A stretch of 64,000 nt of DNA, taken from positions 15,061 through 79,060 of the forward strand of contig CAYYUI010000007.1 of the NCBI GenBank assembly GCA_964474705.1, in the 5' to 3' direction. Below the pieces are notes generated by a model that searched no databases, was not told where the DNA came from, and worked only from the letters and a program-made list of their open reading frames with translations. Position numbers and translations under genes: made by a program. Numbering within the stretch: position 1 is the first letter of the stretch; the number at the start of each line of letters is the position of its first letter. Positions 1 through 64,000 of this stretch are shown here, piece after piece. Source of the stretch: an uncultured bacterium. Lineage in GTDB: Bacteria; Muiribacteriota; Ozemobacteria; Ozemobacterales; Ozemobacteraceae.

Positions 1-399
1 CTTTGGCAATATAAGAAACACTGCGATATCGCGACAGGTTGGAACCATCGGCTCGATGCTGATTGTTGCTCTCTTCGCTTACCAGAATCGCCTGAGCATC
101 AGGGTACTTTTTCTGCAGTTCGAGGGCCTTGGGCATAAACGCCTGCAGGTCGGCACTTTCGGTAGCCATTGCTTCCTTTTCCTGCTGTCGGGCTGTGAAG
201 CTGATGTTCTTGATGTTGTTTCGTTCGATTTCAGCACTTTCTGAACCGACCAGCAGTAGTGCTTTGTCGTTCTTGTATGTCAGAGAGTCTGCTTCCTGGG
301 TTGAACCGTCAGAAAGGGTTATTACGGCAGAGTTTCCTGGGTTTGCCAATGCAAAAAAGCAAAGGAAACACAGCAGGGATGTTTTGAGGATGTTTTTCA
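1..399 (-). CDS. Partial CDS (runs off window 5' edge) for a hypothetical secreted protein. TTG start at 397-399, preceded by GGAGG with a 6-nt spacer. N-terminus MKNILKTSLLCFLCFFALANPGNSA is signal-peptide-like.
   Basis: Manual translation of the minus strand gives an open frame from 399 to position 1 with no stop. RBS GGAGG sits upstream of TTG, and the N-terminus is hydrophobic. The supplied ORF track does not list it because the ORF runs off the window. Confidence 0.45.
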
Positions 400-522
400 A
401 AATGTGCCTCCGGCATAGTTGTATGCTGCAATTATAGTGAGAAAAGCGCCAGAATAAAAGCAAAATCTCCTGAAAATGAGCATTTTGAGAAACCATCCGG
501 CAGACACTTTTGTAATGCAGTA

Positions 523-552
523 ATAAAAAAGGCGTTGCCGGTTGGCAACGCC
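523..552 (-). terminator. Rho-independent terminator downstream of the rhodanese gene.
   Basis: Hairpin ggcgttgcc-ggtt-ggcaacgcc at 531-552. A6 on the plus strand at 525-530 gives a T-run after the hairpin on the minus strand. Confidence 0.65.
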
Positions 553-572
553 TCGGAAAGGTCGTCGGTTAT

Positions 573-1112
573 TTACTTGGCTTCGTTAACCGGGTTACCG
601 GCCTCGATCCATCCCTGAATTCCTTCGGGATATTCAATCAGGTTGGTGTAGCCAAGCGATTTGAGGTGGGTATACAGCTTGTGGCTGGCAGGGCACTTTA
701 GATTGGCACAATAAGTGATAACCAGAGTATCTTTTTTGGGCAGCACTTTGGCTATTTCTTCGGGTTTCGATTCAGAGTTCAGCGACAGAGCACCGGGCAG
801 TCTTTTGCCATCATCCCATTTGCCGCTGCGGGCATCGAGTATGGTCAGGGGCACTCCACTGCCGATCAATGTTTTCAGACCGGCTGTGTTGATGGTCGCC
901 GGTGATTCTTCCTTGACTGGTTCTGTCTCGGAGGCAGGCTTTTCTGATTTTGCTTCAGCTGCACAGACTCCGTCTGGGCAGGATTCATCAGCCTTGGGTG
1001 CAACAGCTTCTTTGTGCTCATGTGAACAGCTGCTGCAGCCTTCTTCAGCAAAAAGAACCGGGTTGAATGAACCGATCAGCAACACAGCAAACAACAAAAC
1101 TTTAAGTTTCAT
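573..1112 (-). CDS. Secreted rhodanese-like sulfurtransferase, single rhodanese domain with a C-terminal active-site Cys (YCANLKCPAS). Likely start is MKLKVLL at 1112, preceded by AGGAG; the listed ORF extends to 1148.
   Basis: Signal peptide MKLKVLLFAVLLIGSFNPVLFA. A Cys/Glu-rich linker precedes the rhodanese fold, which ends in the CxxxC(P)A motif. RBS AGGAGAAAATCAA lies upstream of the ATG at 1112. Confidence 0.7.
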   Translation of the reverse strand: MKLKVLLFAVLLIGSFNPVLFAEEGCSSCSHEHKEAVAPKADESCPDGVCAAEAKSEKPASETEPVKEESPATINTAGLKTLIGSGVPLTILDARSGKWDDGKRLPGALSLNSESKPEEIAKVLPKKDTLVITYCANLKCPASHKLYTHLKSLGYTNLIEYPEGIQGWIEAGNPVNEAK

Positions 1113-1192
1113 TTGATTTTCTCCTAATTGATATTTAATTTGTATCATCTAATTAGATATTACAACAAATTGATTTAATGTCAAACTATTTT

Positions 1193-2296
1193 TTACTTTC
1201 CCATAAGATATTTTAATGGAATCTCGAGCCGCCGTGCCCAGGCGGCTTCGCTGTGGGTTGCCTGCTCATCGAACCAGCCCAGCAGGTTTTCGCCTTCGAT
1301 AAAGCCGCGTTGTTTGAGCAGTTCGACCATTGCGAAGTAGCTTTCGGCAATCGGCGGTTCGAATTCTCCGGTATCCAGATAAATTTTGCTGTTGAAGGGA
1401 AGGCTTTTTGCATTGCGTACCTGGGCGAAAATCTTGTCACTGGTCTTTTGAAAGGCGCTTGACAGGCAGCCGGCCAGTGCAAATTCCTCACTGTATGCAA
1501 GCAGCATCTGCAGCGACATCAGACCGCCCATCGATGAACCCATTATTGCATTGTATTTACGGTCGCGCGAGACATTGAATCGCCCTTCGATAAAGGGTTT
1601 AACCTCTTCGACGACGAAGCGCCCATAAGCCTTTCCTTCACGTGTAAACATGTTGAGCTCTTTCATGCGGTCAGGTGAATTTGGAATGCCGACCACAATG
1701 CATGGTCTGATTTCGCCGGCTTCGATAAGCCTGTTGACCGTTTCGTCCACTTTCCAGTCGACTCCGGCAAACGAGGTAGCCGGTTCAAACAGGTTCTGGC
1801 TGTCGTGCATATAGATGACCCCAAATGGTTCACCCTTCTCGGAATAGGATTCTGGAAGCCATATCTGGATCGGGCGTTGATATTTGAGGTTCTGGCAGGG
1901 CAATCCGTTATAACTTAGCAGTTTGCCTTTAACCGGGTCTGATTCGAGCATCTGCTGGTCAAGCCAGTCGTAAACGGTGATATTGACAGTTTTATTTCTG
2001 GTGGCTTTGATGACAATGTTCTCTGGGGGAATCTGTTTGCGGTCGGTTATCGCCTGCGTTTTCCAGTTGCCGCGCGTCAGTTTGCATTCAATTATGCTGC
2101 CGGCCGGGGCGTTGATCTGAAGTGTATAAGAATCGTCTTCGGAAATTTCCAGAGGTTTTTTATCTGGTTGCCAGTTTCCCAGCTGGGGCAGATTGCCGGT
2201 TAAAAAAATCCGATCACCCTGAGGGACTATGGTTTTGAGTTTTACTTTGAGAAGGATTTGCACTGACGATTTTCCGGTTTTTGCGATGGTTTGCAT
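1193..2296 (-). CDS. Putative esterase (alpha/beta hydrolase of the esterase D / enterochelin-esterase-like family) with an N-terminal CBM20/48-like starch-binding beta-sandwich.
   Basis: N-terminal LTGNLPQLGNWQPDK...ECKLTRGNWKTQ resembles the CBM20/48 LGNW motif. The C-terminal region carries the GSSMGG (GxSxG) nucleophile elbow and the YMHDSQNLFEP pattern of the PF00756-type 'putative esterase' family. Confidence 0.65.
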   Translation of the reverse strand: MQTIAKTGKSSVQILLKVKLKTIVPQGDRIFLTGNLPQLGNWQPDKKPLEISEDDSYTLQINAPAGSIIECKLTRGNWKTQAITDRKQIPPENIVIKATRNKTVNITVYDWLDQQMLESDPVKGKLLSYNGLPCQNLKYQRPIQIWLPESYSEKGEPFGVIYMHDSQNLFEPATSFAGVDWKVDETVNRLIEAGEIRPCIVVGIPNSPDRMKELNMFTREGKAYGRFVVEEVKPFIEGRFNVSRDRKYNAIMGSSMGGLMSLQMLLAYSEEFALAGCLSSAFQKTSDKIFAQVRNAKSLPFNSKIYLDTGEFEPPIAESYFAMVELLKQRGFIEGENLLGWFDEQATHSEAAWARRLEIPLKYLMGK

Positions 2297-2305
2297 TGAT
2301 TTTTC

Positions 2306-2339
2306 CTTAAAAAATTAAGCCGCCCGTTGACCGGGCGGC
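2306..2339 (-). terminator. Rho-independent terminator after htpG.
   Basis: Hairpin gccgcccg-ttgac-cgggcggc at 2319-2339. A-run at 2308-2314 on the plus strand gives a T-run on the minus strand after the stem. Confidence 0.65.
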
Positions 2340-2345
2340 ATTCTT

Positions 2346-4301
2346 TTACAGAGCTCCTGCCATCAGTTCGGCAACCTTGCGGTTAAACCCGGCAGGGTCG
2401 GGGAGTTGCCCGCCTTCAGCCAGCAGAGCCTGACCGTATAACAGGTCGGCATATTCTTCGAGGCGCGGGTTCTTGCTGTCACGCGCAAAAAGTTCGTGCA
2501 TCTTGCTCAGAAGCGGGTGCCCGGGGTTGAGTTCAAGCGTGCGCTTAACCTGTGGAACATCTTTGCCGGAAGCCCGGAGAAGGGCTTCGAGATGTGGTGT
2601 CATTTCGCCTTCTTCGCTCACCAGACAGGCTGCAGAAGTGCTCATCCTTCCGGAGAGTTTCACTGCTTTGATATGCTTGTCGAGTTTGTTCTGAATCAGC
2701 TCGAGAAGAGATTTCCACTCTTCTTCCTTTTTCTTGAGGGTTTCAGTGGTCTTCTTGCGTTCTTCTTCAGAACCCAGTTCGAGGCTGCCACGGGCGGCAG
2801 ATTTGATTTTTTTCGATTTGTGTTCGGTGCAGTACTGCACCCATACTTCATCTACCGGGTCGGTCAGCAGAAGCACTTCATAGCCCTTTTCCCGGAATGC
2901 TTCAAGATGCGGGCTGTTTTCGATGACTTCGCGCGATTCACCGGTCAGATAAAAGATTTTATCCTGTTCCGGCTTCATCCGTTCCATGTATTCGGCCATC
3001 GTATACCAGTCATTGCTGGAAGCCGTACTCTGAAACAGGCAGCATTCAAAAAGCTTTTCTGAATTGCCGGGTTCTTTGAACAGCCCTTCTTTGATGACTG
3101 AACCAAACTGCTTCCAGAAGCCGATATATTTTTCGCGGTCTTCACCGAGCATTTTCTTGAGGGCGTCGAGAACCTTTCTGGTAACGGTCTTGCGAATCGT
3201 CTGAATCTGGCGATCGTGTTGCAGGATCTCGCGGGAAATGTTCAGCGACAGATCTTCTGAATCGACTACACCCTTGACGAACCGCAGATAGTCAGGAATG
3301 AGTTCTTCGCAGTCGTTCATGATGAAGACGCGCTTGACATAAAGATTGATACCACGCTTTGAATTCGGCATGAACAGATCGAAACCCGGTTTCTCAGGAA
3401 TAAAAAGCAATGAATTGAATTCGTTCGCAGTGCCCTCAGCTTTGAAAGACAGCCATTTCAGCGGATTGTTCCAGTCATGGCTGATATGCTTGTAGAATTC
3501 ACGATACTCTTCTTCGCTGACATCTTTCTCGGGGCGCAGCCAGATTGCCTTCATCGAATTCAGGGTTTCGTCTTCAATAATCGTCTGTTCTTTGGCGCCC
3601 TCTTTGGGTTTGCCGTTTTCATCGCGTTCGATGCTGGTGCGTTCAACCTGCATTCTGATCGGGTAACCGACAAAGTCAGAATACTTTTTTACGACCTGGC
3701 GCAATACCCAGTCCTGGGTGAAGTCCTGAAAGTCTTCATCGTCCTTGTCTTCGGGCTTGAGATGAAGGATGACGGTGGTTCCGCAGGTTTCCCTGCTGCT
3801 TTCGGAAATGGTATAATTGCCTTCTCCGCTTGAAGTCCACGCCCAGGCTTCGGTTTCACCTGCCTTGCGGCTGATGAGCTCGACTTTGTCTGCGACCATG
3901 AAGCTTGAATAGAAGCCAACGCCGAACTGGCCAATGAGTTCAGGGGCTCCTTCTTTCTTTTCACTTGCTTTCTTCAGCATGTCGGCAAATTCAGCAGTGC
4001 CTGATTTTGCGATGGTGCCGATATAATTGATGATCTCGTCGCGGGTCATGCCAATGCCGTTGTCGGCGATGGTCAATGTCCGATTCTTTTCGTCGGTCGA
4101 CAATCTGATGTGAAGATCTTCAGTCTGTTTGCGAAGGTTTTCGTTGGTCAACGAAGCGAATCTAAGCTTGTCGAGTGCGTCAGAAGCATTAGAAATCAGC
4201 TCGCGAAGAAAAATTTCCTTGTGCGAATAGACTGAATGAATCATCAGATCAAGTAATTGTCGGGCCTCGGTCTTGAATTCATGAGTTGTTGAGCTGGTCA
4301 T
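2346..4301 (-). CDS. htpG: Molecular chaperone HtpG (Hsp90).
   Basis: N-terminal ...EARQLLDLMIHSVYSHKEIFLRELISNASDALDKLRF... is the canonical HATPase/Hsp90 signature. Length is 651 aa. Confidence 0.95.
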   Translation of the reverse strand: MTSSTTHEFKTEARQLLDLMIHSVYSHKEIFLRELISNASDALDKLRFASLTNENLRKQTEDLHIRLSTDEKNRTLTIADNGIGMTRDEIINYIGTIAKSGTAEFADMLKKASEKKEGAPELIGQFGVGFYSSFMVADKVELISRKAGETEAWAWTSSGEGNYTISESSRETCGTTVILHLKPEDKDDEDFQDFTQDWVLRQVVKKYSDFVGYPIRMQVERTSIERDENGKPKEGAKEQTIIEDETLNSMKAIWLRPEKDVSEEEYREFYKHISHDWNNPLKWLSFKAEGTANEFNSLLFIPEKPGFDLFMPNSKRGINLYVKRVFIMNDCEELIPDYLRFVKGVVDSEDLSLNISREILQHDRQIQTIRKTVTRKVLDALKKMLGEDREKYIGFWKQFGSVIKEGLFKEPGNSEKLFECCLFQSTASSNDWYTMAEYMERMKPEQDKIFYLTGESREVIENSPHLEAFREKGYEVLLLTDPVDEVWVQYCTEHKSKKIKSAARGSLELGSEEERKKTTETLKKKEEEWKSLLELIQNKLDKHIKAVKLSGRMSTSAACLVSEEGEMTPHLEALLRASGKDVPQVKRTLELNPGHPLLSKMHELFARDSKNPRLEEYADLLYGQALLAEGGQLPDPAGFNRKVAELMAGAL

Positions 4302-4445
4302 TTAGAAACTCCTTTCGCGTGTTTGATTTTTCAGGCAGATATTTAAGCAAGAATTCCGTAAAAGTGCAATACCCCCGCATTATTGTCTGATATGACGGTT
4401 GCAGCGAGAGAAAAGGGGACTGATTGCTGGATTCTGCAGTTTAAG

Positions 4446-5957
4446 CTATCGGCGGCGCGGTCCGCGTGGCCCGCGTGAACCGCGATTCCCGGCCTGATGC
4501 TCGTGGTTTTCCGGCCGGCGGGTCGAAGCCTGAGACGACGGTTTAGGCAACGCTTCTGGTTCGATGCCGCGACCTTGCCTGATGAGCTGCTGATGAAATG
4601 AATCGATAAGCAGCAGCAGCATGTCTTCTCCGTGCTCATGACCGGTAAGTTCCTTTAGAAGACCATGATAGCGTTTCATGCGTTCTTTAACCGCAGTGGA
4701 GGCATCGCGAAGTCCGCCTTCAAGATGGGCTCCAAGCTTTTCAGATAGCCGGTTGCGAACGTGTTCTTCGGTTGGTAAAGGTCTTTCTTCCAGAGATATG
4801 CCGGCCCGGCGGGCAAACTTCTTGAGATCGACTGCCTCCAGCTGGTTGACCAGACTGATTGCTACACCGCGATTGCCGGCTCTGGCTGTTCGGCCGGCAC
4901 GATGAATATACTGGTCGGTGTCTTTGTGCATGTCATAGATAAAAACGTATTCAAGATTGCTGATGTCGATACCGCGCGCTGCAATATCAGTAGCTACGAG
5001 AAATCTGAGGGTTTTCTGTTTCAGCTTGGCCATAACCACTTCGCGGGCGTTCTGGCTGAGATCGCCGCTTATCTGATCGGCATCATAACCAAAACGCTTC
5101 AGTATTGCGGCAACATATTCGACTTCATTGCGCGTATTGCAGAATATAATGGCATTGTCAGGGTCTTCTAGCTCTATAACCCTCATCAATGCCCGGTCTT
5201 TCTGCATCGGGTCGACGACGTAAAAAATGTGATCCATTTCAGAAACGTGAACTCCGTCGCCGCTGAAAGTTAAGAACTCTGGATTGCGCAGGAATCTGAC
5301 GGCCAGCCTCTTGACACTGTCAGGCATGGTTGCAGAAAACATTGCCGAACAACGCCGCGAGGGAAGAAACTCGCCAATGCGTACCATATCCTGGTAAAAA
5401 CCCATCGAAAGCATTTCGTCAGCTTCGTCGAATACAAGATATTTAATCGTTTTGAGATTCAGAGACCCCCGAATGAGGTGGTCAAGCAGGCGCCCCGGAG
5501 TGCCGATGATAACCTGGGTGCCATTTTTGAAAGCTTCAAGCTGTGGACGATATGAGGTTCCGCCATATACAGGAACTGCTGATATGTCCATTTCTGCTGT
5601 CATCAGCTGGAATTCCCCGTAGACCTGCTGCGCCAGTTCGCGGGTCGGCACAAGAATCAAAGCCTGACAGCCCTTCTGGGTGCCCTTCAGGCGCTCACAC
5701 AGCGGCAGAAGAAATGCGGCGGTTTTCCCGCTTCCCGTTCTTGACTGGACGATGACATCACGATCGGCGAGAAGATACGGCGCTACTCCTGCCTGAACCG
5801 GCATAAGATCTTTCCAGCCTCTTTTGCTGATCGCCGCCTGAATCTCGCTGCTGAAATCCTGAATTTCTGATGGAGGAAGCACTTCGACAAAACTTCCCGG
5901 GGTCTCGTGCTGCAGCTTTTCGCTTTCTTGTTCGTGGGACATGCTGTTACCTTTCAT
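4446..5957 (-). CDS. DEAD-box ATP-dependent RNA helicase with a C-terminal Arg/Gly-rich tail (CsdA/DeaD-like).
   Basis: Motifs present: GSGKTAAF (motif I), SAT, DEAD (VFDEADEML) and HRAGRTARAG (motif VI). The C-terminus ...NRGSRGPRGPRRR is RGG-like. Confidence 0.9.
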   Translation of the reverse strand: MKGNSMSHEQESEKLQHETPGSFVEVLPPSEIQDFSSEIQAAISKRGWKDLMPVQAGVAPYLLADRDVIVQSRTGSGKTAAFLLPLCERLKGTQKGCQALILVPTRELAQQVYGEFQLMTAEMDISAVPVYGGTSYRPQLEAFKNGTQVIIGTPGRLLDHLIRGSLNLKTIKYLVFDEADEMLSMGFYQDMVRIGEFLPSRRCSAMFSATMPDSVKRLAVRFLRNPEFLTFSGDGVHVSEMDHIFYVVDPMQKDRALMRVIELEDPDNAIIFCNTRNEVEYVAAILKRFGYDADQISGDLSQNAREVVMAKLKQKTLRFLVATDIAARGIDISNLEYVFIYDMHKDTDQYIHRAGRTARAGNRGVAISLVNQLEAVDLKKFARRAGISLEERPLPTEEHVRNRLSEKLGAHLEGGLRDASTAVKERMKRYHGLLKELTGHEHGEDMLLLLIDSFHQQLIRQGRGIEPEALPKPSSQASTRRPENHEHQAGNRGSRGPRGPRRR

Positions 5958-6145
5958 TCTTCTTGCTTTTAGTTTTCGCTATTCTAAGAGTGTTTTACCT
6001 GACTGTCAAAGTTTAGTGTGTGTGGTAAATATGCCTCGTGTAAAAAATTATCAGCCCGAGGTAATTTAACCGCGTATTTGAACAACTACTGGATTACAGG
6101 AACCTGAAATCTTGATTGTACCGGTATTGTTGCCTTTACAGCAGT

Positions 6146-6161
6146 TGGCATCCAACTTGCT
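6146..6161 (+). promoter_or_regulatory. Candidate sigma-54 (RpoN) promoter TGGCAT-N5-TTGCT, with GG at 6147-6148 and GC at 6159-6160.
   Basis: Exact -24/-12 spacing (GG-N10-GC) and a near-consensus TGGCAC-N5-TTGCA. No plus-strand CDS follows. An intrinsic terminator lies about 170 nt downstream. Confidence 0.4.
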
Positions 6162-6171
6162 ATATTAATGA

Positions 6172-6352
6172 TTGAAGGTCACTGAAATATAGAAATCTGC
6201 TGAGTATAAGTTTTCGGGCCTGCATGCCGGGCGTCTCTCTAAACAGGCATGGAAGGCTCGTGTTGGGTTGCAGCAGAATTAAAAAAAGGAATTTAGCTGC
6301 CCTGGAAGGTTGGATAGTCATCACCCCCCGGTAATCCGGGGCTTTTTTTTAC
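6172..6352 (+). ncRNA. Candidate small non-coding RNA of about 180 nt between the sigma-54-like promoter and an intrinsic terminator. Only 15-36 aa ORFs lacking RBS are present.
   Basis: Promoter-like element upstream and a strong terminator downstream (6323-6352). The internal stretch tgcatgcc...ggcatgga (about 6220-6256) can form a stem. Confidence 0.3.
6323..6352 (+). terminator. Rho-independent terminator, plus orientation.
   Basis: ccccccgg-taat-ccgggg followed by T8 (gcttttttttac). It is not oriented for the minus-strand genes. Confidence 0.7.
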
Positions 6353-6576
6353 CCGTTCTTTTTATCTGATTCTGAGTTGTCGCGATCTTCGGCTTCATCG
6401 TCGTCTTCTGATACCAGCATGGCTTCGAGAGGATTGGGGCCTGCCGTTTCATCATTGTCGACGTGAGACTCATGCTCGGGATCAGGTTTTACAAAAAACA
6501 GAATCACCAGAAACGCGAGCAGAAAAAAGATATCGCCGGCGTAGCGGATCAGAAAAGGGGGTTCAATGGGGTTCAA
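6349..6576 (-). CDS. Small hypothetical membrane protein (75 aa) with one TM helix and a highly acidic C-terminus. Its start overlaps the creatininase-family stop by 4 nt.
   Basis: ORF with hydrophobic core IFFLLAFLVILFF and an ATGA-type overlap with the upstream gene, suggesting translational coupling. No recognisable family. Confidence 0.4.
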   Translation of the reverse strand: MNPIEPPFLIRYAGDIFFLLAFLVILFFVKPDPEHESHVDNDETAGPNPLEAMLVSEDDDEAEDRDNSESDKKNG

Positions 6577-7337
6577 GGTCGCAGACCTCCCTTGATGCGC
6601 TTAAATGAAGCCAGCCATTTTTCCAGGCGGGTCTGCAGATCTTTTGTGACCTGACTGGTGAACTGCTTTGCCTTTTCTCTGTCAAAATCGGGGCGACCCT
6701 GGCCCGGGTGGTCTATCAGCACCTCACCGGGCGGCGGAAAAAGCCAGATCCCATCATCGACAACGTAATCGTCGTTTTCTGGCAGATAATTGTCAGCATT
6801 CACCAGTTCAGGGAAATAGTCGAGAATCATGGCGGTTTCTTCAACTGCTGCGTGCCCGCCAGGTTTGCAGCCATATATTCTTTCGACGAAATGTTCGCTG
6901 ATCAGCCACCAGTTAACTACAGCCAGACCTGATGGTCTGATACGCGACAGACGCCTGATGACCTTTTTGAGTGCTTCACGATTGCCGCCATGCCCGTTGA
7001 TAACGATGATGGTTTTAAAGCCCTGGCTGCGAAAATTGTCGATGACTTTTTCGATGAAAGCCTCGAAAAGCTCCTCCGGAAAAAAGCTGGCAGGCGATGT
7101 CTGGGCCAGGACATTGGTTAATCCGTATTCAAAGGAAGGGGCAATCACACCGTTCAGGGCAATACTGAGCTGCTCGGCGATTTTTTCGGCACACAGAGTG
7201 TCGGTGCCGACCGGGAGATGTCTGCCATGCGCTTCCAGAGTTCCGATTGGCAGAAACAGCGGCGATTCGGTTTGCAGAATTTCTTCGACTTCGAGGGTAT
7301 TCATGCTCTTCAGAAATCGCGGTTGGCAAATTTTCAT
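6573..7337 (-). CDS. Creatininase-family amidohydrolase (creatinine amidohydrolase / ArfB / MftE-like fold).
   Basis: Metal-binding motifs PIGTLEAHGRHLPVGTD and VINGHGGN are typical of PF02633. Confidence 0.8.
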   Translation of the reverse strand: MKICQPRFLKSMNTLEVEEILQTESPLFLPIGTLEAHGRHLPVGTDTLCAEKIAEQLSIALNGVIAPSFEYGLTNVLAQTSPASFFPEELFEAFIEKVIDNFRSQGFKTIIVINGHGGNREALKKVIRRLSRIRPSGLAVVNWWLISEHFVERIYGCKPGGHAAVEETAMILDYFPELVNADNYLPENDDYVVDDGIWLFPPPGEVLIDHPGQGRPDFDREKAKQFTSQVTKDLQTRLEKWLASFKRIKGGLRP

Positions 7338-7415
7338 CTGTTTCTCCCTTGTATTTTTTCCATGTTATCACAGTGCAGCTGTAGTAAAATAGCCATATCT
7401 TCTTGTTGAGGGGAA

Positions 7416-10400
7416 ATGGCATCATTGCTTTCTGAACGACAACAAACCAAGGTCTTGCGCCTCGCTCCGTTACCCCTTTGGAAATGGATTGCCGTCATCC
7501 TCGTGCTTCTGAGCGTGCCGGTGGCAATTCTTGTCAGGCAGGCGATAGGGTCATTCAAGGCAACTGCCGCCGTTGCCAGGAGCGAGGCAGCTCACCAGGT
7601 TGAGAAACTGGCCAGCCGTTTTGTTTTTGAGGCAAGAACTGTCGTTCAGATCAGGCAATTGTTAAAAGATTATTCAGTTCATTACGTCGAACCGCTGAAG
7701 ACGGCGGCTCTGTTCAGAGCTCTCAGGCTCAACAGTCTTCCAGGTAATGTCCCCCAGTTAAATTTCTGTCTCCTGATGAACGAGCTGGCAATGCTCAAAA
7801 TCCGTGACCGCTCCGAGAGCCGTTTGCGTCGACTTATTCCAGGCCTGAAACTTGTCAGATGGGGGCTCGATCTTGTTGAATTGCCGGGCAGCGACCAGCT
7901 GTTGCCGAAATGGCCTTATCAGAAGCTCACTGAATCGGTAATCAGAAGTATTAATCCGTCTGGTGATCGCCGCGGCCGTTATTTCGACTATCTCGAGCAT
8001 GTGCCGATGCTGAACCGCTATTTCACTGACGCTCAGGGGTTGGGCACATTTCTGAAACATGGTGATGAAATGCTGGTTTGCGGGAACCCCGCCGGAAACA
8101 AGCTGATGATGTTCTGGAATGCTGAAAAAGCTCATTATCTCAGCCATGAACGTCATTGTGCCGGTGGTTTTCTTGCGGTGATTGAGGCAGACCGCATTCC
8201 CGCTTCATTCGGTCTGCAGACCCTGGTGTTGAGAAAAGCCCACGAATGGGAAAACTCCGGAGTTTCGGCGGGCTGGATCGTTGAAAATGAACCGACGAAA
8301 AGGTTTCTTCCCTACCCATTTCCGGCTGCTGATCAGGAAAAATGGGTAAGATGGCTGGTAAATCAACCTGATGGCATTAATGAACGCGATGGGGTTCTTT
8401 TTGCTCTGCGCCGTTCATCTGAGGGGCTTATTATGCTGGCTGCCGCCAGTACTCTTGAGATAAATCTGAATTTTGAGCGTCACGTCTTTTTTGCCGGCCT
8501 GCTGATAACCGTTTCGGGCTTGCTGCCACTGCTTTTAATTGTCAGCCAGCGCCGCAACGATGGTATGGCTGTCAGCCTGAGACTTCAGATTGCCGGATTG
8601 TTCATCATTGCCATGCTTCTGCCGGCTGCTGCTATCTATCAGCTCGGCAGTGAACTTCTTCTCGACCGTCAGAAGGCATTTGAAAATGATGCGTACAAAG
8701 AAATAGAGCGAATCAAAAAAGATCTCGATGAAAACATGGGTTTTGCCTTCAGACACCTCGAAGGCCTGAGCAATGAAGCCGGCAGGCAGCTTATGCGGCT
8801 GCAGTTCAAACCCGACGGCCAATTTGTCACACCTGATCGGGCAAGCGAAATAATCAAAAAAACATCGAGTCAGGCCAGTATTCTCCATTCCTATCTGCTG
8901 AACTCATATTCTGAAGTGGTTTTCTCCTATTCACCCGATGAGGACGATTCTGAAGGTAAGAACCTTTTACCCCTCATTCAATCGCTGGCGAAAATCAAGT
9001 TGCGGTCTTCGGGCAAACTGAAAACCAGGGGAAAAGTTCTCGATGTCAGCTTTATCGATCTTGTCGTCGAAGCCACCGGCGGAGCGAATCTCGAAGATAT
9101 CAAAGCCATTATGAGTAACCGCGAAAACCGCGCGTTTGAGATGAAATTCAGCGGCCGTCGCAGTATCTTTTTTATCGGGCAATTCTCGACAGGCCAGTTA
9201 CCTGAAGAGACCTTCAGTCTGATACTTTTGATGCGCGACAGTCATTTCGAGCGGATGTACCTGCGGCTGATGATTGACCGTATCTGTAATCAGCCTGCAT
9301 ATGACGGCAGAATTCAGTTGTATTTTGGCTCGAACAATTGCGGTTCCGATGGCTATTTCCTGCATGCGCCGCTGAATAACCCCTGGTTTGACTATATCAA
9401 CAATACGCCTGATTCAATCAGAATCGGCCGGATCTCTGACCCCACGCGCTTTACAGGAGTTGGAATCAGGGAAAGCGTCACTCTCGAAACAGGCGGACGT
9501 AAATGTCTGTTTTACAGTTTCAGACCTGCCGGTCTTGAGCAAAGTTCAGTTGTTGCCCTTTTCAACTATGAGGAAATCCTTGCCGGGCTGCGTCGTCTCC
9601 AGGGTTTCATAGTAGTTTCACTTCTGGTGTCCATCATCATTGTTTTTATTCTGGCCAGAATTATGGCCAGATCGCTGATCGAACCGGTGCTTCTTCTGAA
9701 GCACGGGGTCGAAGAGATTGAAGGCGGCAACTTCCGCACCTCGGTGCTTTTGCCGGGGAGCGATGAGATAGTCGAGCTGGCAACCGCCTTCAATAAAATG
9801 AGTCAGGGGCTTGACGAACGTGAAAGAATGACCAGATATCTGTCCAGGTCGGCTGTTGACGCGGTTGTGAGCGGCGACGACAGCCGGATGGGCGGCCGCA
9901 AGGTTCCTGCAACTATTCTCTTTTCCGATATCAGAAGCTTTACAACCATCTCGGAATCTAATACTCCTGAAGATGTCGTTAATCTGCTCAATGAATACTT
10001 TGCAGCCATGAACGTCGTGGTCGAGAAGTTCGGTGGTGATATCGACAAGTTCATTGGTGATGCAATCATGGCTCAGTTCATTACCGGGCCGGGTATGAAT
10101 CCAGCATCACTTGCCCTGAATGCGGTTAAATGCGCTCTTGGCATGATGGATGCCCTGGCTGAATTCAACCGCCACAGGAGTAATGCCGGCCTTTTTCCAA
10201 TCAAAATCGGGGTTGGCATCAATTCCGGCGATGTCATCGCCGGCAATATCGGCTCTCCCGGGCGCATGGACCGAACGGTCATCGGTGACACGGTCAATGT
10301 TGCATCGCGTCTTGAAGGTATGAGTAAACTTGGCAAACATACCTGTGTCATCATCAGCCGTTCAACTTTAGATCTGGTGCAGGAGCATGTCGATGTGGAA

Positions 10401-10472
10401 CGACTGGCTGAAACAGCTGTTAAAGGCAAGACTGCTGCCGTCGAAATGTTTGAAGTTACGGGCCTCAAATAG
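7416..10472 (+). CDS. Sensor adenylate/guanylate cyclase: N-terminal TM, large periplasmic/extracytoplasmic region, second TM, HAMP domain, and a C-terminal class III cyclase (CHD).
   Basis: HAMP region LIEPVLLLKHGVEEIEGGNFRTSV...ELATAFNKMSQGL. CHD region ATILFSDIRSFTTISE...FGGDIDKFIGDAIMAQF...GINSGDVIAGNIG. Confidence 0.85.
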   Translation: MASLLSERQQTKVLRLAPLPLWKWIAVILVLLSVPVAILVRQAIGSFKATAAVARSEAAHQVEKLASRFVFEARTVVQIRQLLKDYSVHYVEPLKTAALFRALRLNSLPGNVPQLNFCLLMNELAMLKIRDRSESRLRRLIPGLKLVRWGLDLVELPGSDQLLPKWPYQKLTESVIRSINPSGDRRGRYFDYLEHVPMLNRYFTDAQGLGTFLKHGDEMLVCGNPAGNKLMMFWNAEKAHYLSHERHCAGGFLAVIEADRIPASFGLQTLVLRKAHEWENSGVSAGWIVENEPTKRFLPYPFPAADQEKWVRWLVNQPDGINERDGVLFALRRSSEGLIMLAAASTLEINLNFERHVFFAGLLITVSGLLPLLLIVSQRRNDGMAVSLRLQIAGLFIIAMLLPAAAIYQLGSELLLDRQKAFENDAYKEIERIKKDLDENMGFAFRHLEGLSNEAGRQLMRLQFKPDGQFVTPDRASEIIKKTSSQASILHSYLLNSYSEVVFSYSPDEDDSEGKNLLPLIQSLAKIKLRSSGKLKTRGKVLDVSFIDLVVEATGGANLEDIKAIMSNRENRAFEMKFSGRRSIFFIGQFSTGQLPEETFSLILLMRDSHFERMYLRLMIDRICNQPAYDGRIQLYFGSNNCGSDGYFLHAPLNNPWFDYINNTPDSIRIGRISDPTRFTGVGIRESVTLETGGRKCLFYSFRPAGLEQSSVVALFNYEEILAGLRRLQGFIVVSLLVSIIIVFILARIMARSLIEPVLLLKHGVEEIEGGNFRTSVLLPGSDEIVELATAFNKMSQGLDERERMTRYLSRSAVDAVVSGDDSRMGGRKVPATILFSDIRSFTTISESNTPEDVVNLLNEYFAAMNVVVEKFGGDIDKFIGDAIMAQFITGPGMNPASLALNAVKCALGMMDALAEFNRHRSNAGLFPIKIGVGINSGDVIAGNIGSPGRMDRTVIGDTVNVASRLEGMSKLGKHTCVIISRSTLDLVQEHVDVERLAETAVKGKTAAVEMFEVTGLK

Positions 10473-10514
10473 TATAATTAGCAGCCTGATTTTACACACT
10501 ACTGGAGAAACATT

Positions 10515-13511
10515 ATGGCAGTCGATGCCGGGAAGACACACTCCGCTCATTTTCAGGGCCTGACATCCCTGCAGGTTATAGAAAATCGCGAAAAATTTGG
10601 TGCGAATCTGCTGACGCCACCAGAACGAGAGCCATGGTGGCGCCTGCTTATAGAAAAGTTCGACGATCCGATCATAAGAATTCTCATGATTGCTGCCGTA
10701 ATTGCGATTCTTGTCGGGTTCATCAACGGCGAATATTTCGAGGGAATCGGGATTATCATTGCAATTCTTCTGGCAACTACCCTGGCGTTTCTGAACGAAT
10801 ACAAAGCCGGCAAAGAATTCGATATTCTCAATCAGGTATCTGATGAAGCCCCGGTGAATGTCGTAAGAGACGGCGCTTTTACTACCGTTCCGATCCGGGA
10901 TATCGTCGTTGGCGATCTGGTACTGCTTGAACCTGGTGAAGAAATTCCAGCCGATGGCAAAGTTGTCGAATCTATCTCACTACAGGTAGATGAAGCGAAA
11001 CTAACCGGTGAGTCCATGCCGGTCGCCAAACATACCTCAGACTCGGAACTCGCACAGGAAGGCCATGATACAGCGTATCCGGCAGATGTTCTCCTGCGCA
11101 GCACCATGGTCAACGATGGCCATGGCAAGATGGTCGTCACTGCCGTCGGCGATGCAACTGAAATCGGCAAAGCTGCCCGGGCAGCCGGCGAAGAAAACGA
11201 GGAAGAAACCCCTCTCAACAGGCAGCTCGACAAATTGAGCAAGCTTATCGGGGTGGTAGGATTTTCTATCGCTTTTTTAACTTTCAGCTCTCTGATCATG
11301 CGGGATTACTTTTCAGGCGAACTGGTTCTCGAAGCCTCGCAATGGGGTTTTGCCCTGATCGTGCTCTTCAGCGCCATGATTTCGCTTTCGAAGATCTGGC
11401 TGCCGATTCTGGCCGACGGTTTTGAATTTGCCGGTCGAGAACTGCCTCTGCCGCGCATTATCGAACGCTCAGACTTCAAATCCTGGGTCAAGGTGGTATC
11501 TTCAGGAATAATTTTTGGAGCTTTGTGCACTTTGACCGGTATTTTAACCGGTTTTTTGCCGGAGCATCCGGCGATGTGGCTTACAGGTGAAGCAGTCAGT
11601 GAGTTTCTCAAGTTTTTTATGATTGCCGTTACCATTATAGTCGTTGCGGTGCCTGAAGGCCTGCCGATGAGCGTTACTCTCAGCCTGGCCTACAGCATGC
11701 GCAAGATGACAGCCGCCAACAACCTGGTTCGCAGAATGCACGCCTGTGAGACAATAGGCGCCGCGACGGTAATATGCTCAGATAAGACCGGCACGTTGAC
11801 TCAGAATCGCATGGTCATGAACTCGGTGCATTTTCCTGCTATCAAAAATGGCCGGCTTTCCCGTGAACTGACAACCGATACCGAAAAAATAATCGCTGAA
11901 GCCATGGCTGCAAACAGCACCGCTAACCTTTCCAGAAAACCTGGCGAGCCGGTGACCACTCTGGGTAATCCTACCGAAGGCGCTACTCTGCTCTGGCTTG
12001 AAGAGTCCGGCATCGATTATCTTGCTTTACGTGAAGCTTTTTCTCTTGAAAAACAATGGACTTTTTCGACCGAACGCAAAATGATGGCTTCCTGCGGTAT
12101 TTCAGGAGCCGGCAAAGAAAAGATCATGTATTTCAAGGGAGCCCCTGAACTGATTTTGTCAAAGTGCGGTGAAATTCTTACTGATAAAGGCCTGCAGACA
12201 GTCGGACCATTTGCCGGGAAAATTGCTGAAGAGTTGAGAGTGCAGCAGGGCCGCGGTATGCGAACTCTCGGGTTTGCGTTTCTTCGTGGTTTCGCCTGTT
12301 CACCGGACGGAGACCTGGATACTATCGCCAGAAATCTTGTCTGGCTGGGATTTGTCGCGATTGCCGATCCGATAAGACCGGATGTGCCGATGGCACTGAA
12401 TGTCTGCCGCAGCGCCGGAGTTCTGGTTAAAATGATCACTGGTGACAATTCCAACACTGCCTGGGAAATCGCCAGTCAGATCGGTCTTCTTGACCAGGGT
12501 GATGCGCCAAATCGGGTTCACATAACCGGTTCTGAATTCCAGGCAATGAACGACAAAGATGCTCTGGCAATTGTCGATCGCATCAAGATCATGTCACGTG
12601 CCCGCCCGGCTGATAAAATGAAAATGGTAAAACTTCTGCAGCAGCGTGGCCACGTGGTGGCGGTCACCGGCGATGGTACCAACGATGCGCCGGCGCTAAA
12701 TCATGCTAATGTCGGCTTGGCAATGGGCAAAACCGGAACCTCCGTTGCCAAGGAAGCCAGTGATATAATTCTGCTCGATGATTCATTTCCAAGTGTTGTC
12801 AAAGGCATTATGTGGGGCCGCTCGCTGTATGACAATATTCAGCGCTTTGTCATGTTTCAGCTGACGATAAATTTTGTCGCCCTGGCGGTCGCTCTGACCG
12901 GCCCGTTTATCGGGGTTAAAATGCCGCTGACCGTCATTCAGATGCTGTGGGTAAACCTGATAATGGATACATTTGCCGCCCTGGCACTGGCCACGGAGCC
13001 GCCGCATTGGAAAGTCATGGCTCGTGCACCCAGACGTTCCGAAGACTTCATCGTTTCAAAACCCATGTATATGCACATATTTGGCGTCGGTGCCGCTTTT
13101 TACTGCCTGCTGATCGGTCTGCTCAAATATTTCCAGCAGGACGGCCTGGTCAGCGTCAGAGAGTTGTCGATTTTCTTCACGGTTTTCGTTCTGCTTCAGG
13201 TCTGGAATATGTTCAATGCCAGAGCACTGGGATGGAAAAAATCCGCATTCAGCCGTTTAAGCGAAAACTCGGGTTTCATTCTCATTTTGCCAACCATCCT
13301 GATTGGTCAGTTTCTGATCGTTCAGTTCGGCAAAACCATGTTCAGAACCGAGCCGCTCGATCTGGTCACCTGGCTGGTAATTATTATCGGCACTTCGGCA
13401 GTGCTCTGGGCTGGCGAAATTTTCCGGTTCTTCTCCATTGAAAAAGGTATTTCAGCCGGCAACCAGGATCAGAACCCCTTTGAACAGGTTCCTGACAATC
13501 GGGAAAATTGA
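10515..13511 (+). CDS. P-type ATPase, PMCA/SERCA-like (type IIA/IIB) calcium-translocating.
   Basis: Motifs CSDKTGTLTQN (phosphorylation site), TGDN, VTGDGTNDAPAL and PEGLP in the TM4 region. Ten predicted TM segments. Length 998 aa. Confidence 0.85.
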   Translation: MAVDAGKTHSAHFQGLTSLQVIENREKFGANLLTPPEREPWWRLLIEKFDDPIIRILMIAAVIAILVGFINGEYFEGIGIIIAILLATTLAFLNEYKAGKEFDILNQVSDEAPVNVVRDGAFTTVPIRDIVVGDLVLLEPGEEIPADGKVVESISLQVDEAKLTGESMPVAKHTSDSELAQEGHDTAYPADVLLRSTMVNDGHGKMVVTAVGDATEIGKAARAAGEENEEETPLNRQLDKLSKLIGVVGFSIAFLTFSSLIMRDYFSGELVLEASQWGFALIVLFSAMISLSKIWLPILADGFEFAGRELPLPRIIERSDFKSWVKVVSSGIIFGALCTLTGILTGFLPEHPAMWLTGEAVSEFLKFFMIAVTIIVVAVPEGLPMSVTLSLAYSMRKMTAANNLVRRMHACETIGAATVICSDKTGTLTQNRMVMNSVHFPAIKNGRLSRELTTDTEKIIAEAMAANSTANLSRKPGEPVTTLGNPTEGATLLWLEESGIDYLALREAFSLEKQWTFSTERKMMASCGISGAGKEKIMYFKGAPELILSKCGEILTDKGLQTVGPFAGKIAEELRVQQGRGMRTLGFAFLRGFACSPDGDLDTIARNLVWLGFVAIADPIRPDVPMALNVCRSAGVLVKMITGDNSNTAWEIASQIGLLDQGDAPNRVHITGSEFQAMNDKDALAIVDRIKIMSRARPADKMKMVKLLQQRGHVVAVTGDGTNDAPALNHANVGLAMGKTGTSVAKEASDIILLDDSFPSVVKGIMWGRSLYDNIQRFVMFQLTINFVALAVALTGPFIGVKMPLTVIQMLWVNLIMDTFAALALATEPPHWKVMARAPRRSEDFIVSKPMYMHIFGVGAAFYCLLIGLLKYFQQDGLVSVRELSIFFTVFVLLQVWNMFNARALGWKKSAFSRLSENSGFILILPTILIGQFLIVQFGKTMFRTEPLDLVTWLVIIIGTSAVLWAGEIFRFFSIEKGISAGNQDQNPFEQVPDNREN

Positions 13512-13515
13512 AAAA

Positions 13516-13536
13516 TCCCGGAGCGATGCTCCGGGA
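13516..13536. terminator. Bidirectional hairpin terminator between the convergent P-type ATPase gene and the small minus-strand gene.
   Basis: tcccggagc-gatg-ctccggga. A5 upstream on the plus strand gives a T-run on the minus strand, so it is a stronger terminator in the minus orientation. Confidence 0.6.
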
Positions 13537-13566
13537 ATAATCTGTAACAGGGGGAAAAATGCGCCG

Positions 13567-13806
13567 TCAGGCTGCGAGCTGTTCGCGTCTTTCTTCGTCT
13601 CTGAAGAGATTGATTTCGCCGTTGCTCATATCGTAGAGCCGCTGCTGAATCTTTGCCTGGACGATTTCCAGACCGTTGGGCAGATCGAGAAGATTTGCAT
13701 CTTTGCCAAGAATGTCCTTGTAGGCAGATTTGATGTGCTGGATCATTCTGATGCGGAATTCAGCATCGGTCTTGGCCTGATAGAGCGGGGTATTCGGAAG
13801 AATCAT
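13567..13806 (-). CDS. Small hypothetical protein (79 aa). Start reassigned to the ATG at 13806 (MILPNTPLYQ...), which has a GGAGG RBS 8 nt upstream; the listed ORF extends to 13872.
   Basis: Strong SD (aaaGGAGGcacacaacATG). No family recognised. Confidence 0.5.
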   Translation of the reverse strand: MILPNTPLYQAKTDAEFRIRMIQHIKSAYKDILGKDANLLDLPNGLEIVQAKIQQRLYDMSNGEINLFRDEERREQLAA

Positions 13807-13888
13807 GTTGTGTGCCTCCTTTGAACTTCTTATGTGTTCCTGAGGAACTATCGACATGATTCCATAGCTCAATTAACATTTTTTTCGT

Positions 13889-14638
13889 TCAAATCTCAAG
13901 GCCGATTCTGAGGCCGGTAAAGGTGTGAATCTGACTCAGAGCCAGCCCGATACCCGGCATGAATGAATCACGATTCAGCGAATCGTGCCTGATAGAGAGA
14001 GTTTGCCCTATGTCGCCGAAAATGACTTCCTGGTGTGCCACCAGACCGGGAAGACGCACTGAATGAATCGGCACCTGTTCCGGCATCGATTCGTCATTGA
14101 TGCCAAGTTCTTCAAGAATGCCCTGGCGGGTTCTTATAGCCGTTCCTGAGGGTTTGTCGAGTTTCTGCGGATGGTGCAGTTCGATGATTTCAACATTCTT
14201 CATATAGCGGGCGGCCTTGCGGGCGAAGTCCATCATGAGAATTGCGCCGATCGCGAAATTCGGGACGATCATTACCCCTGAATTCATCTTCTGGGCGAGA
14301 TTATCAAGTTTGACCTGGTCTTCCTGACTGATTCCAGTTGTGCCGATCAGAACCGGTACCTTTGCCTGCAGGCAGACTGCAGCATTGGCAACCACAGATT
14401 CAGGAGTGGTGAAATCGATCGCGGCGTCGATATGAGATTCAGAAATTGTTGTCTGAAGGTTCTGCGAGATAATTATGCCGGTGTTGCCAAGACCGAGCAT
14501 GTTGCCCAGGTCATCACCGGCACGGCTGACATCGATTCCGGCAGCCAGTTCGTAACTGCTGTGCGAAAGCAGGTATCTGCAGACCACCTGTCCCATTTTT
14601 CCGGCGCAACCTATTATCGCTATTTTTTTCCGCTTCAT
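13889..14638 (-). CDS. dapB: 4-hydroxy-tetrahydrodipicolinate reductase.
   Basis: N-terminal Rossmann MKRKKIAIIGCAGKMGQ and a DapB C-terminal domain. Length 249 aa. Confidence 0.9.
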   Translation of the reverse strand: MKRKKIAIIGCAGKMGQVVCRYLLSHSSYELAAGIDVSRAGDDLGNMLGLGNTGIIISQNLQTTISESHIDAAIDFTTPESVVANAAVCLQAKVPVLIGTTGISQEDQVKLDNLAQKMNSGVMIVPNFAIGAILMMDFARKAARYMKNVEIIELHHPQKLDKPSGTAIRTRQGILEELGINDESMPEQVPIHSVRLPGLVAHQEVIFGDIGQTLSIRHDSLNRDSFMPGIGLALSQIHTFTGLRIGLEI

Positions 14639-14656
14639 TTTTACCTCATGATAAGA

Positions 14657-15100
14657 TTATCTGACGCCCGTCGAGCCGAAACCGCCCTCACCCCGGCAGG
14701 AACCGTCGAGTTGCTTCCGTAATATGAATTCAACCTCAGTCACTCGCGAAAACACCATCTGAGCAACGCGCATGCCAGGTTCGATTACGAACTCATTCTC
14801 ACCGTGGTTGATCAGAATTACACAGATTTCACCCCGATAGTCGCTGTCTATGGTGCCGGGTGAGTTTAAAACCGTAACTGCGTGCCTTGCGGCAAGGCCT
14901 GAACGCGGACGTATCTGCGCTTCCAGCCCGTGGGGCATGGAAATTTTCAACCCGGTCGGCACCATTGCGTGCTTTCCGGGAGCGATAACCACATGCCTGC
15001 TTGCGCAGAGATCGTAACCGGCAGACCCCGAAGTGGCCATGGTCGGCATGGCAACTCCGAAACTGTTTTCGAGCAGTATCTCTATTTCTGGTCTGCTGGT
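14657..15100 (-). CDS. dut: dUTP diphosphatase (dUTPase). The true start is probably a non-ATG codon near 15085-15100; the listed ORF start at 15190 overlaps the upstream gene.
   Basis: Motifs AMPTMATSGSAGYDL, RSGLA and GTIDSDYRGEI are the conserved dUTPase motifs. Confidence 0.85.
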   Translation of the reverse strand, partial: TSRPEIEILLENSFGVAMPTMATSGSAGYDLCASRHVVIAPGKHAMVPTGLKISMPHGLEAQIRPRSGLAARHAVTVLNSPGTIDSDYRGEICVILINHGENEFVIEPGMRVAQMVFSRVTEVEFILRKQLDGSCRGEGGFGSTGVR

Positions 15101-15104
15101 ATTG

Positions 15105-16343
15105 TCAGGCGTTGGCAGAGGCGGCTTTCTCCTTTTTGTTTCCTGCGTTTTCGAAGCGATGATACTGTTTAACAGCTTCGGCAAGCACATCCATGGCCTT
15201 TTCTAGCTTGCTGACTTCAAGAACATAGCTGATGCGGATTTCATTGAGCCCGAGGCCGGGGTTTACGTAGAACCCGGCAGCAGGAGCTACCAGAACCGAA
15301 TTGCCCTGATGTTCGAAATCAGTCAGCAGCCAGGATGCAAATTTATCCGCATTCTTTATCGGCAGTTTTGCAATAACATAAAAGGCCCCTGTGGGAGTTT
15401 TACATACAACGTCGGGAATCTTTGCCAGACCGGCCATTACCGCATCACGACGGCGCTGGTATTCTTCGAGAATCGGCTGAAAATATGATGGGTCCATGAG
15501 GATGCCGGCACGGGCGCCCCACTGTTCAATCGTAGGTGAGCTGAGTCGGGCCTGAGCGAATTTCATGGAAACGGCCATTATCTCGCGGTTCTTGCTGGCG
15601 ATCAGTCCTATTCTGGCGCCACAGGCAGAATAACGCTTGGAAATGCTGTCGATGAGGATTGCGTGCTGACTCATACCTGATATCTGCAGAATGGAAGTGT
15701 GCTGCAGCCCATCATAGGTGAATTCACGATAGACTTCGTCTGAAATCACATAGACATTATGCTTTTTGGCAACTGCTGCAAGCTCCTCGAGAGTCTTTCG
15801 GGAATAAACCGTTCCGGTCGGGTTGTTGGGATTGCAGATCAGAATGGCACGGGTGCGGTCGGTAATCGCTTTTTCAATAGTGGCGGCAGCAGGCAGCTGA
15901 AAACCATCTTCGGCATAGGTAGTGAGTGCTTTGAGCTTCACACCGGTTTCGTAGGCTATGCCGTTGTAATTGGTGTAGAAGGGTTCGAAAACTATGACTT
16001 CATCGCCCGCATCACAGATGGAAAGAAAAGCGAAGAAAATTGCTTCGCTTCCGCCGGTAGTGACGATAATGTCTTCGGCTGCCAGATCGATATTGTTCTG
16101 TTTGTAATAACCGGCAAAGGCTTCGACGAGAAAATCTTCGCCCTGTGACGGGCTGTAGGCAAGAACTTCCTGGTCAAAATTGCGTATGGCATCGCGGATT
16201 GGCTTCGGTGTGGCTATATCTGGTTGCCCGATATTGAGCGGAAAGACGTTGACGCCTCTTTTGCGTGCTGCTACAGCGAGCGGGATCAGTTTGCGAATGG
16301 GTGATGCCTGCATTTCTTGAGCTCTGACAGAGATTTTCTTCAT
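15105..16343 (-). CDS. Class I/II PLP-dependent aminotransferase (aspartate or LL-diaminopimelate aminotransferase-like). Start set at MKKISVRAQEM, aa 61 of the listed ORF.
   Basis: PLP-Lys region SKRYSACGARIG and an overall AAT-like fold. The location next to dapB suggests lysine-pathway involvement. The N-terminal 60 aa of the listed ORF are low-complexity and overlap the divergent gene. Confidence 0.8.
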   Translation of the reverse strand: MKKISVRAQEMQASPIRKLIPLAVAARKRGVNVFPLNIGQPDIATPKPIRDAIRNFDQEVLAYSPSQGEDFLVEAFAGYYKQNNIDLAAEDIIVTTGGSEAIFFAFLSICDAGDEVIVFEPFYTNYNGIAYETGVKLKALTTYAEDGFQLPAAATIEKAITDRTRAILICNPNNPTGTVYSRKTLEELAAVAKKHNVYVISDEVYREFTYDGLQHTSILQISGMSQHAILIDSISKRYSACGARIGLIASKNREIMAVSMKFAQARLSSPTIEQWGARAGILMDPSYFQPILEEYQRRRDAVMAGLAKIPDVVCKTPTGAFYVIAKLPIKNADKFASWLLTDFEHQGNSVLVAPAAGFYVNPGLGLNEIRISYVLEVSKLEKAMDVLAEAVKQYHRFENAGNKKEKAASANA

Positions 16344-16479
16344 AACCAGTTTCCTTTCCGGAATTCCATTGTTGTTAAGAACAAGCTTGTTTATCTGTTG
16401 AATGTAACTCCAACTGCCTGCTTCTTTCAATCTTTTGTTTCTAAGGTTTAGTGCAAAATATACCGAAAAGTATGTCTGA

Positions 16480-18495
16480 ATGAAAAAAATTAGATTTATC
16501 GCTACAATATTGTTAATTTTCACTCTGACCTTTCATGCCGGCTGCATGGATTCTGAAAAACCATCTCCCGGCGGCCTGAGTGGTTCTGTCACTGATTCGG
16601 CAGGTAAACCGCTCAGTGCTGTGAGGGTGGCAACGGCTGACGCCAGCACCTTCTCCGATATATATGGAAAATGGTCGCTTGAATCGCTGGTGCCGCAAGT
16701 TACCCAGGTTACCGCTTCACGTGATAATTATCAGACCCAGGCGCTCAATATCGAAGTTATCAGCGGCGAAACGACGACAGGTGTAAATTTTTCTCTGCCG
16801 GCTGACACTGAAATTTACAATATCCAGGTGAGCGGCATCACCTCGGGTCGTGCTCAAATCAACTTCTACACGAAGTTTCAGGCCCGTGCCCACGTCAGTT
16901 ATGGTGCCAATGCTCTTATGGATAAAACTTCCGTAACCGATTCAGAACTGATCTTTGCGCACCAGTACAGCCTCGAAGGGTTGTCCGCCGCTACTACATA
17001 TCGTTTTAAGTGTGTTGCCATCGATAAAGCCGGTCGAACGATCGAATCAGATATTCAGACTTTCAATACCCCGGTGACCGTGCGCGGTGAAGCGCCCACC
17101 GGGTTGAAGCTTGCTAAAACAGCAAACAGCAATGCAATCGAACTGTCATGGAACTCCGATGCCGGAAGTGATTTTGCCGGTTTCCTCGTTTACCGGGCAA
17201 CTTCGGCGCAGGGCCCGTTCACAAAACTTGGCAGCGGCGTGGTTAATCAGAACGCCTGGACAGATATCGATGTTAAATCCGGGGTAAAATATTACTACCG
17301 CGTTACCAGAACTTCAGGCTCGGGAGATGAATCATCTCCTTCAAACGTCGTCTCGTTTCTGATGCCCGGAATGATAAGCGAAAACGTTGTCTGGACGCTC
17401 CAGGAATCCCCATATCAGCTGACCGGGGATCTTACGATTGCTGCCAACGCCAGTCTGATTATCAACAAGGGTGTCAGCGTTGCAGTTTCACGTGGTGACC
17501 AGTGGGATGCCGATTCGGCTGCGGATCTGATCGATCTGGTGGTCCAGGGCACCCTGATGATTCAGGGAACCTCAGCATCACCGGTGACGATGACCTCGGC
17601 CGCCGCTTCGCCTCAGCCCGGCGACTGGAACGGCATTACTTTCGAGAACTCCTCTGACCTCGGTGCCAGCTACATCAAGGGTTTGCAGCTGGCGTTCGCA
17701 GAAAACGGCCTGATTGGAGTTGCCGGTCTGCCGGAAACTCGCGACTCGAAATTTTCCAGCTGCCGCCAGGCGGCAATTAAAGCGACCGCAGCCCGTCGCG
17801 ATCAACTTTTCAGCACTCTGACCATCGAGACCTGTGCAACCGGGTTCGACATGCAGAAGAACCTGGTGACGGTTCAGATTCTGGATAGCTCGATTAGACG
17901 CTGCATTACCGGAGTGGTGTGCCGCGACAATACTCTGGTCGAGGTAGAGCGCAACCACATCAGTCTCGCCGGCGCGTGCGGAATAGATCTTGGTAACACT
18001 GCAGTCGCTTCCAGAACGAGATTTAATATCGTTGGTTTCGGCAGTAACGGCACCGGCATTATCTGCCGCGGTAACGACGAAGTGCGCCGCAATACAGTGC
18101 AGGCTGGAATTGGTATCGAGATTAAAGAGACAGCCAGAGCAGTGATAAGAAGCAATCTGGTTCTGGCCGATGCTGCCAGAAATGGCATCGGCATTCTCTA
18201 TACGGGAACCGTTGCCTATAACCCCTCGACGGCGACTAATACACAATTCATTCAGAATAACGGCATCTGGAACGTTGCTGCCGGTCGCAAATACCTGAAC
18301 TCCAATGGAACGGCTCTGACTGGATATGCTTCAGACCTGAGCTTCACCGATCTGGCCGGGCCGGGCCTGCAGGGTGGCGATCCATTTGCATCGACTCTGA
18401 ATGAAAATTTTAATTATGTTCCTTCTTCGGGAAGCCCGCTGAAAGGCGCAGGATATGACTACGAAACGGTAGGAGCCGAAGATGTTCCTGACTGA
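16480..18495 (+). CDS. Lipoprotein paralog 1 of 3: CarboxypepD_reg-like domain + two FN3-like domains + right-handed parallel beta-helix (PbH1/NosD/pectate-lyase-like).
   Basis: Lipobox LTFHAGC. Regulatory-like region GSVTDSAGKPLSAVRVA...YGKWSLESL, an FN3-like module (LSWNSDAGSDFAGFLVYR), and repeated beta-helix rungs (DWNGITFEN...). Confidence 0.8.
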   Translation: MKKIRFIATILLIFTLTFHAGCMDSEKPSPGGLSGSVTDSAGKPLSAVRVATADASTFSDIYGKWSLESLVPQVTQVTASRDNYQTQALNIEVISGETTTGVNFSLPADTEIYNIQVSGITSGRAQINFYTKFQARAHVSYGANALMDKTSVTDSELIFAHQYSLEGLSAATTYRFKCVAIDKAGRTIESDIQTFNTPVTVRGEAPTGLKLAKTANSNAIELSWNSDAGSDFAGFLVYRATSAQGPFTKLGSGVVNQNAWTDIDVKSGVKYYYRVTRTSGSGDESSPSNVVSFLMPGMISENVVWTLQESPYQLTGDLTIAANASLIINKGVSVAVSRGDQWDADSAADLIDLVVQGTLMIQGTSASPVTMTSAAASPQPGDWNGITFENSSDLGASYIKGLQLAFAENGLIGVAGLPETRDSKFSSCRQAAIKATAARRDQLFSTLTIETCATGFDMQKNLVTVQILDSSIRRCITGVVCRDNTLVEVERNHISLAGACGIDLGNTAVASRTRFNIVGFGSNGTGIICRGNDEVRRNTVQAGIGIEIKETARAVIRSNLVLADAARNGIGILYTGTVAYNPSTATNTQFIQNNGIWNVAAGRKYLNSNGTALTGYASDLSFTDLAGPGLQGGDPFASTLNENFNYVPSSGSPLKGAGYDYETVGAEDVPD

Positions 18496-20452
18496 TCGAA
18501 GATTCTTACTGCCGACTTTACTTGTATCGCTCATCTTTATGGCTCTGATGACCGGATGCGGATTACGCCAGTCGCAAACCGGCAGCCTTAGCGGTCGGGT
18601 AGTCGATGCCGATGGTAATGCCGTGGTCAACGCCCAGATATATTCTCTTTTCGCCGAAAAGGAAAAAGTAATGAGCGGCCTCGATGGCGGCTTCTATCTT
18701 TCTGAGCTTCCTGCAGGGCTTAATAACATCGTTATTCTTCATGACGATTTTCAGACCGAAACACATCAGATTGAAATCAAATCCGATGATACGACGGTTG
18801 TCGATTTGATCAAACTGGATCAGGCCGGCAAGACCAGCCGCATCAGCAATGTCAGAGTTGTCGGCGTTGCATCGACGAGTGCGGTTGTTGCATGGCAGAC
18901 TCTCCGCAGTGTTGCCTGCAACGTTGATTATGGCACCAGCGTTTATTATGGATCTCTGTTGCGCGAACAGAGGCCGGCTACCGAGCATACCGCTGTGTTA
19001 AGCGGTCTGCTGCCCGAAACGCTTTATCATTTTCGTGTCCAGTATCTCGATGAAAGTGCCGCAAGCTATTTTTCCTATGATTACTCATTCAGGACTGCCG
19101 ACGCAGATCGGCCACAGAAACCGGCTGCCATCCGTATTCTTCCATTCACATCTGCTTCAATCGTTGAACTTGAATGGGATGCAGCAACTTCAGGTCTTCC
19201 TGCCAGCGGCTTCATTATTTATCGTCAACTCAAGAACGGTGTCTGGACAAGGTTGAATGAAACGCCTGTCGATGCAGCCGCACGTGCGTATGCCGATCAG
19301 GCCGCTGTAAGCGGTGGATTCTGCCGCTATGCTGTCGCGGCGGTTAACAGTCTCGGCGCCGAGTCAGAATTGACAGTTTCTGAAATGGTGCTTGTTCCCG
19401 GTGTCATTGCCAGTCATATGGTGATCGAAACAACCGATTCCCCTGTCAGATTGAACTCTGATCTAATAGTTGCCGCCGGAACCAGTTTGACGATTCAGTC
19501 TGGAACTGAAATACAGATTGGCGACAGCGACAGTCTGCAAACCGGTTCGGATGAAGAAAAGATAGAAATCATCGTCCAGGGTCGGCTCGAAGTTCAAGGA
19601 ACTGCAGAAGCTCCGGTTGTGTTTTCGCCCATGAACGGTTCAGGTAAACGTGACCACTGGGCCGGAATCCGCATTCTCTCTTCTCTTGGTGGCGTGTCTG
19701 ACCTGAATCATGTCAAATTGTTCGGCTGTAAAGGTTACGCGCTGGAAGTCAATGCCGAAAGTGTCAGAATCAGCAATATTTCGGTAGCCTATTCCAATTT
19801 TGGTCTGCTCCTCGATGGAGTTCGCGAAGTAATGAGTCTTGACAACTGCAGTTTTTCTGAAATCGCCTCGGTAGCACTCGATATTCGCAACTGTCGTCGC
19901 ATGATCGTCGACAACAGCCTCTTTTCAACTGTTCATACCGGAATTTCCGTAAAGACTCTCAAAACCGATGACCAGACAATAATCCGCAACACCGACATTT
20001 ATGCCTCCAATACTGGCATCAAAGGCCTGTTCGGTCGCAGCCGTATTCTCAATACGCTGGTCGTGTGCCCTGAAGGTGCCGGGATCGTTTGCGAAAACAC
20101 CTTGAGTACTTTCGACAATTATATCGATCATGTAACAGTCGACGCTTTGAATGGTATTGCCATCTACAATGGCGTTTTCAATATTCAGAACAGCATTGTT
20201 GCCAACCACAACCAGAAAGGGCTTGTTGGCATCAGTTGCGGCACAGGACTTATCCCTGAATACACCTATAACGATGTTTTCGGCTTTTCGACAGCCTATC
20301 AGGGTTGCAGCGGTGGGACCGGATCGATTGCAATCGATCCAAAGTTTGCCGCCGGTAATCCTTATGATTACAGTCTTATGGCCGATTCTACTCTGAAACT
20401 TCAGGATAGTTATGGTTCAGAGATAGGTAGATACGGAGTTTCAAGACTATGA
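18482..20452 (+). CDS. Lipoprotein paralog 2 of 3 (same architecture). Start overlaps the stop of paralog 1.
   Basis: Lipobox LMTGC. Regulatory-like region GRVVDADGNAVVNAQIYS...GGFYLSELPAG, FN3 modules and beta-helix repeats (HWAGIRI...). Confidence 0.8.
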   Translation: MFLTDRRFLLPTLLVSLIFMALMTGCGLRQSQTGSLSGRVVDADGNAVVNAQIYSLFAEKEKVMSGLDGGFYLSELPAGLNNIVILHDDFQTETHQIEIKSDDTTVVDLIKLDQAGKTSRISNVRVVGVASTSAVVAWQTLRSVACNVDYGTSVYYGSLLREQRPATEHTAVLSGLLPETLYHFRVQYLDESAASYFSYDYSFRTADADRPQKPAAIRILPFTSASIVELEWDAATSGLPASGFIIYRQLKNGVWTRLNETPVDAAARAYADQAAVSGGFCRYAVAAVNSLGAESELTVSEMVLVPGVIASHMVIETTDSPVRLNSDLIVAAGTSLTIQSGTEIQIGDSDSLQTGSDEEKIEIIVQGRLEVQGTAEAPVVFSPMNGSGKRDHWAGIRILSSLGGVSDLNHVKLFGCKGYALEVNAESVRISNISVAYSNFGLLLDGVREVMSLDNCSFSEIASVALDIRNCRRMIVDNSLFSTVHTGISVKTLKTDDQTIIRNTDIYASNTGIKGLFGRSRILNTLVVCPEGAGIVCENTLSTFDNYIDHVTVDALNGIAIYNGVFNIQNSIVANHNQKGLVGISCGTGLIPEYTYNDVFGFSTAYQGCSGGTGSIAIDPKFAAGNPYDYSLMADSTLKLQDSYGSEIGRYGVSRL

Positions 20453-22419
20453 AGCAGACATTTTTGCTTCGAGCAACCAGAATGCGTTTGCTGGCTGTAT
20501 TGGCCTTGTTTGTCGTCATGCTGCTCGCCCAGGGCTGCGAAAATCAGGTGCAGACAAAACGCGGTTCTGTTAACGGCAGCGTTCGCGACACTCTCAACAA
20601 TGCAATCGCAGGGGCGACCTTAACTTCACATCGTTCGTTGTTCAAGGCTGAAACTGACGAAAACGGCCGGTTTGAATTCACCTCTCTCGATGTTGGAACA
20701 CACCGGTTATCTGTTGAGCGTAACGGCTACTATCTTGCTTCAAAAACTGTTGAAATAGCTTATGGTGAAGTTCTTGAAGGCATAGAGATCAGAGTTGAAC
20801 CCCTCGATAATATGATCACCCACTCTGTAGCACGTCGAGAAGGCAGTCAGGTGTTGATAGATGTGAACTGCAAAGAGGCAATGTCGGTAGTCATCGGCTG
20901 GAGAGAGGTAACCGGAGCGAGAATTCAGCTGCCGCCAACTGAATGCAGAAAGAGCCACCAGCTGCTGTTGACAAATCTTTTCCAGGGTTCTCAATACATC
21001 TATGACCTGACCGGAACAACAGCGGATGGCCGCCGTTATGTGGCTGAAACCGGTTCATTCAAGGCTGTTCCTTATGGTGACCTTGCCGGATCACCAGATA
21101 CTGTTGCCAGTTTTAAGGTTGACCAGGGAACAGAAGGCCCGGTTTTGAGCTGGAACTATGAAGGTGCTGATCCTCTGCAGGGCTTCAGAATTCATCGCGG
21201 TGAAAACGACGGTGCTCTTGTCCTGATTCAAAATGAAAACAATGTTTTTGCCGTTCAGACGACCGTAGTCGATGATACGGCGATTCCCGGCAGAATCTAT
21301 CGCTATGGTATGCAGAGTGTAGATCTTGACGGGAATGTATCATCGATGAGTGCGCTTGTAAGCATAATGCCCGGAGGCAGTATCAGCGAAAACCTCGTCT
21401 GGAAAAAAGCATGGAGTCCAATTGATGTCAATGGTGACCTGATAATACCGGCTGGTAGAACTTTAACGATCGAAGCCGGCTGTGTTGTCAGATTTGCAGC
21501 TGCCGATAATGGAAAATCTGGATTCAGGCCCGCTGTCTGCGAAATGATAGTTGACGGAACCCTTCTTGCCGAGGGGACCTCGATCAATCCGGTCCGGCTG
21601 ATATCGGCTTCTGCAGTTCCAACGCGCAGTGGCTGGGATGGCATTCGATTGACTGCTGCCGCTAACCAGGAAGAAAGCGTCTTGAAGAATATCGAGATTT
21701 CCGGAGCGGAACGCGGTCTGAGTCTTTATAGCTCTAATGCTGTTATCAGCAGTTTCACAGCCAGATATTGTCAGACTGGATTCTCGCTTCAGGGGGCCAG
21801 CGGCACGATTCTGACCGGTTTTTTGTTTGAAGACTGCGAAACTGCATTTATTTCTGAGAATTCATGGAACTGCAGCGTCGACGATCTGAAAATCCGAAAC
21901 AGCAGTGTTGGCGTCAGACTGGCCGGAAACGGAAACTTTTCCATGCGTCATTTTGATCTGCGGGGTATAAGGGAAACAGCTCTGGTCGCGGCTGATAAAG
22001 ACAGGACGATTCTTCGCAACGGCCTGATAAAATCTTTGCGAACTGGTATAGCCGTTGGCGCTGCCGGGGGAGATTTTCAATATCTGACCATCGATGCGGG
22101 TAACGGTGTTATTGTCGAAGGGGTATCTCTGCCGATTATCAGGAACTGCATCATGGTAAATCTCGGTACCTCTGGAACTGGCTATGGAATTGAGGACAGA
22201 AATCCCGGGAGCGCGCGCTCATACCCTTATAACAACATTTTTGGCTTCAAACAGGCTACTGTGGGCTGTGACCAGCTTGGAGCTCCGGTTATCAACCTCG
22301 ACCCCATTTTTGTCGGCGGTAGGGCAGATGAGTATGATTATCGTCTGCGTGCCTCATCACCAATAATAACAGCTTCAGACAAAAATGCCGAGCCCGGTGC
22401 TTACGGCAGCAGCTATTGA
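20449..22419 (+). CDS. Lipoprotein paralog 3 of 3 (same architecture). Start overlaps the stop of paralog 2.
   Basis: Lipobox LLAQGC. Regulatory-like region GSVRDTLNNAIAGATLTS...ENGRFEFTSLDVGTHRL, an FN3 module and beta-helix repeats (GWDGIRL...). Confidence 0.8.
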   Translation: MKQTFLLRATRMRLLAVLALFVVMLLAQGCENQVQTKRGSVNGSVRDTLNNAIAGATLTSHRSLFKAETDENGRFEFTSLDVGTHRLSVERNGYYLASKTVEIAYGEVLEGIEIRVEPLDNMITHSVARREGSQVLIDVNCKEAMSVVIGWREVTGARIQLPPTECRKSHQLLLTNLFQGSQYIYDLTGTTADGRRYVAETGSFKAVPYGDLAGSPDTVASFKVDQGTEGPVLSWNYEGADPLQGFRIHRGENDGALVLIQNENNVFAVQTTVVDDTAIPGRIYRYGMQSVDLDGNVSSMSALVSIMPGGSISENLVWKKAWSPIDVNGDLIIPAGRTLTIEAGCVVRFAAADNGKSGFRPAVCEMIVDGTLLAEGTSINPVRLISASAVPTRSGWDGIRLTAAANQEESVLKNIEISGAERGLSLYSSNAVISSFTARYCQTGFSLQGASGTILTGFLFEDCETAFISENSWNCSVDDLKIRNSSVGVRLAGNGNFSMRHFDLRGIRETALVAADKDRTILRNGLIKSLRTGIAVGAAGGDFQYLTIDAGNGVIVEGVSLPIIRNCIMVNLGTSGTGYGIEDRNPGSARSYPYNNIFGFKQATVGCDQLGAPVINLDPIFVGGRADEYDYRLRASSPIITASDKNAEPGAYGSSY

Positions 22420-22488
22420 AAGTACTCAGATTCCGTGCGTGAACTGTCGATAACCTAATCAGAAAAACAGCTTTTCTGGAGGTTTGCA

Positions 22489-23067
22489 ATGCGAAGGTTC
22501 GTTGGCGGAATACTGGCGGCAGGAGTATTCTTCTTTTGCGGTTCATCACAGGTAATGGCACAGCGGGTGCCTGCGGGCAAGGAGCTGAATCAGAGAATTC
22601 AGGCTCTGCGAGAACGACTTCAGAATTATCAGAACCAGCGTAATCCCTTGAAACAGCAGAATCAGGTGAATCCTGGCGAAAGTCTGATTATCGAGCCTGA
22701 TGAGACGAAAGGTGAAGTCATTGTTGAAGAGCTTGAGAACCGCAAGGATGTTGCGGTAACGGTTCTTTTCCATGATTCCGGAAATTCAACTGCCGACCTG
22801 GATTTTGAAAATGCTCAGGCGCTGGATGCCGACCAGAACGAAACTGACTCCGGAAAAGATGCTTCGATGAAAATCGTTTCGGTTAAAGCTGCAAAAAATG
22901 ACCCTGGCAGCGAAATGCGTGCGTCTGTAAAAAAATCAGATGACAAACCGACGAAAGATTCCCGGCTTGCGCGATATGAAGAGCTGCGACAAAGGGTTTA
23001 TCTCGCAACAAGAAGTGCCAGAGCTCAGGCAGTTGATATTAACCGTCAGATTGCCAGAATCAACTGA
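22489..23067 (+). CDS. Hypothetical secreted low-complexity protein (signal peptide; Q/N/D/E-rich).
   Basis: N-terminal MRRFVGGILAAGVFFFCGSSQVMAQ is a signal peptide. No recognisable domain. Confidence 0.55.
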   Translation: MRRFVGGILAAGVFFFCGSSQVMAQRVPAGKELNQRIQALRERLQNYQNQRNPLKQQNQVNPGESLIIEPDETKGEVIVEELENRKDVAVTVLFHDSGNSTADLDFENAQALDADQNETDSGKDASMKIVSVKAAKNDPGSEMRASVKKSDDKPTKDSRLARYEELRQRVYLATRSARAQAVDINRQIARIN

Positions 23068-23095
23068 AAAAAAATGAGCTGTTTTTCAACAGCTC
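23066..23095. terminator. Hairpin terminator in the convergent intergenic region, stronger in the minus orientation.
   Basis: gagctgtt-tttc-aacagctc at 23076-23095, with A8 on the plus strand upstream (a T-run on the minus strand). Confidence 0.5.
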
Positions 23096-23284
23096 TAAAA
23101 GGGATATTGTTGGGTTATAAGACCTTTTACAAGGTCGAACTGAAAAGTTGCTTTTCAGTAAGGGCCTGAATTGATGATTTTAAGTGACTCCCCGAATTTA
23201 TTAAGTGTCGAATGACCAGCTTTGCACGTTCAATCAAAAGAAAACTTCTTATCTATGTTTCTATTATAACAGATAAAAATCAAT

Positions 23285-25333
23285 TCACAAGAGATTTGCC
23301 GGAATATTTTTATTGAGCTCCTGAAGCCAGATTTCGGCTGACGCGTCACTCGGAGCCCGCCAGTCGCCTCTTGGAGAAAGAGAACCGCCAGAACCTATCT
23401 TCGGAGAGTCTGGAACACAGCTTCTTTTGAACTGTGATGAGCCGAAAAATCTCCTGATGAAAACTTCCAGCCATTTTTTGATGTCAATGAACCGGTATTT
23501 ACCGGTGCTTTGCCAGGCCATGAAGGCCAGATATGCGATTTTTGACGGTTTAAAACCATAGCGGCTCAGATAGTAAAGGTTGAAATCCTGAAGTTCATAC
23601 GGACCAACGGTCGCTTCTGTCTGTTGCGGCTCTCTGTCAGCGCTGGGAATAAGTTCTGGCGATATGGTCGTGTCGAGAACATCTTTTAGTGTTTCTGCAA
23701 TCGCTTTGTCGGTTTGCTGAGCAGCTGCGTGGCCGATCAGAAAACGCACCAGAGTTTTCGGGACCGACGCATTGACATTGTAATGCGACATATGGTCGCC
23801 GACACCGTATGTGCACCACCCCAGAGCAAGTTCGCTGAGGTCGCCGGTGCCAACTACCAGAGCTCCTGACTGATTTGCAAGCCTGAACAGATGCGAAGTC
23901 CGTTCCCCGGCCTGAACATTCTCGAATGTTATATCGTACAGCTTCTGACCGTCGGCGTATGGGTGTTTCAGGTCTCGTAGCATCTGCAGGCATGATGGTC
24001 GGATATCGATTTCGCGGGCGGTAACGCCGGCTGCCTTCATCAGGGCCAATGCACTGGTGAGCGTTTTTTCTGAGGTGGCGAAGCCTGGCATGGTGACGGC
24101 GATTATGTTCTCGCGGCTGTAATTCAGTTTGTCAAATGCTCTGCATGCAACAAGCAATGCCAGAGTCGAATCGAGCCCGCCGGAGATCCCGATCACTAAC
24201 TTTTTGATGCCGGTAGATTGCAATCTGGTGCACAGAGCCTGGGTCTGAATGTTGAAAACTTCCTCGCAGCGCTCGTTAAGTTCGCTGTTGTTTTCCGGGA
24301 CGTAGGGAAAACGTGAAATATTGCGGATGATCGGCAGATCAGCAGTACATATTTCCGGCAGTTCGAAAACAATGTTTCTGAATGCGGTAACCCTGGTGGC
24401 GAAGTTGCTGGAACAGTCTCTGAATGAATTGTTACGGATTCTTTCGAGCTGCATTCGTTCAAGGTCAAGATCACAGATGCATGATGAGCCTTCCTGAGAA
24501 AACCTTGTTGATTCAGTAATAACTGAGCCGTTTTCCGCGATTATCAGGTGGCCGTCCCAGGCCAGGTCGGTGGTCGATTCGCCATGCCCTGCTGAACTGT
24601 AGATGTAGCCGCAGATATTGCGGCCCGATGATGCCTTGACGAGCAGGCGCCGGTAATCAGCTTTTCCGATAACGATATTGCTCGCTGAAAGATTGCAGAT
24701 CAGGGTAGCACCGGCCATGGCAGCCCATGTTGATGGCTGAACCGGAGCCCAGAGGTCTTCACATATTTCGACCCCGACAGTGACATGCGGGAGCTGTTTG
24801 CAGCTGAAGATCAGGTCGGTTCCGATCGGTACAGCCCTGTTGTCGATGAATATTTCTTTACAATCAAGTTCTGAACTGCTGCAAAATTGCCGTTTTTCGT
24901 AGAATTCACGGTGGTCGGGCAGCCAGGTTTTGGGCACGATACCAAGAAGTCTGCCCCTCTGAATGACTGCAGCACAGTTGAACAGCCTGCTGCCGATCAT
25001 CAGGGGCAAGCCGGTTATTATAAGCGGGTCGAGTTGTTTGCTCGCTTCAATCAGCTCGATCAATGCGTCGATGCAGGCATCTAAAATGGTGTGCTGCTGA
25101 AAAAGGTCACCCATGGTGTAGCCGCAAAGACTGAGTTCAGGAAACACAACGACGCCGGCCTTGCGGGCTTGGAAGTCACGAGTCATTTCTATCTGGCGTT
25201 TGACATTGATATCAGGTCTTGATAACGCAATGACCGGGCTGGCAGCCGCGCAGCGGAAAAAACCTTGCGAATACGGATTATTATATGCTCTGGTCATCAA
25301 AGATATATTAATCGCATCATCAATTGCAGGCAA
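23285..25333 (-). CDS. nadE: Glutamine-dependent NAD+ synthetase: an N-terminal carbon-nitrogen hydrolase domain plus a C-terminal NAD synthase domain.
   Basis: CN-hydrolase region VVVFPELSLCGYTMGDLF. PP-loop LVIGISGGLDSTLALLVA. Length 682 aa. Confidence 0.9.
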   Translation of the reverse strand: MPAIDDAINISLMTRAYNNPYSQGFFRCAAASPVIALSRPDINVKRQIEMTRDFQARKAGVVVFPELSLCGYTMGDLFQQHTILDACIDALIELIEASKQLDPLIITGLPLMIGSRLFNCAAVIQRGRLLGIVPKTWLPDHREFYEKRQFCSSSELDCKEIFIDNRAVPIGTDLIFSCKQLPHVTVGVEICEDLWAPVQPSTWAAMAGATLICNLSASNIVIGKADYRRLLVKASSGRNICGYIYSSAGHGESTTDLAWDGHLIIAENGSVITESTRFSQEGSSCICDLDLERMQLERIRNNSFRDCSSNFATRVTAFRNIVFELPEICTADLPIIRNISRFPYVPENNSELNERCEEVFNIQTQALCTRLQSTGIKKLVIGISGGLDSTLALLVACRAFDKLNYSRENIIAVTMPGFATSEKTLTSALALMKAAGVTAREIDIRPSCLQMLRDLKHPYADGQKLYDITFENVQAGERTSHLFRLANQSGALVVGTGDLSELALGWCTYGVGDHMSHYNVNASVPKTLVRFLIGHAAAQQTDKAIAETLKDVLDTTISPELIPSADREPQQTEATVGPYELQDFNLYYLSRYGFKPSKIAYLAFMAWQSTGKYRFIDIKKWLEVFIRRFFGSSQFKRSCVPDSPKIGSGGSLSPRGDWRAPSDASAEIWLQELNKNIPANLL

Positions 25334-25367
25334 GTTTAATCAGCTGAAGACTGCAAAATTATCTGCT

Positions 25368-26285
25368 TCAGCGCAGGTTGGCCTGAGTATCGTCTATCAG
25401 ATTCTGAAGACTGGGCGGAATATAGGTGCGCGATGGACCGGGTGCCGGCAGAGTCGTTGGTATCTGCCCAAGTTTAAGAATTCGTCCGGCCTTTTCCGGG
25501 TCCATGCCTCCAAGAACCTTGGCGGCATGTGAAGGCTGCAGGCCTGCCATGATGTCGTAGATCAGCTGGTCATCAGGAACGTCGTCGAAAACTCTTGCCA
25601 GAGCCTTTGCTTCCATCTGGGCAGCAATACCGCGAACCTGATCGAGGCGGTTTTCCTTTTCCATGAAGCGAATAAGACTTGATTCTATGTTCAGGGTTTC
25701 AGAGGCCAGCCTCTGAGAGAGTTCGTCAATGGCAACTTTGCGATTCTCGAGATCCTGGCGTTCGTCGACAAGTTTCTTCTTTTCAACTTCAATAGCTTCC
25801 CGCTGTTTTCTCAATTCTTCGAGTTCCCGATGAGTCTGCTCTTTTTGCGTGCGAATCAGGGAACGGTATGAGTCTTCGAGCGACTGGGCACGGCGTTCAA
25901 GGTCACGACTGCCTTCGGTGATGATGCGATTGAAGCGTTCCTGTTCCTGAAGCATAAGCTGCTGGTAGCGCTCTTCTTCTGGTAACTGGTGCAGCTGCAC
26001 GAAATTGTAATATGGAGCAAGCGGCCAGTATTTGCGGTATTCTTCCGGTATTCGGTAACGAAATGGGTAAATCTCGAGGAAATCGAGCGTCAATACACTC
26101 AGAAAAATTGCAACACCAAGCGATGCCAGGAGAAAGAGAAATACAATGCGGCTGAGAGCAAGGAAAAATTTCGAGGGTGGTCTGACCTCGGGTTGACCGC
26201 TGTCAGCGGGCGGTTTCGCCGGCTGCGGGGCGGGCTGTGCCTGTTGCTCGTTTTTTGTGGCCTGGTTTTGGGTATTTTCAGGCAT
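25368..26285 (-). CDS. Flagellar operon protein of the FlbB/YlxF type: N-terminal Pro/Gln-rich region, one TM, a coiled coil and a C-terminal MgtE_N-like domain.
   Basis: Position is immediately after fliJ, as for Borrelia flbB and B. subtilis ylxF. The motif VFDDVPDDQLIYDIMAGLQPSHAAKVLGGMDPEKAGRILKLG is MgtE_N/FliG-like. Confidence 0.6.
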   Translation of the reverse strand: MPENTQNQATKNEQQAQPAPQPAKPPADSGQPEVRPPSKFFLALSRIVFLFLLASLGVAIFLSVLTLDFLEIYPFRYRIPEEYRKYWPLAPYYNFVQLHQLPEEERYQQLMLQEQERFNRIITEGSRDLERRAQSLEDSYRSLIRTQKEQTHRELEELRKQREAIEVEKKKLVDERQDLENRKVAIDELSQRLASETLNIESSLIRFMEKENRLDQVRGIAAQMEAKALARVFDDVPDDQLIYDIMAGLQPSHAAKVLGGMDPEKAGRILKLGQIPTTLPAPGPSRTYIPPSLQNLIDDTQANLR

Positions 26286-26302
26286 TCTTGCTTTCCTTTA
26301 GG

Positions 26303-26875
26303 TTATTTTTCGGTCTTGCCCAGCCCTGTGAGAATCTGTCCGACAAAGCTTTGCGTATCTGCGAACGGTGGAACGCCGCCAAACCGCTTGACGGTGGCAT
26401 GGTCGGTATTGTATGCCGCCAGTGCCAGCGGCAGACTGCCGCCGTTACGTTGCAGCATGTTGGAAAGGTGCTGGGTGCCGGCCATGATGTTCTGTTCAGG
26501 GTCGAACGGGTCGTCATATCCCGACTCGCGAAAAACCTGAGGCTGCAGCTGCATCAGGCCAAGATTGCCGTTGGCACCAACTGCCTGAGGATTGTTTTTC
26601 GAGGCGACAATGATCAATTGTCTGACCACATCAGGTTGCAGTCCGTGCTGCATCGAATATTTTTCAATGAGCGAGTTGACGTCGGTTTTAATATTGCCGG
26701 CCAGATCGGCAGCAGGCACACTTGCTGCTCCAACCGACACATCCTGCTTGGTTGCCGCGTTCATGGCGTTGGCAAAAGTCTGTTGCTGTCGGTGCCCTTT
26801 TCTGGGCGCCATGGCGCTGAAGCTTTTGTTGAGACTGTCGATTTTTTCAAGAAGCCGATGCATGTTATCAAGCAT
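26303..26875 (-). CDS. Lytic transglycosylase (SLT/GH23) domain protein embedded in the flagellar operon (SltF/FlgJ-muramidase-like role). Start probably at an internal Met near 26863-26875; the listed ORF start at 26920 overlaps fliJ.
   Basis: Motifs NGNLGLMQLQP and ALAAYNTD are SLT catalytic-region motifs (E...GLMQ...AYN). Confidence 0.7.
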   Translation of the reverse strand: MLDNMHRLLEKIDSLNKSFSAMAPRKGHRQQQTFANAMNAATKQDVSVGAASVPAADLAGNIKTDVNSLIEKYSMQHGLQPDVVRQLIIVASKNNPQAVGANGNLGLMQLQPQVFRESGYDDPFDPEQNIMAGTQHLSNMLQRNGGSLPLALAAYNTDHATVKRFGGVPPFADTQSFVGQILTGLGKTEK

Positions 26876-27320
26876 TTTCAGTCTCTCCGGGGGCTTTTCT
26901 CTGCCGGTTGCCAAACTCATCGAGTCGTTTCTGTTCTTTTATCAGCAATTCCTTTTTGTAATGGGCTTCATCATTTTCCCGCATCTTTTCAAAGGTTTTG
27001 CGGCTGCGCTGTTTTTCGAGAAGCTCTTCGACAATTTTCTGTCGCTGTTTTTCAAGACGCTCCAGCTCTTCTTCCTGGTATTCCCATGAGCGCTGCAGTG
27101 ATTTCAGATAAGGGGGATACATCTGAACCTTGGCGATCTCCCCGGCTTGAAGATCCCGCGACTGCTGTTCAAGTGCTTCGTCATATTCAAGTCGGTATTT
27201 TTTTATCAGCATGTGCGCCTCTGCAATCTGACCGTCTTTTTTTGCCAGTCGGTTTTTGACTTCGTTTTCTTCATGAATGCTGATTTGCAGGAGCTGCTGC
27301 AGTCTGAATACAAATGCCAT
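26868..27320 (-). CDS. fliJ: Flagellar export protein FliJ.
   Basis: Coiled-coil protein of 150 aa immediately downstream of fliI, with a typical FliJ heptad pattern. Confidence 0.75.
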   Translation of the reverse strand: MAFVFRLQQLLQISIHEENEVKNRLAKKDGQIAEAHMLIKKYRLEYDEALEQQSRDLQAGEIAKVQMYPPYLKSLQRSWEYQEEELERLEKQRQKIVEELLEKQRSRKTFEKMRENDEAHYKKELLIKEQKRLDEFGNRQRKAPGETENA

Positions 27321-27322
27321 GA

Positions 27323-28633
27323 TCAGCTGCTCACTATTTTGCCAAGCTCGGCGATGCTGGCTTCATAACTGATGGCTTCTTTGATGCCCTGCTTGATAAA
27401 ATTCTCGATCATCGAGTGCTTTTTGATTGCTTCGTCAATTTTGGGGTCTGAACCTGCTTTGTAAGCGCCGAGGCTGATGGCATCGGCATTTTTGGTGAAA
27501 GTGGCATAAATGTTTCTGAGCTTGCCGGCCAGTTCAAAATGGCTTTTTTCAGTGATTTCCGGCATCAGACGTGAAATGCTTGCAAGTATGTCTACGGCCG
27601 GATAGACATTCTGGTGGGCAAGGTCACGGCTTAGAACCAGATGTCCGTCAAGAATACCTCTGACCGCATCGGCAACCGGCTCATCCATGTCGCCGCCTTC
27701 TACCAGCACAGTGTAAATGCCGGTAATTGAACCTTTACGGCCGGTGCCAGCTCTTTCAAGAAGCTTCGGCAGCAGCGAAAATACCGAAGGCGTATAACCA
27801 CGGGTCGTCGGTGGCTCGCCTACAGCCAGGCCAATTTCACGTTGTGCGAGTGCAAACCTGGTAACTGAATCCATCATCAGCATGACGTTTTTGTCTTTAT
27901 CACGAAAATACTCGGCAATGGCGGTGGCGGTAAATGCGGCCTTGACTCTCACGAGAGCAGGCTGCTCAGAGGTTGCTACAACAATAATGGAACGTCGGAT
28001 ACCTTCGGGCCCCAGGTCTTTTTCGAGAAACTCGCGAACTTCGCGGTTTCGTTCGCCGACCAGAGCGATAACGTTGATATCGGCCTGGGAAGATCGACAT
28101 ATCATACCCATCAGCGTACTTTTTCCAACGCCTGAACCGGCAAAAATACCCATGCGTTGCCCGCCGCCTATGGTCAGAAGACCGTCCAGAACCTTGACTC
28201 CAGTTGGCAATGGCTTTTGAATGCGCTTGCGGGTAAGCGGGTTTGGCGGTTCACGGTTGATCGGAACCCTGGTGACGCTTGCCGGTATTTCGCCGCGGTC
28301 GTCGATAGGTTTGCCGAGGCCGTCGAGAATTCGGCTCAGCAGTTCTTCACCGGCTGGAGCCGTCAGCGGCATGCCGGTCGGGATGACTTCGGCACCCTGG
28401 CGAATGCCTTCGGTATGCACCAGCGGCATCAGCAGCACGCAGCCTCGTCTAAAACCTACAATTTCACAGGGCAGGGGGCCCTGGGGGGTTATGATATGGC
28501 AGACATCACCCACCGGGTTCTGCGGGCCTGTTGCTTCGATAAGCAGACCGACGACCTGGGTGACCCGGCCGTTAACCCTTATCGGATCAGTGTTTGAAAG
28601 CACCGATGTGTATTCCGAAAATGGAAAGTTCAT
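27323..28633 (-). CDS. fliI: Flagellum-specific ATP synthase FliI.
   Basis: Walker A GIFAGSGVGKSTLMGMI. T3SS ATPase family, in flagellar context. Confidence 0.9.
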   Translation of the reverse strand: MNFPFSEYTSVLSNTDPIRVNGRVTQVVGLLIEATGPQNPVGDVCHIITPQGPLPCEIVGFRRGCVLLMPLVHTEGIRQGAEVIPTGMPLTAPAGEELLSRILDGLGKPIDDRGEIPASVTRVPINREPPNPLTRKRIQKPLPTGVKVLDGLLTIGGGQRMGIFAGSGVGKSTLMGMICRSSQADINVIALVGERNREVREFLEKDLGPEGIRRSIIVVATSEQPALVRVKAAFTATAIAEYFRDKDKNVMLMMDSVTRFALAQREIGLAVGEPPTTRGYTPSVFSLLPKLLERAGTGRKGSITGIYTVLVEGGDMDEPVADAVRGILDGHLVLSRDLAHQNVYPAVDILASISRLMPEITEKSHFELAGKLRNIYATFTKNADAISLGAYKAGSDPKIDEAIKKHSMIENFIKQGIKEAISYEASIAELGKIVSS

Positions 28634-29752
28634 TTACAGACCAGCCTGTGATTTTCTGAATTTTTCAAGCAGCGCTTTTTCGAGTTCACGCGCCTGGCTT
28701 TCAATGGTTGCGTCGATGGTTCCGACGCCGGTTTCGATCTTGATACCACCCGGTGACAGGGTGCTGTCTTCAACGATTCGCAGTTCGGTAACAGAACCAA
28801 GGCGGGCAAGAAACTGGTCTTTATGTGCCTGACACATGCTTTTGTCGCGCAGGTTGATGCGCATGACGATCTTATCGACTTCTGCAACGCGGTTAAGTGC
28901 CTGATCGATGTTGTTGAGAATGATTTCCGGCTGGGCAACCGGTTCAACCTTGATGACTGATTTGGCGAATTCAATCACCAGTTTCAGCATTTCTTCTTCT
29001 GAAGCTTTGAGAATGCCCATGCGGCTGGTCTGCAGTTCATTGACCAGAGCTTCCGATTCGAGCATGAGATTTTTCCAGTCAAGCTCGATTTCATGCAGTC
29101 CTTCAGCTTCTCCGGCAGATCTGCCTTTGTCTTCTCCGGCTGTATAACCTTCTTTGTAAGCCTTTTCACGCAAAGAATCTACCTCGAGTCTGGCTGCTTT
29201 CTTGATTGCTTCTGCTTCAGCTTTTGCGGCATCTGAGATCGAAGCAGCTGCTTCCTTGGCCATTTTCAGAGTCTTGGCAGCCTCAGCTTCAACCTCCTGA
29301 CGCCGTTTGATCATTGCCTGGCTCAATTCCTGTTCTTTCGCAGTTTGTTCGCGCTCTTTCTGCTGCAACGAAGCCTCCCAGCCTTTCAGCTCGTCTTCAA
29401 GCGCTTCGAGCTCGAGCTCCTTGACCTTGATTGCTTCGAGAACTGCTGCATGTCTTGATTTTCTGGCCGCCTGCGACAGGAATGATTCCGGCCTGGCCGG
29501 CTGAGCAAGTTTGGGAACTTCTTCCCCGGTTTCGTCTTCTTCCTGTTCTGGTTCGGGCTTGGCCTTGGTGGTTATCTTTTCTCCGCTTCCGGCAAGATGC
29601 TCGGGCGACAGGGCACGAAATGCCTCTTCGGCAAAGGCATCTTCTGCTGGATCTATAGGCGGTTCAGGTTTTACTATCTTCTGATGATGTTGAACGAAGA
29701 CAGGCTTATCAGAATTGATCTTGATCTGACTCGCCTTGAAAATTTTTGCCAT
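28634..29752 (-). CDS. fliH: Flagellar assembly protein FliH, with a long charged/coiled-coil N-terminal extension.
   Basis: Position between fliG and fliI. The C-terminus carries a FliH-like region. The N-terminal half is E/A/K-rich. Confidence 0.65.
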   Translation of the reverse strand: MAKIFKASQIKINSDKPVFVQHHQKIVKPEPPIDPAEDAFAEEAFRALSPEHLAGSGEKITTKAKPEPEQEEDETGEEVPKLAQPARPESFLSQAARKSRHAAVLEAIKVKELELEALEDELKGWEASLQQKEREQTAKEQELSQAMIKRRQEVEAEAAKTLKMAKEAAASISDAAKAEAEAIKKAARLEVDSLREKAYKEGYTAGEDKGRSAGEAEGLHEIELDWKNLMLESEALVNELQTSRMGILKASEEEMLKLVIEFAKSVIKVEPVAQPEIILNNIDQALNRVAEVDKIVMRINLRDKSMCQAHKDQFLARLGSVTELRIVEDSTLSPGGIKIETGVGTIDATIESQARELEKALLEKFRKSQAGL

Positions 29753-29762
29753 TCAGGTTTCC

Positions 29763-30209
29763 TCAGCTTATCATGCCGTCATTTGGCCGGTTGATGAAGA
29801 GTTCTTTACTGTTTATCAGTTCTGAAACGACGTTCATGATGCGTTCGCGGGCTGCTTCTACATCTGATTCGCGTGCCGGGCCGATCAGAGTGATTTCACT
29901 CTTGAGATCACTCAATCCTCGCTGCGACATATTGTTGGCAAGGTTCTTGAGAACCGCCGGCGGAGCACCCTTGAGAGAAACAGCCAGGTCTCTGGGTCTG
30001 ATAATCTTGAGAAGGCGCTGAACCCCACGCGGATCGGCGAAGGCAAGATCTTCGAACATCAGTATCTTTTTGCGCAGCTCGAGAACGACCTGAGGTATGT
30101 CTTTGGCTAACCCGGCCATAATGTTGCGATTGGTTTTAGCATCGCAGTGCCGCATGATATTTGCAAGTATTTCCAGGCCAGTGCTGGCCCCAAGTTGAGT
30201 CTTAGCCAA
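29763..30209 (-). CDS. Stand-alone FliG C-terminal (torque-helix) domain protein of 148 aa. TTG start with an AGGAGG RBS; the start overlaps the fliG stop.
   Basis: Paralogous to the C-domain of the adjacent FliG. Compare LMFEDLAFADPRGVQRLLKIIRPRDLAVSLKGAPPAVLKNLANNMSQRGLSDLKSE with FVFEDVVLIDDRSLQRLFKEIDMKDLSVALKGVTDEVKEKFYKNMSKRAAEMLKEE. Confidence 0.7.
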   Translation of the reverse strand: MAKTQLGASTGLEILANIMRHCDAKTNRNIMAGLAKDIPQVVLELRKKILMFEDLAFADPRGVQRLLKIIRPRDLAVSLKGAPPAVLKNLANNMSQRGLSDLKSEITLIGPARESDVEAARERIMNVVSELINSKELFINRPNDGMIS

Positions 30210-31251
30210 TCAGTTCCTCCTCGCCCGGGCGTGAAATTACGATTTCGCCCCTTGCTTCCAGTTTCTTGACTACGGCGACGATACGCTGTTGTGCCTGATC
30301 TACGTCGCGCATACGAACCGGACCCATGTATGCCATTTCTTCTTTGAGCATTTCGGCGGCGCGTTTCGACATGTTCTTGTAGAACTTTTCCTTGACTTCG
30401 TCGGTTACGCCCTTGAGTGCGACCGAGAGATCCTTCATGTCGATTTCTTTGAACAGGCGCTGCAGACTGCGGTCGTCGATAAGAACCACATCTTCGAAAA
30501 CGAACAGGCGTTTCTTGACTTCTTCGGCAAGGCTCGGTTCCTGAACTTCCATGGTTTCGATGATGTTCTTTTCAGTGGCACGTTCAACTGCATTCAAGAC
30601 ACCGATAAGGGAATCGATACCGCCGACACTTGTGAAATCCTGGCCGATGATCGAAGACAGGCGCTCTTCGAGATAATTTTCGACTTCGCGGGTGATTTCC
30701 GGGCTGGTTCTGTCCATCAAGGCCAGACGCTTGGCAATTTCAACCTGAGTGTCAGGAGTCATCGACTGAAGAATGACTGCCGACTTTTCAGGTTGCAGAT
30801 AGGCAAGAATCAACGCTACTGTCTGCGGGTGCTCATTCTGAATCAGAGTTGCCAGCTGGGTCGGGTCGGCAGTACGGGCAGCTTCGAAGGGCTGAACCTG
30901 CAGAGAAGTGCCCATCTTTGCGAGAATCTCGAGAGCCCGGCCCGGGCCGATGGTTTTTTCGAGGAGATGCTTGGCATATTCAAGGCCACCTTCAGAAAAG
31001 AACTTCCTTGCCATCATCAGCTGCTCGAATTCAAACAGCACCGAAAGCTTTTCTTCGGTAGTCACTTTTCGGGCTTTTGCAATTTCGATGGTCAGAACTT
31101 CTATTTCCGAGTCGGTCAAGGACTGAAGAATGTAACCGCTGGTTTCCGGCCCGAGAAAGATCAGCAGAATGGCTGCTTTGGCCCGACCGGGTATGTCGAG
31201 AATCGGTAAATCTTCAGGCTTGATAGTTATGGGAATCTTGTCGGCTGCCAA
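30202..31251 (-). CDS. fliG: Flagellar motor switch protein FliG (full length: N, M and C domains).
   Basis: 349 aa. The C-terminal MotA-interaction helix region is conserved. Located downstream of fliF. Confidence 0.9.
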   Translation of the reverse strand: MAADKIPITIKPEDLPILDIPGRAKAAILLIFLGPETSGYILQSLTDSEIEVLTIEIAKARKVTTEEKLSVLFEFEQLMMARKFFSEGGLEYAKHLLEKTIGPGRALEILAKMGTSLQVQPFEAARTADPTQLATLIQNEHPQTVALILAYLQPEKSAVILQSMTPDTQVEIAKRLALMDRTSPEITREVENYLEERLSSIIGQDFTSVGGIDSLIGVLNAVERATEKNIIETMEVQEPSLAEEVKKRLFVFEDVVLIDDRSLQRLFKEIDMKDLSVALKGVTDEVKEKFYKNMSKRAAEMLKEEMAYMGPVRMRDVDQAQQRIVAVVKKLEARGEIVISRPGEEELIG

Positions 31252-31269
31252 GGTAGCTGTTCTCCTTCG

Positions 31270-33168
31270 TTACTTCGTTAACCACAGGCGAACAACCTGT
31301 ACGGCATCATCAGGCTTGGTTTCAATGAGGGTTCTAACACGTTCTTCGAGGAATTCGCGGGCGTTGGCCTGCTGATTGAGCCTGGCCAGTTCTTCTTCGC
31401 GCTCGCGGTCACGCTCGGCAATAATGGACGAGAGTCGATCGAGACCTTCAGTGAGAGTGCCGTCAGCCTTTTTCTGAAAGGCTTCACGGTAAATAAACTG
31501 CTCTTCAGGGGTCATTTCTTCAAAATCAGGTGGCAGAGCATCATTTTCAGAGGCAAATTGATAAGCGGCCAGGCGCAGATCCTGAACTTTGCGTTTCTTT
31601 TCTTCGACATCGGTGAGTTCCGGGAAGAAATTTTTGACATCCTTGAAACGGCGTTCCCAGTCTTTCCATTGCTGTTCGTTCTGCTGGAAAAGCTGCTGCT
31701 CGCGTCTCTGGCGCAGCGCTTCGGCTTCGGAGGCCGCTTCCTGCAGACGTTGCTGCTCTCTGGCCAGAGCTCTGGCTCTCGATACTCTGACAAAAATATA
31801 GATCACACCCAGGAAAACCGGGAATGACATGAGGAGGCCAACAACGATCATGAACATCTGTTTCTCCTGCTCTTTCTTCAGGGCAATTGCGGCTTTGGCT
31901 GCCTCTGCGTCGTCGTTCTTGAATGGCATTACCATCAGCGAAATCTTGTCGCCCCGACCCTTGTCAAACCCAACTGTCTGTTTGGCAATTTCGGTGATCT
32001 GATCGGTCAGGGTGTTCAGGCGTTCGGGGTCGTCGTTCAATACTACAGAAACGGTCAGACGCCTGATCGTGCCCTGTTCCTTGACGAACTTTTCTTTCGA
32101 TCTGGTGACTTCATAATTGCGGATCGTGCCGTCGCGTTCATATTTGTTGATCGTGGTATTCTCGGTGCCCGGGTAGCTGGGAGCACCAGGAGGCAAATTT
32201 GAATTGACGCCGGGCTCACCATCTTCTACAAGATCGCGGCCTTCGTATTTTTCGTTCTCAAGCTTCTCGGAAAGAATGATGCCGGTGTTCGAACCTTCAA
32301 CTGGCGGAATGACCACGTCACTGACCGCTTCCTTCTGGTCGAAATCCATGTCGAGGCGAACGCTTACCAGAGCGCGGCCGTAACCGAACATGCCCTCGAA
32401 AATCTGGGTCAATTCGGTGCGCAGATGCTTTTCGCGGTCGCGGGTGATTTTAAGCTGTGTGGTCTGTGACTTGTCAAGGGTCATCAGTTCCTCGTCTTCA
32501 ATGACCCTGGTCAGATCCCGGGCTTCGGTGTCGGCAATACGCACTTTGTCCGGCTGAAGACCTTCGACTGCCGAGCATACCCAGTCTCTGATCGCACGAA
32601 TCTGTTCCTGGTTAATTTCAGCTCCTGGCTTCAGTTGAAGCAGAATGGCGGCTGAAGGCTCTTTTTGATCTTCCTTGAATACTTCTTTTTTGGGCTTGGT
32701 TATACTGACGTTCGCTTCTTCAATTGGCTCCATGCGCTTGAGTGTGGTTTCAAGTTCGTTCTGCAGACCTCGAACATAATTCAGGTCGAATTCCTGCTGC
32801 GTCGTCCCGACAAAAATGGAACGTTCGTCGATGAGCTTCTGCCAGCCCGGTTTTGCCTGTGGCAGAGACTTTTCCTGGGCCAGCTGCAGCAGAATGTATG
32901 ATTTGTCGGTAAGGGGCACAAGAATGTCGGTAGAATCTTTGCCCAGTTTGTAATCTACGCTGAGCTCAGTAAGTTTGGCAGTGATTTTTCCAGCATCTTC
33001 AATTTTCAGCTGTTCTTCGAACAGGGCAATGTATTCTTTTTGTGTGCCCCACATCGATACGCTTATGACCCCAACCGTAATCAGAATTACAAAAGCCGCC
33101 AGACCTATCTGCTGGGCACGGGGTAATTTGGCGATTGGTTCCCATAACTGCCGAAGAAATTCTGTCAT
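31270..33168 (-). CDS. fliF: Flagellar MS-ring protein FliF, with an extended charged C-terminal region.
   Basis: N-terminal TM IGLAAFVILITVGVISVSMWG and a second TM near the C-terminus. Typical FliF domain order. Length 632 aa. Confidence 0.9.
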   Translation of the reverse strand: MTEFLRQLWEPIAKLPRAQQIGLAAFVILITVGVISVSMWGTQKEYIALFEEQLKIEDAGKITAKLTELSVDYKLGKDSTDILVPLTDKSYILLQLAQEKSLPQAKPGWQKLIDERSIFVGTTQQEFDLNYVRGLQNELETTLKRMEPIEEANVSITKPKKEVFKEDQKEPSAAILLQLKPGAEINQEQIRAIRDWVCSAVEGLQPDKVRIADTEARDLTRVIEDEELMTLDKSQTTQLKITRDREKHLRTELTQIFEGMFGYGRALVSVRLDMDFDQKEAVSDVVIPPVEGSNTGIILSEKLENEKYEGRDLVEDGEPGVNSNLPPGAPSYPGTENTTINKYERDGTIRNYEVTRSKEKFVKEQGTIRRLTVSVVLNDDPERLNTLTDQITEIAKQTVGFDKGRGDKISLMVMPFKNDDAEAAKAAIALKKEQEKQMFMIVVGLLMSFPVFLGVIYIFVRVSRARALAREQQRLQEAASEAEALRQRREQQLFQQNEQQWKDWERRFKDVKNFFPELTDVEEKKRKVQDLRLAAYQFASENDALPPDFEEMTPEEQFIYREAFQKKADGTLTEGLDRLSSIIAERDREREEELARLNQQANAREFLEERVRTLIETKPDDAVQVVRLWLTK

Positions 33169-33265
33169 TGCCTGCTACTCCCTACTCTGTCGTGCACTTC
33201 ATTCTTTTTGGCGCGGTTGGATATTTATTTATAGTACGGCCGCGCTAATCTGTAAAGACTAAAAA

Positions 33266-33565
33266 TTAAAAATTCATTCTCATTATTTCCTTGTAGGCTT
33301 CAATCGCTTTACCCCTGACTTCAAGGGTAAGATTCATTGCTGTTTTTGCCTTTTCTGCTGCGATCATCACGTCATGCAGATTTTCGACCCGGCCAAGAAC
33401 CGCGTCCTGAGTCAGTTTTTCCGATTCTTTGCCAAGCTGGTCTACTTCGCTGATCGCTGTCTGCAACTGGTTAAGAAAAGAATTCCATTGTTCCTTGGCA
33501 TTGGTCTGTGGACGTTCAGGTTTTGATCTGACGCCGTGCAACGGGTGGTTAGTATCTATTTTCAT
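33266..33565 (-). CDS. fliE: Flagellar hook-basal body protein FliE.
   Basis: 99 aa. C-terminal ...AYKEIMRMNF is the FliE signature. Confidence 0.85.
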   Translation of the reverse strand: MKIDTNHPLHGVRSKPERPQTNAKEQWNSFLNQLQTAISEVDQLGKESEKLTQDAVLGRVENLHDVMIAAEKAKTAMNLTLEVRGKAIEAYKEIMRMNF

Positions 33566-33568
33566 TCA

Positions 33569-34012
33569 TTAACCTCGCGAACTGATGTTCAGGGCTGAAT
33601 TGGTCATGTCTTTGGCCGAATTGATGCAGGTAACGTTCGCTTCGTAGGCACGGGTTGCCGTTATCATGTCCACCATTTCGTGCACAATGTTGATGTTGGG
33701 CCGTCTGACATAACCTTCCGAGTCGGCATCCGGGTGATTGGGTTCGTATTCCATTTTGAATGGAGTCATGTCTTCCATGATCGCTGTAACCCTGACCCCT
33801 TTGCCGGGTTCCTGAGGATTGATGCGATCGAGATATGGGCGCTGGCCATAGGCATGGCGGGCCTGAAAAATTGCCATCTTTCTTCTGAATGGCTCACCAT
33901 CTTCAGTTCGGGTAGTGTTGACGTTGGCAATGTTGTTGGATATGACGTCCATGCGCAGGCGTTCTGCTGTCAGACCTGAAGCTGAAATATCAATGCCTCT
34001 GAAGATACCCAT
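33569..34012 (-). CDS. flgC: Flagellar basal-body rod protein FlgC.
   Basis: N-terminal GLTAERLRMDVISNNIANVNTT rod-protein motif. Length 147 aa. Confidence 0.9.
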   Translation of the reverse strand: MGIFRGIDISASGLTAERLRMDVISNNIANVNTTRTEDGEPFRRKMAIFQARHAYGQRPYLDRINPQEPGKGVRVTAIMEDMTPFKMEYEPNHPDADSEGYVRRPNINIVHEMVDMITATRAYEANVTCINSAKDMTNSALNISSRG

Positions 34013-34434
34013 CAGGATTTACCTCCTCGTGAAATCACGTCATTGAGCTGGGCAAACATCGAAGCCAGGCGTGTTGAGTGAATCTGGTAGGTCATGGTGT
34101 TTTTCGCCAGATCGCTCATTTCAACGTCGATGTCGACATTGTTCTTGTCGTTGCGCATTACATGAATTCTATCTTTGATGGTAACCGGGTCGACATCCAT
34201 ATAGTTGCACTCCCCGATCGGAATATGCCGGTCATCTTCGCGGCGTCCGACGATGTCGACCTTGCCGTCGAAAACCTTTGCCATCTGATCTTCAAAAGTA
34301 ACGATCTGGCGTTTGAAAAGAGGAGTGTTGACGTTGGCGATATTGTTGGAAATAACCGCATGTCGTTTTGACGAAACATCCAACCCCTTGCCGAGAAGAT
34401 TAAAGGTTGCGGTGCCGGTCAGTCGTTCAAACAT
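34012..34434 (-). CDS. flgB: Flagellar basal-body rod protein FlgB.
   Basis: Motif HAVISNNIANVNTPLFKR. Length 140 aa. First gene of the rod/MS-ring block. Confidence 0.9.
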   Translation of the reverse strand: MFERLTGTATFNLLGKGLDVSSKRHAVISNNIANVNTPLFKRQIVTFEDQMAKVFDGKVDIVGRREDDRHIPIGECNYMDVDPVTIKDRIHVMRNDKNNVDIDVEMSDLAKNTMTYQIHSTRLASMFAQLNDVISRGGKS

Positions 34435-34461
34435 CAGGATTTCCCCCTTCAGGCTTCAATT

Positions 34462-35883
34462 TCAGAGAATAAATCTTGCCAGGTCACGGTCTTTCATCAA
34501 CGGAGCGATTACGCGGTCCACTGTTTCACGTGAAATTTCATACCGACCACTCAGGCTCTGAGGAGCAGAAAATGAGGCTTCGTCCATCAGTTGTTCCATT
34601 ATGGTGTGCAACCTTCTCGCGCCAATATTTTCGTGCATTTCATTAGCTTCGCAGGCGTAGTGGGCAATACGCTCGATGGCTTCGTCGGTGAATATTACGT
34701 CGAGGTTGTCAATCGCGAGCATTGCCTGATACTGCCTGACCAGCGAATTTTTGGGTTCGGTCAGGATACGTTTGAAATCATCACTGCTGAGCTTGTCAAA
34801 TTCAACGCGCACCGGAAATCTGCCCTGAAGCTCCGGAATCAGGTCGGAAGGTTTGCTGACGTTAAAAGCGCCGGCCGCAAAGAACAGAATGTGGTCGGTT
34901 TTGATCATGCCATACTTTGTCATGACGCTGGTGCCTTCCACGAGAGGAAGAAGATCGCGCTGCACTCCTTCGCGGGATACGTCCGGGCCGGTTTTGCTGA
35001 CGAAAGAAGAGGCGACTTTGTCGATTTCGTCGATAAAGATGACGCCGCTTTCCTGGGCCAGTGTCAAAGCTTCCTTCTGCAGATCTTCATGTTCCATGAG
35101 CTGGTTCATCGCTTCCGTGAAAAATATTTCGCGGGCCTGGGCTACAGTCACGCGTTTGCGGCGGCTGCGACCTGGCAGGATATTGCCAATCATGCTTTGA
35201 ATACTCTGCATGTTGATTCCCATTTCCTCAAAACCGCCCTGGGAGGAGAAAACTTCAACTACCGGAGTCTGCTGTTCGTTCACTTCGATTTCTACCTCCT
35301 TTTCATTGAGTCGGCCTGATTTGAGTTCTTCAGAAATTCTTTCCCTGGCTGATACGTTTGCATCAGTCTCTTCAATACCTATCGACAGTTTGCCAGGTTT
35401 TTCTGAGTGATTTTCGAAGCCACTGAGAGGATGGCTTCTTCGGCTCTCCGGCAGCAGGATGTCGAGAAGCTTTTCCTGTGATTTCTCGCGGGCCTTCGGT
35501 TCCAGCTCGGCCAGTTTCTGTGATCTGAGAAGATTCATGCTGACTTCGACAAGGTCGCGCACCATCGAATCTACGTCACGGCCGACATAACCGACTTCGG
35601 TGAACTTGGTCGCCTCAACCTTGACGAACGGAATGCCGGCAATTCCTGCTATTCTTCTGGCGATTTCTGTTTTGCCTACTCCGGTAGGTCCAATCAGGAG
35701 AAGATTTTTCGGTCTGATATCTTCGCGCATCGAATCATGCAGTTGTCTTCGTCTGAAGCGGTTGCGCAAGGCAATTGCAACCGCCCGCTTCGCTTTGTGT
35801 TGACCGACTACGTATCTGTCAAGCTCGGCAACTGTTTCCTGGGGGGTAAGTTCAGCGCCTGGAAGTATGATAACTTTTTTCAT
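34462..35883 (-). CDS. hslU: ATP-dependent protease ATPase subunit HslU.
   Basis: N-terminal LTPQETVAELDRYVVGQHKAKRAVAIALRNRFRR and Walker A GPTGVGKTEIARRIA are canonical HslU. Confidence 0.95.
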   Translation of the reverse strand: MKKVIILPGAELTPQETVAELDRYVVGQHKAKRAVAIALRNRFRRRQLHDSMREDIRPKNLLLIGPTGVGKTEIARRIAGIAGIPFVKVEATKFTEVGYVGRDVDSMVRDLVEVSMNLLRSQKLAELEPKAREKSQEKLLDILLPESRRSHPLSGFENHSEKPGKLSIGIEETDANVSARERISEELKSGRLNEKEVEIEVNEQQTPVVEVFSSQGGFEEMGINMQSIQSMIGNILPGRSRRKRVTVAQAREIFFTEAMNQLMEHEDLQKEALTLAQESGVIFIDEIDKVASSFVSKTGPDVSREGVQRDLLPLVEGTSVMTKYGMIKTDHILFFAAGAFNVSKPSDLIPELQGRFPVRVEFDKLSSDDFKRILTEPKNSLVRQYQAMLAIDNLDVIFTDEAIERIAHYACEANEMHENIGARRLHTIMEQLMDEASFSAPQSLSGRYEISRETVDRVIAPLMKDRDLARFIL

Positions 35884-36416
35884 GCCGGTAAAACCTCGAC
35901 GACTATCTGATCATTTGTGTAAATGCATTGCTCAGACGCAATGAGAAGGGCATTTTTTACGATGTCGGCAGCCGGCAGACTGGTATGGCGCATTAGTGCC
36001 CGGGCGGCGGCAAGTGCTGCCGGTGCACCTGATCCGATGGCTGCTATTGGTTCATCTGGTTCAAGAACGTCGCCCTGGCCGGAAAGAATGAGGATCTTGT
36101 CGATATTGCCGACCAGCAGCATTGCCTGCAGTTGCCTGAGAGCTTTATCCATTCGCCATTCGCGAGCCAGTTCGACTGCTGCCTTGGTCATGTTGCCCGA
36201 CATAGAATCAAGTCTGGTTTCAAAACGCTCGAACAGAGTGAAGGCATCGGCAGTGGCCCCTGCAAAACCACCAATGATCGGGTATGCTGAAATCCGTCTG
36301 ATTTTCTGGGCGCGGGCCTTTACGATCTGCTCGCCGAGTGTGACCTGACCATCGCCGCCAAAGGCGAGTTTGCCGTCTCTTATAACTGCGAGAATGGTCG
36401 TGCCTCGATAAGTCAT
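35880..36416 (-). CDS. hslV: ATP-dependent protease subunit HslV.
   Basis: N-terminal Thr nucleophile (TTILAVIRDG...) and the GFAGATADAFTLFE motif. Confidence 0.95.
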   Translation of the reverse strand: MTYRGTTILAVIRDGKLAFGGDGQVTLGEQIVKARAQKIRRISAYPIIGGFAGATADAFTLFERFETRLDSMSGNMTKAAVELAREWRMDKALRQLQAMLLVGNIDKILILSGQGDVLEPDEPIAAIGSGAPAALAAARALMRHTSLPAADIVKNALLIASEQCIYTNDQIVVEVLPA

Positions 36417-37327
36417 GGTTTTTCTCCTGATCGCGGATGGCTCAGACGATAAGTTTGCATGAGCTTTTCCTTGCTGATCCGTGTGTAAATCTGAGTTGTG
36501 GACAGGCTGGCGTGCCCGAGCATTTCCTGGACGGCTCTGATATCGGCACCATTGTTCAGCAGGTGGGTCGCAAAGCTGTGCCTGAACTGGTGCGGCGTGA
36601 TGTTTTTCACCATCGCAAGCTGCCGTGCATACTTTTCGATTACCCTGGCGATGCTGCGTGTTGATAGAGGCGTGCCCAGATGGTTGAGAAAGACATGCTG
36701 CTCGCCTTTCTGCTCGGGCATCTGAGCGTTGCGGGCACAGAACCAGGCCCTGATTGCAGTACAGGAAGCCGGAGTCAGGGGTGTGATTCGGTCTTTGCTG
36801 CCTTTGCCGGTAACCTTCACCATCCGGTTGTCAAAGTCAATGTTTTGAACGAGCATGTCTGCAAGTTCTGAGACGCGCAGGCCGCTGCCATATAGAGTTT
36901 CAAGGATAGCCCGATCGCGTAGACCAAGAAGAGTATTGAGATCTGGAGCATTCAGCATCAGGCTGACGTCTTCCTGACTCAGGGCTTTGGGAAGAGGGCG
37001 AAGCGTCTTCGGTGAATCCATATTTTCAGCTGGATTTTTATCCAGGACATGGTGCCGCATGGCAAATTTCAGTAATCCTCTTAACGCTGACTGGCCGCGC
37101 CGCATGCTTTGCGCTGCGAGGCCGCCCATGCGTCTTTCGGCCCAGAAGGCTCTGATTCTGGCATGCGAAAGGCCGGCCAGGTCGGCAGCATTGCTGATTC
37201 CCTGTTGCTGCAGCCAGTCGAGAAAAAACTGCAGGTCGTTCCGGTAGCCCCGCACTGTGTTTGCTGACAGCCGGCGTTCCTTGGCAATGCTTTCAAGGTA
37301 GCGTGAAATCAGCTCTGAAATTGACAA
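36413..37327 (-). CDS. xerC: Tyrosine recombinase XerC/XerD family (CodV-like, in the codV-hslVU arrangement).
   Basis: C-terminal catalytic region HQFRHSFATHLLNNGADIRAVQEMLGHASLSTTQIYT (R-H-R-Y). 4-nt overlap with hslV. Confidence 0.85.
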   Translation of the reverse strand: MSISELISRYLESIAKERRLSANTVRGYRNDLQFFLDWLQQQGISNAADLAGLSHARIRAFWAERRMGGLAAQSMRRGQSALRGLLKFAMRHHVLDKNPAENMDSPKTLRPLPKALSQEDVSLMLNAPDLNTLLGLRDRAILETLYGSGLRVSELADMLVQNIDFDNRMVKVTGKGSKDRITPLTPASCTAIRAWFCARNAQMPEQKGEQHVFLNHLGTPLSTRSIARVIEKYARQLAMVKNITPHQFRHSFATHLLNNGADIRAVQEMLGHASLSTTQIYTRISKEKLMQTYRLSHPRSGEKP

Positions 37328-37479
37328 ATGAGGGCTCCATATCGATCTGGATAGTTTGGCTCGCCAAGAATATCACATCATAAAGTATGGTACAAGTGGC
37401 AAAAGGGGAAATTTTAAGTGCTCGATCCGGCAAAATTCAGCTTGCAAATCGCCAGATTTTGAGCAGACTTTTTCATCAT

Positions 37480-39336
37480 CAGATGATGCGCAAATTGACG
37501 AAAATATTGCTGGCTGCGTTGTTTGCCGGTGGCCCGGTTATGGCTGCCGAGATTCTTTTGCCTGCCGATCTCCGTCAGGAACGTATCTATTCGGTAATCA
37601 CCAGCAGATTTTTTGACAGCGACTCTGATAATAATTTTTATAACCGCGAGCGTATTGAAAAAGGTGACCCGCATTATCGCGGCGATTTCAAGGGTCTGGC
37701 CGCGAAGTTGCCTTACATTAAGGAACTTGGCTTTACGGCCGTATGTGTTACCCCGCCCGTAGAAAATCGTGGCGGGCTGGATTTTATGGGTTTCAACGCC
37801 TATGATTTTGCGGCTTTCGATCCGCGTCTGAGCTCGAGCGATTTTAAATGGCAGGATTTGATCAGAGCGGCAAAAGGGCAGGGGATCAAGATTTTTCAGA
37901 CCATCGTTGTCAATCACATCTGCAATTACGGAATTCGCAATCATTATTTCATTCCCCGTCTGCCATTGAAATATTATCGCGGCAGTATTCAGGCAAAATG
38001 GCCATATATCTTTAATCTTGGCAATTACCGTGATGAATTCAGAATGGACAACGATAATCCCTGTGCTCCTGAATGGTTCAAAGACCTGCGCTATCGAGAC
38101 CCGTGGGGTGCCGGTCCTCTCAAAGATCCTGTAACCGGCGCTGTTTTTCCAGGTCAGGGTCTGCACCCGGAAAGATTCTTCGGCACCGATGAATCTACCC
38201 TGGATGCAGAATGGTTTCATCGCGAAGGCTGGTTGACTGCAGATGAGAATCTTTCTATCAATCGGGTTCAGCGGGCACATCTCGACGAAAACAGCATCGA
38301 TCTGGCTACTGACAACTGGAAAGTCAGAAATTTCTTCATAGAAGCAGGTAACCGGTATATCGACAGTGGCATTGACGGTATAAGAATTCAATTCGCCCGC
38401 AATGTCCCTCGCTCAGATCTGCTCATTATGGTTGAGCAATGGCGACACAGAAAGCCTGATCTGATGATTTTTGCTGATGTCGAACCGGCACTCGATGGTT
38501 TTGGCACTCTCGTTTCGGGAGGTAAAGAACCGGCCGAACTTTGCCCCTGGTGGTATACCCGGAGGGAAAACAACCCTCATGACCCGGGAATACAGGATTC
38601 CGGCATGGCTGTGCTCGACTATCCGCTGTTTAAAACCTTTGCAACCTCTCTTTGCAACGGGCATTTTATGGGTATTGGCAATCTGCTCAAATACGATGGG
38701 GCCTATGCCGACCCTCTGAGACTTGTCACTTTCTTTCACAATTTCGACAGCGGCCCTGAAGCGGGAAATCTGACCAGGTTTTCGGGTGATACCTGGAAGG
38801 CAGCCTGCGCCTATAACCTGATGTGGACCATTCGCGGTGTGCCGATGTTGCTGATGGGCGAAGAGATCGAGTTCATGAAAGGGATGCCTCAGAGGTTCGT
38901 TTTGCCGGAAGATCTGCTTTCATCGACAGGAAAGGCTTATTTTGGCGATAATCTCAATGATGCAGAAATGGCTGCGACTATGCAGCAGCCATTGTTTCTA
39001 CATATCAGACGATTGAACCAGATCAGAAACGCTGTTCCGGCGCTGAGTCTTGGCAGTCTCGACAATGGCTCAGAATTTGTTTCGGGTATCAGCTTCATTC
39101 GCAACTATAACAATGCCGAAAGCTATGCTGTAGTTGGTCTAAGCGCTTTTATCGACCAGGAAATAACCGTGAATCGTGTTCTGCCAGGTGATTATACTGA
39201 TGCCGTGACTGGGCAGACACAGAATATCGCAACTTCCACCCGATCTATAACGTTCAGCGTCAAGGGAAACTCAGCCGGGATCTGGGTGCGTAATGGCCCG
39301 GGAAAAATCGGCGAAGATGGAACCTATCTGCGCTGA
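37480..39336 (+). CDS. Secreted glycoside hydrolase family 13 (alpha-amylase family) protein. Start placed at MMRKLTK, the signal peptide; the listed ORF begins at 37387.
   Basis: Signal peptide KILLAALFAGGPVMAA. Region I-like GFTAVCVTPPVEN. GIDGIRIQFARNV is region II-like with the catalytic Asp. Length about 620 aa. Confidence 0.75.
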   Translation, partial: QMMRKLTKILLAALFAGGPVMAAEILLPADLRQERIYSVITSRFFDSDSDNNFYNRERIEKGDPHYRGDFKGLAAKLPYIKELGFTAVCVTPPVENRGGLDFMGFNAYDFAAFDPRLSSSDFKWQDLIRAAKGQGIKIFQTIVVNHICNYGIRNHYFIPRLPLKYYRGSIQAKWPYIFNLGNYRDEFRMDNDNPCAPEWFKDLRYRDPWGAGPLKDPVTGAVFPGQGLHPERFFGTDESTLDAEWFHREGWLTADENLSINRVQRAHLDENSIDLATDNWKVRNFFIEAGNRYIDSGIDGIRIQFARNVPRSDLLIMVEQWRHRKPDLMIFADVEPALDGFGTLVSGGKEPAELCPWWYTRRENNPHDPGIQDSGMAVLDYPLFKTFATSLCNGHFMGIGNLLKYDGAYADPLRLVTFFHNFDSGPEAGNLTRFSGDTWKAACAYNLMWTIRGVPMLLMGEEIEFMKGMPQRFVLPEDLLSSTGKAYFGDNLNDAEMAATMQQPLFLHIRRLNQIRNAVPALSLGSLDNGSEFVSGISFIRNYNNAESYAVVGLSAFIDQEITVNRVLPGDYTDAVTGQTQNIATSTRSITFSVKGNSAGIWVRNGPGKIGEDGTYLR

Positions 39337-40190
39337 AAAAGCATTATCAGCTCACTTTGCCCGGTGTGCGGGTCTTTCTGTGATTGCATTACCGCAAAGC
39401 CGCGCCGGGTGAAAAAATTGACTCCGGTGCCATTTTTTTCATAAACAGCCAGAGAAAGACTTTCATGGTTGGATTTGGCATGGTCAAGCAGTTTGGTGCC
39501 GATTCCGCGTCCATGTACTTCCGGTTCTACGAACAGGGCAGTTAGATTGTTCTTCTGCAGTGACATGAACCCAAGTATTTGCGAATCTTCGCAATATACC
39601 CAGTTTTCTGATGCCGGAAAAAACGTCTTCTGCATGCGGTCGGTGTTCTGATGCCAGAAATCACTGCTGACAAAGTCGTGGGCCTCCAGAGATGCCTGCA
39701 GCCAGATTTTTGTCATTCGGGAAAAGTCATCAGACGTAGCTTTTCTGATAATGCCTGTCAGGGCTGCCGGAGAACATCTGGCGCAAATCCGGCCGGTTTG
39801 ACTCAGGACTTTTTCCAGCTGGCGACGCTGGTTTTCATCGAGCCATTCAAGTGCCAGTCTGGTTGGTTTGCCGGGTTTGCACCGATAAAAGCGGTAATAG
39901 AATGGGTTGACTGCCAGGATTTGTCTGACCAGCTCTTCGTTATCGAAAATTCCGACGACTCTACCGTCGCCAAGGGCATCCCAGACTACATAAAGGTCTT
40001 GCCCGTCAACTGACGAAGGCTGGGGTGTGGTGATGAAAATCGACTGCGCTTCAGCCTTTTCCGGTTGGGGTGGTTTGCATGCTTTAACCGGCAAGACCGT
40101 TCGGCGGATAAATTCAAATAGCCGTCTCAATACCGGTTTTGCTGTCGTTCTGTCTGGCATTTTCTCCCCGCCTCGATTCGCTGAATGCAA
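39324..40190 (-). CDS. GNAT family N-acetyltransferase with an N-terminal domain of unknown function of about 140 aa.
   Basis: C-terminal LFVEPEVHGRGIGTKLLDHA...YEKNGTGVNFFTRRGF is GNAT motif A/B. Confidence 0.7.
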   Translation of the reverse strand: MHSANRGGEKMPDRTTAKPVLRRLFEFIRRTVLPVKACKPPQPEKAEAQSIFITTPQPSSVDGQDLYVVWDALGDGRVVGIFDNEELVRQILAVNPFYYRFYRCKPGKPTRLALEWLDENQRRQLEKVLSQTGRICARCSPAALTGIIRKATSDDFSRMTKIWLQASLEAHDFVSSDFWHQNTDRMQKTFFPASENWVYCEDSQILGFMSLQKNNLTALFVEPEVHGRGIGTKLLDHAKSNHESLSLAVYEKNGTGVNFFTRRGFAVMQSQKDPHTGQSELIMLFQRR

Positions 40191-40496
40191 CAGACTCAGG
40201 CCATTCCGGCGTTAATGGTCAGATCGCCAGATTCTGTTGGCAGCATGATTTTATCATAAACATCCGGTTGCTGAATACACATTATCGTTTGCCCTGATCG
40301 ATTGCATGCGCCATTTTCAATCAAATCTCTGAAAAAAATTGAGCAGAATCTGACTTCTTGCCGGGCTGTCGAACAGTTGCAATTCTGCTTTTGCTGGATT
40401 CAAAAATTTTGCAGCCCCGGTTGCCGACGGCGACCCATTTTAAACCTGCAGACCGATTCAGTAATGAAGACTGCCATTGACATGGAACTTATTCAC

Positions 40497-40525
40497 TTGC
40501 ATTTTTCATATCCGCTTACCATAAT
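40497..40525 (+). promoter_or_regulatory. Candidate sigma-70 promoter for the MATE gene: -35 TTGCAT, 17-bp spacer, -10 CATAAT.
   Basis: Sequence match. It lies about 105 nt upstream of the MATE start, in a 440-bp intergenic region. Confidence 0.4.
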
Positions 40526-40630
40526 GAACCCGCTGTTAAAATTGAACTTCAGACAGGGAACAATCTTAATGGAAACAGTTCGCCGAAATGCCATGACATT
40601 AATTCTTGACTCTTTTCCGGGTCGATTGAT

Positions 40631-41941
40631 ATGAAAAGCCTGACAAGGTTTTCGTGGCCGATTCTTGTCGAGCTCCTGCTTTCCTTTGCTGTGAACATGC
40701 TGCTGTTTTCTCTGCTCGGGCGTATCGCCGATGCGGCGTCTGGTGCAGTAGGAGCCATGAACAGTCTTTTCGGACTCATTGGCATGATGTTCCTGGGTTT
40801 GTCTCAGGCGGGCGGCATAATGATCGCCCATCTGGCAGGCAGTGGCAGCGAAGAAAGGGCCGCACGCCTCAGGGGTACACTGCTGGGAATATTTCTGCTG
40901 AGCATTGGCGCTGTTTCTTTGTCGATCTTTATGGGGCGCAATCTGTTGATTGCCGGTGTTCTCGGACTTAATGAACAGACTGGTGTTTATGCCGCTGAAT
41001 ATTGCCGGGTGGCACAGTGGACACTGGCGATCAATGCTCTTGGTCAGTATTTTACTGCGGTTTTTCGCAGTGCCGGAAACAGCCTTGCGCCACTTCTTGT
41101 TGCACTCGTCAATCACGCATTCTGTTTCATCTGTCTCTGGCTCCTGCCGGGAAAACTTGCCGGAATTCAGTTCTCGGGCGTGCAGCGGATTGCGTTTTCT
41201 CAGCTCTGCGGTGGCACGTTAGCACTTTTTTCCGCGGCGTTCATATTTATCCGCTGGTTGAAACTGTCTGTCAAATTGCCTGACCGCAAAATCGCCTTTT
41301 CTTCCGAAATCAGGCCGGTTCTGGGTTTGGCGGCAATGGTCGTTCTCGAACCTTTCTCTTACAATCTTGCTCAGGTATTCATCAGCAGGATGTTTGCTGA
41401 ACTCGGGCCGGTCGCCCTGGCCGCCCGTGCTTACGCCGGAACTCTGTCTTCAGTTCCGTCGTTGCCCGGTATCGCACTTGGCTGGGGGGCACAGGTTCAG
41501 GTCAGCTATCTGAATGGTGCCGGCAAAGCAGCCGAAGCAAGAAGAATGGTTCTCAGAAGCAGTTTTATAACCCTGCTCATCGGTCCGGCAGGGGCCGCTC
41601 TGGTTTACTTTTTTGCCGCAAGGCTTGCCGGGTTTTTTACGGCCGAGCCGGCCGTAATTGAAACCGTTAAAACCATTCTGGGTGTCTATGTTCTGCTTGA
41701 AGCCGGAAGAAGTCTGAACACCAATCTCGCTCCTTCGCTCAAAGCACGGGGTGAGGCAAAATATGTCGCTCAAACCTCATTTGTTGTCATGCTTTTGGTC
41801 TGCGTTCCGCTTGCCTGGTTTCTAGGTTTCCCGATGCAATACGGGGTAGCAGGCCTGGTTACAGCTCTTGCTCTCGATGAGGTGTTGCGCGGTCTGATTA
41901 ATCTCAGGCGCTGGTGCCTGCCTGTTAAAAATCAATCTTGA
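40631..41941 (+). CDS. MATE family efflux transporter.
   Basis: 12 predicted TM segments. The N-terminus WPILVELLLSFAVNMLL is typical of MatE (PF01554). Length 436 aa. Confidence 0.8.
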   Translation: MKSLTRFSWPILVELLLSFAVNMLLFSLLGRIADAASGAVGAMNSLFGLIGMMFLGLSQAGGIMIAHLAGSGSEERAARLRGTLLGIFLLSIGAVSLSIFMGRNLLIAGVLGLNEQTGVYAAEYCRVAQWTLAINALGQYFTAVFRSAGNSLAPLLVALVNHAFCFICLWLLPGKLAGIQFSGVQRIAFSQLCGGTLALFSAAFIFIRWLKLSVKLPDRKIAFSSEIRPVLGLAAMVVLEPFSYNLAQVFISRMFAELGPVALAARAYAGTLSSVPSLPGIALGWGAQVQVSYLNGAGKAAEARRMVLRSSFITLLIGPAGAALVYFFAARLAGFFTAEPAVIETVKTILGVYVLLEAGRSLNTNLAPSLKARGEAKYVAQTSFVVMLLVCVPLAWFLGFPMQYGVAGLVTALALDEVLRGLINLRRWCLPVKNQS

Positions 41942-42308
41942 ATGGAGCGAGGGTCATTACCAGCCCCAAAACTATCGTGGCCGTCAGATCGCTGATGAAA
42001 AAGGGAAAAACCATCAGCCCGACACCGCAGATCAGAAAAGTGAAACGTGACTGCTTTTTTCCGTAGATAAAATAGCCGGTTCCCAGGGCGCCCCAGATCA
42101 TGGTCAGGAAAAGTGAAGTGCCGCTAGAGTCGTCTTTGCTTTCTGAGGCCGGTGTTGCCTGGCCTGCCAATTTTTCTGCCATTTTGAGCTGTCCCTCATA
42201 TGTCAGTTCAGAAGCCTTATCCATGAAGTCGCGATCTTTTTGCGTGCCAGCCATTGCAGACGGCCCGAACAGGATGACCAGCATCAGGATGCCAATAATT
42301 ATTCTCAT
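41925..42308 (-). CDS. Hypothetical small membrane protein (signal peptide plus two or three TM segments).
   Basis: ORF with N-terminal MRIIIGILMLVILFGPSAMA and a hydrophobic C-terminal half. No family recognised. Confidence 0.5.
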   Translation of the reverse strand: MRIIIGILMLVILFGPSAMAGTQKDRDFMDKASELTYEGQLKMAEKLAGQATPASESKDDSSGTSLFLTMIWGALGTGYFIYGKKQSRFTFLICGVGLMVFPFFISDLTATIVLGLVMTLAPFKIDF

Positions 42309-42514
42309 GTTGCTCGGACCGCCTTGTTGAAAATTCTGCAGGAATAACCCGTTGAAACTTTCGTTTCAGGATAACCCCTCTTCAGATACTTAACAATGAC
42401 GAAAATCAGGAACAGGAATTATAAAAGCAGAAGAAATGCAGAAATAATGCTGCATTTCGACTTCTGGCGCTGTGAATCTTCGCTGGTCTGATATTTGCGA
42501 TCAAAGCCTGCCTG

Positions 42515-42550
42515 AAAAAATGGCACACTCCCCGAAGAGGGAATGTGCCA
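42515..42550 (-). terminator. Rho-independent terminator after the bacterioferritin gene.
   Basis: Minus-strand hairpin tggcacattccctcttcggggagtgtgcca followed by T6. Confidence 0.65.
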
Positions 42551-42567
42551 TCTTGAATATCTATTTC

Positions 42568-43107
42568 TCAGGCTGCGTTGTTCTGGGTTACAAAGCCCTT
42601 TGAAGCCGCGCCTGTGTCTGCCGGAGTGCCGGCAATGCGGGCCAGATATGATTCGCCCAGATTGGTAAGATGCTCATTGACATTATCGAAATAGTTGAAA
42701 TGTGCCTGTTCTTCATCGATGATGGTTTCAAACAGCTTCACCGAGATGCTGTCGCCGTTTTCCCGGCAGATAAGCAGAAACTGGTTGTAGTTGTCGAGGG
42801 TATCGTCTTCGAGTTTGGCGTCGAACGGAAAAACCTGTTTAACCTTCTGCCCTTTGGTAACTTTGTCGGCGAGCTCGGCTGTCGGTTCGCCGCCAAGTTC
42901 TTTAATACGTTCGGCAAAAGCTTCGGCATGACGCATTTCGTCGATGGCGATCAGTTTGACGTTAGCTGCGAGTTCGCCGTAATCAGAATTGTCGAGACCG
43001 TAGTGCTGGTTCATATACTGGTGAATTGCGTGCAATTCCATCGAGCGGGCCTTATTCAAAACTTCGATGACTTTCGCTTTGCGTTCCTTCTGCATTGTTT
43101 CCTCCAA
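42568..43107 (-). CDS. bfr: Bacterioferritin / ferritin-like diiron protein.
   Basis: KVIEVLNKARSMELHAIHQYMNQHY...AIDEMRHAEAFAERIKELGG matches the Bfr helix A/B ferroxidase pattern (E...ExxH). A second E...ExxH lies at EEQAHF. Confidence 0.75.
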   Translation of the reverse strand: MEETMQKERKAKVIEVLNKARSMELHAIHQYMNQHYGLDNSDYGELAANVKLIAIDEMRHAEAFAERIKELGGEPTAELADKVTKGQKVKQVFPFDAKLEDDTLDNYNQFLLICRENGDSISVKLFETIIDEEQAHFNYFDNVNEHLTNLGESYLARIAGTPADTGAASKGFVTQNNAA

Positions 43108-43163
43108 TATTTGATTTTGCCGGAAACCATATTACTTCATTTGCGCCTGATTTGGAAACAGAT

Positions 43164-44408
43164 TTATGATCTCGCAGCACTGGAACCGGCAAGCATGCCG
43201 CTGGCGAAACACCAGTGCAGATTGAAGCCTCCGCATGGTCCATCGAGATTGAGCATTTCGCCGCAAAAGAACAGCCCTTGAATCAGTCTGCTTGCAAGGG
43301 TTTCGGGCCTGACTTCTTTCAGTGACACGCCGCCTCTGGTCACCATGGCTGAATTCCAGCCATCGTGGCCGGTAACGGTCAGAGGTGTCCAGGTGAGAAC
43401 TTTCAGCAGCGCATCTCTTTTTGCAGCAGGCTGCTTTTTCAGCGGTTCCTGAGGTTCAATGCCGACAAGAAGGCATAATTCAACAGCAAGCGGCGAGGGA
43501 ATAAAGGTTGCCAGGGTTGAAGCGGCATTTTGCAGCTGCACTTTTCTCTGTTCCATTTCCAGGCGTTGTCGCAGTTCTTCCTCGTTCATTCCTCTGGTAA
43601 GGTTGACCAGCAGAGGTACTTCGCCATATTTTTCAAGCAGCGGGGTTATTTCACGGGCAAAATCAAGAATCACCGGGCCGCGAATGCCGTCGGCGGTGAA
43701 AATAAGGTCACCACGCGCCTGAAGCTTCGCCGCTTCCGGCAGGTTAATGCGAATGGTTGCCTTACCAATCGTGTCGGCTCTGCAGTTCTTCACCCAGCTT
43801 TCTTTAATTTTCAACGGCAGCATGGCTGGAAACAGTGGTGTGACTGAATGACCGGCTCTGCTGACCATATCGAAAACCTCGCCATCAGAACCCAGCGCCG
43901 GATAACCTTTGCCGCCGGTTGCCAGGATTAGTCTGTTGCTGGAAAGCCGGCTGCCGTTGACTTCCAGGCCGACAATTCCCGAATCTTTTATGATGATACC
44001 GGTAACTTTTTGCGAACATCGCAATTCTACTTTGAGATGCTGCAATTCTCGTTGCAGGGCATCGGTTACGGTTGTGGCATTGTGATCTGCGGGAAAAATC
44101 CGCATGCCGTCTGCAGCGTGACATTTGACGCCTATCTCTTCGAAAAACTTCTTCAGCGCTTCAACGTCAAAATTTTTCAGGGCCGGAATCATGAATCGAC
44201 CTTCGCGGCCGAATCGTTTGATTATTTCATCATTGTTGAGGTTGCTGGCAAGATTGCAGCGCCCGCCGCCGGTGGCAAGCAATTTGGTGCCCGGTCGTGA
44301 CATTTTTTCGAGCAGCAGCACCTGCCTGCCAGATCTTGCCGCGGCGATTGCCGCCAGCATTCCTGCCGGCCCGGCCCCACATATCACAATATCGAACTGT
44401 TTCACCAT
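43164..44408 (-). CDS. HI0933-like (BaiN/aminoacetone oxidase family) NAD(P)/FAD-dependent flavoprotein.
   Basis: N-terminal FDIVICGAGPAGMLAAIAAARSGRQVLLLEK...GGGRCN is the family signature. Confidence 0.85.
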   Translation of the reverse strand: MVKQFDIVICGAGPAGMLAAIAAARSGRQVLLLEKMSRPGTKLLATGGGRCNLASNLNNDEIIKRFGREGRFMIPALKNFDVEALKKFFEEIGVKCHAADGMRIFPADHNATTVTDALQRELQHLKVELRCSQKVTGIIIKDSGIVGLEVNGSRLSSNRLILATGGKGYPALGSDGEVFDMVSRAGHSVTPLFPAMLPLKIKESWVKNCRADTIGKATIRINLPEAAKLQARGDLIFTADGIRGPVILDFAREITPLLEKYGEVPLLVNLTRGMNEEELRQRLEMEQRKVQLQNAASTLATFIPSPLAVELCLLVGIEPQEPLKKQPAAKRDALLKVLTWTPLTVTGHDGWNSAMVTRGGVSLKEVRPETLASRLIQGLFFCGEMLNLDGPCGGFNLHWCFASGMLAGSSAARS

Positions 44409-44618
44409 GCTGTCGATTTTAACACACTCCCCGCGTATGCCATACTGCCGATTCTACCAAACCACAGATGATGAATATGGTGGCAGAAGCGTAGGCAATG
44501 GCTGACCTGCTTAATACGTTTCACAAAATGGCTAAGTAATCGATTGCTCTGATGAATGAAAAAGGTAATTGACTATTTAAACTGCATGGTTTAGATTTCT
44601 GGACTTACGAGTCTAATT

Positions 44619-45290
44619 TTGTCGGATGAAAGAATGAGTACAAAATTACAGAAAGAACGCCTTGAACGGATGCTCAATGCTGCATTGGCCGAATTTTCCG
44701 AACATGGTTTCGAACAGGCCAATGTTAACGCAATAGCTGCACGGGCTGAAGTTAGCAAAGCAACTATTTACAGTCACTTTAATACCAAAGAAAATCTTTT
44801 CCTGGAAGTGTTCGATCACTTTCTCGATGTGAAAATGATTTCAGGGCCGTGTGAATGGAAAGCCGCCACATTTGAAAATGAGCTGAAAAAAGAGACCAGG
44901 CGCTTTTTCAGCCAGGCTTCGGAAAGCCCAGAAGCCAGGTTCTTTTTTCGCTGTATGACTGCTGACGATGGCATTCTCTGTGATGAGTTGCGCAATGAAC
45001 TGTCAGGACGTTTCATTGCTGCCGCTTTTGGGAAAATGAATGATCTCTTTGAAGCGGGCCGGCAGGGACTATTTAACCAAAATCTGGATATCGAGTTCGT
45101 GAAACATGCGATGATCGGGGTCATACTTCAGTCGCTTCGCTACCACTGGGATTGTGAAAGAAAGGTTTCTCTGACAAAGATTGCTGATCAGGTGTCTGAA
45201 TTCATTCTTTTTGGTATGTCAGCAAAAAGAAAGTGTGCTGATGTAAAACATGCCCGTAAAGAAAAGATTTCCAGGGGGAACAATCTGTGA
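44619..45290 (+). CDS. TetR/AcrR family transcriptional regulator (likely repressor of the downstream RND efflux operon).
   Basis: HTH NVNAIAARAEVSKATIYSHFNTKENLF. Located upstream of the tolC-MFP-RND genes. Confidence 0.85.
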   Translation: MSDERMSTKLQKERLERMLNAALAEFSEHGFEQANVNAIAARAEVSKATIYSHFNTKENLFLEVFDHFLDVKMISGPCEWKAATFENELKKETRRFFSQASESPEARFFFRCMTADDGILCDELRNELSGRFIAAAFGKMNDLFEAGRQGLFNQNLDIEFVKHAMIGVILQSLRYHWDCERKVSLTKIADQVSEFILFGMSAKRKCADVKHARKEKISRGNNL

Positions 45291-46639
45291 ATTTTCTCAA
45301 TAAAAGAGGTTCGGAAAGCAGATTTTATCTGACAGTCATTGTGTTCTGTCTGTTGCCATTTACTCTAGTGGCTGATAGTAGCAGGGATGATGCCGCAGTT
45401 TCGAATTTTACCCTGCAGCAGTGCGTTGATGCAGCCCTTAAGACAAATCCTGCGGTTCTGGGGGCCGAAGACGCGGTAGAAATTTCGAGGCAGAAACTAA
45501 AATTTGCATCAAGCCAGAACCTGCCCAGGTTGAAAGCAGAAGAAACCTATACCGGCATGCGCCATATTCCGCAGATTGAGATGCCGGGTGCCGGGGCGAT
45601 CAGTATGGGGCAGGATGAATTTCAGGTCGATACCCTAAGATTTTCGCAACCGCTTTATACGGGTGGTGCGATCAGAAATAGCATCAAAGCTGCCAGATCG
45701 GCCGTGAATCTGCAGTCTCATCTTGCAAAAAGTCGGCGTGAAGACATTGCTCAAGCAGTAGCGGAAGCATGGTTTGGTTTTCTCGGTGCCCGGGCCATGG
45801 AAGAAGTTGCGTCGCAGGCTTTGCATAACCATCTTGGCCATGAAAAGAATGTCGAGAACATGATGGAAGCGGGGGTTGCAGTCAGAGACGATCTGCTGAA
45901 AGTTCAGGTGGCAATTCTCGAGCGGCGCGAAAATATCGTTATGGCTGCGAATGGCGTTGATCTCGCTCTTTCGCGTCTGGAAATGCTTTCCGGGTTGCAG
46001 CTGGAACCTGCGATGCTTTCAGAGTCCGATACAATAATTCCGCAGATTAATGAAGAAGAAGCTCAGACAATCGCTTCCCGTAGTCACCCGCTACTTTCTT
46101 CATTTAAAGAAGCGGTAAAGATTCATGCCTCTTCAGAAAAAGCCGCCAAAGGGGAACTTCTTCCCTCTGTTGCCGTGCAATGGAACTGGAATTCAGGCAC
46201 ACAGAGCAATGACGCTCAGGATAACTGGGATGCAACGCTTTATGTCGGCCTCAATCTGTTTGACGGGGGGCAGACGCGCAGCAAAATACGCGAGGCAGGT
46301 GCAGCCCGCAGTAAAGCCTCCCATGATCTTGAAGACATGCAGCGCAATATAAGTCTGGCCATTCATCAGGCGGCTCTGCGAATTGAAGAAGCCGAAGCCA
46401 GGCTTGCTCTTTCAGGTCAGGCCGAAAAGCAGGCGGCTGAGTCGCTGCGCCTGACCGAGGAACGCTTCAAGGCTGGAGCAGTAACTTCTCAGCATCTTCT
46501 CGATGCCGAGTCAGCTCTGGTTTCTGCGCGTCAGAGGAGAGTTTCGGCAAATTTGGATCGTGAACTTGCCCGCGTGGCATTACTGCATGCCTGCGGCAAC
46601 CTTGAACAGGCAATAGTAACAGCAAAGGAAGACAAATGA
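45287..46639 (+). CDS. TolC-family outer membrane efflux protein.
   Basis: Signal peptide plus two OEP repeats with coiled-coil alpha-barrel segments. 450 aa, with overlapping start/stop codons in an operon. Confidence 0.8.
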   Translation: MNFLNKRGSESRFYLTVIVFCLLPFTLVADSSRDDAAVSNFTLQQCVDAALKTNPAVLGAEDAVEISRQKLKFASSQNLPRLKAEETYTGMRHIPQIEMPGAGAISMGQDEFQVDTLRFSQPLYTGGAIRNSIKAARSAVNLQSHLAKSRREDIAQAVAEAWFGFLGARAMEEVASQALHNHLGHEKNVENMMEAGVAVRDDLLKVQVAILERRENIVMAANGVDLALSRLEMLSGLQLEPAMLSESDTIIPQINEEEAQTIASRSHPLLSSFKEAVKIHASSEKAAKGELLPSVAVQWNWNSGTQSNDAQDNWDATLYVGLNLFDGGQTRSKIREAGAARSKASHDLEDMQRNISLAIHQAALRIEEAEARLALSGQAEKQAAESLRLTEERFKAGAVTSQHLLDAESALVSARQRRVSANLDRELARVALLHACGNLEQAIVTAKEDK

Positions 46640-47949
46640 TCGCCTTTACCGCCAGAGAAAAAAGTATTTCATCATCCGTTCAATTTCAGCCTCACTTTGC
46701 ATCCGGAAAATCTGAAAAAATGAGGCTTAAGCCTGTTCTGGCAGTTATTCAGAGCTTTCTGCTGCTCTGCGTTTTTTCAATCACGGGATCGATTCTTTCT
46801 GCAGCCGGCAACGACCCGGTTCCGGTAACTCTCATCGCCCCGATTCAAGGCACTACCGAATGGATCGAAAAAACTACCGGACAGCTGGTGGCACCGAGGC
46901 GCGCGATTCTGAAAATCAGAAACAGCGGTTATGTCGGCAAGGTTATGGTTAGAGAGGGTGACCGGGTTAAAAAGGGCCAGCCCCTTGCCGTTCTTGATCT
47001 TGAAGATGCTGAGATCAATCTTCAGAGTGCCTGCATGAGTGCAAAGTCTGCAGAAACTCAGATAGAAGCAGCCAAAGCCGCGCTTGAAACCGCTAATGTC
47101 GCCCGGCAGCAGGCATCGATACGCCTCGAAACCACGACTCTTGATTTCGAGAGAGCGAAAGCACTGCGGGCAAAAGACACTATTCCGCAACAGCAGCTCG
47201 ATCACATGGAAGGCGAATATAAACTTGCCATGAATGCGATCCAGGTCGCCGACAGCCAGATCAAGCAGGCAAGAGCGGCTCAGACGGCCGCAGAATCTAT
47301 GCATGCACTGGCCAGGGTCGGGGTTCGCAACGCTGAAAAGCGTCTCAAAGATTCTTCTCTGTTTGCACCTTTTGACGGGCTGATTGTGGCGAAAACCCTT
47401 ATGGAGGAAGAACACAGCGAGGGTCAGTCGATATCGATCGTCGATGATTCGGTTCTTGAATTGAAGGCGCGTCTGCCTGAACGTATTCTGCCATTCATCC
47501 GCCTCGGTGCCAGAGTGATGCTTCATTCGCCGTTACTGTCGAAACCCGTTGAATCAGGTGTAAACACTGTCATTCCCGCGATAGATCCACAGACCCTCAC
47601 ATTTGAAATTATTACTTTGGTTTCTAACGATGAGCATAAGCTCAGTCACGGCGGTTATGCCGATGTTGATGTCGTTATCCGCGAAGAAAAGGGCTATCCG
47701 GTAGTCCCAAACAGTATAGTCCAGATTGCCAGCACAACCGATGCGCTGCCGGGCGAGCCTCGTTCCGCCTGGGTTTATACCGTCAATGATGGAAAAGCCT
47801 GTCGGACTCCTGTTACAGTCGGTCTGACAAGGAATAGTATGGTTTCGATTCTTGCAGGTCTTGCCTCGGGTACTATGATTGTCGACAAGGGCTTCAATCT
47901 TCTGTCTGACGGTGTTCAGGTCAGAGTCGACAGTGAGGCAAATCAATGA
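46636..47949 (+). CDS. RND efflux periplasmic adaptor (HlyD/AcrA-family membrane fusion protein). Start possibly at MRLKPVLAVIQ, about 46720.
   Basis: Order is lipoyl/biotinyl hairpin, then coiled coil, then beta-barrel. Lies between the OMP gene and the RND pump gene. Confidence 0.8.
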   Translation: MIAFTAREKSISSSVQFQPHFASGKSEKMRLKPVLAVIQSFLLLCVFSITGSILSAAGNDPVPVTLIAPIQGTTEWIEKTTGQLVAPRRAILKIRNSGYVGKVMVREGDRVKKGQPLAVLDLEDAEINLQSACMSAKSAETQIEAAKAALETANVARQQASIRLETTTLDFERAKALRAKDTIPQQQLDHMEGEYKLAMNAIQVADSQIKQARAAQTAAESMHALARVGVRNAEKRLKDSSLFAPFDGLIVAKTLMEEEHSEGQSISIVDDSVLELKARLPERILPFIRLGARVMLHSPLLSKPVESGVNTVIPAIDPQTLTFEIITLVSNDEHKLSHGGYADVDVVIREEKGYPVVPNSIVQIASTTDALPGEPRSAWVYTVNDGKACRTPVTVGLTRNSMVSILAGLASGTMIVDKGFNLLSDGVQVRVDSEANQ

Positions 47950-50900
47950 TTCTTGCCGATTCATCGATCAGGAGACCAGTAACCACGATCATGGCTTATC
48001 TGGCCATCGCTCTTTTCGGCATACTCTGTTACCTGGGGCTGGGGGTCGATGAATTTCCCGAAGTCGATATGCCAACCGTCACCGTAACCTGTGTTTATCG
48101 CGGGGCCAGCCCCGAAACCATGGAATCGAAAGTTGCCGATAAACTTGAAGAACAGCTGAATTCCATCAATGGCATAGAAAGCGTCAGGTCGGTCTGTTCA
48201 GAAAATATTGCCCGGGTTATTGCCGAGTTCAAGCTTGAGCGTAACATCGATGTCGCAGTTCAGGATGTTCGCGACAAGGTCGCCGGAATCAGAAGCATTC
48301 TGCCTGACGCAATGGATGATCCGGTAGTTGAAAAGTTCGATACCGGTGCCATCCCCATCATGACTCTGGCAATTTCTGGAAATCTGTCGGTGGCAGAGCT
48401 TTCCAGACACGTCAAGGATGTAGTCAAATCTCGTCTGCAAAGTATTCCGGGTGTTGGTTCGATCAGGGAACTCGGGGTTCGTGATCGCGAAATCAAGATA
48501 TGGATCGATAATAATCGATTGAACGCTCATCAACTGTCGGTGGCCGAAGTTGTCATGGCTGTTAAATCCAAGAACATCGAGATTCCTGCCGGCAAGATCG
48601 AGAACGACCGTAACGAGTTCGTGGTTAAAACCATGGGCGAACTGACCGACGTCGAAGCGTTCAGGCGTCTGACAATTGCAACCGTGAATCAGACTCCGAT
48701 TCATCTTGGCGAAATCGCCGACGTTGAAGACACTGTCGAAGATGAAACTTCGGTTGCCATGACCGACGGTAGGCCAATAGTCAGTCTTCAGGTTCAGAAA
48801 CAGTCAGGTGCAAATGCGGTCAAAGCGGCCCGGATGCTGAAAGAGGCTATTGCTGAGCTCAATCTCAATGCCCCACAGGGAGTAAAAATCCGGATTATCA
48901 TAGATACGACTCCATTTGCAGAAGAGTCGGTGCATTCAACGATGGTGGATATCGTAGTCGGCGGGGTACTGGCAGTTCTGGTAATTCTGTTTTTTCTGCG
49001 CAATGTCAGGTCTACCCTTATCTCGGCCCTGGCAATTCCATCATCGCTTCTGGCTGCCTTCATATTTATGCGGGTACTCGGTCTGACACTGAATACCATG
49101 ACTACCATGGCTCTGTCGTTGTCGGTAGGTCTGCTTATCGATGATGCGATTGTCGTTATCGAAAATATCTTCAGGCATCTGCGCCTGGGAAAACCACCGG
49201 CTCAGGCCGCCGGGGACGCTACCGAGGAAATCGGTCAGGCAGTTACTGCAACGACTTTTTCTCTGGTTGCCGTGTTTCTGCCGGTTGCTCTTATGAGCGG
49301 GATCGTGGGCCGTTTCCTCTATCATTTCGGCATTACGGTAACCGGAACGGTTCTGGTGTCACTGGTCGTCAGTTTTACACTTACCCCGATGCTGGCGGCG
49401 CGCTACCTTGAAAAGGAAGAGCACGAGAACGCGGTGGCAAGGTTTTTCGGCAGCATTCTCGATATGGTCGACGAGACTTATCGACGCATTCTTGCTTATG
49501 TTCTTGAACACCGCAATCTCATTCTGGTTTCCGGCGCTGCAATTCTGCTGCTGATCTGGGCATTGAGCGGCTTTATAGCATATGAATTCAAACCGCAGGT
49601 TGATAAAAGCCTGTTTCTGGTAAATTTCCGCACACCGGCAGGCACCTCTCTTGAGGGCTCCCGCAACATTGCCAGGGAGGCAGAAGGAAAAATTATCGCG
49701 CCGATAAAGGAATGGGTAACTTCTTCTTTGCTGACAGTCGCTGCTGACCCGCTTGAAGACCCGACCAAATGCACTATCACCCTTAATCTCAAACCGCGCA
49801 GCGAACGCCCTGGCCTGTCTCAACTGCAGCTTATGGATATGGTCAGAAAGACCTTGAGCGCAATTCCGGGTATTGAACGTGGCTCTGTTGAAGAGCATGA
49901 TCCGATGGCTGCCGGTATCGGGGCTGCCAACCAGCAGATGACTTATTCCCTGCTCGGGCCTGATTTTAAAGTTCTGGATGATTTGGCCGACCGCATAACG
50001 GCCTGGATGAAGCAGACTGGCGGTTTTGTCGATATAGTCGACACCCGCGAACCTGGCAAGCCTGAATTGCGGGTACGCCTGCTGCGCGAGCGTATGGATA
50101 CTCTTGGTGTCAATGTCGGGGCTCTGGCAACGACTCTGAATCTTCTGGTTGGCGGCCAGCAGGCAATTACACAGTTCAAAGCCGACGGGCGTCAATACGA
50201 CGTCAAAATGCGCCTGCAGAAAACTTTTCGTGAAAACACTGAGTATCTGCCAAATCTGATGGTGCGAACCAATGATGGCGGACGCACTGTGCCTCTCGCC
50301 AATCTTACCGAGTTTTCGGTCGAACCGGGTGCTGCCGCAATCAACCGTTTTAACCGGGCGCGCGAAATCCGGATTGGCTGTAATCTCGAGGGCAAAGTGC
50401 AGAGTTCCGCAAGTAGAGAATTTGAGGCTGAAATGAAGAAACTGCTGCCCCCGGGTTATCGAATCCAGCCGCAGGGATTGTCGAAAGTGCAGAAAGAAGC
50501 TGCGGAAGGTATGATTTTTGCCGCGCTCATAGCGGCTCTGCTGGTATACATGCTTCTGGCCTCACAGTTCGAAAACTACCTGCACCCTCTGACGATCATG
50601 ACTTCGGTGCCTCTGGGCGTAATCGGTGCTATCTTCGCTCTGATTATAACCCAGGCAAGAGTTGACGTCATGACCATGATTGGCTTTCTGATGCTGATGG
50701 GCCTGGTTGTTAAAAATGGTATTCTGCTCGTCGAGTTCATCAATCAGCAGCGCGAGCATGGCCTCAGTCGTCGCGAAGCGATTCTGGCCGCCGGTCCGAT
50801 CAGATTGCGGCCGATTATAATGACCAGCGCCTGCATGATCGGCGGAATGATTCCGCCGGCCATTTCGACCGGTCCGGGCTCCGAAATGCGTGTCGGCATG

Positions 50901-51032
50901 GCTATTGCCGTTATAGGAGGCCTGATCACCTCGACTCTGTTGACGCTGCTTTTTGTGCCGGTTATTTACGAGCTTCTCGAAGATATCTGCACTTATTTTG
51001 GTTTTCAGACATTTCGTGAAAAGCGGTCATGA
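47946..51032 (+). CDS. RND family efflux transporter permease (AcrB/HAE1-like).
   Basis: 1028 aa with 12 TM segments and two large periplasmic loops. Conserved TM4 Asp region (LLIDDAIVVIENI). Confidence 0.9.
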   Translation: MILADSSIRRPVTTIMAYLAIALFGILCYLGLGVDEFPEVDMPTVTVTCVYRGASPETMESKVADKLEEQLNSINGIESVRSVCSENIARVIAEFKLERNIDVAVQDVRDKVAGIRSILPDAMDDPVVEKFDTGAIPIMTLAISGNLSVAELSRHVKDVVKSRLQSIPGVGSIRELGVRDREIKIWIDNNRLNAHQLSVAEVVMAVKSKNIEIPAGKIENDRNEFVVKTMGELTDVEAFRRLTIATVNQTPIHLGEIADVEDTVEDETSVAMTDGRPIVSLQVQKQSGANAVKAARMLKEAIAELNLNAPQGVKIRIIIDTTPFAEESVHSTMVDIVVGGVLAVLVILFFLRNVRSTLISALAIPSSLLAAFIFMRVLGLTLNTMTTMALSLSVGLLIDDAIVVIENIFRHLRLGKPPAQAAGDATEEIGQAVTATTFSLVAVFLPVALMSGIVGRFLYHFGITVTGTVLVSLVVSFTLTPMLAARYLEKEEHENAVARFFGSILDMVDETYRRILAYVLEHRNLILVSGAAILLLIWALSGFIAYEFKPQVDKSLFLVNFRTPAGTSLEGSRNIAREAEGKIIAPIKEWVTSSLLTVAADPLEDPTKCTITLNLKPRSERPGLSQLQLMDMVRKTLSAIPGIERGSVEEHDPMAAGIGAANQQMTYSLLGPDFKVLDDLADRITAWMKQTGGFVDIVDTREPGKPELRVRLLRERMDTLGVNVGALATTLNLLVGGQQAITQFKADGRQYDVKMRLQKTFRENTEYLPNLMVRTNDGGRTVPLANLTEFSVEPGAAAINRFNRAREIRIGCNLEGKVQSSASREFEAEMKKLLPPGYRIQPQGLSKVQKEAAEGMIFAALIAALLVYMLLASQFENYLHPLTIMTSVPLGVIGAIFALIITQARVDVMTMIGFLMLMGLVVKNGILLVEFINQQREHGLSRREAILAAGPIRLRPIIMTSACMIGGMIPPAISTGPGSEMRVGMAIAVIGGLITSTLLTLLFVPVIYELLEDICTYFGFQTFREKRS

Positions 51033-51164
51033 GTATTGTATCTGGCTCCACATCTCCGCCAGTTCCCTGCAGATGCCTTTCGGAACCCTTTGTTTTGGCA
51101 GGGTATATTGACGTAAAGTAGAATTGCCGGTTATACTGACCTTGCAGACACTGTTAGTGAGATC

Positions 51165-52370
51165 GTGTTTGAAAGGGGAGTCTTGATGCCGCTCGTTCTG
51201 AACGACAAACGTGTTGTCGTGTTTCAGCCTGCGTCGAAAGATGATATCAGCGCGATCATCGACCTTTACATCAAGGTTTATAAAGGCAAATACACCCTCC
51301 CGGAAGTCGCAGACCCTGCTATTATTGCCAAAAAGGTAGAAGATCCTGCCTATTTCTGGACAGTTGCCAAAATAGAAGGCCGCCTCATCGGGTCAGTGAT
51401 TTTTGCCATCGACCCGGTCAACAAGATTGGCAAATCATACGCTGCTTCAGTGCTTAATGAATTTCGCGGTCAGGACGTCATGCGCACCATGGTCAGGCAC
51501 GGTCTGCAGCTGCTCACAGAAAAGACCCGCACCTGCGACATCATTTATGCAACCACCAGAACAGTCAGTTTTGCTCCTCAGGTGGTTCTTGAACATCTTG
51601 GTTTCATGTCTACCGGCATTTTTCCGAATGTGCGCAAAGTTGAATCCTTCGAGACACATGGGCTCGAGGTTTTTATGGGGCCTAAATGCCTTGAATACCG
51701 CCGCAAATGCCCGAAGCTGATTCCGGAAATGCTTGATTTCTATAATATCATCAGAGGCGATCTGAATCTTGAAGAGCCTGAGACTGTGGTTCTAGAGAGT
51801 GAAGACCCTCGCAGGATGGGCCCGGCCATCACCTTTGACGTTTTGACTGATGAAGATGCCGTCATCGAAAGGTTTTATCGCTATCAGGACAAAGACCTCA
51901 TGAAGAAGGTTTTCTTTCCTTTTACCGACCCTAATATGCTGTTTTCAGCCAAAGATGGCACTTCTGACATTTTCGTCAATTTCAATCCACTCGATGGCAA
52001 CGGAGTTATGGTCGGCTATCGGCATGCCGGTAAAGACCTGCGCAATACTCTGATGTGGTTCTGCGAAGAGGCTGCCAAATCAGGGATGCGTTATATTGAA
52101 ATGCTGGTGAGTGCTTTTTTGCCAAAGAAACAGCGGCTGGCTCTCGATGCAAAATTTCTTCCCTGCGCCTATTTCCCGGCCATGAAGATGTGCGATGACG
52201 GGCTGCGTGAAGACTTTCTCGTATTTTCCAGGTCGTTTGAAAGCCTCGATTTTATGGATATGCACCTGGTCGACAATAACAGGCGTTTTCTCGATGCGTT
52301 CATGAAATGCTGGTATGACCTTCTGGTCAGATGCCAGCCTGATTTTGACGAGGAGTGGAGAATTGGCTGA
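51165..52370 (+). CDS. Hypothetical protein, possibly a tandem GNAT-like acyltransferase fold (uncertain). First gene of the LuxE/LuxC-like cassette.
   Basis: N-terminal half shows a GNAT-like pattern (beta strand VVFQPAS, GRLIGSVIFAID, FRGQDVMRTMVRHGL...LEHLGF). The C-terminal half is a second, degenerate repeat. No confident family assignment. Confidence 0.55.
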   Translation: MFERGVLMPLVLNDKRVVVFQPASKDDISAIIDLYIKVYKGKYTLPEVADPAIIAKKVEDPAYFWTVAKIEGRLIGSVIFAIDPVNKIGKSYAASVLNEFRGQDVMRTMVRHGLQLLTEKTRTCDIIYATTRTVSFAPQVVLEHLGFMSTGIFPNVRKVESFETHGLEVFMGPKCLEYRRKCPKLIPEMLDFYNIIRGDLNLEEPETVVLESEDPRRMGPAITFDVLTDEDAVIERFYRYQDKDLMKKVFFPFTDPNMLFSAKDGTSDIFVNFNPLDGNGVMVGYRHAGKDLRNTLMWFCEEAAKSGMRYIEMLVSAFLPKKQRLALDAKFLPCAYFPAMKMCDDGLREDFLVFSRSFESLDFMDMHLVDNNRRFLDAFMKCWYDLLVRCQPDFDEEWRIG

Positions 52371-53490
52371 AGCAAAACCATTTGCCGCGTGTGGCGAACT
52401 TTTTGACGTTTCTGACGCTTTCGATCACAACCCTTATACCGGCCAGCTTTTTGACCGGGCCATGAACGAGGCACTGCGCTGGCATGCAGCCCGGTGCCCT
52501 GAATTCCGGGCATTTCTTTCCTGTGCCGGTCTGGGTGATTTCGACCAGGACTGCGCCCCTGAACAGATACCACCTCTACTGGTCACCATCTTCAAAGAAT
52601 TCAGGCTGATATCAGTGCCTGAAAAACAGGTCAAGATCGAATTGACCTCGTCCGGTACCGGTGGCCGCAAAAGCGCTATTGTGCTTGACCACCGCTCTTA
52701 TCGCCGTATTCTGAAGATCGTAAACAGTATTTTTGCTTCTCTGGGCATGGTCGATCACTCGCAAAAGGTTAATTATCTCTGTTTTACTTACGATCCGAAA
52801 GTTGCCGGAAATGTCGGCACCGCATTTTCAGATAAAATGCTCACTGGCCTGACTGCCAGACGCTCAGTCTTTTATGCCATCCGCTGGAACCATAACGCCA
52901 ATGATTTTGAATTCGATCTAGAAGCTACGGTTAAAAAGCTGATCGAGTTCAGTCGCCGTCCCGAACCAGTTAGAATTCTGGGGTTTCCAGCCTACCTCTG
53001 GCAGGTATGCAATCGCCTTGATGAGAAGGGCATGCGTCTGAATCTCGGTAAAAATTCATATATCATTACCGGTGGCGGCTGGAAGATGCACAAAGACCTC
53101 GAGGTGACCAAAGATATATTCAAGGATCGCATTGAGAAAGTTCTTGGCATGCCACGTCAGAATCTGCGTGACCTGTTTGGCATGGTTGAACACGGGATTC
53201 CCTACGTAGACTGCGAAGCCGGGCGGCTGCATGTCCCGGTGTTTGCCCGCGCGCTGGCGGTCGACCCCGAGACTCTGCAACCGGTCAAAGATGGCGAAGA
53301 AGGCCTGCTCTATCTCATGACCCCATATCTTTCCAGCTACCCTTCGATAGCCTTGCTGACTACCGACAAAGCGATCATCGAGGGCGACTGCCCCTGTGGC
53401 CGCCCCGGAAAAACCTTTCGCATAAGCGGCAGAGCCGGACTGGCCAAGCACAAGGGCTGCGCCATCACCGCGCTCGATCTGCTTAAATAA
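52315..53490 (+). CDS. LuxE-family acyl-protein synthetase (long-chain fatty acid-luciferin-component ligase homolog). An alternative TTG start at 52363 has an AGGAG RBS and overlaps the upstream stop.
   Basis: Direct motif matches to Vibrio LuxE: TSSGTGG (vs TSSGTNG), YIITGGGWK (identical), HVPVFARALAVDPETLQPVKDG (vs [22 protein letters not shown]), and C-terminal KHKGCAI (vs TQKGCAL). Confidence 0.85.
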   Translation: MTFWSDASLILTRSGELAEAKPFAACGELFDVSDAFDHNPYTGQLFDRAMNEALRWHAARCPEFRAFLSCAGLGDFDQDCAPEQIPPLLVTIFKEFRLISVPEKQVKIELTSSGTGGRKSAIVLDHRSYRRILKIVNSIFASLGMVDHSQKVNYLCFTYDPKVAGNVGTAFSDKMLTGLTARRSVFYAIRWNHNANDFEFDLEATVKKLIEFSRRPEPVRILGFPAYLWQVCNRLDEKGMRLNLGKNSYIITGGGWKMHKDLEVTKDIFKDRIEKVLGMPRQNLRDLFGMVEHGIPYVDCEAGRLHVPVFARALAVDPETLQPVKDGEEGLLYLMTPYLSSYPSIALLTTDKAIIEGDCPCGRPGKTFRISGRAGLAKHKGCAITALDLLK

Positions 53491-53493
53491 CGG

Positions 53494-56106
53494 ATGAACA
53501 ATATGAAAAAGCAAAAATGTATGGTTTTTGGCCGGCAGGTCGATGCGGAATGGCTGAACCAGGAAACCATCGGCGAAGTTCTTGCCGATGCGGCAGAAAA
53601 AGCTACCCTGGCAGCCGAACCAGATATTGAATGTATAATCGCTATTCTTGACCAGGTCGGGAAATCCTGGGCTGATCCTGAATATCATCTGAGGAGGCAG
53701 GCAGCAAAGATTTTGCCGGGCCTGACCCTTTTCAGCCCGGCAATGATCGAAGAAGGGTTTGCGGTTGTCAGCGCCATCTGCAGCCGACAGAATCTGGAAA
53801 AAAGACTCCGGGGAGAGCTCGGCGATCCTGCGGTTCTCGATCGCGGTATCGCGATGCCGCACCATGGTTACAGACTTCGTGCCGTTCCGCGCGGAATTCT
53901 TCTGCATCTTACCGCCGGTAATGTCTTTGTGGGTGCTGTTGACAGTCTTGTTTCCGGCATCATCACCAAGAATGCCAACATTCTCAAAATGTCGCGTGTC
54001 GATCCGGTATTTCCGCTGCTTTTCATCGAAAGTATCAAGGAACATGATCCGGCCGGCATTATCTGGCCCAACCAGGCGGCATTACTCTGGAAAGGCGGCG
54101 ATGCAGCCGTCGAGAATACCCTCTTGCAGGCTCCGATTACCGTCGTTTTCTGGGGTGGTCATGATGCTCTTCTGTCTTTGAAAGGTCGTATCGGCGCATC
54201 TACCAGACTGATCGAGAACGGGCCGCGCTACTCTTTTGCGGTAGTCGATGGCCGGCGCATCAGAAAAGGGCCCGCAGCTTCGATGATCAGAGGTCTGGCA
54301 CTCGATCTCTGTCGCTGGGATCAGCAGGCCTGCTCATCGCCGCATGTGGTCTACGTAATTGACCATGATATCAAGACAACGCATCTGCTTGCCGAAGCGC
54401 TTTATGATGAGCTTGTTCAGCTGCGTGAAGAGCTTCCGACTGGAGAACTGAGCTTCGACGAAAAAGTCGAGATTCGCAAGGTTCGCGAACTGGCACGCAT
54501 GTCGCAGGCCCGTGGCGAAGGCCGACTGATCTGCCCGGAAGATTTCAGCTTCACGCTGGTGATCGAGCATGACAGCGCCTTTAAGGTATCCTGTCTCAAC
54601 CGGACGCTTTTTTTCAAACAGACCCGGGACCTCGATACGATGCTGGAACAGGTCAGGCCGCTGGCAGCGTATCTGCAGACCGCCGGAATATATTGTGACA
54701 ACGAAATGGCAACCATGCTCGAGAATGAACTTTTCGCCACCGGCGTGAAACGCATCACCGAAATCGGTGGAATGAGCGAAGGGCATGATGGGGCACCGCA
54801 TGAGGGCAGTTTTCTGCTGCGCGGACTGGTTGAATGGGTCGATGTCGAATATCTCGGCAACTCAGCCAGTCGTGTTGAACTGCTTCTCAAGCAGATTCAA
54901 GCCTCCCCCTACTATCGGAATGCTGTTGAAAAAGCCGGCGGATGCGGTTTTGAGTATTTCCATAAGTTGCCGCTACTTGACCGCGAAACTTTTTACCGAA
55001 ATTCGCCCCCTGAATCTGAAGCGATTCTTACCGGGCCGATGACCGACAGTTACGTTTATGCCTCCGGGGGCACCACGGGCAGTCCGAAGTTCACTTTTTA
55101 TTCCAACGACGAATATCGCTACGTGACTGATGTACTGACAGATATTTACCGGAATGCCGGCATCTGCAGCAGGGATCGGGTAGCCAACCTTTTTATCGCC
55201 GGCAATCTCTGGACAAGTTTCAATGTTGCCGGCCGTGCCCTCGAGAACCTCGGTTGCCTGAATCTGCCGGTTGGCGGGGCTTCCGATCTCGAAAATATTC
55301 TCAAGTATCTGCAGATTTTTTCGGTCAATGCGGTGGTCGGCCTGCCGTCGATCATCATCAACCTTGCTGAAGAAATCAGCAGACGTGGTCTTCCGATCAA
55401 AATCGAAAAGATTCTTTATGGCGGCGAACATCTGCGTCCGCAAACCTGTGACTTTCTTCGTGAGGCTGTCGGTGCACAGCTGATCCGTTCGGCCGGCTAT
55501 GCCTGTGTCGATACCGGCCCGATCGGCTGGCAGTGTCTGCATCTCGATGGTTCGATACATCATGTTCTCGAAGAATACTGTTATGCCGAGATTCTCGATA
55601 CGGTTAATCATCAGCCTGTCGGTGGCAACACCGCGGGCGAAATTGTTGCAACCAATCTGAACCGGATATTGATGCCGGTGGTTCGCTATCGAACCGGCGA
55701 TCTGGGGCGCTGGGTCGAGACTGGGGTCTGCACCTGCGGTTTCAGAGGTCGGTCTTTTGAACTGCTTGGCCGATGCGATGATCTGCTGGTAATCGGCGGA
55801 ATCAATCTTATGCCTGTTGACATCGCAGCCGGTCTTGCCGGTTTACCGGTCAGTCAGTCATTTCAGATTGCCGCTCAGACAGCTGAAGGTCGCGACAGGC
55901 TGTGCCTCAGGCTCGAGGCTGAAAAGCCGGTTCCAGACAGCAGAGTCGTCGAGGCTTTGCGCCGGGGTTCATACAAAATTGCCGAATCTCTCGCCGAAAA
56001 CTGGATGACTATTGTAATTGAGTGGCATAAACCGGGCGCTATCAAACGTAACCCCCGCACCGGCAAACTCAAACCCGTGGTCGACGAAAGATTCAGTTCA
56101 GATTGA
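53494..56106 (+). CDS. Fusion protein: an N-terminal LuxC-family acyl-CoA/acyl-protein reductase domain (about aa 1-460) and a C-terminal PaaK/coenzyme F390 synthetase-like adenylate-forming domain (about aa 470-870).
   Basis: The LuxC-like segment is LHLTAGNVFVGAVDSLVSGIITKNANILKMS, with a putative catalytic Cys at QQACSSPH. The C-terminal half carries ASGGTTGSPKFTF (AMP-binding P-loop, as in PaaK) and a PaaK-like C-terminal subdomain. Confidence 0.75.
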   Translation: MNNMKKQKCMVFGRQVDAEWLNQETIGEVLADAAEKATLAAEPDIECIIAILDQVGKSWADPEYHLRRQAAKILPGLTLFSPAMIEEGFAVVSAICSRQNLEKRLRGELGDPAVLDRGIAMPHHGYRLRAVPRGILLHLTAGNVFVGAVDSLVSGIITKNANILKMSRVDPVFPLLFIESIKEHDPAGIIWPNQAALLWKGGDAAVENTLLQAPITVVFWGGHDALLSLKGRIGASTRLIENGPRYSFAVVDGRRIRKGPAASMIRGLALDLCRWDQQACSSPHVVYVIDHDIKTTHLLAEALYDELVQLREELPTGELSFDEKVEIRKVRELARMSQARGEGRLICPEDFSFTLVIEHDSAFKVSCLNRTLFFKQTRDLDTMLEQVRPLAAYLQTAGIYCDNEMATMLENELFATGVKRITEIGGMSEGHDGAPHEGSFLLRGLVEWVDVEYLGNSASRVELLLKQIQASPYYRNAVEKAGGCGFEYFHKLPLLDRETFYRNSPPESEAILTGPMTDSYVYASGGTTGSPKFTFYSNDEYRYVTDVLTDIYRNAGICSRDRVANLFIAGNLWTSFNVAGRALENLGCLNLPVGGASDLENILKYLQIFSVNAVVGLPSIIINLAEEISRRGLPIKIEKILYGGEHLRPQTCDFLREAVGAQLIRSAGYACVDTGPIGWQCLHLDGSIHHVLEEYCYAEILDTVNHQPVGGNTAGEIVATNLNRILMPVVRYRTGDLGRWVETGVCTCGFRGRSFELLGRCDDLLVIGGINLMPVDIAAGLAGLPVSQSFQIAAQTAEGRDRLCLRLEAEKPVPDSRVVEALRRGSYKIAESLAENWMTIVIEWHKPGAIKRNPRTGKLKPVVDERFSSD

Positions 56107-56401
56107 ACTGCTGAAATTCGCTGCTTATATAATGACAGTTTGCAGGGTGTGAAGAATTTGCCTTAGCAACGACTGCCGCGTTGATTTGCTCGCGAAGGCC
56201 AGAGATGGCCAGGTGTCGGTGAGTCGCCGGAGTGCGAACGAGCCGACCAGTGACAGTTTGTGACTGGTGTCATTGGCTCAGAGCGCTTTGATTGCTCATT
56301 CGCTCTGACGCTCGCGCATCCGTGCGCTTCGCGAGGAGTGAAACGACGAAGCAATCGCATGCTAAGGGCTGGGATTGTTTCGCTGTGCCCGCAACGGGAT
56401 G

Positions 56402-56701
56402 CTACATTCCGAATTTGGCACTCAACAGCAGTTTGGCGCCGCGGCTGAGTCTTTTTATCTGCATTTCGCGTTTTGAAGCAGTTGACCGGTCTGGCTGGCG
56501 CTCCTGATAACGCAAGATGACCGGCCCTCTGCCTCTGGTAAATCTGGCACCGGTGCCGTCATTGTGTGCGGCCAGCCGTTTCTCCAGATTGTTTGTTATT
56601 CCGGTGTACAGCCTGCCATCGCGGCATTCGACTATATAGACCGTCCAGGCTTCATCTTCGGCTGCATGGCTGATATCTGGGTTGTCAGGCCGGTTTGACA
56701 T
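56402..56701 (-). CDS. GIY-YIG nuclease-superfamily small protein (UPF0213/YhbQ-like). The start is uncertain among 56701, 56728 and 56758.
   Basis: WTVYIVECRDGRLYTGITNNLEKRLAAHN is the GIY-YIG core. About 100 aa. Confidence 0.7.
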   Translation of the reverse strand: MSNRPDNPDISHAAEDEAWTVYIVECRDGRLYTGITNNLEKRLAAHNDGTGARFTRGRGPVILRYQERQPDRSTASKREMQIKRLSRGAKLLLSAKFGM

Positions 56702-58277
56702 GGTAATAGACCAGCGGTTTTTCGACATTTTTGACCGGTGCCGATTCCGGGCCGGCAAACTGCCAGCGGCCTGATTCTAAAGCAACTTCTCTGATCTTTT
56801 CGGTGGCGAGAACCTGCCCTGCCTTGGCCAGCCCCTGCAGGCGGGCGGTGATATTCATGCCGGAGCTGAATGCCGTGAGATCGTCGTTTGGTCCTATCAG
56901 ACCTACTACAGCAGGGCAGAAGTTAGTGCCGATCGCAACTCCGAACTTTTCGAAATCAGGGTGCTTCTGAATGTCGTCATTCTCAGGCAGGCGCAGATAC
57001 TCGTTGGTGTAATCGATGATTATTTTAGCGCATTCAAGAACCTTCTGCACGATCGCTTTCGAATCTAGTTCGTAGAAAGGTGGGCCGAACAGCAGAATCA
57101 GGCAGTCGCCGACAATCTTGTCAAGACAGGCCCCGTGCGGAAAAACTCTGGTGACGATGCCATTCGACCATTTGTCGACGAAATTGGTGATTCGTTCAGG
57201 AGTTTTGAGAATCTGTTCGCTCATTTTGGTGAAACCTGAAATATCGGCGAAGATTATGCCAATCTGTTCGGCGCGGGGTGTCAGATAAACCTTTTCGTAG
57301 CCTGGCTCGGCGGTAAGTCTCGCAATAACCGGGTCAGGGAAAAATTTGCGCAGCATGTTACGTTCGCGGTTGAAGTCGACCAGTCGCTGGCGCAGGCTCT
57401 CGGCAAAAACCTGGACGATTTCGCGGGCGAAAATCGAGAAATTGCGGCCATCTTCAGGCACAAAGATGACCTTGCCGATCAGATTTTCTTCAATCAGGCC
57501 GTCAAGCAGATAAGTGATCGTCAGGTTTTCACAGCCGATTGCCTTTTTCAGCGCTTCACTGTCTGCAGACAGGCTATTGCCGTTTGCTTTGATAAAACTT
57601 TCAAGCCCAGGATGGACGTTTTCGCCGGAACCATAAACCCGCTGGTCATTCTCATATACCAGATAATTGATGTTCTCGACCCCGGTTAGTTCGTGATCTG
57701 AATAGAGAATTATCAGTTTGCTGAAGGGAACTTCCTTGCGCAGAACATACACGGCTCCGTCGATCGAGTCGACGATCGAATGGTTCTTGAGTGCAGACTG
57801 AATGCCCATGATCAGGCTGTGCTTCAGACTGCTGGTGTGAATTCCGAAAAAAAAGTTATCGAGCAGTTCACTGACTGTGTCGAGCATGGCAGTGCCAAGG
57901 TTTTTCTCGGGCGCTGTTTCGTGCGGAAAAGCAAGGGCGATTGCCCCGGTGATTTTACCGGCCATCTCGATCGGCTGAGCAAACCAGTGAATATTGTTGA
58001 AATTGAAGTTGATGGCCCGGGTTATCTGATGCAGCTGTGGGACGAGTCTCTTGATGTTGTTGTCGCAGCTGCCATAACAGAATACCTGATGGTTGAGGTT
58101 TTCGTCCTGGGTTTCGACAAACATTGCCGTGGTTTTGCAATGCTCCGCAAGAAACAGAAAGACCTTGCCCAGCGAACCATCAAGGTCATAATGTGCGGAC
58201 TCGAGCTCTTCTACTAACTTGTCAAGTTTCAGGTTCAAGTCACGCAGCTGCTGAAGTTCCTGAAAATTAAAATCCAT
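56685..58277 (-). CDS. Adenylate/guanylate cyclase (class III CHD) with N-terminal GAF-like sensor domain(s).
   Basis: C-terminal IGIIFADISGFTKMSE...KIVGDCLILLFG...GIAIGTNFCPAVVGLIG is CHD. The N-terminal ~330 aa have a GAF/PAS-like alpha/beta pattern. Confidence 0.8.
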   Translation of the reverse strand: MDFNFQELQQLRDLNLKLDKLVEELESAHYDLDGSLGKVFLFLAEHCKTTAMFVETQDENLNHQVFCYGSCDNNIKRLVPQLHQITRAINFNFNNIHWFAQPIEMAGKITGAIALAFPHETAPEKNLGTAMLDTVSELLDNFFFGIHTSSLKHSLIMGIQSALKNHSIVDSIDGAVYVLRKEVPFSKLIILYSDHELTGVENINYLVYENDQRVYGSGENVHPGLESFIKANGNSLSADSEALKKAIGCENLTITYLLDGLIEENLIGKVIFVPEDGRNFSIFAREIVQVFAESLRQRLVDFNRERNMLRKFFPDPVIARLTAEPGYEKVYLTPRAEQIGIIFADISGFTKMSEQILKTPERITNFVDKWSNGIVTRVFPHGACLDKIVGDCLILLFGPPFYELDSKAIVQKVLECAKIIIDYTNEYLRLPENDDIQKHPDFEKFGVAIGTNFCPAVVGLIGPNDDLTAFSSGMNITARLQGLAKAGQVLATEKIREVALESGRWQFAGPESAPVKNVEKPLVYYHVKPA

Positions 58278-58304
58278 GCTACACCTCGGTGTTGAGATTA
58301 GGGC

Positions 58305-58979
58305 TCATTCCTTGAGACTGAAGGACAGAACATGCCAGGTCACATAACCGGCAATGGCCAGCCAGACCAGACCAACCAGCCAGCCTGGCATGAACAGCAT
58401 TTCGCCAATTTTGGAAGCATCAGAGCAGGCTATCGATCGGTCGATCAGATCTTCTTTGATGTCGATAAGCACATAAAGACATGAGGTCAGGCCAAGAAAT
58501 TTCAGGAACTGGTCGCAGACTTTCTCGCTTGTATAAGCTGCGAGAGCCAGCAAACCCATCCCGGTCAACGAACAGATGATGATGCCTTCAAGATTTCTGA
58601 CCCAGATAGCAGTCACTGCCAGAAGCAGTATGCCTAACCCGGCGGTGATCTGTTGATCGAACCTGGTTTTGACTGCTCCAAGCAGAATCAGGCATCCCCA
58701 GAACAGACTGCCCAGATAGCCGGCACTGGTTACGATAAAACGTATACCCCCGGCTGTCCAGCAGACACCGCCGAGATTGGCGTTGATCTCTATTTTGACA
58801 ATTTCACCGCCGGTAAAAACGGCCGCCAGACCGTGCGACAGCTCGTGAAAGAATACAGTAAGATACTTGATCGGCAGCACCAGCATCGAGTCCCAGAAAA
58901 AGATGGCCAGCAGCACAGCCGCCATTGGCAGCATCATTCCTGCGGCATTTCCAGAAGGTTTCAGTTCCGTCTGTTCATT
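58305..58979 (-). CDS. Peptidase M50B-like membrane metalloprotease (HExxH inside a TM helix). Start probably MNEQTELK; the listed ORF extends to 59135 and overlaps the upstream gene end.
   Basis: FFHELSHGLAA is a zinc-binding motif of the M50B type (PF13398), in a polytopic membrane protein of about 6 TM segments. Confidence 0.7.
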   Translation of the reverse strand, partial: NEQTELKPSGNAAGMMLPMAAVLLAIFFWDSMLVLPIKYLTVFFHELSHGLAAVFTGGEIVKIEINANLGGVCWTAGGIRFIVTSAGYLGSLFWGCLILLGAVKTRFDQQITAGLGILLLAVTAIWVRNLEGIIICSLTGMGLLALAAYTSEKVCDQFLKFLGLTSCLYVLIDIKEDLIDRSIACSDASKIGEMLFMPGWLVGLVWLAIAGYVTWHVLSFSLKE

Positions 58980-59010
58980 CATCGAATCGATTTCCAAGCT
59001 GACTCCTTCT

Positions 59011-62000
59011 TCAGGCTGCAGTGGCCGGCTTAAAGGTGAAAAACCGGAACAGCAGATAAAGGGCAAGGGTTGCCGAGAACCCGAGCTGCACAAAATGATC
59101 GGCCTGATAAAGCTTGAGATAAACGGCAATCGCAAGAATCATTCCCTGCACGGCAGTTACCATGAACCATTTGTAATGGTTGGCTGAGGTGAACATCTTG
59201 ATCACGCCGACAGCAGCCAGAATACCGACCACAATCATGATGAACTGAAACAGGAAACCGCGCCCCTTTCTCGGGTTGATCAGCATGCCTTCGATGTAGG
59301 GCGCTTTGCCGGTCGGTTCGATCTGCAGCATCGAGAAAGATATCGGCCAGCTGGTCGTTGGAATCTTGAATTTGACAGGCAACAGACCGGTCTGGTCAAA
59401 AACCTTGTCGCTCTGTTTCTGCTGAGAAGCCATCTGCGACTGAGCAGGTGCTTTCTGCCGTTTCTGAATATTCGAGTAGGAGCTCAGCGAAGAGAAATAG
59501 GAACTGTTGTCGAGAAATCTGGTTTCGGCAATTTTCAGCAGCCGGTCGACGTTCCCTTTTTCACGCATCAGCTCGTAGCCTTCCGGCAGGTAGACGACCC
59601 AGCTCAATTCGCTGATCGGCAGATGGGCAGATGGCAACTCCATGTAAGTCTGGTTGAAAGCGCTCAATTCTTTTCCAAGCTTGATCGCATAGACTATTTC
59701 CACCGGGAAAGACTTGGATTCGCCGCCTTCCAGCGCTGATCTGACGATCGGCAGATTGTATACTCCCAGCTCGGCATTGAGCCCGGATCTTACCGACAGG
59801 CCGGCAACCTGAGTGCTCCAGAGTTCGGTAGTCGCCGCGCCAAACTGTGGCAGCTTGACTTTCAGGAATTGTTCCGAGTTGTTTCGTACTTCATAGACAA
59901 CCCTGGTCAGCAGGTAACCGTCTTCGTTGAGCAGGGTCATTGCTTCGGCGCGATCGATGACTGCTGTCTGCTGCTCGATGTCTTCAGGCCGAGCAACCGT
60001 TATAGTCAGATTATTCGGATGTTTGAGAAATTTGAAGGCGTAAGGAGTCTTTTCAGGCCGCTCACGGTTCCAGTCTTTGAGAAATTCAGCAGCGACAGTC
60101 GGTGTGTAGCCTTCCCGGTTGCCATTTTCCGATATCTCGAGGGCCTGAATACAGCCGATGCCAAGCAGGCCCCAGGATTGTTCTACATCGAGCGGAATTA
60201 TTTCCGGCACGTTGTAATTTCCATCCTTGAGGTTTTGAATGTCTTCTTCGAATTCGATCGTCAGCTGTGTGTTCCCACGGATTTTCGATTTGAATACCAC
60301 ATCGATGTGGCGGCTGTTACCGGCTTCAACCTGGCGCCAGTCCTCGATCAGCTTGTTTTCGACTTTCAGCACTCTTATTTTGTCGGGAATCTGGAAGGCG
60401 ATGCTGGCAATCCCGCTGCCGCCCATGATTTTGAGGTCGAAAATGTTGATGCCGGTGACGAAGCCCTCTTTGAAGTGGAGCAAATTCTGTTGTCGCACGG
60501 TTATTCTGGTCTTTTCTTCGATTATAACCGGTTCTTCCTCTGTTTCAGATGGTTGATCGGCAGATTTGACCTCCTCGGGCGGGGCACTTTCGACGTTGCG
60601 GTAAAGTTCGAAGTTGACAGTCTGAGTCGGGGGTAGAATGGCAAAAAATACGGTCTTTTCAGGAGTTTTTTCGCTGTTGCGCAGCACGCCCGGGTCGATC
60701 CAGGCTTCGCAATCTTTTTCGTTCACCGTAATCTGCAGAGTCGAAATGCAGACTGGAACCATGTTGAGGCTGAAACGGCTGGAATGCTTGTATTCGCTGG
60801 ATGCCATCGGAATAAAAAATTCAACGGTGACCATTGCCGGACCAGAAGCATTGGTCATGAAGCCGTAGGAGGTTTCACCCTGGTCTTCGATCAAGGTCAT
60901 GGCAAGAGGCTCGTCGTTAAGAGAAGCGGAAGAAGGAATGGCTTCGGTTGAAAGAAGACCGACTTTTTTCCAGCCCGAGTTGAAGAGGTTCAGCTTGAAT
61001 TCAGCATTGAATCTGACGCCGCGCTCTTCAATCGTGCCACGGTATTTGACCCCGTCAAAACTGAAGGCGGCCGGGGCGATTACTTCCTTGACCGGTGGAA
61101 TTTCGATGTCTTTGAGAAAGCGATAATCGGCTTCTGGAATGATTACGGCCCGATCACCCGAAGGCATTACCTTCGAGAGATCCTGGAACGGTGCCATGAC
61201 CCGGATTTCGCGGTAATCGGCGGCAAAAACCGGCATGCCGGCAAGAATGATGATGGTCATGATGAGCATGAGCAGTATTGCCGTCATACTGCGGCCGGAA
61301 GTTGGTGGAACATCGGTTTTGATTTCGACAACCGGAGTCTGGTTTTCGATTTTTACCTGACTCAGAAGCAGGATAGCTTTCCAGATCACTGCGCCGATCA
61401 TGGCCAGCCAGAACCCGGCATTGGCGGCATCGCCAACACTCTTCAGTTTCAGGTCGACAATTGACAGAAAAACGATGATCAGGGCGGCGAAGGTGATTTT
61501 GGACGGGATGCCCTGGAAAGCGCCGGCAACGAAATACAGGGCGCTAAAAAGGGCCAGGATGAAGGCAACGATTTCGGTGGTTCGGAGAATTGAAGCCCAG
61601 ACATAGCTCAACCTGACGCTCGGGCAGGTCGAATTGGGCAGCAGGGCTCCATCGGTTGCGACTTCAGCCATTACCAGATCACGTTCAAGGGTATAAAAAT
61701 TCTTGGTCATGACAAATTTGGATTTGATTGGCAGCATGCCACGGTTTTTGGCAGCTCCGAACCCCGCTTTGCCGCCTTTGCCAGGAGCTTCCTGCTGAAG
61801 GTCAGCCATCTGCTCGTTCATTGCCTGAGGTGCGGCCAGCATGCTTTTGCCGCTGACATCGGCACGCTTGTATTCAATGCTTTCATTTTCCATTCTGCGT
61901 GCAACGTTGACCTGATTGAGATCACCTTCAACCGGCCCATGCAGCTGGCAATAAATGACGCCTGTTTCTGCCAGATTGCCTGAAGACAGGTAGTGACATC

Positions 62001-64000
62001 TCGTTTCGGGTAGATTTGGCCTGCTTTTTAGATATTTGCTGTTGAGCAGAGCATCGATGTCGAGCGACGTCATGCCATTTTCCTTGTCCATGTTGTACAT
62101 TTCGACAGCCCCGAGCAATACCCGCTGATTGGCGTAACAGGCTTTGTCTCTTGCCTGTTCTCTTGCTTTTCGGAAATTGGGTATTGCCATGGCCGCCAGG
62201 ACGCCGATGATCATGATCACAATCATCAGTTCGATAAGGCGAAAACCCTTGCCGCCGAACACGAAACCGAAAATGGCGCAGACAGCATTCCACAGCCAGC
62301 CGAGAATCGACAGCAGCAGGCTGCGTGATACCACCGCCAGGACGATGACAGCCATGAAGAGCAGGAAAATCACTGTGTCAGGATGTCTGACCAGCGACCA
62401 GGCAGCGCTCAAAATATGCATGAAACCACGAAAGAAGAATGGATCTTTTCTGGCCTGTGGGTCTTTTACCGTTCCGGTGAAGCTGTAGAGATGGTAATCG
62501 TCAGGGGCATACAGATACCATGAAAAATGAGAAACGGGTATGTCGACGAGTGGTGGCGCAAAGGCCATGCTGCCATACCAGGCGACGTCATCAACCGGTT
62601 CCTTGATGAGAATCTGCAGATTGATTTCGACCGGTTCGCCAATTTTCTGGCTCATCTCGAGGGGAATCTGAACCATTCCGGGAAGTTTGCTGTTGACGGG
62701 CTTGATAGAAACGCCGCTGCGGAAAGTCGACAGCACTTCGGCCCCTGAGGCCAGCTGTAATTGCAGATACTGCTTGTTGTTGTTGCGGATGTTCATGCTC
62801 ACCAGCGTATTGCTTGATTTGTTGGTGGTGAAGGTAGTTTTTACATCCATGCTGTCGGCGACGACGGTCTGCTGCGGCACGTCAAGATAGCGCTTGATTG
62901 CCACCTCGATATTTGTCGGGCTGACGTTATGTCTCCAGGCGAGCAACAGCGGTCTTGTCGCTCTGTCTTTGAGTGGTTGAGGAATTTCAAGATGATCTAT
63001 CGGATAAATGCCTTTGGCAAGCGGATTTGTGTCGAGGTTGCCCGGTTGTACTTCAACTGAGGTCAGCGCTTCGACAGCTATCACCCCGAGTTCTCTTTCG
63101 ACTCCGACTGGTGACAGTTCGGGAAGACTGATCATTTTGCTGGTGAGGTCGATCGGAGCTTCGTAATCTATCTCGATCTGGCAGACATCTTCGCGGCCCG
63201 GAGAAAATTCGATGCGCAGCCGTTTATGATTGCCTTCACGGAGCATTTTCTGGTTCTGAGGGCGGTCGGCATTGACCGCGACGATTTCGATTCCTTCAGG
63301 GATATTGAAGGAAAAGCTGGAAACGGGTGCCTTGCTTATCGTGTAGTCAAAAGTTTTATGCACGTAGATCGATGTTTCGCCAAGGCTGACCAGAGTGTGG
63401 GAACGTGCATACACCAGTGGCTGAATCTGCGGACGCGGGGCGGTAACCGGCAAGGAAACTTCAGCAGTTGTACTTGCCGTGCCGCTGGCAGTCGTGGGAA
63501 CCGGTTCGACCGCCGGTGGTTTCTGGATGTCGGCTGCCGGTTGTCTGGCAAATTTGCGCCGCCATTTGAGGTTGACGTCACTGTTGGCGCCAAGCCAGCC
63601 GATGAATTCACAGCCTTTTCCTTCTGATGTTTCGGCAACATTGAAATCTTTGAAAGTTGTGCTGTCAATTGAGAGGATGAAATCGGCGGCATTCAGCTGC
63701 AGAAAAGTGAGCGGAATGCGGGTTATGCTGAACTGCAGAGTGAAAAGATCGTCGAAATTCTGTATCGGCACGACGAGAGCGACCCGACAGACATGCGCAC
63801 CCCGGCCGGCAATCGGCAGGATGAACATGGCGTCTTTCCAGTTGTTCTGGCTGAGGGTGTCGTTGTTTGAAGTCATTGTGTTATAGACATTCTGCAGCAT
63901 GTTCTGACGGTTCATTTTGCCGAACTGAACCTGGCGGGTCTGCCCGGCAAACCAGTTGGTGCGCAGCGTTGTCGGCCGGTCGTCGAGGGTAACTGATTCT
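59011..64000 (-). CDS. Giant multi-domain membrane protein of more than 1,660 aa. It is N-terminally truncated by the window edge, and the frame stays open through position 64000. It contains two homologous halves of about 600-700 aa; each has a beta-rich ectodomain followed by a TM cluster. The first TM cluster contains a class-III (type IV pilin/pseudopilin) signal-like segment plus a GspG-like pseudopilin globular region.
   Basis: Uninterrupted ORF of 4.9 kb. Internal pilin motif GKG|FRLIELMIVIMIIGVLAAMAIPNFRKAREQARDKACYANQRVLLGAVEMYNMD. The second half begins with a signal-peptide-like MTAILLMLIMTIIILAGMPVFAADY. Internal repeats match, e.g. FNIPEGIEIVAV...SHFSWYLYAPDDY vs FQIPDKIRVLKV...SELSWVVYLPEGY. 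A degenerate pilin-like segment lies near the C-terminus (GRGFLFQFIMIVVGILAAVGVI). Confidence 0.75.
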   Translation of the reverse strand, partial: ESVTLDDRPTTLRTNWFAGQTRQVQFGKMNRQNMLQNVYNTMTSNNDTLSQNNWKDAMFILPIAGRGAHVCRVALVVPIQNFDDLFTLQFSITRIPLTFLQLNAADFILSIDSTTFKDFNVAETSEGKGCEFIGWLGANSDVNLKWRRKFARQPAADIQKPPAVEPVPTTASGTASTTAEVSLPVTAPRPQIQPLVYARSHTLVSLGETSIYVHKTFDYTISKAPVSSFSFNIPEGIEIVAVNADRPQNQKMLREGNHKRLRIEFSPGREDVCQIEIDYEAPIDLTSKMISLPELSPVGVERELGVIAVEALTSVEVQPGNLDTNPLAKGIYPIDHLEIPQPLKDRATRPLLLAWRHNVSPTNIEVAIKRYLDVPQQTVVADSMDVKTTFTTNKSSNTLVSMNIRNNNKQYLQLQLASGAEVLSTFRSGVSIKPVNSKLPGMVQIPLEMSQKIGEPVEINLQILIKEPVDDVAWYGSMAFAPPLVDIPVSHFSWYLYAPDDYHLYSFTGTVKDPQARKDPFFFRGFMHILSAAWSLVRHPDTVIFLLFMAVIVLAVVSRSLLLSILGWLWNAVCAIFGFVFGGKGFRLIELMIVIMIIGVLAAMAIPNFRKAREQARDKACYANQRVLLGAVEMYNMDKENGMTSLDIDALLNSKYLKSRPNLPETRCHYLSSGNLAETGVIYCQLHGPVEGDLNQVNVARRMENESIEYKRADVSGKSMLAAPQAMNEQMADLQQEAPGKGGKAGFGAAKNRGMLPIKSKFVMTKNFYTLERDLVMAEVATDGALLPNSTCPSVRLSYVWASILRTTEIVAFILALFSALYFVAGAFQGIPSKITFAALIIVFLSIVDLKLKSVGDAANAGFWLAMIGAVIWKAILLLSQVKIENQTPVVEIKTDVPPTSGRSMTAILLMLIMTIIILAGMPVFAADYREIRVMAPFQDLSKVMPSGDRAVIIPEADYRFLKDIEIPPVKEVIAPAAFSFDGVKYRGTIEERGVRFNAEFKLNLFNSGWKKVGLLSTEAIPSSASLNDEPLAMTLIEDQGETSYGFMTNASGPAMVTVEFFIPMASSEYKHSSRFSLNMVPVCISTLQITVNEKDCEAWIDPGVLRNSEKTPEKTVFFAILPPTQTVNFELYRNVESAPPEEVKSADQPSETEEEPVIIEEKTRITVRQQNLLHFKEGFVTGINIFDLKIMGGSGIASIAFQIPDKIRVLKVENKLIEDWRQVEAGNSRHIDVVFKSKIRGNTQLTIEFEEDIQNLKDGNYNVPEIIPLDVEQSWGLLGIGCIQALEISENGNREGYTPTVAAEFLKDWNRERPEKTPYAFKFLKHPNNLTITVARPEDIEQQTAVIDRAEAMTLLNEDGYLLTRVVYEVRNNSEQFLKVKLPQFGAATTELWSTQVAGLSVRSGLNAELGVYNLPIVRSALEGGESKSFPVEIVYAIKLGKELSAFNQTYMELPSAHLPISELSWVVYLPEGYELMREKGNVDRLLKIAETRFLDNSSYFSSLSSYSNIQKRQKAPAQSQMASQQKQSDKVFDQTGLLPVKFKIPTTSWPISFSMLQIEPTGKAPYIEGMLINPRKGRGFLFQFIMIVVGILAAVGVIKMFTSANHYKWFMVTAVQGMILAIAVYLKLYQADHFVQLGFSATLALYLLFRFFTFKPATAA

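Follow-up and report, generated by a model that had tools for sequence, protein, structure and literature searches.

A complete type IV pilin module within a giant two-module membrane protein of Riflebacteria

Results

We identified a giant inner-membrane protein of Riflebacteria (Ozemobacteraceae) that is built from two tandem copies of an uncharacterised module, with a complete ComGC/GspG-like type IV pilin of 107 aa located in the loop of the first module. Its gene lies in the window, by which we mean the whole analysed stretch of 64,000 nucleotides, and is followed by a gene for an intramembrane metalloprotease. Pilins of other types occupy the same loop position in proteins from two further phyla. 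The relevant features are listed below by window coordinates and strand, with residues numbered in the windowed ORF.

58305..58982, minus strand: Peptidase_M50B-like intramembrane metalloprotease gene, 225 aa, with an HELSH motif (Pfam, 2.3e-45)
59011..63999, minus strand: giant ORF, the C-terminal 1,662 residues of a protein of ~1,834 aa; 5' end outside the window
62443..63999, minus strand: ectodomain 1, partial (residues 1-519), all-beta and homologous to ectodomain 2 (AF2 model 2, pLDDT ~85-90)
62257..62442, minus strand: helices a, b and c (residues 520-581; hydropathy, and AF2 helices 2-19, 21-38 and 41-62)
62245..62256, minus strand: GGKG loop in place of a prepilin leader; scissile bond predicted between G585 (codon 62245-62247) and F586 (62242-62244)
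61924..62244, minus strand: complete type IV pilin module (residues 586-692), with an alpha1 helix starting FRLIELMIV, PNFRKAREQARDKACYAN, and a small head carrying C621, C668, C684 and H687
61741..61923, minus strand: linker of 61 aa, disordered and poorly conserved (mean pairwise identity 22%; pLDDT <50 in both AF2 models)
61573..61740, minus strand: beta-segment 1 (GMLPIKSKFVMT...), predicted from AF2 models to fold back onto ectodomain 1
61354..61572, minus strand: TM helices e, f and g (hydropathy and AF2)
61222..61287, minus strand: TM helix h, resembling an internal signal peptide (SGRS, hydrophobic core, PVFA|AD), with a conserved P..A before REIRV and putative signal-peptidase cleavage
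59530..61221, minus strand: ectodomain 2, all-beta; its fold resembles those of the M1 aminopeptidase N-terminal domain and of Ost1/ribophorin I
59257..59388, minus strand: beta-segment 2 (GLLPVKFKIPTT...), preceded by a low-complexity loop
59014..59256, minus strand: C-terminal TM helices i, j and k (hydropathy, pilin HMM), helix i being the supposed degenerate pilin copy

The giant ORF ends at a TGA codon (59011-59013, minus strand), and its frame is open up to base 63999, giving 1,662 codons; the first ATG in the window is at 63915, and no stop codon lies upstream of it. Since the homologue P0001 (93% identity) has 1,834 residues, approximately 172 at the N-terminus, including the signal peptide, are missing from the windowed ORF; full-length homologues are about 1,834 aa and carry a Sec signal peptide. 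These figures bear out the single long ORF running off the window that was reported in a preliminary description, and they extend its ~600-aa N-terminal part before the pilin to approximately 757 residues in the full protein. As also reported there, neither a pilus-assembly ATPase nor a secretin is encoded among the window ORFs of at least 150 aa that were scanned, in which the flagellar FliI is the sole secretion-type ATPase.

The same architecture was found in 54 full-length or near-full-length proteins (35-93% identity) and at 35 GTDB species-representative loci, which belong nearly throughout to Riflebacteria/Ozemobacteraceae. It is extremely improbable that a frameshift or misassembly has joined two or three ordinary genes (ectodomain, pilin, ectodomain). 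The pieces do exist as separate genes elsewhere, in the form of single-module relatives and free pilins, but the ORF is uninterrupted in the 54 proteins and 35 species representatives and recurs across independent assemblies, one closed chromosome of 5.2 Mb among them, and neither an internal ribosome-binding site nor a conserved start codon lies ahead of the pilin. The homologues thus rule out such an artefact, and the single-gene reading stands. Two-gene splits, a check proposed in the preliminary description, were not seen among relatives: the short matches P0067-P0074 look like fragments, with P0067, P0072 and P0074 starting without Met and P0068 and P0070 likewise appearing truncated. An internal start that would yield a normal prepilin was also considered and rejected, since the candidate GTG codon at V(-6) has no Shine-Dalgarno sequence and is not conserved across the family.

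The two halves of the giant protein are homologous (BLASTP over ~610 aa, 21% identity, E=1e-29), confirming the internal duplication originally proposed. Each module starts with a Sec signal peptide and an all-beta ectodomain (~600 aa), continues with a disordered loop and a beta-segment predicted to fold back onto the ectodomain, and ends in three TM helices. The pilin had been assigned to the first TM cluster; a more accurate description of this region is an insertion, in the loop of module 1, of a pilin together with three helices. In AF2 models, beta-segment 1 has a pLDDT <50 without ectodomain 1 and a pLDDT of 79-92, with strands, when ectodomain 1 is modelled; because it is ordered solely in the latter case, two cleavage products would stay associated. 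Beta-segment 1 and helices e-g are colinear with beta-segment 2 and helices i-k, but the match is weak (hhalign E=0.036). Helices a-c were rejected as a duplicate of i-k, hhalign detecting nothing between them.

The module belongs to a large unnamed superfamily without a Pfam model. Its signature comprises a signal peptide and an I-x-V-P-Y/F-x-[DE]-L start, then an all-beta ectodomain that closes with W-x-x-Y-x-P-x-x-Y, followed by a loop, a beta-segment with GLLP[IV][KR] and two or three C-terminal TM helices, and both halves of the giant protein fit it. A profile search at E<=1e-3 recovered at least 3,487 clusters (50% identity) in single, double and larger forms from bacteria and some archaeal MAGs; distant relatives adjoin ECF sigma factors and large vWA proteins. 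The giant protein is not a member of an annotated family of known function: Pfam and NCBIfam matched its pilin part and nothing else, and gave no family name for the ectodomain, the M50B protein (NCBIfam), the upstream 276-aa protein or nine sampled relatives.

The near-canonical prepilin segment and GspG-like globular region that had been recognised from the sequence alone hold up in profile searches. The segment GGKG|FRLIELMIVIMIIGVLAAMAIPNF scores 19.4 bits with TIGR02532 (cutoff 16.3) and 57.4 bits on an HMM of free-standing pilin N-termini, and matches ComGC (9e-13) and GspG (1.9e-10). It shows the features of the class III motif (Gly/Ala at -1, ~21 hydrophobic residues, often Glu at +5), and the module has the lollipop fold of a ~50-residue alpha1 and a globular beta head. 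The motif does not lie at the N-terminus behind a short hydrophilic leader; it is found at residue 585 of the windowed ORF, equivalent to 757 of 1,834 in P0001, with a TM helix and a four-residue turn ahead of it. With the ComGC equivalog model NF040999 the score of 48.2 bits falls short of the cutoff (75), although the alignment covers profile positions 2-75 of 84, and by these profile matches the embedded pilin is best classed as ComGC-like and not as a ComGC equivalog.

G-1, F/I+1 and E+5 are retained in approximately 42 of the 54 members, down to 43% overall identity. The first ten residues (FRLxELMIV) of the embedded pilins are kept too. The alpha1C region and head, with a mean pairwise identity of 58% (ectodomains 52%, linker 22%), rank among the most conserved parts of the giant protein. 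Five divergent lineages lack G-1, F+1 and E+5 (P0043-48, P0050, P0051, P0053) yet keep the rest of the protein and the pilin head, which is 37-71% conserved there. Residue +2 is an invariant Arg in the embedded pilin and Thr in free pilins; Arg+2 and Glu+5 mostly disappear together, and positions 11-21 of alpha1N vary more in embedded than in free pilins. The degenerate pilin copy previously suspected in the C-terminal TM cluster found no support: helix i (GRGFLFQFIMIVV...) scores 1.9 bits on the free-pilin HMM, in the range of other TM helices (-5 to -6 bits), and has a predicted orientation opposite to that of the pilin helix. Its G-x-G-F pattern is also present in the partial family members P0070, P0072 and P0074.

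The embedded pilin also has free-standing counterparts in Riflebacteria, proteins of 112-125 aa that share up to 66% identity with it by BLASTP over ~89% of the query and 53-63% in a MAFFT alignment. The segment is a complete pilin and no generic TM helix. The free-standing pilins end exactly at the end of the embedded module, the C..C..C..H pattern is common to both, and every residue that is invariant in free pilins is kept in the embedded module. Embedded modules have a mean similarity of 0.61 to free pilins and 0.63 to each other; being equally near to both, they evolve under pilin-like constraints. Same-genome gene conversion was rejected as a cause of this conservation, since same-genome pairs rank just 7th-51st of 119; a neighbour-joining tree (~110 aa) does not resolve whether the embedded modules are monophyletic. 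The genome encoding P0022, a related one of 5.2 Mb, has a free-standing pilin with PilB/PilT on one side and a prepilin peptidase on the other, so pilus machinery is present in the lineage.

Insertions of three different pilin types occur at one loop position in three phyla (Riflebacteria, Planctomycetota and Verrucomicrobiota). In the planctomycete proteins P0056/P0057 and the verrucomicrobial P0091, one clear TM helix and a basic loop precede G|F/L...E5, and these pilins also keep G-1 and E+5.

The ATG of the M50B gene lies 28 nt past the stop of the giant gene and has a GAAGGAG ribosome-binding site. In 27 of 27 canonical-motif rows, which are the loci with enough downstream DNA and in which three genomes are entered twice, an M50B gene on the same strand begins no more than 600 nt from the stop. 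M50B is absent in three lineages (L005, L041, L043), all of them without the pilin motif, and is retained in two degenerate-motif lineages. By this spacing and conservation, the M50B gene is apparently a co-transcribed operon partner of the giant gene. This linked gene, the similar free-standing pilins and the insertions in other phyla go beyond the preliminary description.

Discussion

Hydropathy and AF2 models place three helices directly ahead of the pilin, of which b and c are clear TM helices and a is weakly hydrophobic with an invariant FFFRGF, and seven TM helices downstream of it. By TM-helix parity, helices a-c are predicted to lead the chain inwards, from the outer side to the cytoplasmic face, where the G|F site would lie, and prepilin-peptidase-type cleavage at G585|F586 is predicted from the motif.

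The reading that we place foremost, with slightly less than even confidence, is that a pilin remains tethered after processing and links a type IV filament with the ectodomain complex. A ComGC-like Riflebacteria pilin has been inserted whole, together with three helices, into the disordered loop of module 1; as these helices would bring the chain to the cytoplasmic face, the pilin helix would cross N-in/C-out as in an ordinary prepilin. The chain would be cut at G585|F586, the enzyme being the prepilin peptidase of the organism or the M50B-type protease of the operon, yielding a pilin with a free N-terminus whose C-terminus is still joined through the flexible linker of ~61 aa to beta-segment 1 and helices e-g. 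The leashed pilin could then pack through its conserved alpha1 and head with the free pilins that serve the type IV pilus machine, so that a pilus or pseudopilus would be physically coupled to the ectodomain complex, a coupling that could act as an anchor, length limiter or mechanical link. In its fullest form, as a polyprotein with a processed internal class III signal peptide, a leashed middle pilin that enters a filament as anchor, terminator or coupler, M50B taking part in maturation or release, and the same solution, whether newly arisen or maintained, present with three different pilin types in Riflebacteria, Planctomycetota and Verrucomicrobiota, we regard this proposal as unlikely.

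Several observations count against cleavage and tethering. The leader is a four-residue Gly-rich turn straight after a TM helix, with no hydrophilic N-terminal peptide, and we know of no prepilin peptidase substrate in such a context. There are no adjacent pilus genes, helix a is weakly hydrophobic, and with seven TM helices after it the pilin could not move far in a filament. Since the five lineages without the motif keep the head and the remaining protein, cleavage cannot be essential to the core function of the family. An alternative is a pilin that is exapted and uncleaved, in which a permanent TM hairpin has the pilin helix as one of its arms and the head is an extra periplasmic domain, with no proteolysis; the head might then bind zinc or promote oligomerisation, or it might mimic a pilin and dock on the pilus platform or the membrane pilin pool. 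The Gly-rich turn and the loss of the motif beside a conserved head speak for this reading. The invariant Arg+2 looks like an adaptation to such a hairpin and could pair with Glu+5 within the helix, alpha1N positions 11-21 are more variable than in free pilins, and the downstream TM helices would bar extraction from the membrane. We consider this a genuine but lesser possibility, because G-1 and the membrane-buried Glu+5 are strictly kept in ~80% of members and in the independently inserted pilins of Planctomycetota and Verrucomicrobiota, the first ten residues are retained, and a dedicated intramembrane protease gene is conserved alongside. Cleavage and the pilin helix as an anchor, the two options of the preliminary description, both remain live.

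It is also conceivable, if rather improbable, that M50B and not a prepilin peptidase cuts at least one TM helix of the giant protein, either to process a polyprotein into its separate parts or for the regulated release of a fragment. Site-2 proteases favour N-in/C-out helices, the orientation predicted for the pilin helix. The conserved gene pair and the intact HELSH motif are consistent with this alternative, as are the ECF sigma factors and vWA proteins beside distant relatives, a typical setting of envelope signalling, and TM helix h, whose resemblance to a cleavable internal signal peptide suggests polyprotein-like processing. Adjacency by itself does not prove a protease-substrate relation, however, and the M50B protein has neither a PDZ nor any other substrate-gating domain; we found no description of PF13398 (Peptidase_M50B) function in the literature searched, and the protein is unnamed by NCBIfam. 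Its retention in two degenerate-motif lineages implies that the protease may have a target other than the pilin helix.

The defining mark of type IV pilins is an N-terminal signal, trimmed by a dedicated peptidase, and to our knowledge this signal lies at the start of every known pilin, "modular" ones included. In the giant protein, a complete pilin under purifying selection is found in the middle of a multi-pass chain; its cleavage motif is intact and its topology is predicted to be correct. Processing, if it occurs, would extend the range of substrates known for prepilin peptidases or M50B proteases, and a pilus subunit would be permanently membrane-tethered, with a bearing on filament anchoring, termination and mechanical sensing. 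Our findings also bring to light a superfamily of ectodomain-plus-TM proteins and give the PF13398 protease family a candidate partner. We found no description of such an arrangement in the literature on Riflebacteria pilins, prepilin peptidase polyproteins, Peptidase_M50B/PF13398 or giant planctomycete proteins.

Among known systems, the ectodomain resembles the luminal domain of Ost1/ribophorin I and the N-terminal beta domain of M1 aminopeptidases in fold alone: there is no sequence-level relationship and no catalytic domain, and with no match to Pfam Ribophorin_I (PF04597) or Peptidase_M1_N at E<=1 it does not qualify as a Ribophorin I/Ost1 member. RseA/RseP and pro-sigmaK/SpoIVFB are site-2-protease (M50) substrate systems, and the giant protein is similarly a TM-anchored, multi-pass protein encoded beside an M50-family protease, its pilin helix being predicted in type II orientation; unlike those substrates it carries no sigma or anti-sigma domain, and the substrate relation is putative.

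The pilin itself is similar to the type IV pilins and pseudopilins ComGC and GspG (TIGR02532/IPR012902, PF07963 and PF26697 ComGC_C) in its G|F-x-x-x-E motif, 51-residue alpha1 and small beta head, and shares with the free-standing Riflebacteria pilins the invariant PNFRKAR.QAR.KAC..N.RV..GA.EMYNMD and C..C..C..H. In contrast to ordinary type IV pilins, its motif is internal (residue 757 of ~1,834), a signal peptide, a 650-aa ectodomain and three helices take the place of a short hydrophilic leader, and position +2 is Arg and not Thr; with a linker and seven TM helices after it, it cannot be a freely polymerising subunit. Modular pilins such as PilB and PilC of S. sanguinis have been defined and surveyed as proteins that carry an IPR012902 motif at the N-terminus and present soluble effector domains, located C-terminally, on the filament (Raynaud et al., bioRxiv 10.1101/2021.01.27.428410). 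The giant protein likewise fuses a pilin module to a large non-pilin module, but its pilin is internal, the graft is membrane-anchored and a large N-terminal part is added. The internal motif places it outside the modular pilins as defined, although the hypothetical G|F cleavage product alone would qualify as one.

A giant gene conserved across Riflebacteria

The giant gene enters the window through its end, and every peptide quoted from it in the preliminary description was found in its translation.

59011-63999, minus strand: giant ORF, 1,662 codons, stop TGA at 59011-59013, frame open to base 63999

The first ATG lies at 63915 (the start given by the ORF lister), upstream of which the frame stays stop-free within the window. 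In a collection of 5.8 billion proteins, we identified 54 close family members (35-93% identity), most of which span the full query at 1,775-1,906 aa; those with names are mostly labelled Candidatus Riflebacteria, Rifleibacteriota or Ozemobacter. Since the best match, P0001 (93% identity), has 1,834 aa and opens with a Sec signal peptide of typical form (MKLRFLLPALCFVLTCFSVHA|E...), approximately 172 N-terminal residues of the giant protein are missing from the window. We also found 35 loci in GTDB species representatives, almost all Riflebacteria/Ozemobacteraceae, the closest being 96% identical. Together, these 54 homologues and 35 loci exclude a frameshift or assembly artefact; there are no split versions of the gene among the homologues, and shorter matches start without Met or otherwise look truncated.

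Domain anatomy and topology

Boundaries were drawn from hydropathy and two AlphaFold2 models (mean pLDDT 71.8 and 73.7), in window-ORF residue numbering.

Residues 1-519 (window part): ectodomain 1, all-beta
Residues 520-581: helices a, b and c
Residues 582-585: GGKG four-residue turn
Residues 586-692: pilin module
Residues 693-753: disordered linker, 61 aa
Residues 754-809: beta-segment 1
Residues 810-882: TM helices e, f and g, followed by a short loop
Residues 905-926 (window 61222-61287, minus strand): TM helix h, resembling an internal signal peptide
Residues 927-about 1490: ectodomain 2, followed by a low-complexity loop
Residues 1538-1581: beta-segment 2
Residues 1582-1662: TM helices i, j and k

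The two halves of the protein are homologous (P0001 75-683 versus 1104-1656, 21% identity, E=1e-29, BLASTP). Profile-profile comparison aligned beta-segment 1 plus helices e-g colinearly with beta-segment 2 plus helices i-k over 116 columns, a weak match (E=0.036), and matched nothing to helices a-c. Beta-segment 1 had a pLDDT below 50 in the model without ectodomain 1 and of 79-92, with strands, in the model containing it; beta-segment 2 was modelled confidently beside ectodomain 2. The models suggest that the closing strand segment of each module folds back on its own ectodomain, and we infer that helices a-c, the pilin and the linker form an insertion into a loop of module 1.

Both ectodomains probably lie on the outside, because each is preceded by a signal peptide (cleavable, ectodomain 1) or a signal-peptide-like helix (ectodomain 2). 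Helix h combines a basic n-region (SGRS), a hydrophobic core and the sequence PVFA|AD, in which P..A is conserved across the family; signal peptidase I could cut here, in a polyprotein-like manner. Helices e-g and i-k are likely to be equivalent three-helix anchors, and a consistent path of the chain would then place the pilin helix N-in/C-out, as in an ordinary prepilin. The chain would have to cross the membrane an odd number of times ahead of the pilin helix, with the weakly hydrophobic helix a as one of the spans. Planctomycete and verrucomicrobial relatives are simpler here, with a single clear TM helix and a basic loop ahead of the motif.

The embedded pilin

Judged by its sequence, the embedded pilin is complete and of a type local to Riflebacteria. 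NCBIfam matches in the giant ORF are confined to this stretch, which matches ComGC at 9.3e-13 (positions 2-75 of the 84 in the profile), GspG at 1.9e-10 and the GFxxxE domain model above its cutoff. Against solved structures, its alignments start at the first residue of mature GspG, geopilin and Thermus PilA (E=6e-8 to 1e-7). Searching with the pilin module only gave 191 proteins; among the matches listed, nearly all are free-standing pilins of 112-125 aa (N_methyl plus ComGC_C), many with Riflebacteria names. Free-standing pilins reach 66% BLASTP identity to the embedded module over approximately 89% of the query. In a MAFFT alignment (53-63% identity) the C-terminal ends fall within a few residues of each other and every invariant residue, including three Cys and one His, is common to both. 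The only systematic differences are that free pilins have a short Met-Lys/Arg leader and Thr at +2, whereas the embedded module has Arg there. Embedded modules resemble free pilins as much as they resemble one another, and gene conversion does not explain the likeness, because embedded and free pilins of the same genome are not unusually similar.

Among the 54 aligned members (MAFFT), approximately 42 retain the prepilin motif around the predicted cleavage site G585|F586, namely G-1, F (sometimes I) +1, R+2 and E+5. The motif is gone from the most divergent members (P0043-48, P0050, P0051, P0053), and P0041 retains the Glu only, although the alpha1C helix and head are almost unchanged in all of them. 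Mean pairwise identity is 58% in the pilin head, 52-53% in the ectodomains and 22% in the linker, which puts the head with the best-conserved regions of the giant protein.

Window 61939-62139, minus strand: C621, C668, C684 and H687 of the pilin head, three conserved Cys and one His

The second Cys position has two variants (PE.GC.Y and CPE..G.Y), each occurring in both embedded and free pilins, and the Cys/His pattern also occurs in free-standing Riflebacteria pilins. The His, at the fourth ligand position, gives way to Cys in P0036 and P0039, a hint that the periplasmic head contains a Cys3His/Cys4 metal site rather than disulfides.

The preliminary description had also seen a degenerate second pilin in the C-terminal TM cluster, and we reject this assignment for the C-terminal TM helix. 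Its remark that no pilus-assembly ATPase or secretin lies nearby held, as there were no pilus genes among the scanned window ORFs of at least 150 aa. In the 5.2-Mb genome encoding the homologue P0022, a free pilin lies between PilB-/PilT-type ATPases and a prepilin peptidase. The sole secretion-type ATPase among the scanned window ORFs is FliI, unrelated to pili, in a flagellar fliF-fliG-fliH-fliI cluster (27323-33168, minus strand).

Relatives in other phyla

The ectodomain is unrecognised by Pfam and NCBIfam. Among 1.84 billion cluster representatives (50% identity), an ectodomain 2 profile matched 3,487 proteins at E<=1e-3 (2,189 of them at E<=1e-10), with lengths of about 620 to 2,700 aa and in single, double and larger forms. 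Nine sampled members had no Pfam domains; sampled names were all 'hypothetical protein', from sources including Altiarchaeales, Edwardsbacteria and Verrucomicrobiota MAGs. These profile matches outline a large superfamily, built on the ectodomain plus 3-TM module and present in bacteria and Altiarchaeales MAGs, for which neither Pfam nor NCBIfam has a model.

Two modules and TM clusters are also found in the planctomycete giants P0056-P0064. Two of these, P0056 and P0057 (loci L006/L007, Planctomycetota, 2,711-2,785 aa), contain an internal DUF1559-type pilin (N_methyl 1007-1032 plus SBP_bac_10), and P0091 (Verrucomicrobiota, 2,315 aa, likewise two-module) a pilin of another type; the pilin in each case is one typical of the lineage. 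All three retain G-1 and E+5, and the pilin of P0057 and P0091 follows ectodomain 1 and precedes the beta-segment, matching its position in the Riflebacteria protein. Either pilins were inserted repeatedly or the insertion is ancient.

In the distant relatives examined, the ectodomain-family gene adjoins one for a large protein that either has vWA domains or belongs to no known family.

L008 5022-11090 (Sandaracinus): neighbourhood with a 762-aa large protein ahead of the ectodomain-family gene
L009 3614-14882: neighbourhood with a 1,240-aa large protein (vWA/YfbK_C domains) ahead of the ectodomain-family gene
L006 4199-16358: neighbourhood with a 1,158-aa large protein ahead of the ectodomain-family gene

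An ECF sigma factor gene is directly upstream of the large protein in two of these three (Sandaracinus and L009), a hint that the wider ectodomain family works in an envelope-signalling setting.

The M50B partner and gene neighbourhood

58305-58982, minus strand: Peptidase_M50B-like gene, 225 aa, HELSH, Pfam 2.3e-45, start 28 nt past the giant-gene stop
56685-58277, minus strand: adenylate/guanylate cyclase-domain gene, 530 aa

A GAAGGAG ribosome-binding site precedes the M50B ATG at 58982, which is almost certainly the real start; a mechanical ORF call (58305-59135, TTG start) overlaps the giant-gene 3' end. Neighbourhoods were compared in the window, L001-L005 and the 35 GTDB loci, counting M50B genes on the same strand that start within 600 nt of the stop. 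M50B is present in 27/27 rows for canonical-motif loci with enough downstream DNA (three rows repeat a genome, and L033 was left out). It also accompanies L020 (Ser -1, Ile +1, E+5 kept). Of five lineages without both G-1 and E+5, two keep it (L042, L004/L044) and three lack it (L005, L041, L043), and it is absent beside the distant relatives examined. There were no other conserved neighbours across the sampled loci. The literature searched gave no description of the function of PF13398, and the M50B protein has no NCBIfam name.

The cyclase-domain gene just downstream of M50B is also there in L001, nearby in L002 and absent from L003-L005; a second such gene lies at 7416-10472 (plus strand). 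A cluster at 51165-56106 (plus strand) combines a GNAT-like gene with genes for an acyl-protein synthetase (LuxE-like) and an acyl-CoA reductase (LuxC-like), the latter carrying a fused AMP-binding domain; L001 and L002 also have this cluster close to the giant gene. Elsewhere in the window (16480-22419, plus strand), three tandem paralogues (671, 656 and 656 aa) each combine CarboxypepD_reg with a right-handed beta-helix, with fn3 in the first two.

Interpretation

A captured, still pilin-like module fits these facts better than a generic anchor does. A cut at G585|F586 would give the pilin a free N-terminus; the cleaved pilin would stay leashed to the membrane complex and could pack with free pilins. 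We favour this sequence of events tentatively, at somewhat short of an even chance. Its main rival, to which we give about one chance in three, is that the pilin is an uncleaved, exapted hairpin, as the Arg at +2, the TM helix immediately upstream of the motif and the lineages that have lost the motif would suggest. That M50B is the key enzyme is an unlikely third view, which overlaps both the cleaved-pilin and the hairpin readings.

Some members carry the database labels 'prepilin-type N-terminal cleavage/methylation domain-containing protein' or 'competence protein ComGC', so the motif has already been machine-detected, though uninterpreted. The literature searched contained no account of an internal pilin module, the giant protein family or its M50B partner. 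Of described concepts, the modular pilin comes closest; its survey (bioRxiv 10.1101/2021.01.27.428410) was restricted to proteins whose motif is N-terminal, whereas the pilin embedded here is internal.
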